DNA of 64,000 nt. It comes from the human T2T-CHM13v2.0 reference genome, Homo sapiens. How positions within the stretch are numbered: the first letter of the stretch is position 1; every line of letters begins with the position of its first letter. Position numbers and translations under genes: made by a program. Positions 1-64,000 of the stretch are shown piece after piece. The stretch lies in assembly GCF_009914755.1 (NCBI RefSeq), contig NC_060944.1. One strand, written 5' to 3'. The notes under the pieces were generated by a model. It did no database searches, had not been told where the DNA came from, and worked only from the letters and a program-made list of their open reading frames with translations.

Positions 1-599
1 ACAATGTCCCTGCCTCATGGAGTTCCCACTGGAGGAGTGAAAGAGACAGACAAGATACACGTAAATGTCTAATACCTTTCGTTGGCTCTAAGATGTGCGT
101 TTTCCCGCATCTTTAACATCTCTAAAATTGCCATCTATCTTATGAGTTGATGCTGTGTCATGGCACATTTGACGGTGTTTTAAATCTTCTTCTCTTCAGG
201 GTGGGACAGGAAAACCTCATGAAAAAGAAGAACTGGGGAGAGTTAAGGAAGAGACTGTTCAGCGACCATGAGCAGTGGAGCTGGGTTGCAGGGACCAAGG
301 TGGGGGTGCTGCCCCTGGGACAAGCCCCAGCCTCCCAAGGCCTGAAGGGGCAAGAGGAGGAGGTAGTGTATCAGAACCTGGTTGAACGTGAGCCAGGGGA
401 AGGGGCTGCAGAAGCTGCGGGTGTTGAGAATTGCAGCTACTGCCAACGCCACAGCTGTTGCCTGGCACCCTGGGGCAACTCTCTTTACTCCCGTCCTGTA
501 TCCCCTGCCAGAGTGCCTGTGGGCTGAAGCCAGGGAGGCTGGGGGAAGGTACCTAGAAACCAGGCTCCTGGGGCATCAAGTAAGGTGAATAAGGGGTAT

Positions 600-1210
600 G
601 GAGAGAAGGTAACCAGCTTTTGGGATAAAGGCATAAGGAGAGAGGGATATCCCAAGAGGACTGCTGGGAAAGGCCTCTCTATGAAGTCTCAGCTAAGACG
701 CGGGCCATGGAAATGTCTGGGGAGAATGTCCCAGAGAGGGCAGGACCTGAGTGGGCCGAGCGTGGGCTGCAGGAAGCTGAGGAGCTGGTGGGCCTGGGTG
801 GAGTGGGCAGTAGGAAGAGAAGTCAGGGATGAGGTCAAAAATTAGGTAGATTCTGGACCACGTGCAGGACCTTGTGCCATGGTGAGGAGTGTGGATTTGA
901 CTCAAGCATGACAGAGCCGCTGGGGGGTTTTGAGCAGAGAGAGGACGTGATCCAATGGGTTTAACAGGAGCCCTGTGGCTGTCATGGAAGAAATGGCCCC
1001 ATAAAGGGTGAGAAGGAGGCGGGGGCAGTGAGGAGGCTCTGGAATATTCCAGGCGAAAGATGAGGGTGGCCTGGTGGTCCAGGGTGGGATGGTGGAGGTG
1101 GGGAGAAGCGGTGGGAGTCAGGACTGATTTTGAAAGTAGAGCTGGCAGGATTTTCTGATCAGTTGGAAGTGATGTGAGGGAGAAAGGAGTCAAGAGCAAA
1201 TCCAAGGTCA
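600..1210 (-). mobile_element. LINE-2 (L2) fragment
   Basis: Typical antisense L2 motifs, e.g. ggagtgtggatttgactcaagcatgac...ggttttgagcagagagg and gagaaaggagtcaagagcaaatccaagg; boundaries approximate. Confidence 0.7.
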
Positions 1211-1903
1211 CTTCGCACTGTTCCTATGGAGATGCTCCAAACATGGGACTTATGAGCTGTGATGAATTTATAATTAAGAGTATGTCGGCAGATGCCTCAA
1301 GCTTCCAGGCCTTCTCTAGAATGTTCTCATGATCAAAAAACTTGAGCAAGACCCACACTCATGATGTTCACCCCTCAACCCATGAAGTGCGTGCTGCAAT
1401 AGCCCACATGTATCACTGGAGTCCTCCTGTGGCCATGTATGTGCTGGGAGGTGATCAAGCTGCTTGCTACAAACCCAAAGATGTCGGCGTTGGGGGAAAT
1501 AGGGTTGAGACAGGAAGATGGAGCCTATAAGGATGAATGAGCCCAAGAAAGGTGTCTAGCACCCTGTCTACAGAGGGAGGAGGGCCTTGTGGTTCCTCCA
1601 GCCCCTGGCTGGGTGAAGTAACATCACCCAGACCCTGCTGTGGTCGGTCAGTTCAGGAGGAGGCAGGGCCACAGGTGAGCCTGTCCAGAGGAGCAGGTGC
1701 CATGAGGCCCAGAGAAGGGAGGTCAGGAAGGTCTACCAGGAGGAGCTAACATGTGAGCTGGGCTGGGCTGGGCAGGGTAGGTGGGAGAGAGAGGAAGGAG
1801 GTCCCAGGAGGAGACAGCAGGACAAGGACATGCAAAGGTACAGCCGGCAAGGCCAGAGGGAAGTGATCTGGGACCTGATCCAGGATGATGGGACTGTCTA
1901 GAG

Positions 1904-2371
1904 CAGCGGTGCCCAAATTTTGGCAGCAGGGACCACTTTCATGGAGGACAATTTTTCCACGGACTGAGGTGGGGGTGGGGATGGTTTCAGGATGATTCAA
2001 GTGCATTACATTCATTGTGCTCTTTGTTTCTATTATTATTACATTGTAAAATATAATGAAATAATTATGAAACTCACCATAATGCAGAATCAGCGGGAAC
2101 TCTACACTTGTTTTCCTGCAACTAAACGGTCTCATCTGGGGGTGATGGGAGACAGTGACAGATCATCAGGCATTAGATTGTCATAAGGAGCACGCAACCT
2201 AGATCCCCCTCATGCACAGTTCACAATAGGGTTCGCCCTCCTATGAGAATCCAGTGCTGCTTCTGATATGACAGGAGGCAGAGCTCAGGCGTTCACCTCC
2301 TGCTGTGCAGCCTGGCTCCTAACAGTCCACAAATTGGTAGTGGTTTGTGGCCTGGTGGCTGGGGACCCCTG
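1904..2371 (+). mobile_element. MER1A hAT-Charlie DNA transposon (non-autonomous)
   Basis: Ends CAGCGGTGCCCAA...GGGGACCCCTG; exact 8-bp TSD GTCTAGAG at 1896-1903 and 2372-2379; MER1A-type body. Confidence 0.9.
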
Positions 2372-2903
2372 GTCTAGAGCCATTTAGATCCATTAGGGCC
2401 CTTTGGCTGCAAGTGGCAGACACCTAACTCAATCCAAACAGGGCCTTCGTGGCTGGCTCTGTGTGGAGTTCTCAGACACAGGAGGGGCTGGGGACCAGGA
2501 GTAGAGAGGACAAGTCCGGGGCCACACCAGGAAGTCTCAGAAGCAGGAACTGGGGGGCAGCCTGTGCAGGCCCCACCCTCGCATCCACGACAAGGCTGGT
2601 CTTTGCATTTGAGGGAGAAGAACCCACAGGGCCATGGCGGCCTCATGGGGCGCTGAATTCCAAGGTCATGCAGCGTGTCCACTGTCACATGACCAGCAGG
2701 TGCAGAGGGAGGGTGCCTATCCCAACCTACAGGCTCCCAGGCTCAGATTTTCCTACTGCAACAGAGCTCTCAAATCTCAGACATTCCCGAACTGCTGTCA
2801 TAATTTTTATCATTTGCATTATAAATCTCTTCTAATATTAATTTTTAAAATTCATATGTTTCATATGCTAGTTTTATTTTTGTCTAATGTCCGAGTACTC
2901 TTA

Positions 2904-3058
<155 letters not shown>

Positions 3059-3261
3059 GCAGCATTCATTTGTGAAAGAACCAAATCATCTTTGGAGGTA
3101 TGTGTACCTTGTTTTGGGAAACCCTGTATCATAACTAATGCTCCTTTCTATCTGGAGGATGATGTAGACTGATTATTTGCAGTCGCTTTTAGCAAAGAAC
3201 ACTTGCTGTTCACTGGAATCATTTGCAGAAGAATAGGGGTGGCTCTGCCGGGAGAGAAGCA

Positions 3262-3370
3262 TGGGGACCACCCGTCCTCACTGGCTCAGAACTGAGGGGT
3301 TTCCTGGGATATGGGACTATTCGTGCTAAAACTGGAGAGTTTGAGGCGATCCTGGATAGTTGGTGACCAT
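3262..3370. mobile_element. MER94-like hAT fragment
   Basis: gggaccacccgtcc...ctgaggggtttcctgggatatgggac...tggtgacc resembles MER94. Confidence 0.45.
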
Positions 3371-4137
3371 GGAGAGGAAGTTGGAGGATCAGAGTCCAGC
3401 CCACCTGGTTTTCCAGCCCTCACTATGTGGCAGATATGAGGATGCTTCCTTGGACCCTGATACATGAATGAAGGGGGCCTGCATCAGGAAAGCGAGGTCA
3501 GTGTATGATGAGTGCTGTGGGTGGGCACCTCCACCTGGTCAGCTTCCGGGGCTGCAAAGGCTGGAAAGCTGAAACCTGCATTTCCCAGGCTCTTGGACGT
3601 GGAGGAGTTGAGGCCCCCGCTTCAGTGAGTGCCTCCAGCCGGGGGCACAGTGGGAAGGGTTGGGTCTTCTGCATCAGGGTTCCAGGGCATGGCCATTCAG
3701 TTTGTGGGTTTGTTCCAGGGATTTAGGAGCTGAGCCGGGGAAAATCTGACCATGAGGTGGCAGTAGCACACACTCGCTTCACTGGGCAGTACTTTGACAG
3801 GTTTGCAAGCAGAGAAGGTCCCTCGCAGCAGAAGCCAGGGAGGGCAAGGGAAGTCTGGGGGCAGGAGCTTGTGTGACGAAGTGATGTCGTTCAGCAGCGT
3901 AGCCCAAGGAGTCTCTGGCTCAGGGTGCTCCCAAGGGCAGAGATCATTTGGGGGCCCTATAATGGCAAGGCTTTCTATCTTTAATGCATGAGTAAGAGCT
4001 GTCACGTGAGGTTTTGCAGGGTAGGCAAAGCAGGCAGGCTCTAAATGGCTAAAAATCTCTTTGGGTTATTTAAAAAATAATCAGGTGTGTAAAAATTTGA
4101 GTTTGGCACCAGTGGGCTTTCGAGGTAATGGGGCTCA

Positions 4138-4737
<600 letters not shown>

Positions 4738-5249
4738 TCAACTCAGCAGTTCCTCCCCATGCTCCCCAACCCCACAGCCCATTTCTCTGGAGTGCCTGGC
4801 TATGTGGTTTGTTTACGTCCCTGGCGGATCAGTTCCGGGGTCCTATTCTGGGTGTCTCTTCTGAGGACCCAGACTGCAGCCTGTGCCCCTGCCCTTCTCA
4901 TGATTTTGGGGGGATCCTAGTCCCCTGTATTCAATCCCTTTCTGCCTAACATGGCTAATGTTGTTCCTGGTATCTGGAACTAAACCCTCCTGAGACAAAT
5001 AATGGCTGACATCCGGTCTTGGTGCCAGGGAGACAGCGGCCAGCACCGGGGGCTCTGGAGGGCTTGGGAGGGGGTGGCCTCCACTCAGCTCCTGCCATGT
5101 AGGGTTGGCCAGTGTCTAGAGTTTCAATGAAAGAGATTCTTATGTAAAATAATTTGAGTCTTGAATGTTGGCTCATTTAACAAAAACAAACACAAAAGAG
5201 AGAGGGCCAAATGAAACATGTCTGTTGGTGAGGGTGCTCATCTGCAAGG

Positions 5250-5960
<711 letters not shown>

Positions 5961-7514
5961 GCAGTGAGACGTGTGGAAAGGGCCCCAGGTCACAGCTGCT
6001 GGAGGATCCAGGGCTAATGAGCAGCTAAAAGAAAGAAGGACTGGAGAAGAGCAGATTTCCACAGGCCTGGGCGCCCTCCCGTTTAGGAAGCCTGCCCCAG
6101 AAGTCCCTTTGTGGCAGCTTTGAAATGCACCTTTCTGGCCCAGGCCAAGGGCTGTGCTATTGTGATGACGCATGAACCAGAAAACACCCATTGGTGTGCC
6201 TGTAACACAGCTCACAGACCCGAGACCGTCCTCTCCTCCCAGAAGTGAGTCAGCGAGTTTCAGGATCAGAGCAACTGGGCAGGTGACAGGTCAGCGATGT
6301 CCCCTCTGCACAGTTCCCAGGGTGTCTGGGGCAGATTAGCTGGGCAGCGAGATCACAGAGCAACCAGGCCATAAATTGCTCCAATGAGGAGGCAGGACTT
6401 TTCCTCCCTGCCCTTTTCAAACTTGCTGTGGTGGATTCCTTTTTTTTAGTTCAGGGAAGATTGATGATTTCATTACTTGTGGCACTCAGCAACAAATCTC
6501 AGTGTTGCAGCTAAAGTGAGCTCTTTCACCACGCTGCATCTTCCGCTCTGCTATTCATCATGTTTAATCATTCGCTTACCTCGGACCGCTGCCGGCCTCG
6601 GGAGGGCAGGGTATTACGGACTTGGGACAGTTTTACACTTTAGAGGCTGAGGGGAGGGGACTGTGTTAGGAAGGAACAGGGCTGGGGTGGGAGGTTCATG
6701 GCTCAAGGTGGGCGGGAGCCAGTGAAGCTTCAACAGAGGCAACAGAATGACCAATAAAGGGAAGTGACAGCAAAACCCTCCTGGGACCTCAAAGGCTGGC
6801 CCTGTTTGCCAAGAAAATCTCTCATAAAAGGGGTGAGACTTAACGCCAAAAAGAAAAGGAGAGAAACGGCCGGAGGGTTCTCTGCCAAGGGAATGTTGAA
6901 GAATTTAATTCGAGATGAAATGTGCTCTTGTTTGTGTACAATTAATTTTCTCCCCAAATGAAAGGTTTTGTCTGTCACTCGAGTGTTTCAATAGCAACCG
7001 CGTAATTAAGGTAGCATGTGCCTCTTCAGTTTGGGAAGCGGCTGTTTGTGTTAACATGTTGGGGAAGCACACATTGCTTGGACTGGTTCCTGGGTCTAAG
7101 AAGGTAAAAAACAAAACAAAACACACAAAGAATGGAAGAAAACACCTCCAACTAGAGCCTTGGCTCCTGCGGGGATGATGTCATCTGGAAACTGTGAGCA
7201 GGACCTTCCCTGAGAACCAAGAGGCCTGGGCTTCCTGGGATGGGAGGCTGTGAGGAGGAGAACTTAGACAGTTTCCAGAAACTCTAAAAACGGAGTCATG
7301 AATTCAAACGCCCACGGGGGCCAGGTAGGAGGTGTATGTCCTGGAAGGGGTTGGCTGTAGTTTTTCAACACAAGTGTGTTTTGTTTGCGTAGCAACACAC
7401 AGGTGTGAATACTTTAGTGCCACAAAGGAGTATGCACTCTCATTTGTGTTGAAATACATGGGTCTCCTAATTTAAGTTTCATGGGTTTTTTTTTTCCTGT
7501 TAATAAAGAGATGG

Positions 7515-8005
7515 TGTATTACTTCTCTACTGCTGTGTAACAAATTGCCACAAATTTAGGGGTTTGACACAGCAGCCATGTCTTATCTCACAGGTTTTCC
7601 AACATGATGTGGCTGGATTCTCCTCTGAGGATCTGACCAGGCTAACATCAGGGTATCTGCCAGGCTGTGGTTCTTATCTGGGACTCAGGTCCTCTTTCAA
7701 GTTTCCTGGTTGTTGGTAGAATTCATTTCCTTCTCATGTTTTCCATGTGGTCCTCCCTATGTTCAAGCTAGCTATGGTGGGTGGAGTCCTACTCATGCTT
7801 TGAATCTCTCTGCCTTCCTTTTTAGCTTTTAAGGGTTCCTGTAATTATCTTGAGCCCACCTGGATAATTGAGGATCATCTTCCTATTTGAAGGTCAGCTG
7901 ACTATTTAATCTTAATTACATCTACAGAGTCACTTTTGTTCTGCAGTATAACATGATAATGAAAGTCACATCTGGTGGTGGAGGTTATGGAGACCAACTC
8001 AATGT
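7515..8005 (-). mobile_element. MLT1 LTR
   Basis: tgtattacttctctactgctgtgtaacaaattgccacaaatttag...ttaattacatctacagagtc. Confidence 0.8.
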
Positions 8006-8009
8006 TGAG

Positions 8010-10075
8010 AAGTGAAAAATCTGGTTAAAAAGAGATGAGAGATCTGAACAGACATTTTACCAAAGAAGATATATGAGTGGCAGCTGAGCATATGAAAAGA
8101 TGCTCAATGTCTTTGTTGATGCAAAGTAAAATCACCATGTGATGCCACGACACACCCAGTAGAATTGCTAAATTGAGAGAGACTGACAAGACCAAGTGTT
8201 GGCAAACATTTGGAGCAGACGGAACACTCCTACATGATTGGTGGTTGTTCCAATGGTATCACCACTGTGTCAAAACAGTTCCCAGTTTCTTACAAAGTGA
8301 AACTCACACTGTTTGACCCAGTGATCTCACTCCTCGGTATTTATCCAAAAGAAATGAAAACATATGTCCACACATAGCAGCTTTATTCATCATGAAACAA
8401 CACAAATGCGCATCACCCGGTGAATGGGTAAACACACCAGTGTATGCAGTTACAATGGAATATGATACTACTCAACAGCAACGCAAAAGAAATGATTTAC
8501 CGATAAAAGCAGCAGGAATGGAGTTCAAAAGTATAATGCAGCCGGTCCCAGTGTGCTGTGGCTCCACGTGGCCTGTAGTCCCAAGTCCGTGCCCCACATT
8601 GCCTGCCTGCCATGGAGCCTGACCCTAAGGGCCCTGCTGCCTCCAGCCTCACTGCCATCCCCGAAGGCTCGTTCCACCAGACGTGTAGCCTGTGGTCCGG
8701 GCAGGCCTTGTCTCTGCTCCACGACCAGCACTCGCACTACCAGAACATCCTTGTCTTCTGCAGTAAAACCTACAGCAATATGCTGGTGTTGGATGGCATC
8801 GTCCTGGGCATAGGGAGGGATGAGTTCTCCTGCCAGGAGATGGTAGCCATCCTGCCTCTCTGCAGCCACCCCAAGCCACGAAAGGTGCTGATCATCGTGG
8901 GCAGAGATGGGTGTCTTGCACAAGGTGGGGAAGCACCTCTCCATGGAGTCTGTGGTCCAGTGTGACATTGACAAGGATGTCATCCAAGTCTCTAAGAAGT
9001 TCCTGCTAGGCATGGCCAGTTGCTACTCTAGTTCAAAGCTGATCCTTCATGTGGGTGACAGTTTTGAGTTCATGAAGCAGAACCAGGATGCCTTTGATGT
9101 ATCACTGACTTCTCAGACCACATGGGCCCGGCTGAAAGCCTCTTCAAGGAAGCCTATTGTCAGCAGATGAAGGTGAAGGTGGCCCTCGCGGAGGACAGCA
9201 TTCTCTGCTGCCAGGGAGAGCACCAGTGGCTGCACCTTCACCTCATAAGGAGATGTGGCAGTTCTGCCAGTAGCCGTGGTGGGCTACACCTACTGCATGG
9301 TCCCCATCTACCCCTGCAGCCAGACTGGCTTCATGCTGTGCGGCAGAACATGATCACCCGTGACCGGGAGCTGGTGCAGCACCTGACACAGCAGCAGGTG
9401 GGGCAGATGCAGCTGAAATGCCACAGCCCAGACACACACCGCACAGCCTTTGTGCTGCCCAGGTTTGCCTGCAAGGCCCTGAATGGTGTGAGCTGAGCCC
9501 CACTGCCACCACCAACACCACCTGGGACCTCGGACAAGGGAGTCTCCAGGGTGCCTGGGTGCCTCCAGCCCTGGGCCAGACCTCCTGCCGGCTCTCACTG
9601 ATCAACCGAGTGTTACAGGCCCCAGAATGCTGCCCGGCCTGCCCTGCTGGGTGGACTGTCTGTCTGTGTGTCTGTGTTGCTCTGTGTGGCATTCAGCCTC
9701 CAAGCCTATACCAGCTGTGCACACCGCTGTCTCTCTCACTTCTGTTACCCTCCTCACTCACCAAACACATGTATTAACAACAACAAAATAGTATGTTTAG
9801 GAAGAAGCCAGGCACAATGCGGTTCCATTTGCATGCAATTCTAGAAAATTCAAAACAAAAGTGACAAAGAGTAGTGGTTGCCAGGGGCTGATAGTGGAGA
9901 GAAGAGATTGACTGCCAAGGGGTGGGAGAAAACTTTTTTGGGATGAGGGAACATTCTGGATTACGATTGTTATGGTGGTTATTTATATGACTGCATACAA
10001 TTGTCAAAACTCAACAAAATGTTCACTCTAAATTGGTGGCTTTTATTATATGCAAATTATACCCTCATAGAGCTG
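8010..10075 (+). mobile_element. Ancient L1 (L1M) 3' region, split by the SRM retrocopy
   Basis: gaacagacattttaccaaagaagatat...ggtatttatccaaaagaaatgaaaac on the left; gaagaagccaggcac...ttattatatgcaaattatacc on the right. Confidence 0.85.
8540..9790 (+). pseudogene. SRMP1: Processed pseudogene of spermidine synthase (SRM)
   Basis: Intronless. ATG at 8612 ([11 protein letters not shown]...[12 protein letters not shown]), then [55 protein letters not shown] and AFVLPRFACKALNGVS* (stop 9494-9496) spread over several frames. UTRs and an A-rich tail remain. SRM parentage is clear; the SRMP1 symbol is from recall only. Confidence 0.95.
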
Positions 10076-10156
10076 ACATTATATCATTACTATAATGGAA
10101 AAATCAGTGCTCCCTGCCAAAATTTCAGGCAGCTGTAAAAAGAAATACACATATGT

Positions 10157-10553
<397 letters not shown>

Positions 10554-11022
10554 TTACTAGGCACTAGATTCCAGCTATGGGTTACATCTGGAGAGCCCCC
10601 TATTGCCCCCAATAGATGACCACAGCTGTATAGATTGTGACTATGAAGATATTTGTATGCATTGTAGAATCAGCTTAATATGTGAAATGGTAGATGTTAT
10701 TCAAGGGTGCTAGTCTAAACCCACAACTGGAGGTTTGTTCAGTGAGAAGTGATTGTACACACGGTCTGTCAAATAGGACCACACTTTGCGCCTCCAGGAC
10801 TTTGCACATACTGTTCCCTCTGCTGGGATTGCTCTTCCTGCAGCTCTTTGACCAGCCGGTTTCTTCTCTTTCTTGGGATTTTGGCATCAAAATAGTCTCA
10901 GAAAAGCCCTCACTGACCACCAGCCGTGCTAATGCAGCCCCCACCCCAATTACTCTCTGACTCAAAGCCATGCTCATTTTTTTCAAAGTCTTTTCCTAAC
11001 TAGCTTGTTTATTGATTTAACT

Positions 11023-11332
11023 GTTTTTTTTTTTTTCAGAGACAGGGTCTCACTCTGTTTCCCAGGCTGGAGTACAGTGGTGTGATCATAGCTCATTGCA
11101 ACCCTGAACTCCTGGCCTTAATAAAGGGATCCTCTCACCTCAGCCTCCTGAGTAGTTAGAACTACACACATGGTTTTTTTTTAATCTAAAATTTTTTGAA
11201 ATTTATTTTTTGTAGAGATGGGGGTCTTGCTATGTTGCCCAGACTGGCCTGGAACTGCTGGCCTCAAACAACCTTCCTGCCTTGATTTCTCAAAGCACTG
11301 GGATTACAGGTGTGAGCCACCATGTCTAGCCA
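11023..11332 (-). mobile_element. AluJ
   Basis: Antisense diverged Alu. Confidence 0.9.
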
Positions 11333-11460
11333 CTGATTTAAATTCTTGAGTGTAGATTTTCTTTCCAACCAGACCATGAGCCCCATGAGGTTAAAGCCAG
11401 GTCTGGACCATCCCATGCAGTTTCTCCACAGCCTTGAGTGGGGGCAGTCACAAAGCAGAC

Positions 11461-12025
11461 TGGATTAGTTTTCCATTGCAATGTAATAAATTGCCATAAA
11501 CTTGGCAGCTTAAAACAATGTGCTTTTATGATCTCACAGTTTCTGCAGATGAGAAGTCTGGGCATGGCTTAGTCAGGCCCTCTGATCAAGGTCTCCAAGG
11601 CGGCAATCAGAGTGCTGGCTGGGGCTGGGGTCTCATTTGAGGCTTGGCTCCTCTCCCATGCTCCTGTGGTGTTGGAAGAATTCATTTCCTTATAGCTATA
11701 GAACTCACAGCAGCTTGCTTCTTCAAGGACAGTGGGAGAGCATGTCTCTGGCTTCAAATCTCTTCCTTCAAAAAGCCTGATATTCTCTTTTAAAGAGCTC
11801 ACTTGATTAGGTCAGGCTCAACTGAGATAATCTCTCTTTGGATGAATTCAGGGTCAACTGATTAGGGACCTTAATTACATCTGCAACATAACATAATCTA
11901 ATCACAGGAGTGAAATCCCATCCTATCAGCAAGTCCCACCTACATGCAAAGAGAGGGTGTTATACCGGGTGTGTTCGCTGCGGGGTGGAAATCTTGCAGG
12001 CCATCTAGAAAATTCTGCCTACAAC
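11461..12025 (-). mobile_element. MLT1 LTR
   Basis: tggattagttttccattgcaatgtaataaattgccataaac...aattctgcctacaaca. Confidence 0.85.
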
Positions 12026-12349
12026 ACTGGCTCTCAATACATTTGTTGAATGGATAAAACACCTGCCCTTCCAAATGCCTTCCTTTGTTTAAGATTATTT
12101 CCTTTGCCAGGAGTTCTTTCCATCTTGCTGCCGACTTTGCTTGTCAAAATCTTGTTTATCCTCTGGCTCAGATTCCCTTCTCATTCCTGACTTCCTCACT
12201 GTTTCAGGCAGACAAAGGTTAGGATTTACCTTCCTCACTACACATGTGAGGCCAGATGGTTTCTTAGTTGTAACGTTCTTATGTAGAGACACACATGTAC
12301 ATTTACGTAAAAGGGATCACATGACTCCTGTTGGAGTGTGGACACTTTT

Positions 12350-13680
12350 TTCTTCTCTACCTTTCCCCTCACATCTGTCCCTCCATCTCCAAATATAACT
12401 TGTATTTTAAAAAAAACAGGATATCCTTCCATGTTTTCCTTTGTATTCCTATAACCCCATAACCCTGCAAAGCTCATTTCTTTCTCTAGAACTCCTTTCT
12501 CTTTCTCTTTCTTTCTCACACACACACATACAAAGGTATAAAAGGAACTTTTTTTAAGGGAGGATGAGTCATTGTTTTGGAAAAATGGTATTGTATGACA
12601 TACATTTTTCTGCATCTTGATTTTCTCACTCAATATCTTGTAGGAATATCTTCAAGTCATCTTGTATAGTTCCAAATTAAAGTTAGTTCCTTACAACAGA
12701 TGTGCATTATGTCACGAAGTGAATATACTCACAAAGTGCTCAGCCATTCCCCTGGAAATGGGAATTTGTTTGCTTCTGGTTCTGCACCACTATGAACAAC
12801 GTTGCAGTAAGTATCTTTGTACATTTTGGTACAAATAGGATGGATTTTCAACGGTTCAAGAGCTGGGTGCATACACAGGGTATATGCACTTTTAACAATT
12901 TTACTAAATGCTGCCAGATTGCCTTCAGAAGAGATTGTATATTCCATGTTTCTACTAGACTGTAGGAAAGTATATCTTCCCCACAGCCCAGCTGCAATAG
13001 GATTTATGGCACTTTTAAATTTTTGCCAGTACGCTAGGCATAAAGCCATAACTCAGGGTTGAATATGAAATTTCTTGAATACTGAGGAATTCAAACATCT
13101 TTTATTTTCCTTTACTTTCTTTCTTTTTTCTTTTTTTTTTTCCTTTTTCTTCCTTCCTCTCTCCTTCCCTCCCATCTTTCCTTAATTTTCTTTTTTAAAT
13201 ATTGAGATTTGCTCTTCTGGGAATGGTCTCTTTAAAACCTTTGCCTCTTTCTGGTTAGTTTGTAAGAGCTCTCTGTATATAATAGAAATTAACCCTTTAT
13301 CATTTGCCTTACAATAATTTTGCAGATTTATAGTGTATATGTATATTTTATTTACATAATCTTGCAATGTACAAAATTTTAATATTCAAATATGCTTTTT
13401 TTTCTTTTATTGCTTCAGGATTTCCATTCTTGGTTTGTAAGATATCCCTAACCTTTAGATTATATCTGTAGTATCTTAGATTTTCTTGCAAAATTTTAAT
13501 TTAACTTCGTACAATGAAGTCTTCGTCTTGTTAGAATTTAACTTTGTAGAAGACATGAGACAGGGATGCATTTTAGTTTTAGCCTTAATTTTCTGGCAAA
13601 TAGGAAACCAGTTGTTCTGGCATCATTTGCTAAACAAGTCATCCTTTTCCTGTTCGAATGAATTGCTGTCTTAAGTTACC
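12350..13680 (-). mobile_element. Ancient L1 (L1ME/L1MC-like) fragment
   Basis: Diverged antisense L1 3' motifs (gtttgtaagagctctctgtatat, ccagttgttctggcatcatttgc). Confidence 0.7.
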
Positions 13681-13879
13681 TGGTGGTTTCTTGGGAGCTC
13701 AGCCAGCATCGTGAATGTTGGGTATAAGTTTTGTTTTCTCTCTAACCAGCTTGAGTGAACAGAGCATCCTGGGGTGCCTCTGTTTAATTTGTTTACTCAT
13801 TCATTTAACATTAGTTGTCATCTATTATGTTCCAGGCTGAAAAACATGCCCATTCTATGTCCTCAAGGCCTTTTTGGTT

Positions 13880-14660
13880 GAATACGAGATATAAGAAAAG
13901 TACAGGAGGTCTTTGTCAACCAAGAAAAATAGTCCCTTAAAGTCAATTTACTTAAGACAGGGACACCATATTTCAAAATAAAGAGTGGAAAGAGTGATTG
14001 AGTCTTTATCTTGAGTAGTGAAATGAAAAGTTTTAGAGAAAGTGTATTTTCTTATCTCAACAAAATTGATGCCATAATTGCAATGAAGGAGGCTTTGATT
14101 TGGGGGTATCATTTTCCTATAAATCCCCTGCACTTCACGTTTAACGTTCACAGTTCTATAAAAGAAATTCAGTTTTGCAAAATATTTCATAGCTCATTCA
14201 TTTCCACAAAGGACTCAATTCTTTTGTATGCAAATAATTCTCTTTTTAAGTACCCATCAGGTAGTGTGTCGTTAACTGGTCTAATTACCATGTCTTCATG
14301 TGCCCATGGCTTCATGAGCTGTTCTCACTAATTTCACTTTCATGAAGTTCACGAAATCCCATAGTCTTTGCAAGATTTGCATTTCCATTCGGCACTGGTT
14401 TTCATCTACTTGCATGATGTGCACAGATGTTTTCACGTCACCCTCAGGAAACCTGGCCTCTGAGGACCTGTTGGGGTTGGCACAGGGGAGAAAAGTGCAA
14501 AGTGCAGCTGAGACTGAAGAGGTGGATTTTGGAGATGAATGTTGTAATCGGCCAGTTCATTAGTGAACTCTTGGACTGTGATGGCTTTATCTCTCTATGC
14601 AACTTTGTAATAACTATGGGGACTCCATTCATAAAGATTTGGACCATGTGAACGCCTTTA
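13880..14660 (-). mobile_element. Possible very old non-L1 LINE (RTE/L4-like) reverse-transcriptase remnant
   Basis: Minus-strand translations FAYKRIESFVEMNEL*NIL and FSKTFHFTTQDKDSITLSTLYFEI resemble RT subdomains 3 and 4 in the right order. Confidence 0.4.
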
Positions 14661-14934
14661 TACAAAAAACTGTGATCTACAAAATAGGAGAGAAATATTG
14701 CTGGAACACTCTGGGAGTTCTGAGAGGGAAGTGGCTACGGCTGGGTGAGAGGCTCATGGGGAACAGGTGACGGGGTTTGCAGGAGTGGCAGGAGCCCGCT
14801 AAGTGGTTCCTGAAGGATGAGTTGGGTTGGCAGAGGGCATTCTAGCTAAAGGGAACAGCATGACCAGATGCAGAGAGGAAGACACGAAGAGCAACATACG
14901 GGTCTCCCTTCAAGGAAGGATTTGCTGCTGGGCT

Positions 14935-15112
14935 GTGGCAACATGTGGTCAGCAGACGGTCTCCAGCTGGCAGCTGGAACCACCTCTACCATAATCAATG
15001 TCTCCCCGTGCCTGGCCTGTCTCCCACTTCCTTTCACAAATGTTGATCCCTAAAAACAACTTCCACTGAAAACTCCGTCTCAGTTTCTGCTTCTGGAGAC
15101 CCCAGCCCGAGG
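14935..15112 (+). mobile_element. ERVL-type LTR fragment (LTR16-like)
   Basis: gttgatccctaaaaacaacttcc...ctccgtctcagtttctgcttctggagaccccagcc. Confidence 0.55.
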
Positions 15113-15339
15113 CAAGAGCAATGGGTTGGTGTGGGGGCTGCAGTGGGATCCACGTGGTTCAGCTCCAACAGCAGGAGTTCCCCACCTGGTTCCAGGTTTT
15201 CATCATCAAGTCCATGCATTCCTCAGATCGAGGGGTTCCACGGTTGACGAAAAGTATCATGTGTCATGTTTTGGGGATTTTGATGAGATTTGCCTGTGAC
15301 ATCAGGAGTAGCCTTTTATTTTTATTTTTAAATGCTTAT

Positions 15340-17135
15340 TTCTGTGCCCAGCCCAGACCTTTACTTGATGTCCAGGTTCATGCAATCAGCTGTGGTTGGG
15401 CTGTCTCCAACTCAAATAGTCGTGGGTTTCCCTGGCCGCCTTCTCCCTGCATCCCCCACCTCCATGATGGCCCTTCTTCCTGCCCAGGTGCTCAGGCCGG
15501 CATGGCCAGCTCCTCTCCTCCCCTGGCACCCACCCTCTGACCGCTCAGCACCTCTGTCCATCTGCTGTCCACATGGACCAATTCCCGAACTCCGGCCTCC
15601 TGTCTTCTCCCGCTGCAGTCCCTGCCCGGCTGCTCTCAGAGGATGATCACACCGCGGCCCTCCCTGGTCTCCCTGCTCAGCCTCCACCTCAGTCTATTCT
15701 TTTTTTTTTTTTTTTAACTTCTTAAATGCACAAATTTATTTTTTCTCAACAAACACACATCTTAATGCCTTTACAACTTTTATCTCCCCAAATATATCTT
15801 GCTTTTCTTTATACATGCTGTATACAGAGTTGTTTTCCTTATATTTAGTAGTTATTGCTTTTTTGTGCCCTTTTGGGTCCTGAATTTACACATCAGGCAT
15901 AGAGCTTGGGACAGGAAAGAGCTGTGAAGCAAATTCCTGGAAGATCAAACCCCTTCCAGCATGGCCAGGTAGCACAGCTGAGCCAGGGATGATGGGGCCA
16001 TATTGGGTTTGGCTCTGCCTTGCAGCTGGCAGTCCAAACACACCTCAGTCTATTCTATTCAACGATTCAGATCAGCCAGGCCAGCACCGAGCCCGGGTCT
16101 CCAGCCTCGCTCTGTGCAGCCACAGCCTTTCCCCGGTCGACAGGGCCCTGAGCCTCTGGCACCTTCCACCTGCCGGTCTCTTTCCTGCTTCTCTCCCATG
16201 TGGCCTTGCTCTGTTCAAGCCAGGAGCTCCCCACCTCGGGGTCTTACCCTCTGCCCCATCCGTCCTGGGATGCTCCTTTCTGGGATGTCCACCCACTGTG
16301 CCCTCACTGCCTGGGCACCTGCTGCTGAGACTGCAGAGGTGGATTTTGGCCCCCTTCTCCGGGGGCTCCTCTGATGTCCATGAGCAATCACAGCCCCCAC
16401 CGCCACCCCCTCCCTTCCCAGGGCTGTCTTTCTCCAGCGCACTTCCCACCATCTGACATAGTTTGCGTGTCGCACACCTTAGGTTGGATTCTGTGCAGCA
16501 GAACCTGAGCACCCATGTGTGGGAGCCCGTGCAACCCTCGACACAGCAGCAGGTGGGGCAGATGCAGCCTCAGATGCGCACCGCGGGGCCTTGGTGCCTT
16601 TGAGACTGGGCGTGACTCAGTTCATCTGGAGAAGTCCCCGGGAAGCGAGGGCAGGACCGCGGGGAGGGAGACGGGAAGGAAAAAACGCCCATCCTGATGG
16701 GATAAGGAGCAGGTGCCCACGGTGGGCCACTGGTGCTCAGCTGTGCTGGGGACCTCAGGGAGACGCTGAGGAGCGGCCTCAGAGGGGTGCACTGGAGAGG
16801 CGGGGAGGCCAGATCTGCTCCCCCGCAGCTTCCATTCGCCCAGGGCAGCTTTCCAGGACTCCACTCCCAGGTCACACAGGCTCCTGCAGCCCGAGGAGGC
16901 CCCGCAGGAGAGCAGGGGCAGCAAGAAGCCATGGTAGGGCAAAGACGGTGAGGCTTGCGGGACCCACGCGGCACCACCAGCTTCTGCTTTGTGCACTGTC
17001 TTGGGCTGTCACCTGCTTATCCTCTGGGTCATGAGCTCCCTGAAGACAGGGGTCTGTTTTGTTCTTTGCTGTGGCCAGAGACTACAACTGTGCCTGGAGC
17101 ACAGTCGGCCTTGCTTAAATATGCGCTGAGTGAGT
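15340..17135 (+). mobile_element. L2 fragment, interrupted by a retro-insertion and an LTR-like segment
   Basis: L2 motifs (cagcccagacc..., cagtctattct, gagctccctgaagacaggg) and a terminal gcctggagcacagt...aaatatgcgctgagtgag. Confidence 0.6.
15701..16040 (-). mobile_element. Orphan L1-mediated retro-insertion of an unidentified polyadenylated RNA
   Basis: Perfect 16-bp TSD CACCTCAGTCTATTCT (15685-15700, 16041-16056); T15 at 15701-15715; AATAAA on the minus strand at 15735-15740. Confidence 0.9.
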
Positions 17136-18540
17136 GACGCCTCCTGGGTCCGCCTCTGCAGGCTTCTGAGATGGATATTTGGCATCTTTAAAGAACCCAG
17201 ATCCCAGGCAAAGTCGCCCCTGATTTGGCTGATGCAGACTCCATCTCCTGCTGCTTCTGGGCTGACTCCGAAGCCTGTTGCTACTGTTTGCAGCCAAGTT
17301 AGTGTTCCCAACAGCGGCAGCTCCAGAGAGGGACTCAGACCGCTGATAAAAGCTCCCATTACACCGGGTGTTTTTCTGATGCTTTTGTACAGCTACCCTT
17401 TGATGCTGCAGTCATGAATCCTGACGGCAGAGTGACGATAATGGTCCCTATTACCCCTGGCATCTCACTTGATAGGATGACCAAGAGCCCACAAATCGCT
17501 CCTGAGTGTACCTCTAGCGACACATTTTTTTTTTTTTTTGAAACGGTTCCACCTGGTTTGTTCAGGAGAAGAAACAACAGATACGTGTATTTTCATTTCT
17601 TCCTTTAGTGGAGGTGTCACAATTGTTTTGGAAGTTGTCCAAGTGCCCAAGACCCCGGTCACAGACTCGACCATCTTCCCCATCCTTGAAAGCAAAGCAT
17701 CTATCTCCACATCTCCAGCACCAGCACAGGGCCTGGCAGGAGATAGGGCTCAAAGCAAAGCGTGTCTATGGGCCACCCGAGTGAGGTTAGATGGGAGCCC
17801 GGACCGCTGGCCTGCAGGAGGGCCCGAAGTCTGCGTGAGTCTCCTTCTTTCCCTGGGGGAGGTTCAGCCCCAACACCGTGGCCAGGATTGCTGCAGAAGG
17901 AGCCTCCGCCTGGCTCATCGCAGCCAGGCGATGATGTCTCGTGCTGAGTTTGAGTTGGGTGCTTGGTTAAGGTGCTGGCCATCAGAGTTCTCTGTTGTAA
18001 AGGATCCCTTTCCCTTTGAAATTGCCAAATAACATGTGTGGTGATATTTTGGGACCTTGTGGACACCCTGTTTGTCAAAATCTTCCCCCAGTGGTTTTGC
18101 ATCCACTGATGGTCTACGTACAATGATTACATTGAAGGTTGCAAATGGTCTTGTACATTTACCAGCAGGCCTTCCTCCAGGAAGAACTGTCCGTTCTCTC
18201 AGTCACTATTTTCAGTATGGTTATGGACTCAGGGATTCTTTTTTACTCCATGCATTCACAGCCACCACCGAAATTGTTTTATGTTCTTACGTTCCTACAT
18301 CTGGCCAGTGGGAGCCCTATTCTTCCAGCTTCTATTTTGTGGTTTGTTCCGATTGCCCCCTTTGAGGACTTTCTGATTTTCTGGTACAAGATGAAATCTT
18401 AACAACACGTCAATATCATGAGAAACAAACGAGGAGGGTGCACTGTTCTAGGAGATGGGTCATGACAACCAAAGACCATGCATGACCATCCATGGGATCC
18501 CAGAATGAGGAAAAAAAGCTCGAAATTTGGACTTATAAGC

Positions 18541-18761
18541 CAGGGATATTCAATCTTTTGGCTTCCCTGGGCCACACTGGAAGAAGAAGAATCGTCTTGG
18601 GCCACACATAAAATACACTAACACTAACAATAGCTGATGAGTTTTAAAAAATTGCCAGAAAAAAAATCTCATAATGTTTTAAGAAAAAAAATTGTGTTGG
18701 GCTACATTCAAAGCCATTCTGGGCCACATGTGGCCTGCGGGCCATGGGCTGGACAAGCTTG
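18541..18761 (+). mobile_element. MER30 hAT-Charlie MITE
   Basis: caggg...caatcttttggcttccctgggccac...ggacaagcttg; TSD (T/G)TATAAGC; sits within an old L1 3' fragment. Confidence 0.9.
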
Positions 18762-18805
18762 GTATAAGCTATATTTCTGCATCAATATTACATTATTGGA
18801 GGTGA

Positions 18806-19301
<496 letters not shown>

Positions 19302-19830
19302 AAAATTTTTCTATAGCTTTAACATTTTTCCAAATAGTAAGTTGGAGAAAATAAAAATAAAATCAAATAAATCAGACAAGAAACACGTATTGAGGTTGGA
19401 GGCAAACCTTTGGCCCTTTGACTGCTCTGTAAATATATCTCCTATCACTGCTGCCTGTGTGTGCCATTGAAAGCAGACACTTTTTTTTTTTCTGACTAAA
19501 GGATAAATGTGGACAGACTGAAAAGCAATTGTCTCTCTGTCATTCAGGAGAAGGATAATAAGGCAAAGAGGAGGGAGGAAGGAAAGGAGGGAAAGAAAAA
19601 AAGAAGCAAATGTGGAAGGCAGAATGGAAGGAAGGGATTTATTGATTAGCATGTCTGAACCAGGCACTGTGTTAGGTACTTGCTTTTACGTTATTCATCT
19701 CCTTCCAATGGCAACCTTTAAGAGGCAAGAAAATCAGGGCTTAGAGAAGCCGCAAACCTGTCCCTTGGCCACAAAATAAACACTGGGCATCTCAGATAAT
19801 GATGTTCAGCAAAGAAATATGATTAAGCTA

Positions 19831-20190
<360 letters not shown>

Positions 20191-22266
20191 ACCCTGACCA
20201 AGGTTTATCTGTTTGTAAAAGGAAGCTTTGTAGCAGGAAGGGTTGTGTCCCTTGAGCTGAAACATGAGTAGGGACAGCCTGGCCCTCTCACCTAAGTTGA
20301 ACCTTGGCCCATTGGACAGGCCTTGGAAAGCAGGTGCTGTCTCCTTTGCTTCTTACACAGTCTGTGGGACATGACCCTGGCAGGACCCTACCCCATCAGG
20401 GTGCTCCACTCCTTGCTTCACAGTGAGGAGTGGAGGCCCTTGGGGGACTTGGTGGCTGGGGTGAGCCCTGAGTGGAGGGTGGGGCTGATCTGGGCACAGC
20501 CTCCCCACCCCTGGCCAGCCCTTTACAGGGTTCAGAGCACCATGGGCATAAACTCAGGGGCTTCCTCTGCAATTTGAAGATGCTCCCGAGAAATAATCTT
20601 AGGCACAGGAAGGCTTTGCCCTGTGCTCTTACAATGGAGTCAGCGGCTGGGTGTGGAAATTAGGGTGAGAGGGTGGGAATATATTGCCCCTTCCCCAGCC
20701 CCAGCCACCCATGACACCGGCAGCTCTGGGAGGGAAGGACACTTTTGCAAACTTAAACAGCACTGACAAGGACTCTTTCTGATTGCTCTCCAGTGAGACA
20801 TGAGTAAATTAGCTAATTAAGGCAGCTCCACTGAATACATTCTACATGCAGGCAATTTGCTGTTTATTTCCCACATGGACAAAGAAACGAAAATAGGAAC
20901 TAAATCAACATCTCAGAAAGAAAAAATACCTTTGATGAATGAATTATAATGAAAGATTTCTTGATTATTGAAAGTGTGTGAAATGGTTCTCACCCCAAGG
21001 TCAAAAATTTAATAGCCCCCGTCCAAACCAAAGTGTCCATCATTCGTTCAGGAAAGTATTTGTTTAGTGCCTGCAACGTGCCAAGCCTGTGGCTGGGCCT
21101 GATGATGAAATGGTGGGGAAGGCAGAGCAAAGGAGGATATTAATCAAATAGTCAAACAGATGAGACAGATCAGAGCCCTTCTGTCCACATTTCCTGGGGT
21201 CTGGCATCTCTTGAGATTCTGGTAACAACAGGCCAGGAAGGAGGCAGACGCTGTTTGTGCAAAGAAGACAGAGTCGGTAGATGGGACTTGCTGGCAGTTG
21301 AAGCCTCACAAGGCTCTGATATGTTTCAGACGCTCTTTTTTGAGGCCACGTCATCCTGCGGGGTCCTGTCCTCCCCCAGCTCTCACCCTCCTGGGCAGTT
21401 CTGGACCAGACAGGAATGACTGACTGTCACGCCACAGTGGGGGCAGAAGAGATAAGGTCTGGGGCGGAGTGGACAGTCCAGGGAGTTGAGGAGTGTCAGT
21501 GGAGGAGAGGAGAAAGTGAGGGGGTGAATGGAGAAAAGGGTGGGGCCAGCTTCCTGCCGGCCGAGGGGGGGTTTTGTGGTTCTCCCTGACAGCTTGGGAT
21601 GGAGGTGCATTCCCATGGATAAGCTTGGGAGGCAAGTGGCCAGAGAACTCCTATCCCACCCCGTTCCTGTGTCACAGGGAGGATGCCACATGGGTTGCGA
21701 TGTGCCTGAATCCGGGTGAAGTACTGGCTGTTCACTGTTTCTTCTTTGTGTGTCCCTGGATGGCAAAGGAGAGGCCTATTTTATTGCAAACTGTTGCACT
21801 CCTCTCCTCTCTGATGAGTGCATTCAGCCAGAATGTGCGTTCTCACATGTCTGAGATCCCTGAACTACTTGGTGACCAACCACTCCCAAGAAAATTGCTC
21901 TAGTTCTTAGGACAGTCCTTGGACACATTGAGCATTCAGTAAACATCTGTGGACCCACTGAATGCGTGTCTTAGGACTCAGGCAGGGGCCCTGTCAGGGG
22001 ATGGTGCTGTTGGCTTCCTGCTCAGAAGCTAAGCAGTGTTGGGCCTCGCTGGTACTTGGATGGGAGACCGCCTGGGATGGTGCTGAGGAGCAGGAGTGGT
22101 GTCAGCATAGGGGCTTTGGGATTCAGTGTCCCCTTTGAGGGAAGCAGGTGAAGAGGAGACAGCTGGGGCCTGGATATTGGAGTCCCTGGGTAAGGTGCCC
22201 CCAAATTTGGTAAATTTGATAACAAGTGCCTCATCTCAAAGTGAGGGCCATGGGTGGGTGTGACTG

Positions 22267-22470
22267 CAGTGGGTGCTGGTTAAAAAAAATGTAAAAAGCT
22301 CTTCTGGAAAAAAGACCCCAACAACCCTGATTTGTAGCAATTGCCAGTTTCCCTGGTGTAAATATTCCCACCATGGCTGATTTCAAGCTACCAAAGATGT
22401 AACCACAAATTAGCAAAGTTTCTGAACATTTCACAGTTGGCTCTCAGAGCCAGCTGCCTGCACTCCACTG
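22267..22470. mobile_element. MER63-like hAT MITE
   Basis: cagtgggtgctgg...ggtgtaaatattcccaccatggctgatttcaagctacc...cactccactg. Confidence 0.65.
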
Positions 22471-22889
22471 GGTGTGAGGGACTGTCTGGTCCCTACTAGG
22501 GGTCTCACAGTGGATGTGGGGTGGGTGCACCATGGGGCTGTGGGTGAGCCTGTATATCCTGCCATGCAACGGGAAGCATTACTTGAATCACCCACAAAGT
22601 CCAGCAGTGAGGACCTGGCAGATGTAGACCAATAAACACTGAAGAAGTGGAACCAGCAGGGATGAGGATGAAGCAGGATCTCCCAAAGGGAACACAGACC
22701 ATGTCAGGAGGAGGAGAGACCCCTGTGGAGGCTCTGAAGCCCCTAACGGTTTTTGAAAATGTCTCCTTTGATCAGGCTGCAAAACTCAAACCTGGGGGGA
22801 AAGAGGTTGACTGTCGCTACAATTTTATTAGAAGAATTATGTTGAAAAATGAGAACTTGATTCATTCTTTGATTAAGAATTAGGGCACA

Positions 22890-23201
<312 letters not shown>

Positions 23202-23429
23202 TTAGGGCACGTTTGCCACTATAACCTAAATGTTGTTGAATAGGAGAGAAAAACTCATTTTCGCCAATTTAATTTCATATTTTTTGATAAAGCTGTAGTT
23301 AAGCTTTTCTCTTTTCTTTTTTTCTTTTTTTTTTTTTTCAGAAGAGGTGGTGAGCGTGTGGCTGACAGCAGGGGCTCTGGTGCAGGGTGACCTGATCCAG
23401 TCCTGATGATGCCAATTTCTACACAAGCA

Positions 23430-23580
23430 ACCACCTTTCTGTGCCTCTGTGTTTTCATCTGCAAAATGGGGACGGTGAGGTAGTAGTGCCTGTGTTTTGG
23501 AGAGTACATGATTTAATACACATGGAGTACGGGGAACAGCGCCTGGCCTAAAGTGAGTCCAAGGTAAATGTTTGTTAACT
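23430..23580 (+). mobile_element. MIR
   Basis: ctgtgcctctgtgttttcatctgcaaaatgggg core. Confidence 0.8.
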
Positions 23581-24270
23581 AAATCACAAAGCATTTGTTG
23601 TGAAACTTTGGTACTCAATTTAATTGAATTTACCTTGAATGGGCTTTTTAGTTGTACGGGTTGTCCTCAGATAACAACGGCCTTGTTTCATTACACGTGG
23701 TCCTGGCTGGGAAGAAAAGACACCACAGTTTGATAAGAGGGGCCTTGGGGGACCTGACCTGGGCCCTGGGCCTGGGCGAGGAGGTGATGAGGACACAGGA
23801 GAATCCCCCCAAGGAGGTGACATTCATCTGAGATGTGACAGGTGACGAGGCTCCTGGAGGTAACTGGGTGAGGATGGGGTTGGGGGTGGGGGCACATTCT
23901 AGGAGGAGGGGCCAGCACGTGCCAAGACCTTGAGGTTCCGGGAAGCCTGGTCTGTCCAAGACCAGCGGAGAGGCCAGTGTGGCCATGACCGAGTGGACAC
24001 AGGGGTGAGTGGTGGGAGGTGGGACTGGACGGGGGCAGGGACCTGTGGGGGTTTGGTCCAAGGGCAGCCTCTGAGGTTTGATGGGTCCGATCTTTCTCTT
24101 TGGACGTCCCCATGGGAGGGCCTCCTTGTCTAAGGCTGATCTTTTCCTCCCCATTCCCACCATGGCCTGTTTCACAGGTAAGAACCCGGGTGGGAGGGGA
24201 GACCTCTGTTTCAGGGCCTTGGCCACATCTCAGGAGAAAATCTGTGAAGACTGATTTTCAGGAAATGCTT

Positions 24271-24688
24271 GGCTGGGAACTCTGCCATGGGAAGCAGGGG
24301 TCTGAGAGCCAGGTCAGCGATGCTGTCTTGTACTCGTGACTGAACTGGAGGCCGGGCAGCCAGGAGAAGCCCCAGGACCCTCCTGATTCATGCGGGCCTA
24401 TGCAGGAACTGCCAGGGGTCAGAATGAAGGCATCTGGCTTCGGGAGCATCCAGTGGGAAGCAGCCCAGGCTGGGAAGTGCAGATTTTACCGGAGCTGTAG
24501 GTTTTCATGAGGAACCTGGGGGTCACTCAGGCATCTCCCTGCAAACAGCTGCCTGCCCACGGTGAACATCCAGGGGTCAGGTCCCAGGGCTTCTCCTGGC
24601 TTCCCTGCCTCCAGTTCAGTCCCAAGAACAAGATGGTGTCACTGACCTTGCTCTCAGACACCCGCTTCCCACAGCAGAGTTCCCGGCC
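24271..24688. repeat. Long imperfect inverted repeat (109-bp arms, 200-bp spacer)
   Basis: 24271-24379 matches the reverse complement of 24580-24688 at 91/109 nt without gaps (manual alignment). Confidence 0.9.
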
Positions 24689-26639
24689 TGCCTGCAAAGT
24701 GCTAACCACACTGTTGGAATTCCTCAGGGGTGAGCACGAGCCTCTCCGTTTCATCTGTGCCTATCGTGGACACATTAACTATTTCATGAAGTAACACAAG
24801 TAGCATCTGGAGTAAAAAAATTAACTAAAAATAGGTGAAACAGTGAAATTCAGTGACAAGGATGCTCATGAATAATTAAGAGGCCGACACAGGACCACGT
24901 TTTAAGGAGATTCTCATTCCTAAGCCTGTTGCTTTTCCCTGCACAGCACAAGCAAGACCTGATTTCCCAGCAGGAAGGTTGTCTTAATTAAATCTTATTT
25001 GTCAAGAAGGCAAGATGTATTTGTGTTTCCTCAGGCTCCCATTATTATAAACTTCGCAATGTTTTCTCTGAGAAATGCTCCTTTTCTGCTCAAAAGAGCT
25101 GATTGTTGCTGTTTTTCTCTCTTCCATTGTGAGAAGGAAATGCTACAAGTTCTTTGTCAGGTAATCAATTATCCTCCTTAAAGGATCCCTGAAGTGTCAT
25201 TTGAAAATTATGGCTCCTGAAAAATAATAAAATGGCCACTTTAACATATTGTTGCCTGTCAGAGTGAGTTTCTCTCCCCTGCAGAGTCACAGAGCCTGTA
25301 AATTGCCCGTGGTAATGACCTCTGGCTCCAAATGCAGTCACTGGTCTCTGCACAGATAGACACTGTCTGTCACTTCTGGGGTTTCACTGTTGACGCTGTG
25401 TCTCTTTTAGCTTCTAGGAAGCCCTGTAATGATGCTGTAATTAGCAATGCATCCTTCCCTCTCTCCCAACTCCAATTGCTGTAATTTATGTCTCTCAACA
25501 ATACTTACACCAAGCACGCCATCTGTACCACTGTGTGGGGAAGGAAGTTCTCAGGTTCAAGGTCTCAGGGAGATAAACACAATTTTAAGTTCACAGACAT
25601 CCTCAGCAATCAACATCAACTACCACACCAAGAAAGCAAGACCTTGGTATTGTTGGCGAGTAGCAGGTAATTGATGATCTTGTCAGCATGATCTACTGTC
25701 CCTGATCTGTATCAATATGAAATAAGAAACCATTTAAGAGGTGTCAGGAAAACATGTCAGGCCCCCCTCCTCCTCCTCCTACCATTTGACATTGACTCAT
25801 TCATGTATAAAATTGAGTCTTTGTGATGGTGAAGTGTTAAAGACCCCGTGTAGTCAAATTACTATCATGAAACCAGTGAGTGGAAACAAGTTATTAAATG
25901 TCCCTGGTTCCTCCTCATTCAAACAGGTGGAAGAAAACAAACAGAAAGCTTAGATGCAAATGTGACTTCATGCCCAAGTGTTCGTGAGAACCAATATACG
26001 CCAAGAAAGAGAAAGCCGGGTGGTGCCCCAGATAATTCGGGTGAAAAAGACTTCTACCAGAAAATCAAAGACATCCAGGCACAGCTTGAGGATGCAGCCG
26101 TAGTCCATCCATCGTGTCTTCTTGTGAATGAGCCTCAAGTTTCTTAGCAACACAGGACACGCTAAGTGTCCCTGTGACATTCAGTGGAAATGTTGAAGCA
26201 TCACTGAAATTCCTTGAGCCAAGGTGCACCTGTTCAGGTCTCAAGACCTTTTCTGAGAGCTGGGCAGACCACCTTCCCTCACTGGGCTTCAGCTTCCTTA
26301 TTTAAAACTACACATTCCTTTGGACATTCCTTGTTTCTGCCCAATGCAAGATAAAGGAGAGGTGGCAGAAAAGTTGAACTTGTTTCTGCTGGTGTTCCCG
26401 GAAGAAAAATCTTGATCTCAGGGCATCCTGAGGTGTGTCCTTGGGAGAATGGATCCTTGATGTTATGAATGAATTGTGTAGGAATCGCACCCTCTAATGG
26501 AAAGTCGAACTTTCAGACTCGCCAAAAATCCAAAAAGAGGGTTCTGAAGTGTATGTGGAATCTTCATGTGTCTTTTTGCAAGGACATTACTCATTCATTC
26601 CCAAGGCATTGGGCCGTTCCACTGTAATTCACAGTTAGT

Positions 26640-27150
26640 TGGTTAATTGCTGGTGTAGACCCCAACATTTAGATATCCTACTTCCTTGCAAGCAGAGCCC
26701 TGGTTTTGCTCAGATGCTGGGAAGCAATGTGCTCTCTGACACCAGGGAGTGGATTACCATTGGTCTGAGCCCAGCATGGCAGTCTCACTTACTTTTAGTA
26801 ATTGGCTTGGAGGGGACATTGAGTCAGGGCTAGTCAATGAGATGTAATTTGGGAGTCTATTGGTGGGGGCTTCTGGGGTCTCTAAGGGGATCTGTGAGGA
26901 GCAACTCTCTCTTTTCTCTCTTCTTTATTCTGGTCATGGTTCTGAGTGGATGTCTTGGCAGGTGAGATGGCAGCCATCTTGTCTCTATGAGGGCACAAGG
27001 CAGAGGAGAAGGCTGGCACACAGAGGAAGGGAGAGCAGAGCCAGGGGGCATCAGCAGCAAGTGGCTGAGGTGACCAGCAGGGGACTTGCCTACGTGTGGC
27101 TCTCAGACCTTTCCTTATTGCTGCAAGCATTTCCCTCTGAGAAGGACCAG
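26640..27150 (+). mobile_element. Old MLT1 LTR
   Basis: gattaccattggtctgagccc...ggcagccatcttg...ctgcaagcatt. Confidence 0.6.
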
Positions 27151-27886
27151 CTCTACCCACACTCTACCACTCCATCTGCAAGCCCAGAGGTGCCCAGGAG
27201 TCCCTTGGCCTCCATATGAAGCTACCCCTTCCCTGGCCCACACCTCAGCTGACAGGGGCTGATAGGAAGCTCCACAATGCTGCGTGAGCCTGGAAAGATC
27301 CCCACCTTCCTGCTCCTAAAGACACACCTTCCCCACCACATTCCACCCTGAGAGCATGGAATTAATCACCGGATACCTTCTATTCCTGTTGAAGTCCATC
27401 TCCTCGTGAAGCCCGCCTCCTGGGTCATCCTTTGTCCCCTGGACTCTCAGCCCTACATGACCCAGTGGGAAATGAGGCCTGAGCCCTATTTCTCTGGCCC
27501 TTCCTGCCCTGTTTCTGTGTCAGTTTCCTTTGTAGCATTGTCATTGTCTGACTCAGTCTTTCCTGGGGATCCTGGAGACAATCATCTTAGCCCAGGTCTC
27601 CTCACCCAGAGCCAAGGCCAACTGAAAGAGTCAGTGCCTTTGGGGCGCAGTGCCTTCGGGGCAGATGCAGCCCCAGGGGTCCAGGGTGGGGAAACGGGAA
27701 GCGAGGTGGGGAGGCTGGGAAGTGATGACTGAGCTGATGACAGCCTCCCAAAGACCCAGCTGGTCACCAGGTCACGTGGAGCATTTCCAGACAAGCTGTG
27801 CAGAAACGCTCCCCACAGGATGGCCCATATGGGGATGGTTGGGAGGGGCCATTTATAGCTAATCTCTCTTTTTTCCTCTCCCTTGA

Positions 27887-28234
<348 letters not shown>

Positions 28235-28847
28235 GAGTCTTCTCTTTCTTAACACCAGGGTGCATCACCCAGTCCCTTGGCAGCTGCTGGGGAATCCAGA
28301 TCCCACGCTCATTTTTGTGGCAACTTAGCTGAATCCAGAATTGGTGGAGGATCCAGAATCTTGGGGCGTCGGTCTCAGGCCGTGTGTGGTGTAAGGCCTG
28401 AAACTGAAGTGTAATATTAAGTACGGCCTTGATGTCTTTGAGCTTCACAGGGCTGCAGAGGCCAAACTACTAGTTCCCTTCCCTCACCAATATGCTCCCA
28501 GCTCAGTGGGAAAGACTCCCACCTGGTAGGTTTACCTGTCAACTGGAGCAGCCACGCTCCACCTGGTCCTCAGCTTAACTGGCTTCACCTCTCTGCCCAC
28601 AGGAACCAGGGGTACCTCACCCCGTTGTTACTTCAAGGTCTGCCTCCCACAGCCCCTCCTGTTCTCTCTGTTCCCAGGTGCACACCCTGTGGCTCTGCAG
28701 GGCGCGTGTTATCCTCCCCTGCGGGCTGTATTTGTGGCCGACCCACTGCCCGTCTCATGTGTGCAGCGCTGGGTGTTGTGTGCTCGGCCATCTCATACTA
28801 TTTAGGGCGAGGATGCATCCCTCACCGATGGGGTGAACGGGAGGTAG

Positions 28848-29327
<480 letters not shown>

Positions 29328-29779
29328 AAACTACTTTTTAATGAATGGCCTCTTCGGAAACTGCTCAAGGGGGAAAGATGACTCTGGTTCTTGCAGCCAA
29401 AGTCTGTTTCCCTTTGCACTAAGACTGATTTGTAATACTCATCATAGCCGTTCATTTTACTTTTGTGGAATGAATTCCAGGAGAATTTCTCTTTTACAAG
29501 CCTATCAAATATTAGGTGGTTTTGAGCAAGAGCTTTCATAAGCAGTGTGTCAGGCTAACCCGCAATAATGTGAGAAATTTAAAAAATAATTTGATTATTT
29601 TCCTTACCTCTGCCTCCCCAGTGAATGGGATGACGTGAAAAGTGTGATGGGGATGACTTCAGAGGCAAGGCTCCGTCTTCACAGAGAGAGGCCATGCAGC
29701 CTGGCTTCACCCAGTCAGACCACATCTGTGATTTTCTTGCTCTCCTTTTAGCCTGACACACTTTGTTTCTTCATTTCAC

Positions 29780-30150
29780 TTTGATTTTTGAGATATAAAT
29801 CGAAATCCACATACAATTCACACTTTAACAGTATAAAATTCAGTGTTTTTTAGTATTTGCAAGGTTGTGCAACCTTCAATATCAAATCCCAGAACATTAT
29901 TATTGCCAAAAAGAAACCTTGTACCCATTAGCAGTCATTCTCCAACTGTCCTAGGGAATTACTAATTTATTTTCTGTCTCTATGGACTTGGCTGTTATGG
30001 ACATTTCATAAATGGGACCATATACGATGTGATCTTTTGTGTCTGGCTTTTTTCACTTGCTATAATGTTCTCAAGGTTCATTCACATTGTAGCATGAATC
30101 AGCATTTCATTCCTTTTTATGCCTGAATAATATTCCATTGCATGGATAAC
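29780..30150 (-). mobile_element. L1M 3' end
   Basis: ttgtacccattagcagtca...ggttcattcacattgtagcatg...gaataatattccattg. Confidence 0.85.
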
Positions 30151-30159
30151 TGTCATTTT

Positions 30160-30481
<322 letters not shown>

Positions 30482-30561
30482 TGAAGTGAGGAACAATTCA
30501 AGTTACCTTAAACAAACAAACAAAAGAATGTTAGGCCTCACGTCACTGAAGAGTCCAGAGG

Positions 30562-31675
30562 TGTGGTGGGCAGATTCCAGAATGATTCCCAATGACCCTT
30601 GTCCTTGAAAAGCCTCTTCCCCTTGAGTGTGGGTGGAGCTTGTGAATAGGCTACTACTCCTGTGACATCATATGACAACGGGGATTGTGCAGATCTAATT
30701 AAGGCTATTAGTCAATTGACTTTGAGGTAATCAGAAGGCAGATTAGCAGGTGGACCTGACCTAATCACACTAGCTGTTTGAATCTGGGCCTAGAGATCAG
30801 AGACAGAAGTTAGGAATTCATATCACAAGAGTGATTCAAAATGCCATTGACTTAAAAATGGAGGGGCCCAAATGCCAAAGACTCGGGAGGCCTCTAGGAG
30901 CCGAGAGTGGTTCCTGGCCAGAAGATGGGAATCTTGGAACCTTAGTCTTTTCATGTTTTGTTTTGTTTTGTTTTGTTTCTCTGCACCCCCATGTTTATTG
31001 CAGCACAACACACAATAGCCAAAATATGGAATCAACCTAAGCGCCTGTCAGTGGGTGAATGGATTTAAAAAAGTGTTCTATACACAATGGGTTATTATTC
31101 AGCCATAAACAAGAATGACATCCTGTCATTTGCAGCAACATGGATGGAGCTAGAGGCCATCACTTTAAGTGAAATAAGCCAAGCACAGAAAGACAAATAT
31201 CACATATTCTCACTCCCATGTGGGAGCCACAAAGGTGAATCTCGTGAAGATAGAAAGTAGATTGGTGTCTACCAGAAGCTGGGAAGGGTAGGGGGTGGGG
31301 GCATGAAAAGAAGTTGATTAATGAGTATGAATCCAAAGTCAGATGGAAGAAATATTTAGTATTGTGTAGATCAGTAGGGTGACTACACTTTACAATAAAC
31401 TATTGTACATTTCAGAATACCTAGAAGGGGGAGCCTTAGTCTTGTAACCAAATGGAATTAAATTGTGCCAACAACATGAACTAGCTTGGAAGCAGATTTT
31501 ACCCCCAGAGCCAATAAGAACTCAATACCTTGTTCTCAGCCTTGTGAGACTTTGAGCAGAGCCCAGTACTGCTGGGCCGAACTTCTCACCTGCAGAATTA
31601 TGGACTAATAAATGGGTGTTGTTTTGAGCCATTAAGTGCATGGCAATTTGACACAGGAATAGAAAACTAACACAA
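30562..31675 (+). mobile_element. MLT1E/F-like LTR interrupted by an L1
   Basis: tgtggtgggcagattccagaatgattccc...aataaatgggtgttgttttgagcc...aatagaaaactaacaca; itself nested in an older antisense MLT1 (~30470-32100). Confidence 0.85.
30950..31429. mobile_element. L1MA-type 3' fragment with body inverted relative to the tail
   Basis: 14-bp TSD GGA(A/G)CCTTAGTCTT (30936-30949, 31430-31443); (TTTTG)n tail on the left, L1 body in + orientation. Confidence 0.75.
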
Positions 31676-32549
31676 AAGGCCAGCTGCCTTCAGGTACTGC
31701 TGCATCCGGGTGCTCAGATGACATCAGGAGGCCTTCCTGTCTCTGCGTCTCTCCAGGCTCATTTGCTTAGACTTGTTGGTGCATTTGGAGGATGGCTCTC
31801 TCCTTGTGGTGATGACGCCTCCAGGAGCCCCTCTTCCTTCTCCCAGCTTACCTATCCCAGGGGAAAGGAAGCCTCCTTTGCCATTCATACAACAGCCCTT
31901 GGATAAAGTTTCATTTGAAGGGTGATTTTCACAAGCTCCTCCCTAAACCAATTGCCACAGCCAAGGCTAAGCCCTGGACTGAGCGAGCAGGGCTGGGTCC
32001 ACCCCACCCATGGATGGAGAGCTGGGGAGGGGTCGCTTTTCCAAAGGGGACTCAGGACCCAGAAGGAGCAGCAGGTGCTGGGTGGGAAAACCAAGGGTGT
32101 CCCCCACACTCATGCATCTGTCTCTCCTGCAGCTCATGGGGCACAGCCTGCGCTACCTCCTCTGTCCTGGAGGACCCAGTGCCCATCCTCCATGGCTCCA
32201 GGATGGAGCTGGCCCTCCCACAGCCCTCACCATGGGCTGTGGAGGACAGGGTGTTGAAGGGACAACGATTCAGGTCCTGATCAGACATCCGGCTGGAGCC
32301 CTGACACTGGGCATCTCCTCATCCTCCTCGGCCATGACTGACTCTTCCTTGTCATTTCTGAGATGGTGGAAGGGAGACTTTGGAGCATCTGGGCAGGCCC
32401 TGGTGAAATGGCTCTACTCTAGACTTTTTGAAAAACTAAAAAATCACTTTAGGGTCTTAGAGAGCCATGCAAGGGAGAGACTTCAGTGTAGCTGGATGAA
32501 GACAAACTTGGGCACTTGGTTGTCCCTTCAGAGCTGGGTCTCGGAGCTT

Positions 32550-32780
32550 TCATGGAGTGCCCCGGGGAATACACAGGCTCAGGAGTCAGACCCCATGGGC
32601 TCAGGTCCCAGCTCTGCCTCTTACAGCGCTGCAACCTTGTATAAGTTACTTTAGCTGTGCCTCAGTTTCTTCATATGTAAAATGGATCTGATAATAATGC
32701 CCACCTGAAAGTGTGGGTGTGAGGATGAAATGAGCGAACATGTGCTTAGTGTGGTACATAGTGAGTGCCTGCTGAATGCA
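32550..32780 (+). mobile_element. MIR
   Basis: ctgtgcctcagtttcttcatatgtaaaatgg...gtgaggatgaaatgag. Confidence 0.9.
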
Positions 32781-33255
32781 CCTGCCATGATGCTGAGTGT
32801 GAGTGCCTGCTGAATGTGACCTGCCATGATGCTGAGTGTGAGTGCCTGCTGAATGCACCTGCCATGATGCTATCTGAGTGTGAGTGCCTGCTGAATGTGA
32901 CCTGCCATGATGCTATCTGAGTGTGAGTGCCTGCTGAATGTGACCTGCCATGATGCTATCTGAGTGTGAGTGGCTGCTGAATGCACCTGCCATGATGCTG
33001 AGTGTGAGTGCCTGCTGAATGCACCTGCCATGATGCTATCTGAGTGTGAGTGCCTGCTGAATGTGACCTGCCATGATGCTATCTGAGGTGTGTGAGGATG
33101 AAATGAGCTAACATGTGCTTAGTGTGGCACATAGTGAGTGCCTGCTGAATGCGCCTGCCATGATGCTGAGTGTGAGTGCCTGCTGAATGCACCTGCCATG
33201 ATGCTATCTGAGTGTGAGTGCCTGCTGAATGTGACCTGCCACGATGCTGAGTGCA
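32761..33255. repeat. Minisatellite, 38-43-bp unit, ~11 copies
   Basis: Unit gtgagtgcctgctgaatg(ca/tga)cctgccatgatgct(atct)gagt; interrupted at ~33087-33132 by a duplicated MIR segment. Confidence 0.95.
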
Positions 33256-33619
33256 CATTTCTGCTGAGATAGTTAATTCTTAGGTCCATTTCAAAGATCA
33301 GGAGCCTGTGACCAAATGTTCAGTACTTCTGGAAAACACTTCCATTTATGCTGTCTCTGAATTGGCAGCATTAGGAATGAAAGAGAGATAAATTAGATCA
33401 TCCAAGATGATTGCTCTGAATGCCCTCCTCAGGAGCTCTTTACAGTGTTACCTCCTAATGTACACTGAAACCGTGCTTGGTGCTGTCCTAGCCAAGGCTA
33501 GGGAAAGAAGGGAACTAACCTCCTCAGTTATTGGCCTAAGCATCTCATAACCTACCAGGTAGGGCACAAGATGTTATATCTGTGCCGTTTCCTTTACTGT
33601 TACATCAACTTTTGCGGCA

Positions 33620-33760
33620 TCACATGCATTTTGTGGATGAGTAAACTGAAGTCCAGGGAAGTTAAGTAACTTGCCCAAGGTCACCCAGAAAGTATCGGAG
33701 CTAGATTTGAATCTATGATGGTCTGCTTCCAAGGGCCAGAGGATTTCAGCTCTACATCAG
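33620..33760 (-). mobile_element. MIR
   Basis: gatgagtaaactgaag...gttaagtaacttgcccaaggtcac. Confidence 0.85.
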
Positions 33761-34183
33761 TTTTATTTTTTCCCAGAGAAACAAGAGAGAAGCTGAGGGC
33801 ACCATCTGCGGTGGATTCGGGCTGTGGGATTGCTGAATAGTGTCTACATTTGTATTAAGGAGTCATTTTGAGAGAACATTTCGAAGGCTCTCCAATCCAT
33901 AGCACAGTGTTTTACCATCATTTGTCTCCAGGTGCATTGGGAACCATGTATTCACTCCAGGTGGTTTGAGAGGGAATGTGGCATTGCCCTTTCCTTGTTT
34001 CTCAGAATCCTTATTTCCTCTCCTCATTTTGCCCCTTTCTCCACAACGTTCTTTTCAAGACTTTGAGTTTGGGCAAGAATCGGGCAATAGGTTGCATTGT
34101 CAGGGGCTTAATGCCTCAGATTTTCTAAGGCAGTCCTGCTTGCCAACCTTCTGTTCCCGGCTCATTTCTGATCTGAGACCTAG

Positions 34184-34652
<469 letters not shown>

Positions 34653-35214
34653 ACAAGTGTTCTTGGCTTTGTTTGTCTCTGCATTTGTCTCTGGGGAGGT
34701 ATCACATTAACTTTCCATGTTTGTGGACTTGTACCTGTAATATGATTACAGTCTATACTTTCTAGAATTTTCTCAGATCCTCCATAGAACGACGTTTTTC
34801 GTGGCAGAGATTGTGTCTTCAGTGTGTCCCAACAGAGCTTGATCTGGAACCTCACCCAGAGTAAGCGTGGATTTGAAGCACCAGGGTCTTGGAGATCCTG
34901 GAGGGGCTTGGCCCTCTTAGCCAGGCCTGTGTGGTGGGGATGCCGAGGGGAGGAATGATGGATGGGAGAGATCACGTGACAGCACAGGACACTCTCCTGG
35001 GGCTAAAACAACTTCAGCGTCTGCTGTTGCAGTTTGGCCAGCCTGGTGGGGATGGAGGTTTGGTGGGAATTTTTTTGTAAGATTCATTAACCTTTTTCTC
35101 TTCTTGTTTCCCCCTTTTCTTTTCCTCCATTTTAAGCAGGCAGGCAGTCTTGCTAATGTCAGAAGTTAGGGTTTGGGGTGATGTGAAAGTTAAGGTTAAT
35201 GTTTAGCAGATAGT

Positions 35215-35590
35215 CAATCCCCTCGCTCTCTGACTGTGGTTAAAGAACTCATCCCTGCCCCACTGACTTTGGGCTTGGCCATGTGACTTGCTTTGGCCAA
35301 CAGAATATGAGCGCACATACTGTGAGCAGAGGCCGTGAGTGCACTGCCACGAGAAGCGTGTGTCCTGGGGAGCTGCTGCCTCTTGTGCCCGGGTCTAGAA
35401 GAAGTCATGTGTCGTCAATCCAAGCCCAACCCGTAGCCTGGAGCAGAGCTGCCCTTAGACCGCCCCAGATCATCCAAACCTTAGTCACCCTGCAGACTCC
35501 AAGTGTGAGGACAGAAGCTCGTGTTATAAGCCATTGAGTTTGGGCGATGGTTTGTTATGCAGCACCACTGTGACAACAGAAGACTGATAT
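35215..35590 (+). mobile_element. MLT1 LTR
   Basis: gggcttggccatgtgacttgctttggccaac...ataagccattgagtttggg...gttatgcagca. Confidence 0.8.
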
Positions 35591-35767
35591 GGGTGGTGTC
35601 TGCTGGGAGGAACTGGGTGGCAACGGCAAGTGAATCGAAGAAGGCCGAAGTTATTGGCTTTTGCAAAATACTGAACCAGTGAAGAGATTTGCCCAAGTGT
35701 CCAGGAGGGTGGGAGCCTTTGGCCAGCAGCCAGGTGGGCCGAGCCTTCTGCAGAGCTGCGCAGGCTT

Positions 35768-35872
35768 GCTGACGCCTGTGTTTGGACAGTGGTGGAGACC
35801 TGGCTGATGCCTGTGTTTGGACAGTGGCGGAGACCTGGCTGAAGCCTGTGTTTGGACAGTGGCGGAGACCTG
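35768..35872. repeat. 35-bp tandem repeat, 3 copies
   Basis: gctga(c/t/a)gcctgtgtttggacagtgg(t/c)ggagacctg at 35768, 35803 and 35838. Confidence 0.95.
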
Positions 35873-35969
35873 CATTGCGTTCCCTAGAGTGTCAGGGGTA
35901 TTGCCAGTCTTGGGCCTCAGACAGAACAGCCTCTACTGCCTGAGGAACCCCTGTTTGCCAGGGATTGGT

Positions 35970-36150
35970 TTAAGCATCTCCTATGACCTTACTGTACCTC
36001 CTCAGCAGGTGGGTGCTGTCACTGGACAGATGAGGAAACTGAGGCATAGAGTGGTTAATCACTGCTCAGGGTTGCACAAGGGATAGGTGGCAACACGTGG
36101 CGTGGAGTCTAGGCAGTCCGCTTCTGGATGCTATGCTCATCGTCGCTACA
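35970..36150 (-). mobile_element. MIR
   Basis: acagatgaggaaactgaggcatagagtggtt. Confidence 0.8.
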
Positions 36151-39100
36151 CTGCCCGCCCCAGTGCACCTGAGGGACTGCAAGGGCCGAGTGGCATCTCA
36201 TGATAACCAGGGACTGAGAGCAGAAAGCTTGGCTTCCCTCATTCCCAACGTTAGACCCTGGCAAGGCCTGTGATGTGGACCTCTTCTCAAGTTGGGAGAG
36301 GAAGAATGGCTGAGATGGCATTTCCTAGCAGCCCAGGGGGACGGAGGCTGCAGTCACAATGCAGTGGACTTAAAGAAAAGAAAGAGACACAGCCTCTCTT
36401 ACACCCCGGACTCAGCACAGATGTTCACCCTTGCAGCCCATGGCGTTGGATGGCAGGCTTGATGCCACCTGTCTGGCACAGGCAGCATTTCTGTTGGACT
36501 CAGGGACCACAGGCTCTAGGTCCCTGCAGGATCCTTGGACATCACTGGCCACAAAGAAGGGGTCTCCCAGATGTCACATGCAGGTGGCCTTGGGCTGGAG
36601 CCAGGGCCAGGGTCTGACCTGGAACTGCAGAAAGCAGTATGTCCTGAGCTTGCTGCTGACTCTGGGGAGGAGGCGCAGCTGGCCACGGAGCTGCCCTGAA
36701 GCCGTCGGAGGTGGGGGGACCAAGTGGCTGGAGCACAAGATGCACATTTCCTGAGAATACTTTTTCCCCAACACTCCCATTGCTTCATTTTTAAACACCA
36801 CACTTAATTCATGTATAGATCTGAAATCACACTGAACGGGAATGTGAGTTTTCTGGGTTTGCCAAAAGGGGACCTGGGTTAGCAGCAGTGGCGAGGGGGC
36901 CTGGCCTTGCAGGGGTGAAGGTGAAGGTGTTGGTGAACTCAGCTTCCCTCCTGCATGTCTCGGGAAGATCATTTCCCGGCCCCCATGGTTGAGGAAGAGC
37001 AATAAAGAACCAAATCTCCTTTGAAAGGCATTTGACAACATTTAAACTCCGTCAGGCAGCCTAAGGATCATTTTCAATAAATTCATCTTGAGCTAAAGTT
37101 TCTGCCTTACTGAATTCATCTTTTGGGAGTGGGTGTTTGTCCCTGCTGCAGATAATTGTGACCCTGGATGGCAGGACCTATGTTCACTGTGAACCAACTT
37201 TTCTTGCGAGGGCCCCAAAGACCCCGAGTGTGAATCGCCCGAGTGGGTGGGGTCTCTTGCCCTGTGAGTCCTACTACCAGGGGCCCCATCCTTCCACCCA
37301 CCTTCCCCCGGGTCTGTTTCCCTTGAGGTCTGAGCTGGGGTGCCCAGTGAGGGGTCATCCCTGCTGTGAGATAAAACCGAGGTGTGACTCCCCATCCCCA
37401 TGCAGGGCCCTAGAGGTCATGCACGGCTTCAACCATCTGACCGAGGACGGATCTGACTCCCTGCTCAGGGCAGCAGCTCGTGGTTCATTCAGCCCCAGCG
37501 GCGTCTCGATGGGGGTAATGTAAGGGGCACAGAGAACCGAGGATTGGGTCTGATGGGATTAAACCCCCAACTGGTGTCCCTGTGTCTTCTCTTTCCTGAC
37601 ACCAGACACCAAGAAGAAACAGCCCCAAGCACATCCGTCAGTGCATTCCGAAGGGTGAGCTGGGGGCCAGGCGGCCTCTGAAGGCTCCACATGGGTTTTG
37701 AGCTTTTGCTTTTTTGCAGCAGCAAATCTGCTCTGGGCTGGGAATTGGTGTTTGCTAAATGCACAGGTGGTCTGGAGTGATGTTTTCCTTCTTTAGCAAA
37801 GTAACACATGCTCCTTACAGAGAGTTAGACATGCAAAGAGGCAGGCATGTTTTTTAAGGATAAGTTAAACATTCAGCAGGTTCTCGGGCACTGAGTGAAA
37901 GGTGTCCCCACAGGTCAGCCCCTCAGCCCCCCAGTTTCTTCTTGGAGAAGCCAGTGCAGGGCCCCGTGTTGGGGGCCGGTGGGTAGGAGGCTATCTCAAG
38001 ACACCAGGAGGCGATTAGAGGGTCTCAGTCCATTTTGATACCTGTGCTCGGGAGTCGCTGGCTTGGACTGGACTCCTGGCAGCACCCAGTGAGAAAGGGA
38101 CAAATCAGGCTGTGACTCTGGCCGTTTTCTCCTCTGCGACTATGATTCCTTTGCTGCACCCCCTCTTTCTGGCCCATCCGCAGAGCACAGACCTATCCTT
38201 GCCGGCTGACATTTCTCTGCTCCCTGAGGCTGAGTGTGCCCCCTGGGGATGCTCAGAGAGTGTCCCTGGATTTATTTCAGGGCCCTCACTTCTTGGAGGA
38301 GATGTCATTCCCTGCAGAGCTCCATTCACCTGCTCTGAACCCTCCTCATCCTGCCCAAGGACGTGCTCTCTGGTTTGGCTGGAAAGAATGACCCCACCAT
38401 GCCAACTCTGGGATTCAGGCAAATCAGAGCTGCTGGGCCCAGGCTGCGTTGTCCAGCTGGCCCAGGTGTTTGTACTGAAACACAGCTGTGTGCCCACTGG
38501 TTGGTGCAGAGATGCTGTCTCTATCCCTATGGAGACCCTGTACTGGCACCCCAAGATACAGCAGCACAAGGGGCACAATTGCTGGCCCAGCAGAAACCTG
38601 GGGACCCTACACTCGAGCTACGGTCAGTGTCCACGATGACTGGCCAGCTGCCAAGTGAACAAGGACAGAGGCGTGGGCAGACGTGCTGTGGCCTCTCAGT
38701 GCTGGGTGTGTGAGTGGCCGGAGAGGGCGTCTAGATGCCCCAGGTGTCTTCACACCCAGAACTGGGTCTGCCAGACCCTGATGGCCCCGAGAGTCCTGAC
38801 CAGACCCCCGAAGGCCAACCCAACATGCTGGGAATGACCATTGGTGCCAAGCGGGCCCTGGGCAGCTGGGGAAGGGCTGTCACCTCAAATGTCCCACTAC
38901 CTGGCTCCTCCTCTTTCCTCAGGGACCCGAATCTGCCCGCTGGGCACAGGTCCTCACACAAAGCCTGGTCCAGGAAAAACAGGACCACATTGCCAGGCGG
39001 CCTGTCCTTCCCCTCCCCACAATCTGTGCTCTAATTACAGAAATGACAGGCTCATGGCCAGAGACGCCAAGTAACAGAGAAAGAGAATAAAGTAGAAAAT

Positions 39101-39212
39101 AAGAATCATTCCCCAACCTACCCCCACACGGAGCTAGCTGCATTTTAAATAACTAAGCTTCTTGATTGTGTCTGTGTGGAGGCCTGAGTTCCTATAACCG
39201 AGGCTGTTTTCT

Positions 39213-39533
<321 letters not shown>

Positions 39534-39745
39534 TGAGCCTCTAAGCCAAAGCGTCCGGGCACAGCTGGGGACAGGCAACATGGACCCGGTCACTGTGGTC
39601 CTAATGGTAGATTGTGGTCCTGGTTGGCATAGGCGGCTCATCACGGTCTCACCTGTAGCTGCTTTATGGAAGGTCTGAATTGGATAGGAGCAGAAAACAG
39701 CTTCATTGTTCTCTAGCCGCTGCATTCCAGCAGCTTCTGTGAGGC

Positions 39746-40012
39746 AGGGGCCAGATTAGGGTGAGTGAGTGAGGCCAAGTCATGCAAATACAGGGTCATA
39801 TTGTGTCTTAGTTGAAATGTTGTTAACTTTCCCATTAGGGTTTTTTTTTTTTTTTGCATTGAATTTAACTTTTGAAAAAAATTCTGCACTAAAATATTAT
39901 TTATTTTGATCCTGAATTTTTTGGTGCCCCCTTAAATTTTATGCCTCACTTGCTGCATCCTGATAATCCAGAGATGAGCGCCTCCCTCCCCTGCCTCGCC
40001 CTAGTCCCCATC
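39746..40012. mobile_element. MER96B-like hAT MITE
   Basis: cagggg...tagggtgagtgagtgagg at the left end; cctcgccctagtccc at the right end. Confidence 0.55.
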
Positions 40013-40122
40013 CTGCTGATAGGTCTCTGGTCTCTGCTCCTTGATGACATCTGGGGAAGTTTTCCTAGGATTTTGGTCACCTTGATTTATAATAGCAGAC
40101 TTGCTAATAATGAGTGGAATAT

Positions 40123-40473
<351 letters not shown>

Positions 40474-40916
40474 TCAACTTTAATCTCACGCCCAGTTCCT
40501 AGGTTAGTCCCTTCTCCAGCTCAAATTCAGCCTAAGCCTCAGGGGTCCTTGGTCGGGGTGGCACCACCTGCTCCCTTCCCCAACTTTGTTCCTGTTTTTA
40601 ATCTGCTGGGGCTGGGTGCATTCAGAGGTAGGGACAGGCTGAAGGTCTTCAGCTTTTTGGTTCTGTTGATGGGTGAGTTCCAAATACTAGCTTTCTCTTG
40701 TAGGATATTTCATTTATTTGTTAAAAATATTTATTTAGAACACACCATTCATGTGCCAGACGCTATTCCAGCCACTGGGGATAGGGTGATAAATGAGATA
40801 AACAAAAATACTCGCCCACGTTAAGCTCCTATTCTAGGGAAGAGAGGAAAAAAAAGAAAATACATGTGTACTTAGTACATTAGAAGGTTCCAAGTACTGT
40901 TAAAAAAAATAAAGCA

Positions 40917-41325
40917 GGCTGGACTCAGTGACTCATGTCTGCAATCCCAGAATTTTGGGAGGTGTAGGTGGGCAGATTGCCTGAGCTCAGGAGTTCGAGA
41001 CCAGCCTGGGCAACACAAAAAAACCCTGTCTCTACAAAACAAAAACAAAACATTTAGCTGGGTGGACAGATTGCTTGAGCTCAGGAGTTCGAGACCAGCC
41101 TGGGCAACACAACAAAACCCTGTCTCTACAAAACAAAAACAAAACATTTAGCTGGGTGTGGTGGCATGTGCCTCTGGTCCCAGCCACTGGGGAGGCTGAA
41201 GTGGGAGGACTACTTGAGCCTGGGATGCAGAGGTTGGAGTAAGCCAAGATCACAACATTGCACTCCAGCCTGGGTGACAGAGTCAGACCCTGTCTCAAAA
41301 AAACAAAACAAAACAAAAAAAAAAC
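40917..41325 (+). mobile_element. AluJ with a 94-bp internal tandem duplication
   Basis: 40967-41060 is repeated at 41061-41154. Confidence 0.9.
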
Positions 41326-41639
41326 AGGAAAAAGAAAGCAGAGATGGGGACTAGTGGGGAGGGGGCTGGGGATGAGAGCCTCCCTGAGCTTCCACAGTTC
41401 TTCCTGCCCCTCTCCTATCTCACTGGGCACGGGCCACCTGGGGCTTCTGGTTGTTTTGTGCCAACTTAATATGTTGTTCTTGCCAACAGTCGGAGGCCAA
41501 CTGAGGCTTCTCTGTCTTCCACAAGGAACAGCATTGGCCTAAACCTGCAGGCACCATTGCAAAGGGGAGTCAGCTCAGGTAAACCTGCTGGTGAAGCATG
41601 ATTCCAGCGTGGGGACACAGAGGCTGATGTATCTTGCTG

Positions 41640-42080
41640 TAGGTGATTTAATGTTGGGCCTCACTATTTCACTACCCCTGTAAGAGTATGACACATCCAC
41701 GTCCTTACCAGGGCCCGAGGGAGGGTGGATAGACTTATCCATCCCATAGGTATTGCTCGTGGCTGGGTAACTTGCTTATGCCAACAAGATTTTCATAGAC
41801 ACGGCACAGGCAGAAGCCTGGAATGTGTTGGCACTGCCAGGCCTGCCCTCTAATGCTCTTGATTTTTCCCACGAGACGAGCGTGCCCCAGGGAACTTCGG
41901 CTCCAGCTGCAGGATGAGAGGCGTGTGGAGCACGCAGGGTTCCAACCCTCAGCCTGGAGTCAAGCCCAGACTAGATCAGCCTAAGCCCAGCCAAGCCACA
42001 GGTGCAGGAGTGAAAAGCAAATGCTAACTGTCCATGACATTGACTTTCAAAGGGGCATGTCATGTTATGTGGCTCATCCC
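41640..42080 (+). mobile_element. Old MLT1 LTR
   Basis: taacttgcttatgccaacaag...cagcctggagtcaagccc...aaatgctaactg. Confidence 0.65.
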
Positions 42081-42109
42081 AGCAACAATGAAGATATTTC
42101 TCCATCAGT

Positions 42110-42950
42110 CAGTCGGTAAATAATTATTGACAATGTGCTAGGAAGGTGGAGTGATTGGAGTAGATTTGGTCCCTATTCTCATGGAGCTTACTTTCTAGAG
42201 GGGAAGACAGATGATAGGTGAATAAATATAAATTATTCTATTAGGTTGATGCAGCAGTAATTCCGGCTTTTGCCAGTAAAGGTAATGGCAATCAAAAGCG
42301 GGAGGAGCCGGCGCTGCCATTCATTAAAAGTAATGACAAAACTGTGATGACTTTTGCACCAACCTAATAGAATAAATTACGAGTGCGCAAAACGCTGTGA
42401 TGGGAAAGTTCCAAGTGCCAGGATAGCATCTAGCTTCCTGGAGTCAGGAGATGGGGGTTTTCAACCTAAGCAAGGTTAAGTCCAAGTGGTGGGGGCAGGC
42501 GGGGGGCGATATTTCAGGGGAGACTCCAAGGATGAACGGAAATTAGAAAAGTGAACGCAGATGGTGAGGGGGGACGGGTTTCAGGCACAGAGAACAGCAT
42601 GTGCAAAGGCCTGGGGGGAGGACTTCGTGTGTTCATGGACTGAGGGGCGGCCAGCAGGCTGGAGCTGAGCCGGTGGAGAGGAGGATGGGGAGCCGGGGAA
42701 AGGCGCTCCACGCAGGGGGCACAGCAGGGGCAAAGGCCCGGAGTCAGGCCTGAACCTGTGTGGTTTGAGGAAGTGACAGAGGCCTGTCTGGGAGGAAAGT
42801 AACAGCAGAGGGGAGACCATAAGGTCAGGGCAGAGGGCAGGGCCGTGCTGGGCACTGTGGGCTGTGGATAGGACCTGGCACGTATGCTCGGGTGAGGGGA
42901 ACGTGTTAGAAGATTTTAAGAAGGGCAGGAACATCTGGGGATAATGTGTA
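42110..42950 (-). mobile_element. L2 3' region interrupted by MADE1
   Basis: ctcatggagcttactttctagagggg, gaacagcatgtgcaaaggcctgg, gaagattttaagaaggg. Confidence 0.75.
42241..42368. mobile_element. MADE1 (Hsmar1-derived MITE), enlarged
   Basis: TA-flanked TIRs ttaggttgatgca.../...tgcaccaacctaa; ~128 bp compared with the ~80-bp consensus. Confidence 0.85.
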
Positions 42951-43264
42951 TTCTAGGAATCTCAACCAAGTAAATTCATAGTTTGAATGTTCACAAGACT
43001 TCTGCACAGGCAAAGTGAAAGATCGTTTCTAGAGCTGTGAGATAAGATCATAGTAAAAAAGAACTACTAAGTTTTTAAAGGTTATTTCAAATGATGGATT
43101 TCCATCTTACAAATGAATGCAAGTAGGTTGCAAGGTTGATGGAAAGCAGAAAAGTTTTCTGACTTGCGTGAACAGAAAAGAAACATCAATTTGAAAGGAA
43201 AACATTTATTTATTTACTTCCTCTACAGTTTTCCTGACTGCTACATTTCATGAGAAGGGATTGT

Positions 43265-46200
43265 TTATGAGGGTCAAGGAGCTGGAGGCCTGGGGAGGAG
43301 CTGGTGTTTCTGTTCAAGTTTGAGGGTCCTGGAGCTGGAGTCCAGGGGAGGAGCCGGTGCTGCCACTGATGTCTTAGGGTCGTGGAGCTGAAGATCCCAG
43401 AGGAGCCGGTGCAGCTATTCTAGCTTGAGTTTCGTGGAGCTGGAGACCCAGGGAGAAGATGGTGCTGCTGTTCTAATTTAAGGATCGTGAAACAGAAGAC
43501 CCAGAAAGGAGCTGGTGCTGCCGCTGCTCAGATCTGAGGGTGTTGGAGCTGGAGCCTGGGGGTGGAGCCGTTGCTGCCTTTGAAGTCTGAGAGTCATTGA
43601 GCTGGAAGTCCAGGAAGCAGCTGGTGCTGCTGTTCTAGTTTGAGGGTCGTGGAGCGCAGACCCAGGCAGAAGCAACATTGCTGTAGTTCGAGGGTCAGAA
43701 AGCTGGCGACCCAGGGAGGAGAGGTCTTGTTCTAGTTTCAGGGTCGTGGAGCTGCCAAACCAGGTAGGAGCAATTTTGTTGTAATTCGAAGGTCAGGAAG
43801 CTGGAGACCCGGGGAGGAGAGGTCTTGTTCTTGTCTGAGGGTTGTGGAGCTGCAGACCCAGGGAGGAGCAATGTTGTTGTAATTCGAGGGTCCGGCAGCT
43901 GGCAACCCGGGGAGGAGAAGTCTTGTTGGAGTTTGAGGGTCGTGGAGCTGCCGACCCAGGGAGGAGCTATTTTGTTGTAGTTCGAGGGTCTGGAAGCTGG
44001 TGACCCAGGGAGGAGAGGTCTTGATCTGGTCTGAGGGTCCTGGAGCTACAGACCCAGGGAGGAGCAATGTTGTAATTCAAGAGTCCGGTAGCTGACAACC
44101 GGCGGAAGAGAAGTCTTGTTCGAGTTTGAGGGTGGTGGAGCTGCAGACCCAGGGAGGAGCAATTTTGTTGTAGTCCGAGGGTCAGGAAGCTGGCGACCCA
44201 GGGAGGAGAGGTCTTGTTCTAGTTTGAGGGTCGTGGAGCTGCAGACCCAGGCAGAAGCATTGCTGTTTTAGTTCGAGGGTCCGGAAGCTGGCGACCCAGG
44301 GGGGAGAGGTCTTGTTCTAGTTTGACGTTCGTGGAGCTGCCGACCCAGGGAGGAGCAACGTTGTTGTAATTCGAGGGTCCGGAAGCTGGCGACCCAGGGA
44401 GGAGAGGTCTTGTTCTAGTTTGAGGGTCGTGGAGCTGCTGACCCAGGGAGGAGCAATTTTGTTGTAGTTCGAGGGTCAGGAAGCTGGCGACCCAGGGAGG
44501 AGAGGTCTTGTTCTGGTCTGAGGGTCGTGGAGCTGCTGACCCAGGGAGGAGCAATTTTGTTGTAGTTCGAGGGTCAGGAAGCTGGCGACCCAGGGAGGAG
44601 AGGTCTTGTTCTAGTTTGATGTTCGTGGAGCTGCAGACCCAGGCAGGAGCAACGTTGTTGCAATTCGAGGATCCGGAAGCTGGAGACTTAGGGAGGAGAC
44701 GTCTTGTTCTAGTTTCAGGGTCGTGGAGCTGCAGACTGAGGCAGGAGCATTGTTGTTATAGTTGGAGGTTCAGAAAGCTGGCGACCCAGGGAGGAGAGGT
44801 CTTGTTGTGGTCTGAGGGTCGTGGAGCTGCTGACCCAGGGAGGAGCAATTTTGTTGTAGTTTGAGGGTCAGGAAGCTGGCGACCCAGGGAGGAGAGGTCT
44901 TGTTCTAGATTGATTTTTGTGGAGCTGAGGACCCAGGCAGGAGCAAGGTTGTTGCAATTTGAGGATCCGGAAGCTGGAGACTTAGGGAGGAGACGTCTTG
45001 TTCTAGTTTCAGGGTCGTGGAGCTGCAGACTGAGGCAGGAGCATTATTGTTATAGTTGGAGGGTCAGAAAGCTGGCGACCCAGGGAGGAGAGGTCTTGTT
45101 GTGGTCTGAGGGTCGTGGAGCTGCTGATCCAGGGAGGAGCAATTTTGTTGTAGTTCGAGGGTCAGGAAGCTGGCGACCCAGGGAGGAGAGGTCTTGTTCT
45201 AGATTGATTTTTGTGGAGCTGAGGACCCAGGCAGGAGCAAGGTTGTTGCAATTTGAGGATCCGGAAGCTGGAGACTTAGGGAGGAGACGTCTTGTTCTAG
45301 TTTCAGGGTCGTGGAGCTGCAGACTGAGGCAGGAGCATTATTGTTATAGTTGGAGGGTCAGAAAGCTGGCGACCCAGGGAGGAGAGGTCTTGTTGTGGTC
45401 TGAGGGTCGTGGAGCTGCTGACCCAGGGAGGAGCAATTTTGTTGTAGTTCGAGGGTCTGGAAGCTGGCGACCCAGGGAGGAGAGGTCTTGTTCTAGATTG
45501 ATTTTTGTGGAGCTGAAGACCCAGGCAGGAGCAACGTTGTTGCAATTCGAGGATCTGGAAGCTGGAGACTTAGGGAGGAGACGTGTTGTTCTAGTTTCAG
45601 GGTCATGGAGCTGCAGACTGAGGCAGGAGCATTGTTGTTATAGTTCGAGGGTCAGAAAGCTGGCGACCCAGGGAGGAGAGGTCTTGTTGTGGTCTGAGGG
45701 TCGTGGAGCTGCTGACGCAGGGAGGAGCAATTTTGTTGTAGTTCGAGGGTCAGGAAGCTGGCGACCCAGGGAGGAGAGGTCTTCTTCTGGTGTGAGGGTC
45801 GTGGAGCTGCAGACCCAGGGAGGAGCAATTTTGTTGTAGTTTGAGGGTCTGGAAGCTGGCGACCCCGGGAGAGGTCTTGTACTAGTCTGAGGGTCGTGGA
45901 GCTGCAGACCCAGGGAGGGGCAATGTTGTTGTAATTCGAGGGTCTGGCAGCTGGCAACTCGGGGAGGAGAAGTGTTGTTGGAGTTTGAGGGTCATGGAGC
46001 TGCCAACCCAGGGAGGAGCAATTTTGTTGTAGTTCAAGGGTCCGGAAGCTGGTGACCCAGGGAGGAGAGGTCTTGATCTGGTCTGAGGGTCGTGGAGCTA
46101 CAGACCCAGGGAGGAGCAATGTTGTTGTAGTTCGAGGGTCCGGTAGCTGGCAACCCGGGAAAGAGAAGTCTTGTTCGAGTTTGAGGGTCGTGGAGCTGCA

Positions 46201-49200
46201 GACCCAGGGAGGAGCAATTTTGTTGTAGTTCGAGGGTCAGGAAGCTGGCGACCCAGGGAGGAGAGGTCTTGTTCTGGTCTGAGGGTCATGGAGCTGCTGT
46301 CCCAGGGAGGAGCAATTTTGTTGTTATTCGAGGGTCAGGAAGCTGGCGACCCAGGGAGGAGAGGTCTTGTTCTAGTTTGATGTTGGTGGAGCTGCAGACC
46401 CAGGCAGGAGGAACGTTGCTGTAGTTCGAGGGTCAGAAAGCTGGCGATGCAGGGAGAGGTCTTGTTGGAGTTTGAGGGTCGTGGAGCTGCCGACCCAGGG
46501 AGGAGCAATTTTGTTGTAGTTCGAGGGTCAGGAAGCTGGCGACCCAGGGAGGAGAGGTCTTGTTCTAGATTGATTTTTGTGGAGCTGAAGACCCAGGCAG
46601 GAGCAAGGTTGTTGCAATTCGAGGATCCGGAAGCTGGAGACTTAGGGAGGAGAGGTCTTGTTCTAGATTGATTTTTGTGGAGCTGAAGACCCAGGCAGGA
46701 GCAACGTTGTTGCAATTCGAGGATCCGGAAGCTGGAGACTTAGGGAGGAGACGTCTTGTTCTAGTTTCAGGGTCGTGGAGCTGCAGACTGAGGCAGGAGC
46801 ATTGTTGTTATAGTTCGAGGGTCAGAAAGCTGGCGACCCAGGGAGGAGAGGTCTTGTTCTGGTCTGAGGGTCGTGGAGCTGCAGACCCAGGGAGGAGCAA
46901 TTTTGTTGTAGTTCGAGGGTCAGGAAGCTGGCGACCCAGGGAGGAGAGGTCTTCTTCTGGTGTGAGGGTCGTGGAGCTGCAGACGCAGGGAGGAGCAATT
47001 TTGTTGTAGTTCAAGGGTCAGGAAGCTGGCGACCCAGGGAGGAGAGGTCTTGTTCTGGTCTGAGGGTCGTGGAGCTGCTGACCCAGGGAGGAGCAATTTT
47101 GTTGTAGTTCGAGGGTCAGGAAGCTGGCGACCCAGGGAGGAGAGGTCTTGTTCTAGTTTGATGTTCGTGGAGCTGCAGACCCAGGCAGGAGCAACGTTGT
47201 TGCAATTCGAGGATCCGGAAGCTGGAGACTTAGGGAGGAGACGTCTTGTTCTAGTTTCAGGGTCGTGGAGCTGCAGACTGAGGCAGGAGCATTGTTGTTA
47301 TAGTTGGAGGTTCAGAAAGCTGGCGACCCAGGGAGGAGAGGTCTTGTTGTGGTCTGAGGGTCGTGGAGCTGCTGATCCAGGGAGGAGCAATTTTGTTGTA
47401 GTTCGAGGGTCAGGAAGCTGGCGACCCAGGGAGGAGAGGTCTTGTTCTAGATTGATTTTTGTGGAGCTGAGGACCCAGGCAGGAGCAAGGTTGTTGCAAT
47501 TTGAGGATCCGGAAGCTGGAGACTTAGGGAGGAGACGTCTTGTTCTAGTTTCAGGGTCGTGGAGCTGCAGACTGAGGCAGGAGCATTATTGTTATAGTTG
47601 GAGGGTCAGAAAGCTGGCGACCCAGGGAGGAGAGGTCTTGTTGTGGTCTGAGGGTCGTGGAGCTGCTGACCCAGGGAGGAGCAATTTTGTTGTAGTTCGA
47701 GGGTCTGGAAGCTGGCGACCCAGGGAGGAGAGGTCTTGTTCTAGATTGATTTTTGTGGAGCTGAAGACCCAGGCAGGAGCAACGTTGTTGCAATTCGAGG
47801 ATCTGGAAGCTGGAGACTTAGGGAGGAGACGTGTTGTTCTAGTTTCAGGGTCATGGAGCTGCAGACTGAGGCAGGAGCATTGTTGTTATAGTTCGAGGTT
47901 CAGAAAGCTGGCGACCCAGGGAGGAGAGGTCTTGTTGTGGTCTGAGGGTCGTGGAGCTGCTGACGCAGGGAGGAGCAATTTTGTTGTAGTTCGAGGGTCA
48001 GGAAGCTGGCGACCCAGGGAGGAGAGGTCTTCTTCTGGTGTGAGGGTCGTGGAGCTGCAGACCCAGGGAGGAGCAATTTTGTTGTAGTTTGAGGGTCTGG
48101 AAGCTGGCGACCCCGGGAGAGGTCTTGTACTAGTCTGAGGGTCGTGGAGCTGCAGACCCAGGGAGGGGCAATGTTGTTGTAATTCGAGGGTCTGGCAGCT
48201 GGCAACTCGGGGAGGAGAAGTGTTGTTGGAGTTTGAGGGTCATGGAGCTGCCAACCCAGGGAGGAGCAATTTTGTTGTAGTTCAAGGGTCCGGAAGCTGG
48301 TGACCCAGGGAGGAGAGGTCTTGATCTGGTCTGAGGGTCGTGGAGCTACAGACCCAGGGAGGAGCAATGTTGTTGTAGTTCGAGGGTCCGGTAGCTGGCA
48401 ACCCGGGGAAGAGAAGTCTTGTTCGAGTTTGAGGGTCGTGGAGCTGCAGACCCAGGGAGGAGCAATTTTGTTGTAGTTCGAGGGTCAGGAAGCTGGCGAC
48501 CCAGGGAGGAGAGGTCTTGTTCTGGTCTGAGGGTCATGGAGCTGCTGTCCCAGGGAGGAGCAATTTTGTTGTTATTCGAGGGTCAGGAAGCTGGCGACGC
48601 AGGGAGGAGAGGTCTTGTTCTAGTTTGATGTTGGTGGAGCTGCAGACCCAGGCAGGAGGAACGTTGCTGTAGTTCGAGGGTCAGAAAGCTGGCGATGCAG
48701 GGAGAGGTCTTGTTGGAGTTTGAGGGTCGTGGAGCTGCCGACCCAGGGAGGAGCAATTTTGTTGTAGTTCGAGGGTCAGGAAGCTGGCGACCCAGGGAGG
48801 AGAGGTCTTGTTCTAGATTGATTTTTGTGGAGCTGAAGACCCAGGCAGGAGCAAGGTTGTTGCAATTCGAGGATCTGGAAGCTGGAGACTTAGGGAGGAG
48901 AGGTCTTGTTCTAGATTGATTTTTGTGGAGCTGAAGACCCAGGCAGGAGCAACGTTGTTGCAATTCGAGGATCCGGAAGCTGGAGACTTAGGGAGGAGAC
49001 GTCTTGTTCTAGTTTCAGGGTCGTGGAGCTGCAGACTGAGGCAGGAGCATTGTTGTTATAGTTCGAGGGTCAGAAAGCTGGCGACCCAGGGAGGAGAGGT
49101 CTTGTTCTGGTCTGAGGGTCGTGGAGCTGCAGACCCAGGGAGGAGCAATTTTGTTGTAGTTCGAGGGTCAGGAAGCTGGCGACCCAGGGAGGAGAGGTCT

Positions 49201-52200
49201 TCTTCTGGTGTGTGGGTCGTGGAGCTGCAGACGCAGGGAGGAGCAATTTTGTTGCAGTTCGACGGTCAGGAAGCTGGCGACCCAGGGAGAGGTCTTGTAC
49301 TAGTCTGAGGGTCGTGGAGCTGCAGACCCAGGGAGGGGCAATGTTGTTGTAATTCGAGGGTCTGGCAGCTGGCAACTCGGGCAGGAGAAGTCTTGTTGGA
49401 GTTTGAGGGTCGTGGAGCTGCCAACCCAGGGAGGAGCAATTTTGTTGTAGTTCAAGGGTCCGGAAGCTGGCGACCCAGGGAGGAGAGGTCTTGTTCTATT
49501 GTGAGGGTCGTGGAGCTGCCGACCCAGGGAGGAGCAATTTTGTTGTAATTTGAGGGTCCGGAAGCTGGCGACCCAGGGTGGAGAGGTCTTGATCCGGTCT
49601 GAGGGTCGTGGAGCTACAGACCCAGGGTGGAGCAATGTTGTTGTAGTTCGAGGGTCTGGTAGCTGGCAACTTGGGGAAGACAAGTCTTGTTCGAGTTCGA
49701 GGGTCGTGGAGCTGCAGACCCAGGGAGGAGCCATTTTGTTGTAGTTCAAGGGTCCGGAAACTGGCGACCCAGGGAGGAGAGGTCTTGTTCTAGTTTCAGG
49801 GTCGTGGAGCTTCTGACCCAGGGAGGAGCATTGTTGTTTTAGTTCGAGGGTCAGGAAGCTGGCGACCCAGGGAGGAGAGGTCTTGTTCTAGATTGATTTT
49901 TGTGGAGCTGAGGACCCAGGCAGGAGCAAGGTTGTTGCAATTTGAGGATCCGGAAGCTGGAGACTTAGGGAGGAGACGTCTTGTTCTAGTTTCAGGGTCG
50001 TGGAGCTGCAGACTGAGGCAGGAGCATTATTGTTATAGTTGGAGGGTCAGAAAGCTGGCGACCCAGGGAGGAGAGGTCTTGTTGTGGTCTGAGGGTCGTG
50101 GAGCTGCTGACCCAGGGAGGAGCAATTTTGTTGTAGTTCGAGGGTCTGGAAGCTGGCGACTCAGGGAGGAGAGGTCTTGTTCTAGATTGATTTTTGTGGA
50201 GCTGAAGACCCAGGCAGGAGCAACGTTGTTGCAATTCGAGGATCTGGAAGCTGGAGACTTAGGGAGGAGACGTGTTGTTCTAGTTTCAGGGTCATGGAGC
50301 TGCAGACTGAGGCAGGAGCATTGTTGTTATAGTTCGAGGGTCAGAAAGCTGGCGACCCAGGGAGGAGAGGTCTTGTTGTGGTCTGAGGGTCGTGGAGCTG
50401 CTGACGCAGGGAGGAGCAATTTTGTTGTAGTTCGAGGGTCAGGAAGCTGGCGACCCAGGGAGGAGAGGTCTTCTTCTGGTGTGAGGGTCGTGGAGCTGCA
50501 GACCCAGGGAGGAGCAATTTTGTTGTAGTTTGAGGGTCTGGAAGCTGGCGACCCCGGGAGAGGTCTTGTACTAGTCTGAGGGTCGTGGAGCTGCAGACCC
50601 AGGGAGGGGCAATGTTGTTGTAATTCGAGGGTCTGGCAGCTGGCAACTCGGGGAGGAGAAGTGTTGTTGGAGTTTGAGGGTCATGGAGCTGCCAACCCAG
50701 GGAGGAGCAATTTTGTTGTAGTTCAAGGGTCCGGAAGCTGGTGACCCAGGGAGGAGAGGTCTTGATCTGGTCTGAGGGTCGTGGAGCTACAGACCCAGGG
50801 AGGAGCAATGTTGTTGTAGTTCGAGGGTCCGGTAGCTGGCAACCCGGGAAAGAGAAGTCTTGTTCGAGTTTGAGGGTCGTGGAGCTGCAGACCCAGGGAG
50901 GAGCAATTTTGTTGTAGTTCGAGGGTCAGGAAGCTGGCGACCCAGGGAGGAGAGGTCTTGTTCTGGTCTGAGGGTCATGGAGCTGCTGTCCCAGGGAGGA
51001 GCAATTTTGTTGTTATTCGAGGGTCAGGAAGCTGGCGACCCAGGGAGGAGAGGTCTTGTTCTAGTTTGATGTTGGTGGAGCTGCAGACCCAGGCAGGAGG
51101 AACGTTGCTGTAGTTCGAGGGTCAGAAAGCTGGCGATGCAGGGAGAGGTCTTGTTGGAGTTTGAGGGTCGTGGAGCTGCCGACCCAGGGAGGAGCAATTT
51201 TGTTGTAGTTCGAGGGTCAGGAAGCTGGCGACCCAGGGAGGAGAGGTCTTGTTCTAGATTGATTTTTGTGGAGCTGAAGACCCAGGCAGGAGCAAGGTTG
51301 TTGCAATTCGAGGATCCGGAAGCTGGAGACTTAGGGAGGAGAGGTCTTGTTCTAGATTGATTTTTGTGGAGCTGAAGACCCAGGCAGGAGCAACGTTGTT
51401 GCAATTCGAGGATCCGGAAGCTGGAGACTTAGGGAGGAGACGTCTTGTTCTAGTTTCAGGGTCGTGGAGCTGCAGACTGAGGCAGGAGCATTGTTGTTAT
51501 AGTTCGAGGGTCAGAAAGCTGGCGACCCAGGGAGGAGAGGTCTTGTTCTGGTCTGAGGGTCGTGGAGCTGCAGACCCAGGGAGGAGCAATTTTGTTGTAG
51601 TTCGAGGGTCAGGAAGCTGGCGACCCAGGGAGGAGAGGTCTTCTTCTGGTGTGAGGGTCGTGGAGCTGCAGACGCAGGGAGGAGCAATTTTGTTGTAGTT
51701 CAAGGGTCAGGAAGCTGGCGACCCAGGGAGGAGAGGTCTTGTTCTGGTCTGAGGGTCGTGGAGCTGCTGACCCAGGGAGGAGCAATTTTGTTGTAGTTCG
51801 AGGGTCAGGAAGCTGGCGACCCAGGGAGGAGAGGTCTTGTTCTAGTTTGATGTTCGTGGAGCTGCAGACCCAGGCAGGAGCAACGTTGTTGCAATTCGAG
51901 GATCCGGAAGCTGGAGACTTAGGGAGGAGACGTCTTGTTCTAGTTTCAGGGTCGTGGAGCTGCAGACTGAGGCAGGAGCATTGTTGTTATAGTTGGAGGT
52001 TCAGAAAGCTGGCGACCCAGGGAGGAGAGGTCTTGTTGTGGTCTGAGGGTCGTGGAGCTGCTGATCCAGGGAGGAGCAATTTTGTTGTAGTTCGAGGGTC
52101 AGGAAGCTGGCGACCCAGGGAGGAGAGGTCTTGTTCTAGATTGATTTTTGTGGAGCTGAGGACCCAGGCAGGAGCAAGGTTGTTGCAATTTGAGGATCCG

Positions 52201-55200
52201 GAAGCTGGAGACTTAGGGAGGAGACGTCTTGTTCTAGTTTCAGGGTCGTGGAGCTGCAGACTGAGGCAGGAGCATTATTGTTATAGTTGGAGGGTCAGAA
52301 AGCTGGCGACCCAGGGAGGAGAGGTCTTGTTGTGGTCTGAGGGTCGTGGAGCTGCTGACCCAGGGAGGAGCAATTTTGTTGTAGTTCGAGGGTCTGGAAG
52401 CTGGCGACCCAGGGAGGAGAGGTCTTGTTCTAGATTGATTTTTGTGGAGCTGAAGACCCAGGCAGGAGCAACGTTGTTGCAATTCGAGGATCTGGAAGCT
52501 GGAGACTTAGGGAGGAGACGTGTTGTTCTAGTTTCAGGGTCATGGAGCTGCAGACTGAGGCAGGAGCATTGTTGTTATAGTTCGAGGTTCAGAAAGCTGG
52601 CGACCCAGGGAGGAGAGGTCTTGTTGTGGTCTGAGGGTCGTGGAGCTGCTGACGCAGGGAGGAGCAATTTTGTTGTAGTTCGAGGGTCAGGAAGCTGGCG
52701 ACCCAGGGAGGAGAGGTCTTCTTCTGGTGTGAGGGTCGTGGAGCTGCAGACCCAGGGAGGAGCAATTTTGTTGTAGTTTGAGGGTCTGGAAGCTGGCGAC
52801 CCCGGGAGAGGTCTTGTACTAGTCTGAGGGTCGTGGAGCTGCAGACCCAGGGAGGGGCAATGTTGTTGTAATTCGAGGGTCTGGCAGCTGGCAACTCGGG
52901 GAGGAGAAGTGTTGTTGGAGTTTGAGGGTCATGGAGCTGCCAACCCAGGGAGGAGCAATTTTGTTGTAGTTCAAGGGTCCGGAAGCTGGTGACCCAGGGA
53001 GGAGAGGTCTTGATCTGGTCTGAGGGTCGTGGAGCTACAGACCCAGGGAGGAGCAATGTTGTTGTAGTTCGAGGGTCCGGTAGCTGGCAACCCGGGGAAG
53101 AGAAGTCTTGTTCGAGTTTGAGGGTCGTGGAGCTGCAGACCCAGGGAGGAGCAATTTTGTTGTAGTTCGAGGGTCAGGAAGCTGGCGACCCAGGGAGGAG
53201 AGGTCTTGTTCTGGTCTGAGGGTCATGGAGCTGCTGTCCCAGGGAGGAGCAATTTTGTTGTTATTCGAGGGTCAGGAAGCTGGCGACGCAGGGAGGAGAG
53301 GTCTTGTTCTAGTTTGATGTTGGTGGAGCTGCAGACCCAGGCAGGAGGAACGTTGCTGTAGTTCGAGGGTCAGAAAGCTGGCGATGCAGGGAGAGGTCTT
53401 GTTGGAGTTTGAGGGTCGTGGAGCTGCCGACCCAGGGAGGAGCAATTTTGTTGTAGTTCGAGGGTCAGGAAGCTGGCGACCCAGGGAGGAGAGGTCTTGT
53501 TCTAGATTGATTTTTGTGGAGCTGAAGACCCAGGCAGGAGCAAGGTTGTTGCAATTCGAGGATCTGGAAGCTGGAGACTTAGGGAGGAGAGGTCTTGTTC
53601 TAGATTGATTTTTGTGGAGCTGAAGACCCAGGCAGGAGCAACGTTGTTGCAATTCGAGGATCCGGAAGCTGGAGACTTAGGGAGGAGACGTCTTGTTCTA
53701 GTTTCAGGGTCGTGGAGCTGCAGACTGAGGCAGGAGCATTGTTGTTATAGTTCGAGGGTCAGAAAGCTGGCGACCCAGGGAGGAGAGGTCTTGTTCTGGT
53801 CTGAGGGTCGTGGAGCTGCAGACCCAGGGAGGAGCAATTTTGTTGTAGTTCGAGGGTCAGGAAGCTGGCGACCCAGGGAGGAGAGGTCTTCTTCTGGTGT
53901 GTGGGTCGTGGAGCTGCAGACGCAGGGAGGAGCAATTTTGTTGCAGTTCGACGGTCAGGAAGCTGGCGACCCAGGGAGAGGTCTTGTACTAGTCTGAGGG
54001 TCGTGGAGCTGCAGACCCAGGGAGGGGCAATGTTGTTGTAATTCGAGGGTCTGGCAGCTGGCAACTCGGGCAGGAGAAGTCTTGTTGGAGTTTGAGGGTC
54101 GTGGAGCTGCCAACCCAGGGAGGAGCAATTTTGTTGTAGTTCAAGGGTCCGGAAGCTGGCGACCCAGGGAGGAGAGGTCTTGTTCTATTGTGAGGGTCGT
54201 GGAGCTGCCGACCCAGGGAGGAGCAATTTTGTTGTAATTTGAGGGTCCGGAAGCTGGCGACCCAGGGTGGAGAGGTCTTGATCCGGTCTGAGGGTCGTGG
54301 AGCTACAGACCCAGGGTGGAGCAATGTTGTTGTAGTTCGAGGGTCTGGTAGCTGGCAACTTGGGGAAGACAAGTCTTGTTCGAGTTCGAGGGTCGTGGAG
54401 CTGCAGACCCAGGGAGGAGCCATTTTGTTGTAGTTCAAGGGTCCGGAAACTGGCGACCCAGGGAGGAGAGGTCTTGTTCTAGTTTCAGGGTCGTGGAGCT
54501 TCTGACCCAGGGAGGAGCATTGTTGTTTTAGTTCGAGGGTCAGGAAGCTGGCGACCCAGGGAGGAGAGGTCTTGTTCTAGATTGATTTTTGTGGAGCTGA
54601 GGACCCAGGCAGGAGCAAGGTTGTTGCAATTTGAGGATCCGGAAGCTGGAGACTTAGGGAGGAGACGTCTTGTTCTAGTTTCAGGGTCGTGGAGCTGCAG
54701 ACTGAGGCAGGAGCATTATTGTTATAGTTGGAGGGTCAGAAAGCTGGCGACCCAGGGAGGAGAGGTCTTGTTGTGGTCTGAGGGTCGTGGAGCTGCTGAC
54801 CCAGGGAGGAGCAATTTTGTTGTAGTTCGAGGGTCTGGAAGCTGGCGACTCAGGGAGGAGAGGTCTTGTTCTAGATTGATTTTTGTGGAGCTGAAGACCC
54901 AGGCAGGAGCAACGTTGTTGCAATTCGAGGATCTGGAAGCTGGAGACTTAGGGAGGAGACGTGTTGTTCTAGTTTCAGGGTCATGGAGCTGCAGACTGAG
55001 GCAGGAGCATTGTTGTTATAGTTCGAGGGTCAGAAAGCTGGCGACCCAGGGAGGAGAGGTCTTGTTGTGGTCTGAGGGTCGTGGAGCTGCTGACGCAGGG
55101 AGGAGCAATTTTGTTGTAGTTCGAGGGTCAGGAAGCTGGCGACCCAGGGAGGAGAGGTCTTCTTCTGGTGTGAGGGTCGTGGAGCTGCAGACCCAGGGAG

Positions 55201-58200
55201 GAGCAATTTTGTTGTAGTTTGAGGGTCTGGAAGCTGGCGACCCCGGGAGAGGTCTTGTACTAGTCTGAGGGTCGTGGAGCTGCAGACCCAGGGAGGGGCA
55301 ATGTTGTTGTAATTCGAGGGTCTGGCAGCTGGCAACTCGGGGAGGAGAAGTGTTGTTGGAGTTTGAGGGTCATGGAGCTGCCAACCCAGGGAGGAGCAAT
55401 TTTGTTGTAGTTCAAGGGTCCGGAAGCTGGTGACCCAGGGAGGAGAGGTCTTGATCTGGTCTGAGGGTCGTGGAGCTACAGACCCAGGGAGGAGCAATGT
55501 TGTTGTAGTTCGAGGGTCCGGTAGCTGGCAACCCGGGAAAGAGAAGTCTTGTTCGAGTTTGAGGGTCGTGGAGCTGCAGACCCAGGGAGGAGCAATTTTG
55601 TTGTAGTTCGAGGGTCAGGAAGCTGGCGACCCAGGGAGGAGAGGTCTTGTTCTGGTCTGAGGGTCATGGAGCTGCTGTCCCAGGGAGGAGCAATTTTGTT
55701 GTTATTCGAGGGTCAGGAAGCTGGCGACCCAGGGAGGAGAGGTCTTGTTCTAGTTTGATGTTGGTGGAGCTGCAGACCCAGGCAGGAGGAACGTTGCTGT
55801 AGTTCGAGGGTCAGAAAGCTGGCGATGCAGGGAGAGGTCTTGTTGGAGTTTGAGGGTCGTGGAGCTGCCGACCCAGGGAGGAGCAATTTTGTTGTAGTTC
55901 GAGGGTCAGGAAGCTGGCGACCCAGGGAGGAGAGGTCTTGTTCTAGATTGATTTTTGTGGAGCTGAAGACCCAGGCAGGAGCAAGGTTGTTGCAATTCGA
56001 GGATCCGGAAGCTGGAGACTTAGGGAGGAGAGGTCTTGTTCTAGATTGATTTTTGTGGAGCTGAAGACCCAGGCAGGAGCAACGTTGTTGCAATTCGAGG
56101 ATCCGGAAGCTGGAGACTTAGGGAGGAGACGTCTTGTTCTAGTTTCAGGGTCGTGGAGCTGCAGACTGAGGCAGGAGCATTGTTGTTATAGTTCGAGGGT
56201 CAGAAAGCTGGCGACCCAGGGAGGAGAGGTCTTGTTCTGGTCTGAGGGTCGTGGAGCTGCAGACCCAGGGAGGAGCAATTTTGTTGTAGTTCGAGGGTCA
56301 GGAAGCTGGCGACCCAGGGAGGAGAGGTCTTCTTCTGGTGTGAGGGTCGTGGAGCTGCAGACGCAGGGAGGAGCAATTTTGTTGTAGTTCAAGGGTCAGG
56401 AAGCTGGCGACCCAGGGAGGAGAGGTCTTGTTCTGGTCTGAGGGTCGTGGAGCTGCTGACCCAGGGAGGAGCAATTTTGTTGTAGTTCGAGGGTCAGGAA
56501 GCTGGCGACCCAGGGAGGAGAGGTCTTGTTCTAGTTTGATGTTCGTGGAGCTGCAGACCCAGGCAGGAGCAACGTTGTTGCAATTCGAGGATCCGGAAGC
56601 TGGAGACTTAGGGAGGAGACGTCTTGTTCTAGTTTCAGGGTCGTGGAGCTGCAGACTGAGGCAGGAGCATTGTTGTTATAGTTGGAGGTTCAGAAAGCTG
56701 GCGACCCAGGGAGGAGAGGTCTTGTTGTGGTCTGAGGGTCGTGGAGCTGCTGATCCAGGGAGGAGCAATTTTGTTGTAGTTCGAGGGTCAGGAAGCTGGC
56801 GACCCAGGGAGGAGAGGTCTTGTTCTAGATTGATTTTTGTGGAGCTGAGGACCCAGGCAGGAGCAAGGTTGTTGCAATTTGAGGATCCGGAAGCTGGAGA
56901 CTTAGGGAGGAGACGTCTTGTTCTAGTTTCAGGGTCGTGGAGCTGCAGACTGAGGCAGGAGCATTATTGTTATAGTTGGAGGGTCAGAAAGCTGGCGACC
57001 CAGGGAGGAGAGGTCTTGTTGTGGTCTGAGGGTCGTGGAGCTGCTGACCCAGGGAGGAGCAATTTTGTTGTAGTTCGAGGGTCTGGAAGCTGGCGACCCA
57101 GGGAGGAGAGGTCTTGTTCTAGATTGATTTTTGTGGAGCTGAAGACCCAGGCAGGAGCAACGTTGTTGCAATTCGAGGATCTGGAAGCTGGAGACTTAGG
57201 GAGGAGACGTGTTTTTCTAGTTTCAGGGTCATGGAGCTGCAGACTGAGGCAGGAGCATTGTTGTTATAGTTCGAGGTTCAGAAAGCTGGCGACCCAGGGA
57301 GGAGAGGTCTTGTTGTGGTCTGAGGGTCGTGGAGCTGCTGACGCAGGGAGGAGCAATTTTGTTGTAGTTCGAGGGTCAGGAAGCTGGCGACCCAGGGAGG
57401 AGAGGTCTTCTTCTGGTGTGAGGGTCGTGGAGCTGCAGACCCAGGGAGGAGCAATTTTGTTGTAGTTTGAGGGTCTGGAAGCTGGCGACCCCGGGAGAGG
57501 TCTTGTACTAGTCTGAGGGTCGTGGAGCTGCAGACCCAGGGAGGGGCAATGTTGTTGTAATTCGAGGGTCTGGCAGCTGGCAACTCGGGGAGGAGAAGTG
57601 TTGTTGGAGTTTGAGGGTCATGGAGCTGCCAACCCAGGGAGGAGCAATTTTGTTGTAGTTCAAGGGTCCGGAAGCTGGTGACCCAGGGAGGAGAGGTCTT
57701 GATCTGGTCTGAGGGTCGTGGAGCTACAGACCCAGGGAGGAGCAATGTTGTTGTAGTTCGAGGGTCCGGTAGCTGGCAACCCGGGGAAGAGAAGTCTTGT
57801 TCGAGTTTGAGGGTCGTGGAGCTGCAGACCCAGGGAGGAGCAATTTTGTTGTAGTTCGAGGGTCAGGAAGCTGGCGACCCAGGGAGGAGAGGTCTTGTTC
57901 TGGTCTGAGGGTCATGGAGCTGCTGTCCCAGGGAGGAGCAATTTTGTTGTTATTCGAGGGTCAGGAAGCTGGCGACGCAGGGAGGAGAGGTCTTGTTCTA
58001 GTTTGATGTTGGTGGAGCTGCAGACCCAGGCAGGAGGAACGTTGCTGTAGTTCGAGGGTCAGAAAGCTGGCGATGCAGGGAGAGGTCTTGTTGGAGTTTG
58101 AGGGTCGTGGAGCTGCCGACCCAGGGAGGAGCAATTTTGTTGTAGTTCGAGGGTCAGGAAGCTGGCGACCCAGGGAGGAGAGGTCTTGTTCTAGATTGAT

Positions 58201-61200
58201 TTTTGTGGAGCTGAAGACCCAGGCAGGAGCAAGGTTGTTGCAATTCGAGGATCTGGAAGCTGGAGACTTAGGGAGGAGAGGTCTTGTTCTAGATTGATTT
58301 TTGTGGAGCTGAAGACCCAGGCAGGAGCAACGTTGTTGCAATTCGAGGATCCGGAAGCTGGAGACTTAGGGAGGAGACGTCTTGTTCTAGTTTCAGGGTC
58401 GTGGAGCTGCAGACTGAGGCAGGAGCATTGTTGTTATAGTTCGAGGGTCAGAAAGCTGGCGACCCAGGGAGGAGAGGTCTTGTTCTGGTCTGAGGGTCGT
58501 GGAGCTGCAGACCCAGGGAGGAGCAATTTTGTTGTAGTTCGAGGGTCAGGAAGCTGGCGACCCAGGGAGGAGAGGTCTTCTTCTGGTGTGTGGGTCGTGG
58601 AGCTGCAGACGCAGGGAGGAGCAATTTTGTTGCAGTTCGACGGTCAGGAAGCTGGCGACCCAGGGAGAGGTCTTGTACTAGTCTGAGGGTCGTGGAGCTG
58701 CAGACCCAGGGAGGGGCAATGTTGTTGTAATTCGAGGGTCTGGCAGCTGGCAACTCGGGCAGGAGAAGTCTTGTTGGAGTTTGAGGGTCGTGGAGCTGCC
58801 AACCCAGGGAGGAGCAATTTTGTTGTAGTTCAAGGGTCCGGAAGCTGGCGACCCAGGGAGGAGAGGTCTTGTTCTATTGTGAGGGTCGTGGAGCTGCCGA
58901 CCCAGGGAGGAGCAATTTTGTTGTAATTTGAGGGTCCGGAAGCTGGCGACCCAGGGTGGAGAGGTCTTGATCCGGTCTGAGGGTCGTGGAGCTACAGACC
59001 CAGGGTGGAGCAATGTTGTTGTAGTTCGAGGGTCTGGTAGCTGGCAACTTGGGGAAGACAAGTCTTGTTCGAGTTCGAGGGTCGTGGAGCTGCAGACCCA
59101 GGGAGGAGCCATTTTGTTGTAGTTCAAGGGTCCGGAAACTGGCGACCCAGGGAGGAGAGGTCTTGTTCTAGTTTCAGGGTCGTGGAGCTTCTGACCCAGG
59201 GAGGAGCATTGTTGTTTTAGTTCGAGGGTCAGGAAGCTGGCGACCCAGGGAGGAGAGGTCTTGTTCTAGATTGATTTTTGTGGAGCTGAGGACCCAGGCA
59301 GGAGCAAGGTTGTTGCAATTTGAGGATCCGGAAGCTGGAGACTTAGGGAGGAGACGTCTTGTTCTAGTTTCAGGGTCGTGGAGCTGCAGACTGAGGCAGG
59401 AGCATTATTGTTATAGTTGGAGGGTCAGAAAGCTGGCGACCCAGGGAGGAGAGGTCTTGTTGTGGTCTGAGGGTCGTGGAGCTGCTGACCCAGGGAGGAG
59501 CAATTTTGTTGTAGTTCGAGGGTCTGGAAGCTGGCGACTCAGGGAGGAGAGGTCTTGTTCTAGATTGATTTTTGTGGAGCTGAAGACCCAGGCAGGAGCA
59601 ACGTTGTTGCAATTCGAGGATCTGGAAGCTGGAGACTTAGGGAGGAGACGTGTTGTTCTAGTTTCAGGGTCATGGAGCTGCAGACTGAGGCAGGAGCATT
59701 GTTGTTATAGTTCGAGGGTCAGAAAGCTGGCGACCCAGGGAGGAGAGGTCTTGTTGTGGTCTGAGGGTCGTGGAGCTGCTGACGCAGGGAGGAGCAATTT
59801 TGTTGTAGTTCGAGGGTCAGGAAGCTGGCGACCCAGGGAGGAGAGGTCTTCTTCTGGTGTGAGGGTCGTGGAGCTGCAGACCCAGGGAGGAGCAATTTTG
59901 TTGTAGTTTGAGGGTCTGGAAGCTGGCGACCCCGGGAGAGGTCTTGTACTAGTCTGAGGGTCGTGGAGCTGCAGACCCAGGGAGGGGCAATGTTGTTGTA
60001 ATTCGAGGGTCTGGCAGCTGGCAACTCGGGGAGGAGAAGTGTTGTTGGAGTTTGAGGGTCATGGAGCTGCCAACCCAGGGAGGAGCAATTTTGTTGTAGT
60101 TCAAGGGTCCGGAAGCTGGTGACCCAGGGAGGAGAGGTCTTGATCTGGTCTGAGGGTCGTGGAGCTACAGACCCAGGGAGGAGCAATGTTGTTGTAGTTC
60201 GAGGGTCCGGTAGCTGGCAACCCGGGAAAGAGAAGTCTTGTTCGAGTTTGAGGGTCGTGGAGCTGCAGACCCAGGGAGGAGCAATTTTGTTGTAGTTCGA
60301 GGGTCAGGAAGCTGGCGACCCAGGGAGGAGAGGTCTTGTTCTGGTCTGAGGGTCATGGAGCTGCTGTCCCAGGGAGGAGCAATTTTGTTGTTATTCGAGG
60401 GTCAGGAAGCTGGCGACCCAGGGAGGAGAGGTCTTGTTCTAGTTTGATGTTGGTGGAGCTGCAGACCCAGGCAGGAGGAACGTTGCTGTAGTTCGAGGGT
60501 CAGAAAGCTGGCGATGCAGGGAGAGGTCTTGTTGGAGTTTGAGGGTCGTGGAGCTGCCGACCCAGGGAGGAGCAATTTTGTTGTAGTTCGAGGGTCAGGA
60601 AGCTGGCGACCCAGGGAGGAGAGGTCTTGTTCTAGATTGATTTTTGTGGAGCTGAAGACCCAGGCAGGAGCAAGGTTGTTGCAATTCGAGGATCCGGAAG
60701 CTGGAGACTTAGGGAGGAGAGGTCTTGTTCTAGATTGATTTTTGTGGAGCTGAAGACCCAGGCAGGAGCAACGTTGTTGCAATTCGAGGATCCGGAAGCT
60801 GGAGACTTAGGGAGGAGACGTCTTGTTCTAGTTTCAGGGTCGTGGAGCTGCAGACTGAGGCAGGAGCATTGTTGTTATAGTTCGAGGGTCAGAAAGCTGG
60901 CGACCCAGGGAGGAGAGGTCTTGTTCTGGTCTGAGGGTCGTGGAGCTGCAGACCCAGGGAGGAGCAATTTTGTTGTAGTTCGAGGGTCAGGAAGCTGGCG
61001 ACCCAGGGAGGAGAGGTCTTCTTCTGGTGTGAGGGTCGTGGAGCTGCAGACGCAGGGAGGAGCAATTTTGTTGTAGTTCAAGGGTCAGGAAGCTGGCGAC
61101 CCAGGGAGGAGAGGTCTTGTTCTGGTCTGAGGGTCGTGGAGCTGCTGACCCAGGGAGGAGCAATTTTGTTGTAGTTCGAGGGTCAGGAAGCTGGCGACCC

Positions 61201-64000
61201 AGGGAGGAGAGGTCTTGTTCTAGTTTGATGTTCGTGGAGCTGCAGACCCAGGCAGGAGCAACGTTGTTGCAATTCGAGGATCCGGAAGCTGGAGACTTAG
61301 GGAGGAGACGTCTTGTTCTAGTTTCAGGGTCGTGGAGCTGCAGACTGAGGCAGGAGCATTGTTGTTATAGTTGGAGGTTCAGAAAGCTGGCGACCCAGGG
61401 AGGAGAGGTCTTGTTGTGGTCTGAGGGTCGTGGAGCTGCTGATCCAGGGAGGAGCAATTTTGTTGTAGTTCGAGGGTCAGGAAGCTGGCGACCCAGGGAG
61501 GAGAGGTCTTGTTCTAGATTGATTTTTGTGGAGCTGAGGACCCAGGCAGGAGCAAGGTTGTTGCAATTTGAGGATCCGGAAGCTGGAGACTTAGGGAGGA
61601 GACGTCTTGTTCTAGTTTCAGGGTCGTGGAGCTGCAGACTGAGGCAGGAGCATTATTGTTATAGTTGGAGGGTCAGAAAGCTGGCGACCCAGGGAGGAGA
61701 GGTCTTGTTGTGGTCTGAGGGTCGTGGAGCTGCTGACCCAGGGAGGAGCAATTTTGTTGTAGTTCGAGGGTCTGGAAGCTGGCGACCCAGGGAGGAGAGG
61801 TCTTGTTCTAGATTGATTTTTGTGGAGCTGAAGACCCAGGCAGGAGCAACGTTGTTGCAATTCGAGGATCTGGAAGCTGGAGACTTAGGGAGGAGACGTG
61901 TTTTTCTAGTTTCAGGGTCATGGAGCTGCAGACTGAGGCAGGAGCATTGTTGTTATAGTTCGAGGTTCAGAAAGCTGGCGACCCAGGGAGGAGAGGTCTT
62001 GTTGTGGTCTGAGGGTCGTGGAGCTGCTGACGCAGGGAGGAGCAATTTTGTTGTAGTTCGAGGGTCAGGAAGCTGGCGACCCAGGGAGGAGAGGTCTTCT
62101 TCTGGTGTGAGGGTCGTGGAGCTGCAGACCCAGGGAGGAGCAATTTTGTTGTAGTTTGAGGGTCTGGAAGCTGGCGACCCCGGGAGAGGTCTTGTACTAG
62201 TCTGAGGGTCGTGGAGCTGCAGACCCAGGGAGGGGCAATGTTGTTGTAATTCGAGGGTCTGGCAGCTGGCAACTCGGGGAGGAGAAGTGTTGTTGGAGTT
62301 TGAGGGTCATGGAGCTGCCAACCCAGGGAGGAGCAATTTTGTTGTAGTTCAAGGGTCCGGAAGCTGGTGACCCAGGGAGGAGAGGTCTTGATCTGGTCTG
62401 AGGGTCGTGGAGCTACAGACCCAGGGAGGAGCAATGTTGTTGTAGTTCGAGGGTCCGGTAGCTGGCAACCCGGGGAAGAGAAGTCTTGTTCGAGTTTGAG
62501 GGTCGTGGAGCTGCAGACCCAGGGAGGAGCAATTTTGTTGTAGTTCGAGGGTCAGGAAGCTGGCGACCCAGGGAGGAGAGGTCTTGTTCTGGTCTGAGGG
62601 TCATGGAGCTGCTGTCCCAGGGAGGAGCAATTTTGTTGTTATTCGAGGGTCAGGAAGCTGGCGACGCAGGGAGGAGAGGTCTTGTTCTAGTTTGATGTTG
62701 GTGGAGCTGCAGACCCAGGCAGGAGGAACGTTGCTGTAGTTCGAGGGTCAGAAAGCTGGCGATGCAGGGAGAGGTCTTGTTGGAGTTTGAGGGTCGTGGA
62801 GCTGCCGACCCAGGGAGGAGCAATTTTGTTGTAGTTCGAGGGTCAGGAAGCTGGCGACCCAGGGAGGAGAGGTCTTGTTCTAGATTGATTTTTGTGGAGC
62901 TGAAGACCCAGGCAGGAGCAAGGTTGTTGCAATTCGAGGATCTGGAAGCTGGAGACTTAGGGAGGAGAGGTCTTGTTCTAGATTGATTTTTGTGGAGCTG
63001 AAGACCCAGGCAGGAGCAACGTTGTTGCAATTCGAGGATCCGGAAGCTGGAGACTTAGGGAGGAGACGTCTTGTTCTAGTTTCAGGGTCGTGGAGCTGCA
63101 GACTGAGGCAGGAGCATTGTTGTTATAGTTCGAGGGTCAGAAAGCTGGCGACCCAGGGAGGAGAGGTCTTGTTCTGGTCTGAGGGTCGTGGAGCTGCAGA
63201 CCCAGGGAGGAGCAATTTTGTTGTAGTTCGAGGGTCAGGAAGCTGGCGACCCAGGGAGGAGAGGTCTTCTTCTGGTGTGTGGGTCGTGGAGCTGCAGACG
63301 CAGGGAGGAGCAATTTTGTTGCAGTTCGACGGTCAGGAAGCTGGCGACCCAGGGAGAGGTCTTGTACTAGTCTGAGGGTCGTGGAGCTGCAGACCCAGGG
63401 AGGGGCAATGTTGTTGTAATTCGAGGGTCTGGCAGCTGGCAACTCGGGCAGGAGAAGTCTTGTTGGAGTTTGAGGGTCGTGGAGCTGCCAACCCAGGGAG
63501 GAGCAATTTTGTTGTAGTTCAAGGGTCCGGAAGCTGGCGACCCAGGGAGGAGAGGTCTTGTTCTATTGTGAGGGTCGTGGAGCTGCCGACCCAGGGAGGA
63601 GCAATTTTGTTGTAATTTGAGGGTCCGGAAGCTGGCGACCCAGGGAGGAGAGGTCTTGATCCGGTCTGAGGGTCGTGGAGCTACAGACCCAGGGTGGAGC
63701 AATGTTGTTGTAGTTCGAGGGTCTGGTAGCTGGCAACTTGGGGAAGACAAGTCTTGTTCGAGTTCGAGGGTCGTGGAGCTGCAGACCCAGGGAGGAGCCA
63801 TTTTGTTGTAGTTCAAGGGTCCGGAAACTGGCGACCCAGGGAGGAGAGGTCTTGTTCTAGTTTCAGGGTCGTGGAGCTTCTGACCCAGGGAGGAACATTG
63901 TTGTTTTAGTTCGAGGGTCAGGAAGCTGGCGACCCAGGGAGGAGAGGTCTTGTTCTGGTTTGAGGGTCGTGGAGCCGCAGACCCAGGGAGGAGCAATGTT
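43265..64000. repeat. SATR1/SATR2-like interstitial satellite array (49-bp monomer, 98-bp dimer), open at the window end
   Basis: Alternating monomers A gagggtcgtggagctgcagacccagggaggagcaattttgttgtagttc and B gagggtcaggaagctggcgacccagggaggagaggtcttgttctagttt; the family name is from recall. Confidence 0.95.
45204..63959. repeat. Four tandem copies of a 4689-bp higher-order repeat
   Basis: Near-identical ORF-track entries recur every 4689 bp (47050/51739/56428/61117; 45652/50341/55030/59719). Confidence 0.97.

What the first reader, a model, noticed from the sequence alone, without database searches (positions are those of the whole stretch)
15685..16056. Young-looking orphan retroposed RNA: 340 bp, poly(A), AATAAA and perfect 16-bp TSDs
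Seen: all TPRT hallmarks are present, namely an identical 16-bp TSD, a clean 15-nt tail, AATAAA ~20 nt upstream of the tail, and an AT|AGAA target similar to the L1 endonuclease site. It is inserted in an L2. The body is not recognisably Alu, L1 or SVA and has no clear ORF. Inference: the 5'-truncated 3' end of a cellular or ERV-derived transcript, or an orphan 3' transduction. The AT-rich half loosely resembles MER4-group ERV internal sequence. Many copies sharing the same 3' end would indicate a little-described retroposon family.
Basis: partly seen in the sequence, partly recalled or inferred. Interest (0 to 1): 0.7.

Follow-up and report, generated by a model that had tools for sequence, protein, structure and literature searches.

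The report
Orphan SVA 3' transduction from chr2
This 340-base insert is a copy of the DNA just downstream of an SVA jumping element on chromosome 2, likely carried here as read-through RNA that lost the SVA itself; the process is known, but this one source has left at least 17 traceable copies in the human genome.

Summary
In detail: 16-bp TSD, A15 tail, AATAAA 19 nt before the tail. An old paralog on chr20 shows the empty site.

The 325-bp body has 11 copies at 98-100% identity. One has no tail: chr2:85,491,712-85,492,036, the end of a ~955-bp flank downstream of a full-length SVA that has its own TSD. The other ten have tails and distinct TSDs; five still carry the SVA and five, this one included, are orphans. 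So this is an orphan SVA 3' transduction, not a new retroposon family or a processed gene. The body is a piece of an old ERV-like repeat in which the SVA sits.

Seven more SVAs carry the chr2 5' flank. The window copy keeps an older state of the flank, so its donor was an earlier chr2 allele or an early daughter. The mechanism is known. SVA orphans are rarely reported, and I found no report of this group, but the two likeliest papers were unreadable here.

The parts
15685..15700 (.). Target-site duplication, copy at the element's 3' (tail) end, 16 bp (last T ambiguous with the tail)
   Evidence: single copy in the empty paralog L050
15701..15715 (-). Poly(A) tail, 15 nt, not present at the chr2 source
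15716..16040 (-). Transduced body = C2:85,491,712-85,492,036, the last 325 bp of the ~955-bp flank downstream of the chr2 SVA; old ERV-like repeat sequence; 5'-truncated with 1-nt microhomology to the TSD
   Evidence: (2 differences in 319 columns to chr2, 0 in 319 to the chr19 copy)
15735..15740 (-). AATAAA, the likely poly(A) signal (C2:85,492,012-017), 19 nt upstream of the tail; absent at this position in 13 of 13 old relatives of the host repeat that aligned there
16041..16056 (.). Target-site duplication, copy at the element's 5' end, 16 bp

Best explanation
The insert is the last 325 bases of a ~955-base flank downstream of a full-length SVA on chromosome 2, likely copied here when read-through SVA RNA was reverse-transcribed by L1 proteins and cut short before reaching the SVA (an orphan 3' transduction). 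Shown: the SVA at C2:85,488,985-85,491,100 has its own TSD, so the flank lies outside it. Ten tailed copies of that flank with their own TSDs exist elsewhere, five with the SVA and five without. Inferred: Pol II skipped the SVA's own poly(A) signal and cleaved at a locus-specific AATAAA, probably strengthened by the T/GT-rich tail of an antisense Alu 10 nt downstream. Inferred: L1 ORF2p nicked TTCT/AT at chr20, primed on the tail and stopped after 325 nt. The immediate donor carried an older state of the flank than today's chr2 allele: an earlier chr2 allele, or an early daughter (chr3, chr5, chr19 or a lost one). The insert is most likely human-specific, a few million years old and neutral (inferred).
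For: 11 loci at 98-100% and exactly 11 exact matches of a 26-mer at the 3' end, control 0. Only chr2 lacks a tail. chr2 has hexamer repeats, a 40/49-mer GC-rich VNTR and a tail, with TSD copies at 85,488,985 and 85,491,082. Old relatives L019 and L024 run across the SVA site without it. Partnered copies: chr19 (1.85 kb, 5'-truncated), chr5, chr4, chr13, chr3. Orphans: chr20 325, chr10 ~352, chr14 ~167, chr8 ~683, chr1 ~942 bp. TSDs 13-18 bp, all different. All five partnered copies carry the chr2 3' TSD inside them, and chr4 also carries the chr2 5' TSD. AATAAA absent in 13 of 13 aligned old relatives; the 60 nt after the cleavage site are 57% T and 78% G+T. The window copy groups with chr19, chr5 and chr3 (FastTree support 0.93); at the one diagnostic column it covers, it has the state seen in 14 of 18 old relatives. 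Damert 2018 Additional file 2 lists SVA_D elements at matching positions with no chimp or gorilla orthologue entered.
Against: No RNA evidence for the read-through transcript was available. The immediate donor cannot be named: only one informative site lies in the 325 bp. Ape and population status of the chr20 insert was not tested. The match to Damert's hg19 rows is by chromosome and approximate position with recalled offsets, not a liftover, and blank ape columns may mean 'not determined'. The SVA subfamily was not assigned with a repeat library. The ERV identity of the host repeat is unconfirmed (Pfam: only GP41 at E=0.79, below cut-off, in 1 of 7 frames).
Confidence: 0.95

Rival explanations
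1. Same mechanism, but the RNA came from a daughter SVA (full-length chr5 or chr3 copy, the chr19 copy, or one now lost) and not from chr2 itself. This is a variant of the best explanation, not an alternative to it.
For: The window copy shares the older state with chr19, chr5 and chr3, not with today's chr2. chr5 and chr3 begin with hexamers and look full-length. The chr1 and chr14 orphans share a variant found in no SVA-bearing copy, so unseen donors existed.
Against: It lacks the private changes that chr5 (1 substitution) and chr3 (4-bp deletion) have in the same 325 bp. chr19 lacks the hexamer and Alu-like 5' end. An older chr2 allele explains the pattern equally well.
Confidence: 0.3
2. 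Processed copy of a non-SVA transcript (lncRNA, ERV-derived RNA or read-through from the upstream L1) that ends at the same poly(A) site on chr2.
For: Such a transcript would give an identical orphan. A young-looking, same-strand L1 3' part lies about 2-4 kb upstream of the SVA. The 5' break falls right after an AG.
Against: All five long copies begin inside the SVA or at its 5' TSD, and the 5' tags of seven further copies reach at most 123 nt upstream of it. None includes the L1 or any spliced exon. The five orphans break at five different positions, and the TSD abuts the body directly.
Confidence: 0.04
3. An independent short retroposon family whose 170-950-bp members copy themselves.
For: Five SVA-less copies share a 3' end, and two of them (chr1, chr14) share a private variant.
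Against: Their 5' ends are all different and nested within the chr2 flank; no internal promoter-like repeat structure; Rfam gave nothing above a gathering score; the SVA-bearing copies explain them.
Confidence: 0.01

Closest known systems
SVA-mediated 3' transduction groups (Xing et al. 2006, recalled, not readable here; Kirby et al. 2025 PMC12593883; Hoyt et al. bioRxiv 10.1101/2021.07.12.451456)
   Same: Read-through past the SVA poly(A) signal, flank copied inside new TSDs, several offspring per source. Kirby lists 18 3' groups among non-reference SVAs; Hoyt lists 55 top-confidence SVA 3' transductions in CHM13.
   Different: Here the SVA is entirely lost from the insert, and half (5 of 10) of the group's long 3'-transduced offspring are such orphans.
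Orphan 3' transductions (L1: Solyom 2012 as cited by Kirby, Feusier 2019 PMC6771411; SVA: one case in Kirby 2025; 48 polymorphic orphans in Schloissnig 2025 PMC12350158)
   Same: Transduced sequence alone with tail and TSD, from extreme 5' truncation.
   Different: Those are polymorphic or de novo events. These five are in the reference and trace to one SVA_D source. Kirby states orphans had 'been described for L1, but not for SVA'.
hs_SVA_D6e / D6d / D6a subfamilies (Damert 2018 PMC6139936, Additional file 2)
   Same: Rows at positions matching the chr2 source and the chr3, chr4, chr5 (D6e), chr13, chr6 (D6d) and chr19 (D6a) copies (approximate matching).
   Different: Sorted by SINE-R substitutions only. 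The passages and table rows I saw do not link them by shared flank or name chr2 as their source, and the orphans, having no SINE-R, cannot appear there.
SVA_F1 / CH10 (H10_1) source lineage
   Same: One prolific source giving both 5'- and 3'-tagged offspring, with an Alu inside the 3' transduction.
   Different: No MAST2 exon; canonical hexamer-Alu-like 5' end; SVA_D; smaller and apparently older.

Membership tests
Orphan 3' transduction (L1-machinery insertion) | Poly(A) tail, TSD and EN-type target | tested here: met
Orphan 3' transduction (L1-machinery insertion) | Body maps to untailed genomic DNA downstream of a same-strand full-length retrotransposon, outside that element's TSD | tested here: met
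   C2:85,491,712-85,492,036, about 610 bp beyond the SVA's 3' TSD
Orphan 3' transduction (L1-machinery insertion) | No retrotransposon body within the insert's TSDs; partnered siblings share the 3' end | tested here: met
   five partnered, five orphan
Orphan 3' transduction (L1-machinery insertion) | Empty pre-insertion site | tested here: met
   paralogous empty site L050; orthologues in apes not available
SVA (source element) | Hexamer repeat, Alu-like region, GC-rich VNTR, SINE-R, tail, TSD | tested here: met
   hexamer and VNTR by TRF; Alu-like and SINE-R parts recognised by eye; positional match to a listed SVA_D
hs_SVA_D6e | Damert's diagnostic SINE-R substitutions | tested here: inconclusive
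   Consensus file not compared. A 4-bp SINE-R deletion motif gives 40 loci that match 28 of her 29 D6e rows by chromosome and rough position, judged by eye
Processed pseudogene | Exonic source, intron loss or coding remnant | tested here: not met
   collinear genomic source, no exon joins, 0 of 5 frames with a Pfam hit; chr2 gene annotation not seen
MER4-group / class I ERV internal sequence (origin of the body) | Match to a named Dfam/Repbase consensus | not testable with these tools
   Old multicopy collinear repeat shown; env-like and integrase-like remnants downstream seen by eye, not confirmed by Pfam
L2 (host flank) | Match to L2 consensus | not testable with these tools
   resemblance recalled; the genome search with the flank found only itself and one paralog

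The most novel reading that the evidence does not exclude
The chr2 SVA is an undescribed long-lived master element that mutated in place for several million years and founded the ~40-copy D6e subfamily. Its 17 flank-tagged offspring (12 SVAs, 5 orphans) are dated snapshots. Two tagged SVAs (chr6, chr19) lack the 4-bp SINE-R deletion and ten have it, so the deletion would have arisen at chr2 itself. The orphans would be the largest set of SVA orphan transductions traced to one source. This would give a directly testable case, on a short time scale, in the Levy 2017 versus Damert 2018 dispute on SVA masters evolving in place.
Probability: 0.45. Interest if true: 0.5.

Novelty: new member of a known kind. 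Interest (0 to 1): 0.33.

Why it matters
For the insert itself, little: it is a short non-coding copy with no sign of function (the nearest RefSeq enhancer starts about 700 bp away). For mobile-element biology it shows that SVA output is undercounted. Five of the ten long 3'-transduced offspring of this source contain no SVA sequence, and because the body is old-repeat DNA an annotator would likely file them as ancient ERV fragments. The flank tags also allow one SVA_D source to be followed through successive alleles, which bears on whether SVA subfamilies arise by a source changing in place.

Tried and rejected
Rfam scan of 15000-17000: one match, E=0.17, far below gathering score; chance. 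Pfam on five frames over the body: none. Pfam on seven frames of the chr2 host repeat: only low-complexity hits and GP41 at E=0.79, so no support for naming the ERV family. A spliced-RNA origin, suggested by the AG before the 5' break and by the 430-870-bp gap between the two halves in old relatives, was rejected. The gap is already present at the chr2 source, and the TSD abuts the body. A mutated SVA poly(A) signal as the cause of read-through was rejected: 4 of 5 partnered copies keep an intact AATAAA at the SVA end; only today's chr2 allele (and one chr1 offspring) has it changed, and chr13 has lost it. Segmental duplication as the origin of the 11 copies was rejected because tails and TSDs differ at each site. 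Literature: eight completed full-text searches plus (0 hits) showed no paper on this group. Number-string searches in supplements of Kirby 2025, Schloissnig 2025 (file cut before Tables 19-20) and Chu 2023 found nothing, which is weak because coordinate format and build were guessed. Xing 2006, Damert 2009, Hancks and Kazazian 2010 and Hoyt 2022 (Science) were not held; Halabian 2022's supplement was unreadable; Hoyt's bioRxiv Table S13 was not seen. Any of these may list the partnered members.

Full report
Observation. The sequence shows a 16-bp direct repeat at 15685-15700 and 16041-16056 around a T15 run (15701-15715) and a 325-bp body (15716-16040). On the minus strand AATAAA ends 19 nt before the tail. 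The TSD occurs twice in the window at up to 2 mismatches, against 0.04 expected; 0 of 100 shuffles gave two. A search with the right flank found one paralog at C20:50.298 Mb. It aligns to both flanks at 79% and crosses the junction with a single TSD copy and no insert, so the empty site exists in the same genome. No ORF over the body hits Pfam (0 of 5), and Rfam gives nothing credible.

Source. The body has 11 matches at 98-100% and then a gap down to 82% or less (42 matches listed from 40 scored of 95 candidates). A 26-mer at the 3' end gives exactly 11 loci at up to 1 mismatch, control 0. Ten are followed by an A tail; only C2:85,491,712-85,492,036 continues into genomic sequence. Upstream on chr2 lies a full-length SVA: hexamer repeats, Alu-like region, 40/49-mer VNTR, SINE-R and tail (Alu-like and SINE-R parts recognised by eye). 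Its TSD copies are at 85,488,985 and 85,491,082. The ~955 bp from the 3' TSD to the cleavage site are therefore local flank: old repeat, an antisense Alu, then old repeat again. Nineteen older relatives were compared with the locus. They are collinear with pieces from 85,484,7xx to 85,500,6xx at 68-90%, and L019 and L024 run across the SVA site without it. The host repeat looks like a class I ERV internal region by eye (env-like and integrase-like remnants downstream), but Pfam did not confirm this and no repeat library was available.

Offspring. Five copies carry SVA plus flank inside one TSD: chr19 (1.85 kb, starts in the VNTR), chr5 (2.9 kb), chr4 (2.9 kb, beginning with the chr2 5' TSD), chr13 (3.2 kb), chr3 (2.5 kb). 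Five carry flank only: chr1 ~942, chr8 ~683, chr10 ~352, chr20 325, chr14 ~167 bp. TSDs are 13-18 bp and all different. Nine of ten end at the same base; chr13 ends a few bases earlier. A search for the chr2 TSD gave 15 sites. Seven are new SVAs (chr1 twice, chr2:105.7 Mb, chr6, chr7, chr11, chr20:55.6 Mb), which begin with 2-123 nt of the GA-rich repeat upstream of the chr2 SVA followed by its 5' TSD, inside their own 13-16-bp TSDs. That makes 17 tagged offspring.

Mechanism. Shown: location, boundaries, tags. From established knowledge: SVA is mobilised by L1 proteins, and 3' transduction follows skipping of a weak poly(A) signal (Hoyt bioRxiv passages); orphans arise by extreme 5' truncation (Kirby 2025 passages; Schloissnig 2025 passages). 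Inferred: the downstream site is a locus-specific one. AATAAA is missing at that position in 13 of 13 relatives that aligned there, and the 60 nt after the cleavage point are 57% T and 78% G+T because an antisense Alu tail starts about 10 nt downstream. This would explain the near-identical 3' ends. No RNA evidence was available.

Which donor. In the flank, four sites split chr19/chr5/chr3 from chr2/chr4/chr13/chr1 (chr1 covers three of them). Old relatives side with the first group at the three sites tested: 2 of 2, 4 of 6 with none showing the chr2 state, and 14 of 18. The window copy covers one of the four and has the older state. It differs from chr19 at 0 of 319 columns and from chr2 at 2 of 319, and groups with chr19/chr5/chr3 at support 0.93 (11 rows, homopolymer columns left out, resting on that one site for the window copy). 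So the donor was an earlier chr2 allele or an early daughter; this cannot be resolved from 325 bp. Pairwise differences of 7-14 in ~930 columns between early copies and chr2 suggest a few million years, up to about the human-chimpanzee split (rate recalled).

Comparison with what is known. Damert 2018 (PMC6139936; passages, section 9, Additional file 2 part 18 of 22) lists SVA_D rows at positions matching chr2, chr3, chr4, chr5 (D6e), chr13, chr6 (D6d) and chr19 (D6a), with the ape columns blank. The matching is approximate, with recalled hg19 offsets. A 4-bp SINE-R deletion motif occurs at 40 loci, which correspond by eye to 28 of her 29 D6e rows; the remaining row matches the chr20:55.6 Mb copy, which has the deletion plus one substitution. 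Of the 12 tagged SVA offspring, ten have the deletion and two (chr6, chr19) do not. The simplest reading is that the deletion arose at chr2 after the first offspring left, which would make chr2 the founder of D6e. Against this: chr19's SINE-R differs from chr2 at about ten further sites, which gene conversion or template switching could also explain; D6d has two members shared with chimpanzee while no ape orthologue is entered for chr2; and about 30 deletion-bearing SVAs were not examined. Levy 2017 (PMC5640379, passages) argues for masters evolving in place, Damert 2018 against, both on a longer time scale. Kirby 2025 (PMC12593883; abstract, passages, section 10) reports one SVA orphan and says orphans were described for L1 but not SVA. 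Schloissnig 2025 reports 48 polymorphic orphans without a split by element in the passages I saw (229 in the preprint). My nine completed searches showed no paper on this group. Xing 2006 and Damert 2009, the reference-genome catalogues most likely to list it, were not held, and Hoyt's and Schloissnig's source tables were not visible. Chu 2023, Halabian 2022, Feusier 2019 and PMC12016303 were seen as passages only.

Verdict. A real, young L1-machinery insertion, explained as an orphan SVA_D 3' transduction from a chr2 lineage (0.95). It is a new member of a known kind. Its interest lies in the source: five reference orphans and twelve tagged SVAs from one element, and a testable but unproven founder role for D6e.

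Noticed in passing
window 12602-17897 versus L050 (C20:50,296,500-50,299,800, minus strand): Old inverted intrachromosomal duplication about 680 kb away, five blocks at 68-84% identity, running to the end of the fetched stretch; includes the RefSeq enhancer 16767-17297. It supplied the empty site.
   Followed up: partly
C1:150,771,029 and C14:71,729,251 (L007, L011): Two orphans share a variant found in none of the SVA-bearing copies, pointing to a donor allele or daughter SVA absent from this assembly.
   Followed up: no
L047 (chr7:55.56 Mb) and L048 (chr11:17.00 Mb): These two SVAs share several private changes, a 4-bp insertion in the Alu-like region and the same very short 3' tag (part of the chr2 3' TSD, then a second tail): one is likely parent of the other or both come from one intermediate source.
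   Followed up: partly
L034 (chr19:45.49 Mb): SINE-R differs from the other chr2-tagged copies at about ten sites and lacks the 4-bp deletion, while its flank is chr2-derived: oldest offspring, or gene conversion/template switch.
   Followed up: partly
L031:8058-8066 (C2:85,491,06x) and L043 (chr1:7.13 Mb): Today's chr2 SVA has a changed poly(A) hexamer at its own end, and one 5'-tagged offspring on chr1 shares the change, suggesting the source was still active after it.
   Followed up: partly
L031:5860-5985 (upstream of the chr2 SVA): GA-rich microsatellite grown from an Alu tail; eight offspring start within it or at its edge, so transcription likely starts there.
   Followed up: partly
L031:2080-4185 and L033:1-830: A 5'-truncated, young-looking L1 upstream of the SVA, and a processed-pseudogene-like stretch downstream (RPSA-like from memory, not tested), both inside the old ERV-like repeat.
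   Followed up: no
L010 (chr10:74.54 Mb): Orphan copy inserted in an Alu tail, with 4-6 differences in 346 columns to its full-length siblings, more than the other orphans.
   Followed up: no

What the first reader, a model, noticed from the sequence alone, without database searches (positions are those of the whole stretch)
45204..63959. 96-monomer (4689-bp) higher-order repeat with a multi-level hierarchy in a SATR-like satellite
Seen: 49-bp monomers A and B (38/49 identical) form a 98-bp dimer. A 294-bp unit recurs locally. SpeI sites (ACTAGT at 45881, 48129, 49299, 50570) define blocks of 2248 (46x49-6), 1170 (24x49-6) and 1271 bp (26x49-3), summing to 4689 = 96x49-15. The deficit is exactly explained by five 3-bp contractions of the GGAGGAG tract. 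The four copies are nearly identical. Inference: a recently amplified, copy-number-variable macrosatellite-scale HOR, likely collapsed in older assemblies.
Basis: seen in the sequence. Interest (0 to 1): 0.8.

Follow-up and report, generated by a model that had tools for sequence, protein, structure and literature searches.

The report
Four-copy 4.7-kb repeat inside D20S16 satellite
A 4,689-base block of a known human chromosome 20 satellite (D20S16, not SATR) has been copied four times in a row almost without error, which is a real but ordinary product of unequal recombination in a tandem array.

Summary
A 49/98-bp array runs from 43631 to 64393. Inside it, a 4689-bp unit of 48 dimers (96 monomers) is repeated exactly 4.0 times, at 45151-63906, with only 4 single-base differences among the copies. 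The arithmetic 96x49-15 holds: there are five 3-bp deletions per unit, all in the GGAGGAG tract of B monomers. The hierarchy 49 -> 98 -> 294 -> 2248 -> 4689 is real.

The family label is wrong. By unit structure, location and chromosomal spread this is D20S16, a VNTR satellite described in 1995 and catalogued in T2T-CHM13 in 2025. This array is very probably that paper's "chr20#2" (483 units). I found no printed description of the 4689-bp unit.

The unit arose by out-of-register exchange within a 50-bp B monomer that is identical at two sites 4689 bp apart. Copy divergence of 0.02-0.09% suggests roughly the last 1 My or less.

The array has an inverted paralogue about 60 kb upstream, built from the same dimers in a different order.

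The RefSeq "protein-coding" model over the array looks like a repeat artefact.

Copy-number variation and collapse in older assemblies are plausible but were not tested here.

This is low-to-moderate interest: a new structural detail of a known satellite.

The parts
43268..43655 (+). Outer layer on the 5' side: diverged 53-bp monomers of the same satellite
   Evidence: TRF gives period 53, 7.3 copies, 67% matches. A matching 53-bp layer lies beyond the window at 64406-67263.
43631..45150 (+). 49/98-bp dimer array upstream of the amplified block (dimers p0-p15). Its last ~550 bp are ~83% like the end of the unit.
   Evidence: TRF gives period 98. Windowed lag-4689 identity is 0.83-0.88 at 44601-45150. 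Dimer table.
45151..49839 (+). Copy 1 of the 4689-bp unit (48 dimers = 96 monomers, five 3-bp deletions)
49840..54528 (+). Copy 2 of the 4689-bp unit
   Evidence: Differs from copy 1 at one site, 45472 C versus 50161 T.
54529..59217 (+). Copy 3 of the 4689-bp unit
   Evidence: Differs from copy 2 at one site, 52525 G versus 57214 T.
59218..63906 (+). Copy 4 of the 4689-bp unit
   Evidence: Differs from copy 3 at 63646 and 63895.
63907..64000 (+). Start of the 49/98-bp dimers that follow the block (q0-q4). They run on to 64393, beyond the window. The first 50 bp are identical to 45151-45200, which is the crossover tract.
   Evidence: locus L011 = window 60001-70000
45151..47041 (+). Older internal duplication. 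This stretch recurs 2248 bp downstream (47399-49289) at about 99.6% identity, and the same is true in each of the four units.
   Evidence: At lag 2248 there are 8 mismatches between 45151 and 47041, after which identity breaks down. In the dimer matrix, dimers 0-17 match dimers 23-40.
47161..48087 (+). 308-codon open frame over three tandem 294-bp units. It is repeated at 51850, 56539 and 61228, the last being the RefSeq CDS of LOC124908110. It is probably a chance frame.

Best explanation
This is the largest chromosome 20 array of the D20S16 satellite, a primate minisatellite-type repeat whose 98-bp unit is a dimer of two 49-bp monomers.

The array is layered. Old 53-bp monomers lie at both edges and a 49/98-bp core lies between them. 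Inside the core, one 4689-bp segment of 48 different dimers has been amplified to four tandem copies.

The segment was first duplicated by an out-of-register homologous exchange (unequal sister-chromatid or interhomologue crossover, or replication template switching). The exchange took place between two consensus B monomers that are identical over 50 bp and lie 4689 bp apart. Further unequal exchanges between the now-identical 4.7-kb units raised the count to four.

The block itself most likely has no sequence-specific function. It is a neutral, probably copy-number-unstable structural product of array dynamics.

Shown here: the anatomy, the crossover tract, the order of events (the 2248-bp duplication came before the 4689-bp amplification) and the family.

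Inferred: the recombination mechanism, the age (roughly 0.2-0.9 My from 1-4 differences per 4689 bp, at about 0.5e-9 per bp per year, a textbook rate) and the polymorphism.
For: Period and identity.

Four full copies with 4 variant sites in a stepwise pattern. The copy haplotypes form a chain in which copies 1/2 and 2/3 differ at one site each and copies 3/4 at two.

Crossover tract. The junction copies match the 3' context to the left and the 5' context to the right of a 50-bp B monomer shared by 45151-45200 and 63907-63956.

Five 3-bp deletions per unit.

Monomers inside the unit are diverged: A-A 83%, B-B 87%, A-B 67%, with 34 distinct dimers of 48. Whole units are more than 99.9% alike.

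The internal 2248-bp duplication (about 99.6%) carries the same differences in all four units, so it is older.

Layering: 53-bp monomers on both sides.

The inverted paralogous array about 60 kb upstream uses the same dimers (91 dimers, mean best identity 98.9%, 40 identical) in a different order, with its own long-lag repeats. It has no h47-to-h0 junction. So large-register exchange is habitual in this satellite, and the 4x block is specific to this arm.

Of 10 other arrays of the family examined, only the inverted partner and the two chr3 arrays showed 600-bp windows of 98% identity or more at long lags. None had a clean multi-kb period.

The dimer folds as single-stranded DNA into a long hairpin (z -3.9 and -2.7 on the + strand, with 0 and 3 of 200 shuffles as stable). 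This would favour fork stalling and slippage.

Family: Hu et al. 2025, Results and Discussion read. The paper's 483 units for chr20#2 fit 23,995 bp at 49.7 bp per unit.
Against: Only one haplotype was seen, so polymorphism is unproven.

Reads were not available, so an assembly error in an 18.8-kb block of near-identical sequence cannot be formally excluded.

The age estimate ignores gene conversion and any raised mutation rate in a CpG-containing, G-rich array.

Family-level reports of transcription (embryo, testis) and of telomere contacts in ALT cells leave room for a function of D20S16 arrays. However, Hu et al. found embryonic expression from chr20#4 and #5, not from #2.

The assignment of this array to 'chr20#2' rests on unit count and order. 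The paper's coordinate table is an image that I could not read.
Confidence: 0.85

Rival explanations
1. Assembly artefact: the four copies are a false expansion, or a mis-resolved version, of a shorter or longer true array in CHM13.
For: The block is 18.8 kb at more than 99.97% identity, close to HiFi read length. I could not inspect any reads.
Against: The copies are not identical. Four single-base markers distinguish them in an ordered pattern, which gives an assembler anchors. The boundaries fall in a clean 50-bp shared monomer, as expected from real unequal exchange. The independently assembled inverted partner array shows the same kind of long-register repeats. Hu et al. count 483 units in chr20#2 from the same assembly, but that is not independent evidence.
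Confidence: 0.04
2. The array is a real protein-coding gene (LOC124908110) whose 308-aa product is encoded in the repeat.
For: A 308-codon ATG-to-stop frame is present in all four units. A copy in the inverted partner array shares 303 of 308 residues. Between the two arms there are 4 synonymous and 5 non-synonymous differences, a ratio below 1 but based on 9 changes.
Against: The frame covers only the three tandem 294-bp units (294 = 98 codons), so it is a 98-residue peptide repeated three times. No Pfam family reaches its cut-off; the best is 19.7 bits against a cut-off of 27. All 11 listed exon ends and all 9 exon starts fall at one and the same phase of the 98-bp dimer. The sequence upstream of every 'acceptor' is purine-rich with no pyrimidine tract, so each 'intron' is a whole number of dimers, for example 977 and 294 bp. 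That is what register-shifted alignments in a repeat give. With arms only about 1% apart, survival of an open frame is expected by chance. By the hub's table the array is not soft-masked in NCBI's file: only 9% of the window is masked, and no listed masked stretch (the table gives only the longest) lies past 41374. This explains why the gene predictor ran over it.
Confidence: 0.03
3. The amplified block is functional as DNA or RNA, for example as a dense platform of nuclear-receptor half-sites that tethers ALT telomeres, or as a source of a developmentally expressed satellite RNA. On this view its expansion was favoured by selection.
For: GGGTCA occurs 117 times in the 20.8-kb array against 9 times in the 43 kb of flank. 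A 2025 preprint reports telomere contacts at D20S16 arrays on 20q13.13, strongest in ALT cells, and proposes orphan nuclear receptors as the bridge. Its main text does not mention the motif. That GGGTCA is the half-site created by the variant telomere repeat is from my own knowledge. Hu et al. report D20S16 RNA in early embryos and testis.
Against: Embryonic expression came from chr20#4 and #5, not from #2. The half-sites are 49-98 bp apart, not close direct repeats. Nothing ties the 4x amplification itself to these properties. The pattern is fully explained by neutral unequal exchange. No Rfam family matches.
Confidence: 0.08

Closest known systems
D20S16 satellite / VNTR (Bowden et al. 1995, Genomics 25:394, not held, known to me only through citation; Hu, Mizuguchi and Hashimoto 2025, PMC12287470, Results and Discussion read)
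   Same: It has a 98-bp unit made of two 49-bp subunits and the conserved CAGCT (AGCTG on this strand) anchor. It lies in the five-array cluster on CHM13 chr20 at 49.57-50.29 Mb. It has relatives on chromosomes 2, 3, 5-9 and 20. It includes 47/49/50/53-bp unit types, and it is the largest array (483 units).
   Different: The paper shows a dot plot and speaks of a 'high-order' structure only for chr20#4. The 4689-bp x4 unit, its internal 2248-bp duplication, the crossover tract and the inverted-partner relationship of arrays #1 and #2 are not in the parts I read.
Alpha-satellite higher-order repeats
   Same: Diverged monomers sit inside a unit whose copies are nearly identical. Young, homogeneous sequence lies in the core and old, diverged monomers at the edges. 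Both are generated by unequal exchange.
   Different: The monomer is 49 bp rather than 171 bp. The location is interstitial and euchromatic, not centromeric. There are only four unit copies rather than hundreds to thousands. The unit itself contains nested duplications.
Macrosatellites (for example D4Z4, DXZ4; named from my own knowledge)
   Same: A kilobase-scale unit (4.7 kb) in tandem, probably variable in copy number.
   Different: Here the unit is itself wholly made of a short satellite, the copy number is very low (4), and no gene or CpG-island promoter is evident in the unit (CpG o/e 0.49).
SATR1/SATR2 satellites
   Same: Both are interstitial or subtelomeric primate satellites with short units. 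Passages of a macaque T2T preprint and of Hoyt et al. 2021 mention SATR1 as an interstitial satellite.
   Different: Nothing I read links SATR to this locus, and the published RepeatMasker label for these chr20 arrays is D20S16. No SATR consensus was available to test.

Membership tests
D20S16 satellite | 98-bp tandem unit composed of two related 49-bp subunits | tested here: met
   TRF gives period 98, 208.5 copies. Anchor spacing is 49 bp 356 times. Consensus A and consensus B share 38 of 49 positions.
D20S16 satellite | Conserved CAGCT motif in each unit (the criterion used by Hu et al. 2025) | tested here: met
   AGCTG (the reverse complement of CAGCT) recurs at 49-bp (356 times) or 46-bp (20 times) spacing through the array.
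D20S16 satellite | Location in the chr20q13.1 cluster (CHM13 chr20 49.571-50.286 Mb) and relatives on chromosomes 2, 3, 5-9 | tested here: met
   The window is chr20:49,600,001-49,664,000. A whole-genome search found relatives on chromosomes 2, 3, 5, 6, 7, 8, 9 and 20 only.
D20S16 satellite | Match to the Repbase/Dfam D20S16 consensus or HMM | not testable with these tools
   No repeat library is held. The paper's coordinate table (Table S1) is an image without text.
SATR1/SATR2 | Match to the SATR consensus | not testable with these tools
Papers mentioning SATR1 give no unit sequence or this locus.
Higher-order repeat | Monomers within a unit clearly diverged from one another | tested here: met
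   Mean identity is A-A 83%, B-B 87%, A-B 67%. There are 34 distinct dimers of 48.
Higher-order repeat | Successive units nearly identical (well above monomer identity) | tested here: met
   1 to 4 differences per 4689 bp between units.
Higher-order repeat | Unit repeated many times as a homogenised array | tested here: inconclusive
   There are only 4.0 copies. It could equally be called a four-fold tandem segmental amplification.
Macrosatellite / VNTR | Copy number differs between individuals | not testable with these tools
   One haplotype only. The literature states that D20S16 is polymorphic in repeat number without saying which array.
Protein-coding gene (LOC124908110) | Introns with functional splice signals independent of the repeat register | tested here: not met
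   All 20 listed exon boundaries sit at dimer index 93|94, and the acceptors are preceded by a purine run.
Protein-coding gene (LOC124908110) | Recognisable protein domain or purifying selection | tested here: inconclusive
   No Pfam hit above cut-off. There are 4 synonymous and 5 non-synonymous differences between the two arms.

The most novel reading that the evidence does not exclude
Arrays #1 and #2 of D20S16 form the cores of an inverted segmental duplication. The arms are about 26 kb and 37 kb, with unique flanks 97-99% identical, about 47 kb apart. The two arms reshuffle the same set of about 70 dimer types independently by kilobase-register exchange.

On this reading, the four-copy 4689-bp block is a human-lineage expansion of one arm, less than about 1 My old and still polymorphic. 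It would be the molecular basis of one of the classical hypervariable D20S16 'alleles'. Its roughly 5.6 GGGTCA half-sites per kb would make array length a genetic modifier of the reported nuclear-receptor-mediated telomere contacts in ALT cells.
Probability: 0.2. Interest if true: 0.45.

Novelty: new member of a known kind. Interest (0 to 1): 0.27.

Why it matters
This corrects a family label: the satellite is D20S16, not SATR.

It gives base-level anatomy of the largest D20S16 array in the complete human genome, including the exact crossover tract that created its 4.7-kb unit.

It flags two RefSeq 'protein-coding' models (LOC124908110 here, and probably LOC124908109 on the inverted partner) as likely repeat artefacts.

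If the block varies in copy number, it would be a convenient long-read or Southern marker. It would also be a confounder for short-read expression and 3D-contact studies of D20S16, which are now appearing in work on embryos, cancer and ALT telomeres.

It does not change how satellites are understood to evolve.

Tried and rejected
1. SATR identity. A search for 'SATR1' returned 28 papers. Passages of two of them gave nothing tying SATR to this locus, so the label was dropped in favour of D20S16.

2. Prior description of the unit.
- 'higher order repeat / chromosome 20 / T2T-CHM13 / 49 bp' returned 16 papers.
- 'D20S16' returned 23 papers.
- 'CRI-L1214' (probe name recalled from memory) returned 0.
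- '20q13.13' plus 'macrosatellite' returned 0.
- 'LOC124908110' returned 0.
- The GRMhor paper on chromosome 20 deals with alpha satellite only and holds no '4689', '98 bp' or '49 bp'.
- Subscription journals and closed supplements were not searchable.

3. Bowden 1995 is not held.

It was rejected as an explanation for instability.

6. Rfam has no family at gathering score in 43000-50500.

7. Coding reading: see the rivals.

8. I looked for clean multi-kb periods in 10 other arrays of the family. There were none. The inverted partner and the two chr3 arrays have local long-lag near-identity.


Full report
**1. The observation**

Tandem Repeats Finder reports one array of period 98 from 43631 to the window end (208.5 copies, 83% matches). 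It is preceded by 7.3 copies of a 53-bp unit at 43268-43655.

SpeI sites fall at 45881, 48129, 49299 and 50570 and then repeat. The spacings 2248/1170/1271 recur with a sum of 4689.

Ungapped self-comparison over 43631-64000 peaks at lag 4689 (0.955). Next come 9378 (0.936), 98 (0.792), 2248 (0.738), 294 (0.721) and 49 (0.663). In 200-bp windows the lag-4689 identity rises from about 0.83-0.88 (44601-45150) to 1.0 at 45151 and stays there. Only three mismatches occur, at 45472, 52525 and 58957, until the comparison reaches 63895. Three SpeI-anchored units differ from each other at 0, 1 and 1 positions.

**2. Extent**

Locus L011 (window 60001-70000) shows three things:
- The near-perfect period ends at about 63900.
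- The 98-bp array ends at about 64393.
- About 2.9 kb of diverged 53-bp monomers follows (64406-67263), including a short inverted patch.

So the array is layered: 53-bp monomers at both edges, a 49/98-bp core, and the amplified block inside the core.

**3. Arithmetic and hierarchy**

A wrap-around alignment of 43631-64393 to the 98-mer consensus gives 20,761 matched columns, 66 deleted columns and 2 inserted bases.

Within the block, the only indels are five 3-bp deletions per unit. All lie in the GGAGGAG tract of the B monomer (consensus positions 83-87), at 45865, 46451, 48113, 48699 and 49284, and at the same offsets in the next units. Hence 4689 = 96x49-15.

Consensus A and B share 38 of 49 positions.

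Inside one unit, mean monomer identity is:

| Comparison | Mean identity |
|---|---|
| A-A | 83% |
| B-B | 87% |
| A-B | 67% |

Of the 48 dimers, 34 are distinct.

The 48x48 dimer matrix shows a three-dimer (294-bp) motif at dimers 0-5 and 20-28. It also shows that dimers 0-17 recur as dimers 23-40. At lag 2248 there are 8 mismatches between 45151 and 47041 (about 99.6% identity), then identity breaks down. These differences are the same in all four units, so the 2248-bp duplication predates the 4689-bp amplification.

**4. The junction**

I aligned the five contexts at phase 45151+k*4689. The internal junctions match the 3' context on the left and the 5' context on the right of a 50-bp consensus B monomer. 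That monomer is identical at 45151-45200 and 63907-63956. This is the signature of an out-of-register homologous exchange within that monomer.

Counting from 45151, the block is four complete units (45151-63906).

Four sites distinguish the copies:
- 45472: copy 1 has C, the others T.
- 47836/52525 have G; 57214/61903 have T.
- 63646: copy 4 has A, the others T.
- 63895: copy 4 only.

Copies 1/2 and 2/3 differ at one site each and copies 3/4 at two, which fits stepwise growth.

With a textbook rate of about 0.5e-9 per bp per year, 1-4 differences per 4689 bp correspond to roughly 0.2-0.9 My. This is an inference, and gene conversion would bias it downward.

**5. What the satellite is**

A search of the window's genome with 980 bp of the array found relatives only on chromosomes 2, 3, 5, 6, 7, 8, 9 and 20. 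The best were chr7:57.46 Mb (85%) and chr20:49.89 Mb (83%, inverted).

A literature search led to Hu, Mizuguchi and Hashimoto 2025 (PMC12287470). I read its Results and Discussion and searched its supplement. The paper states:
- D20S16 is a polymorphic satellite at 20q12-q13.1 made of 98-bp units, each of two 49-bp subunits.
- RepeatMasker places 38 pieces in five clusters at CHM13 chr20 49.571-50.286 Mb and others on chromosomes 2, 3 and 5-9.
- Units fall into 47-, 49-, 50- and 53-bp types.
- chr20#2 is the largest element, with 483 units.

The satellite here spans 43268-67263, which is 23,995 bp, or 483 units at 49.7 bp. It is the second array in order; I found another at 49.571-49.584 Mb. 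So it is very probably chr20#2. The paper's coordinate table is an image, so this is not proven.

'SATR-like' is therefore not supported. Nothing in the SATR passages I read concerns this locus.

I found no printed mention of the 4689-bp unit; the searches are listed under what was tried. Hu et al. show a dot plot only for chr20#4.

**6. Surroundings**

Array A lies at about window -28478 to -16239. It is an inverted paralogue of this array:

| Flank | This array | Array A | Identity | Aligned length |
|---|---|---|---|---|
| Outer | 67270-73716 | -28478..-34918 | 98.9% | 6451 bp |
| Inner | 41061-43260 | -14046..-16239 | 98.8% | 2202 bp |
| Inner | 37067-41064 | -10140..-14143 | 96.9% | 4009 bp |

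Cut into dimers, A consists of the same dimer types. Over 91 dimers the mean best identity is 98.9%, and 40 are identical. The dimers are in a different order, with A's own long-lag repeats at 3714, 2541, 1173 and 1957 bp. A always has dimer h47 followed by q0, never by h0. So the four-copy block is specific to this arm and younger than the divergence of the arms.

Among 10 other arrays examined, only A and the two chr3 arrays had windows of 98% identity or more at long lags, and none had a clean multi-kb period.

**7. The gene model**

The annotated CDS (61228-62154) is a 308-codon frame present in each unit. It covers the three tandem 294-bp motifs, so the product is a 98-residue peptide repeated three times. 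No Pfam family reaches its cut-off.

All 11 exon ends and 9 exon starts given for the locus fall at the same dimer phase (index 93|94, GGAGAG|GTCTTG). Every 'intron' is therefore a whole number of dimers (977 bp or 294 bp), and every 'acceptor' follows a purine run rather than a pyrimidine tract. I read these as register-shifted alignments.

Array A holds the same frame, with 303 of 308 residues identical and 4 synonymous against 5 non-synonymous changes. That is too few to judge.

The hub's table implies that the array is not soft-masked in NCBI's file, which would explain the prediction.

**8. Other properties**

- The + strand is 38.7% G and 16.5% C. GC content is 55% and CpG o/e is 0.49.
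- GGGTCA occurs 117 times in the array, against 9 times in 43 kb of flank.
- A dimer as single-stranded DNA folds into a long hairpin: z -3.9 and -2.7 for the two dimers on the + strand, and similar on the - strand.
- There is no PRDM9-type 13-mer and no Rfam match.
- A 2025 preprint reports telomere contacts at 20q13.13 D20S16 arrays, strongest in ALT cells, and suggests orphan nuclear receptors as the bridge (passages). The half-site density may be relevant, but that is a lead only.

**9. Verdict**

It is best explained as a recent four-fold tandem amplification by unequal exchange inside the largest D20S16 array, on top of older nested duplications.

Copy-number variation and collapse in older assemblies are plausible: D20S16 was defined as a VNTR, and total D20S16 is longer in CHM13 than in hg19/hg38. 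Neither was tested here.

This is a new structural detail of a known satellite, of modest interest.

Noticed in passing
window 37067-74559 versus about -35871..-10140 (chr20:49,564,129-49,589,860; loci L012, L013, L024, L026, L027): This array and the one about 60 kb upstream are the cores of an inverted duplication. The unique flanks are 96.9-98.9% identical, and the arm-length difference (about 11.8 kb) lies in the satellite. An inverted pair like this could mediate inversion of the roughly 47-kb spacer, which includes most of the left part of the window.
   Followed up: partly
about -27149..-17237, outside the window (LOC124908109 in the hub's table): The neighbouring 'protein-coding' model on the minus strand coincides with the inverted partner array. 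That array holds the same 308-codon frame (303 of 308 residues identical, at -19846..-20772). It is probably the mirror image of the same annotation artefact.
   Followed up: partly
window 43631-64393: GGGTCA, a nuclear-receptor half-site and the hexamer created by the variant telomere repeat (from my own knowledge), occurs 117 times in 20.8 kb against 9 times in 43 kb of flank. A 2025 preprint proposes nuclear receptors as the bridge between D20S16 and ALT telomeres but does not mention the motif in its main text.
   Followed up: partly
-7111..-1762 versus 74593..79935 (outside the window on both sides): A second inverted match of 5.4 kb at 91.6% identity, not collinear with the main inverted duplication. 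This suggests a more complex duplication history of the region.
   Followed up: no
L017 (chr3:200.368-200.378 Mb) and L018 (chr3:198.349-198.359 Mb): The 47-bp-type arrays near the end of chromosome 3q also contain 600-bp windows of 98-99% identity at long lags (2022 and 897 bp). Large-register duplication is therefore not confined to the chromosome 20 arrays.
   Followed up: no
window 65285-65526 (locus L011 5285-5526): A short patch of 53/54-bp monomers lies in the opposite orientation inside the 3' outer layer of the array.
   Followed up: no
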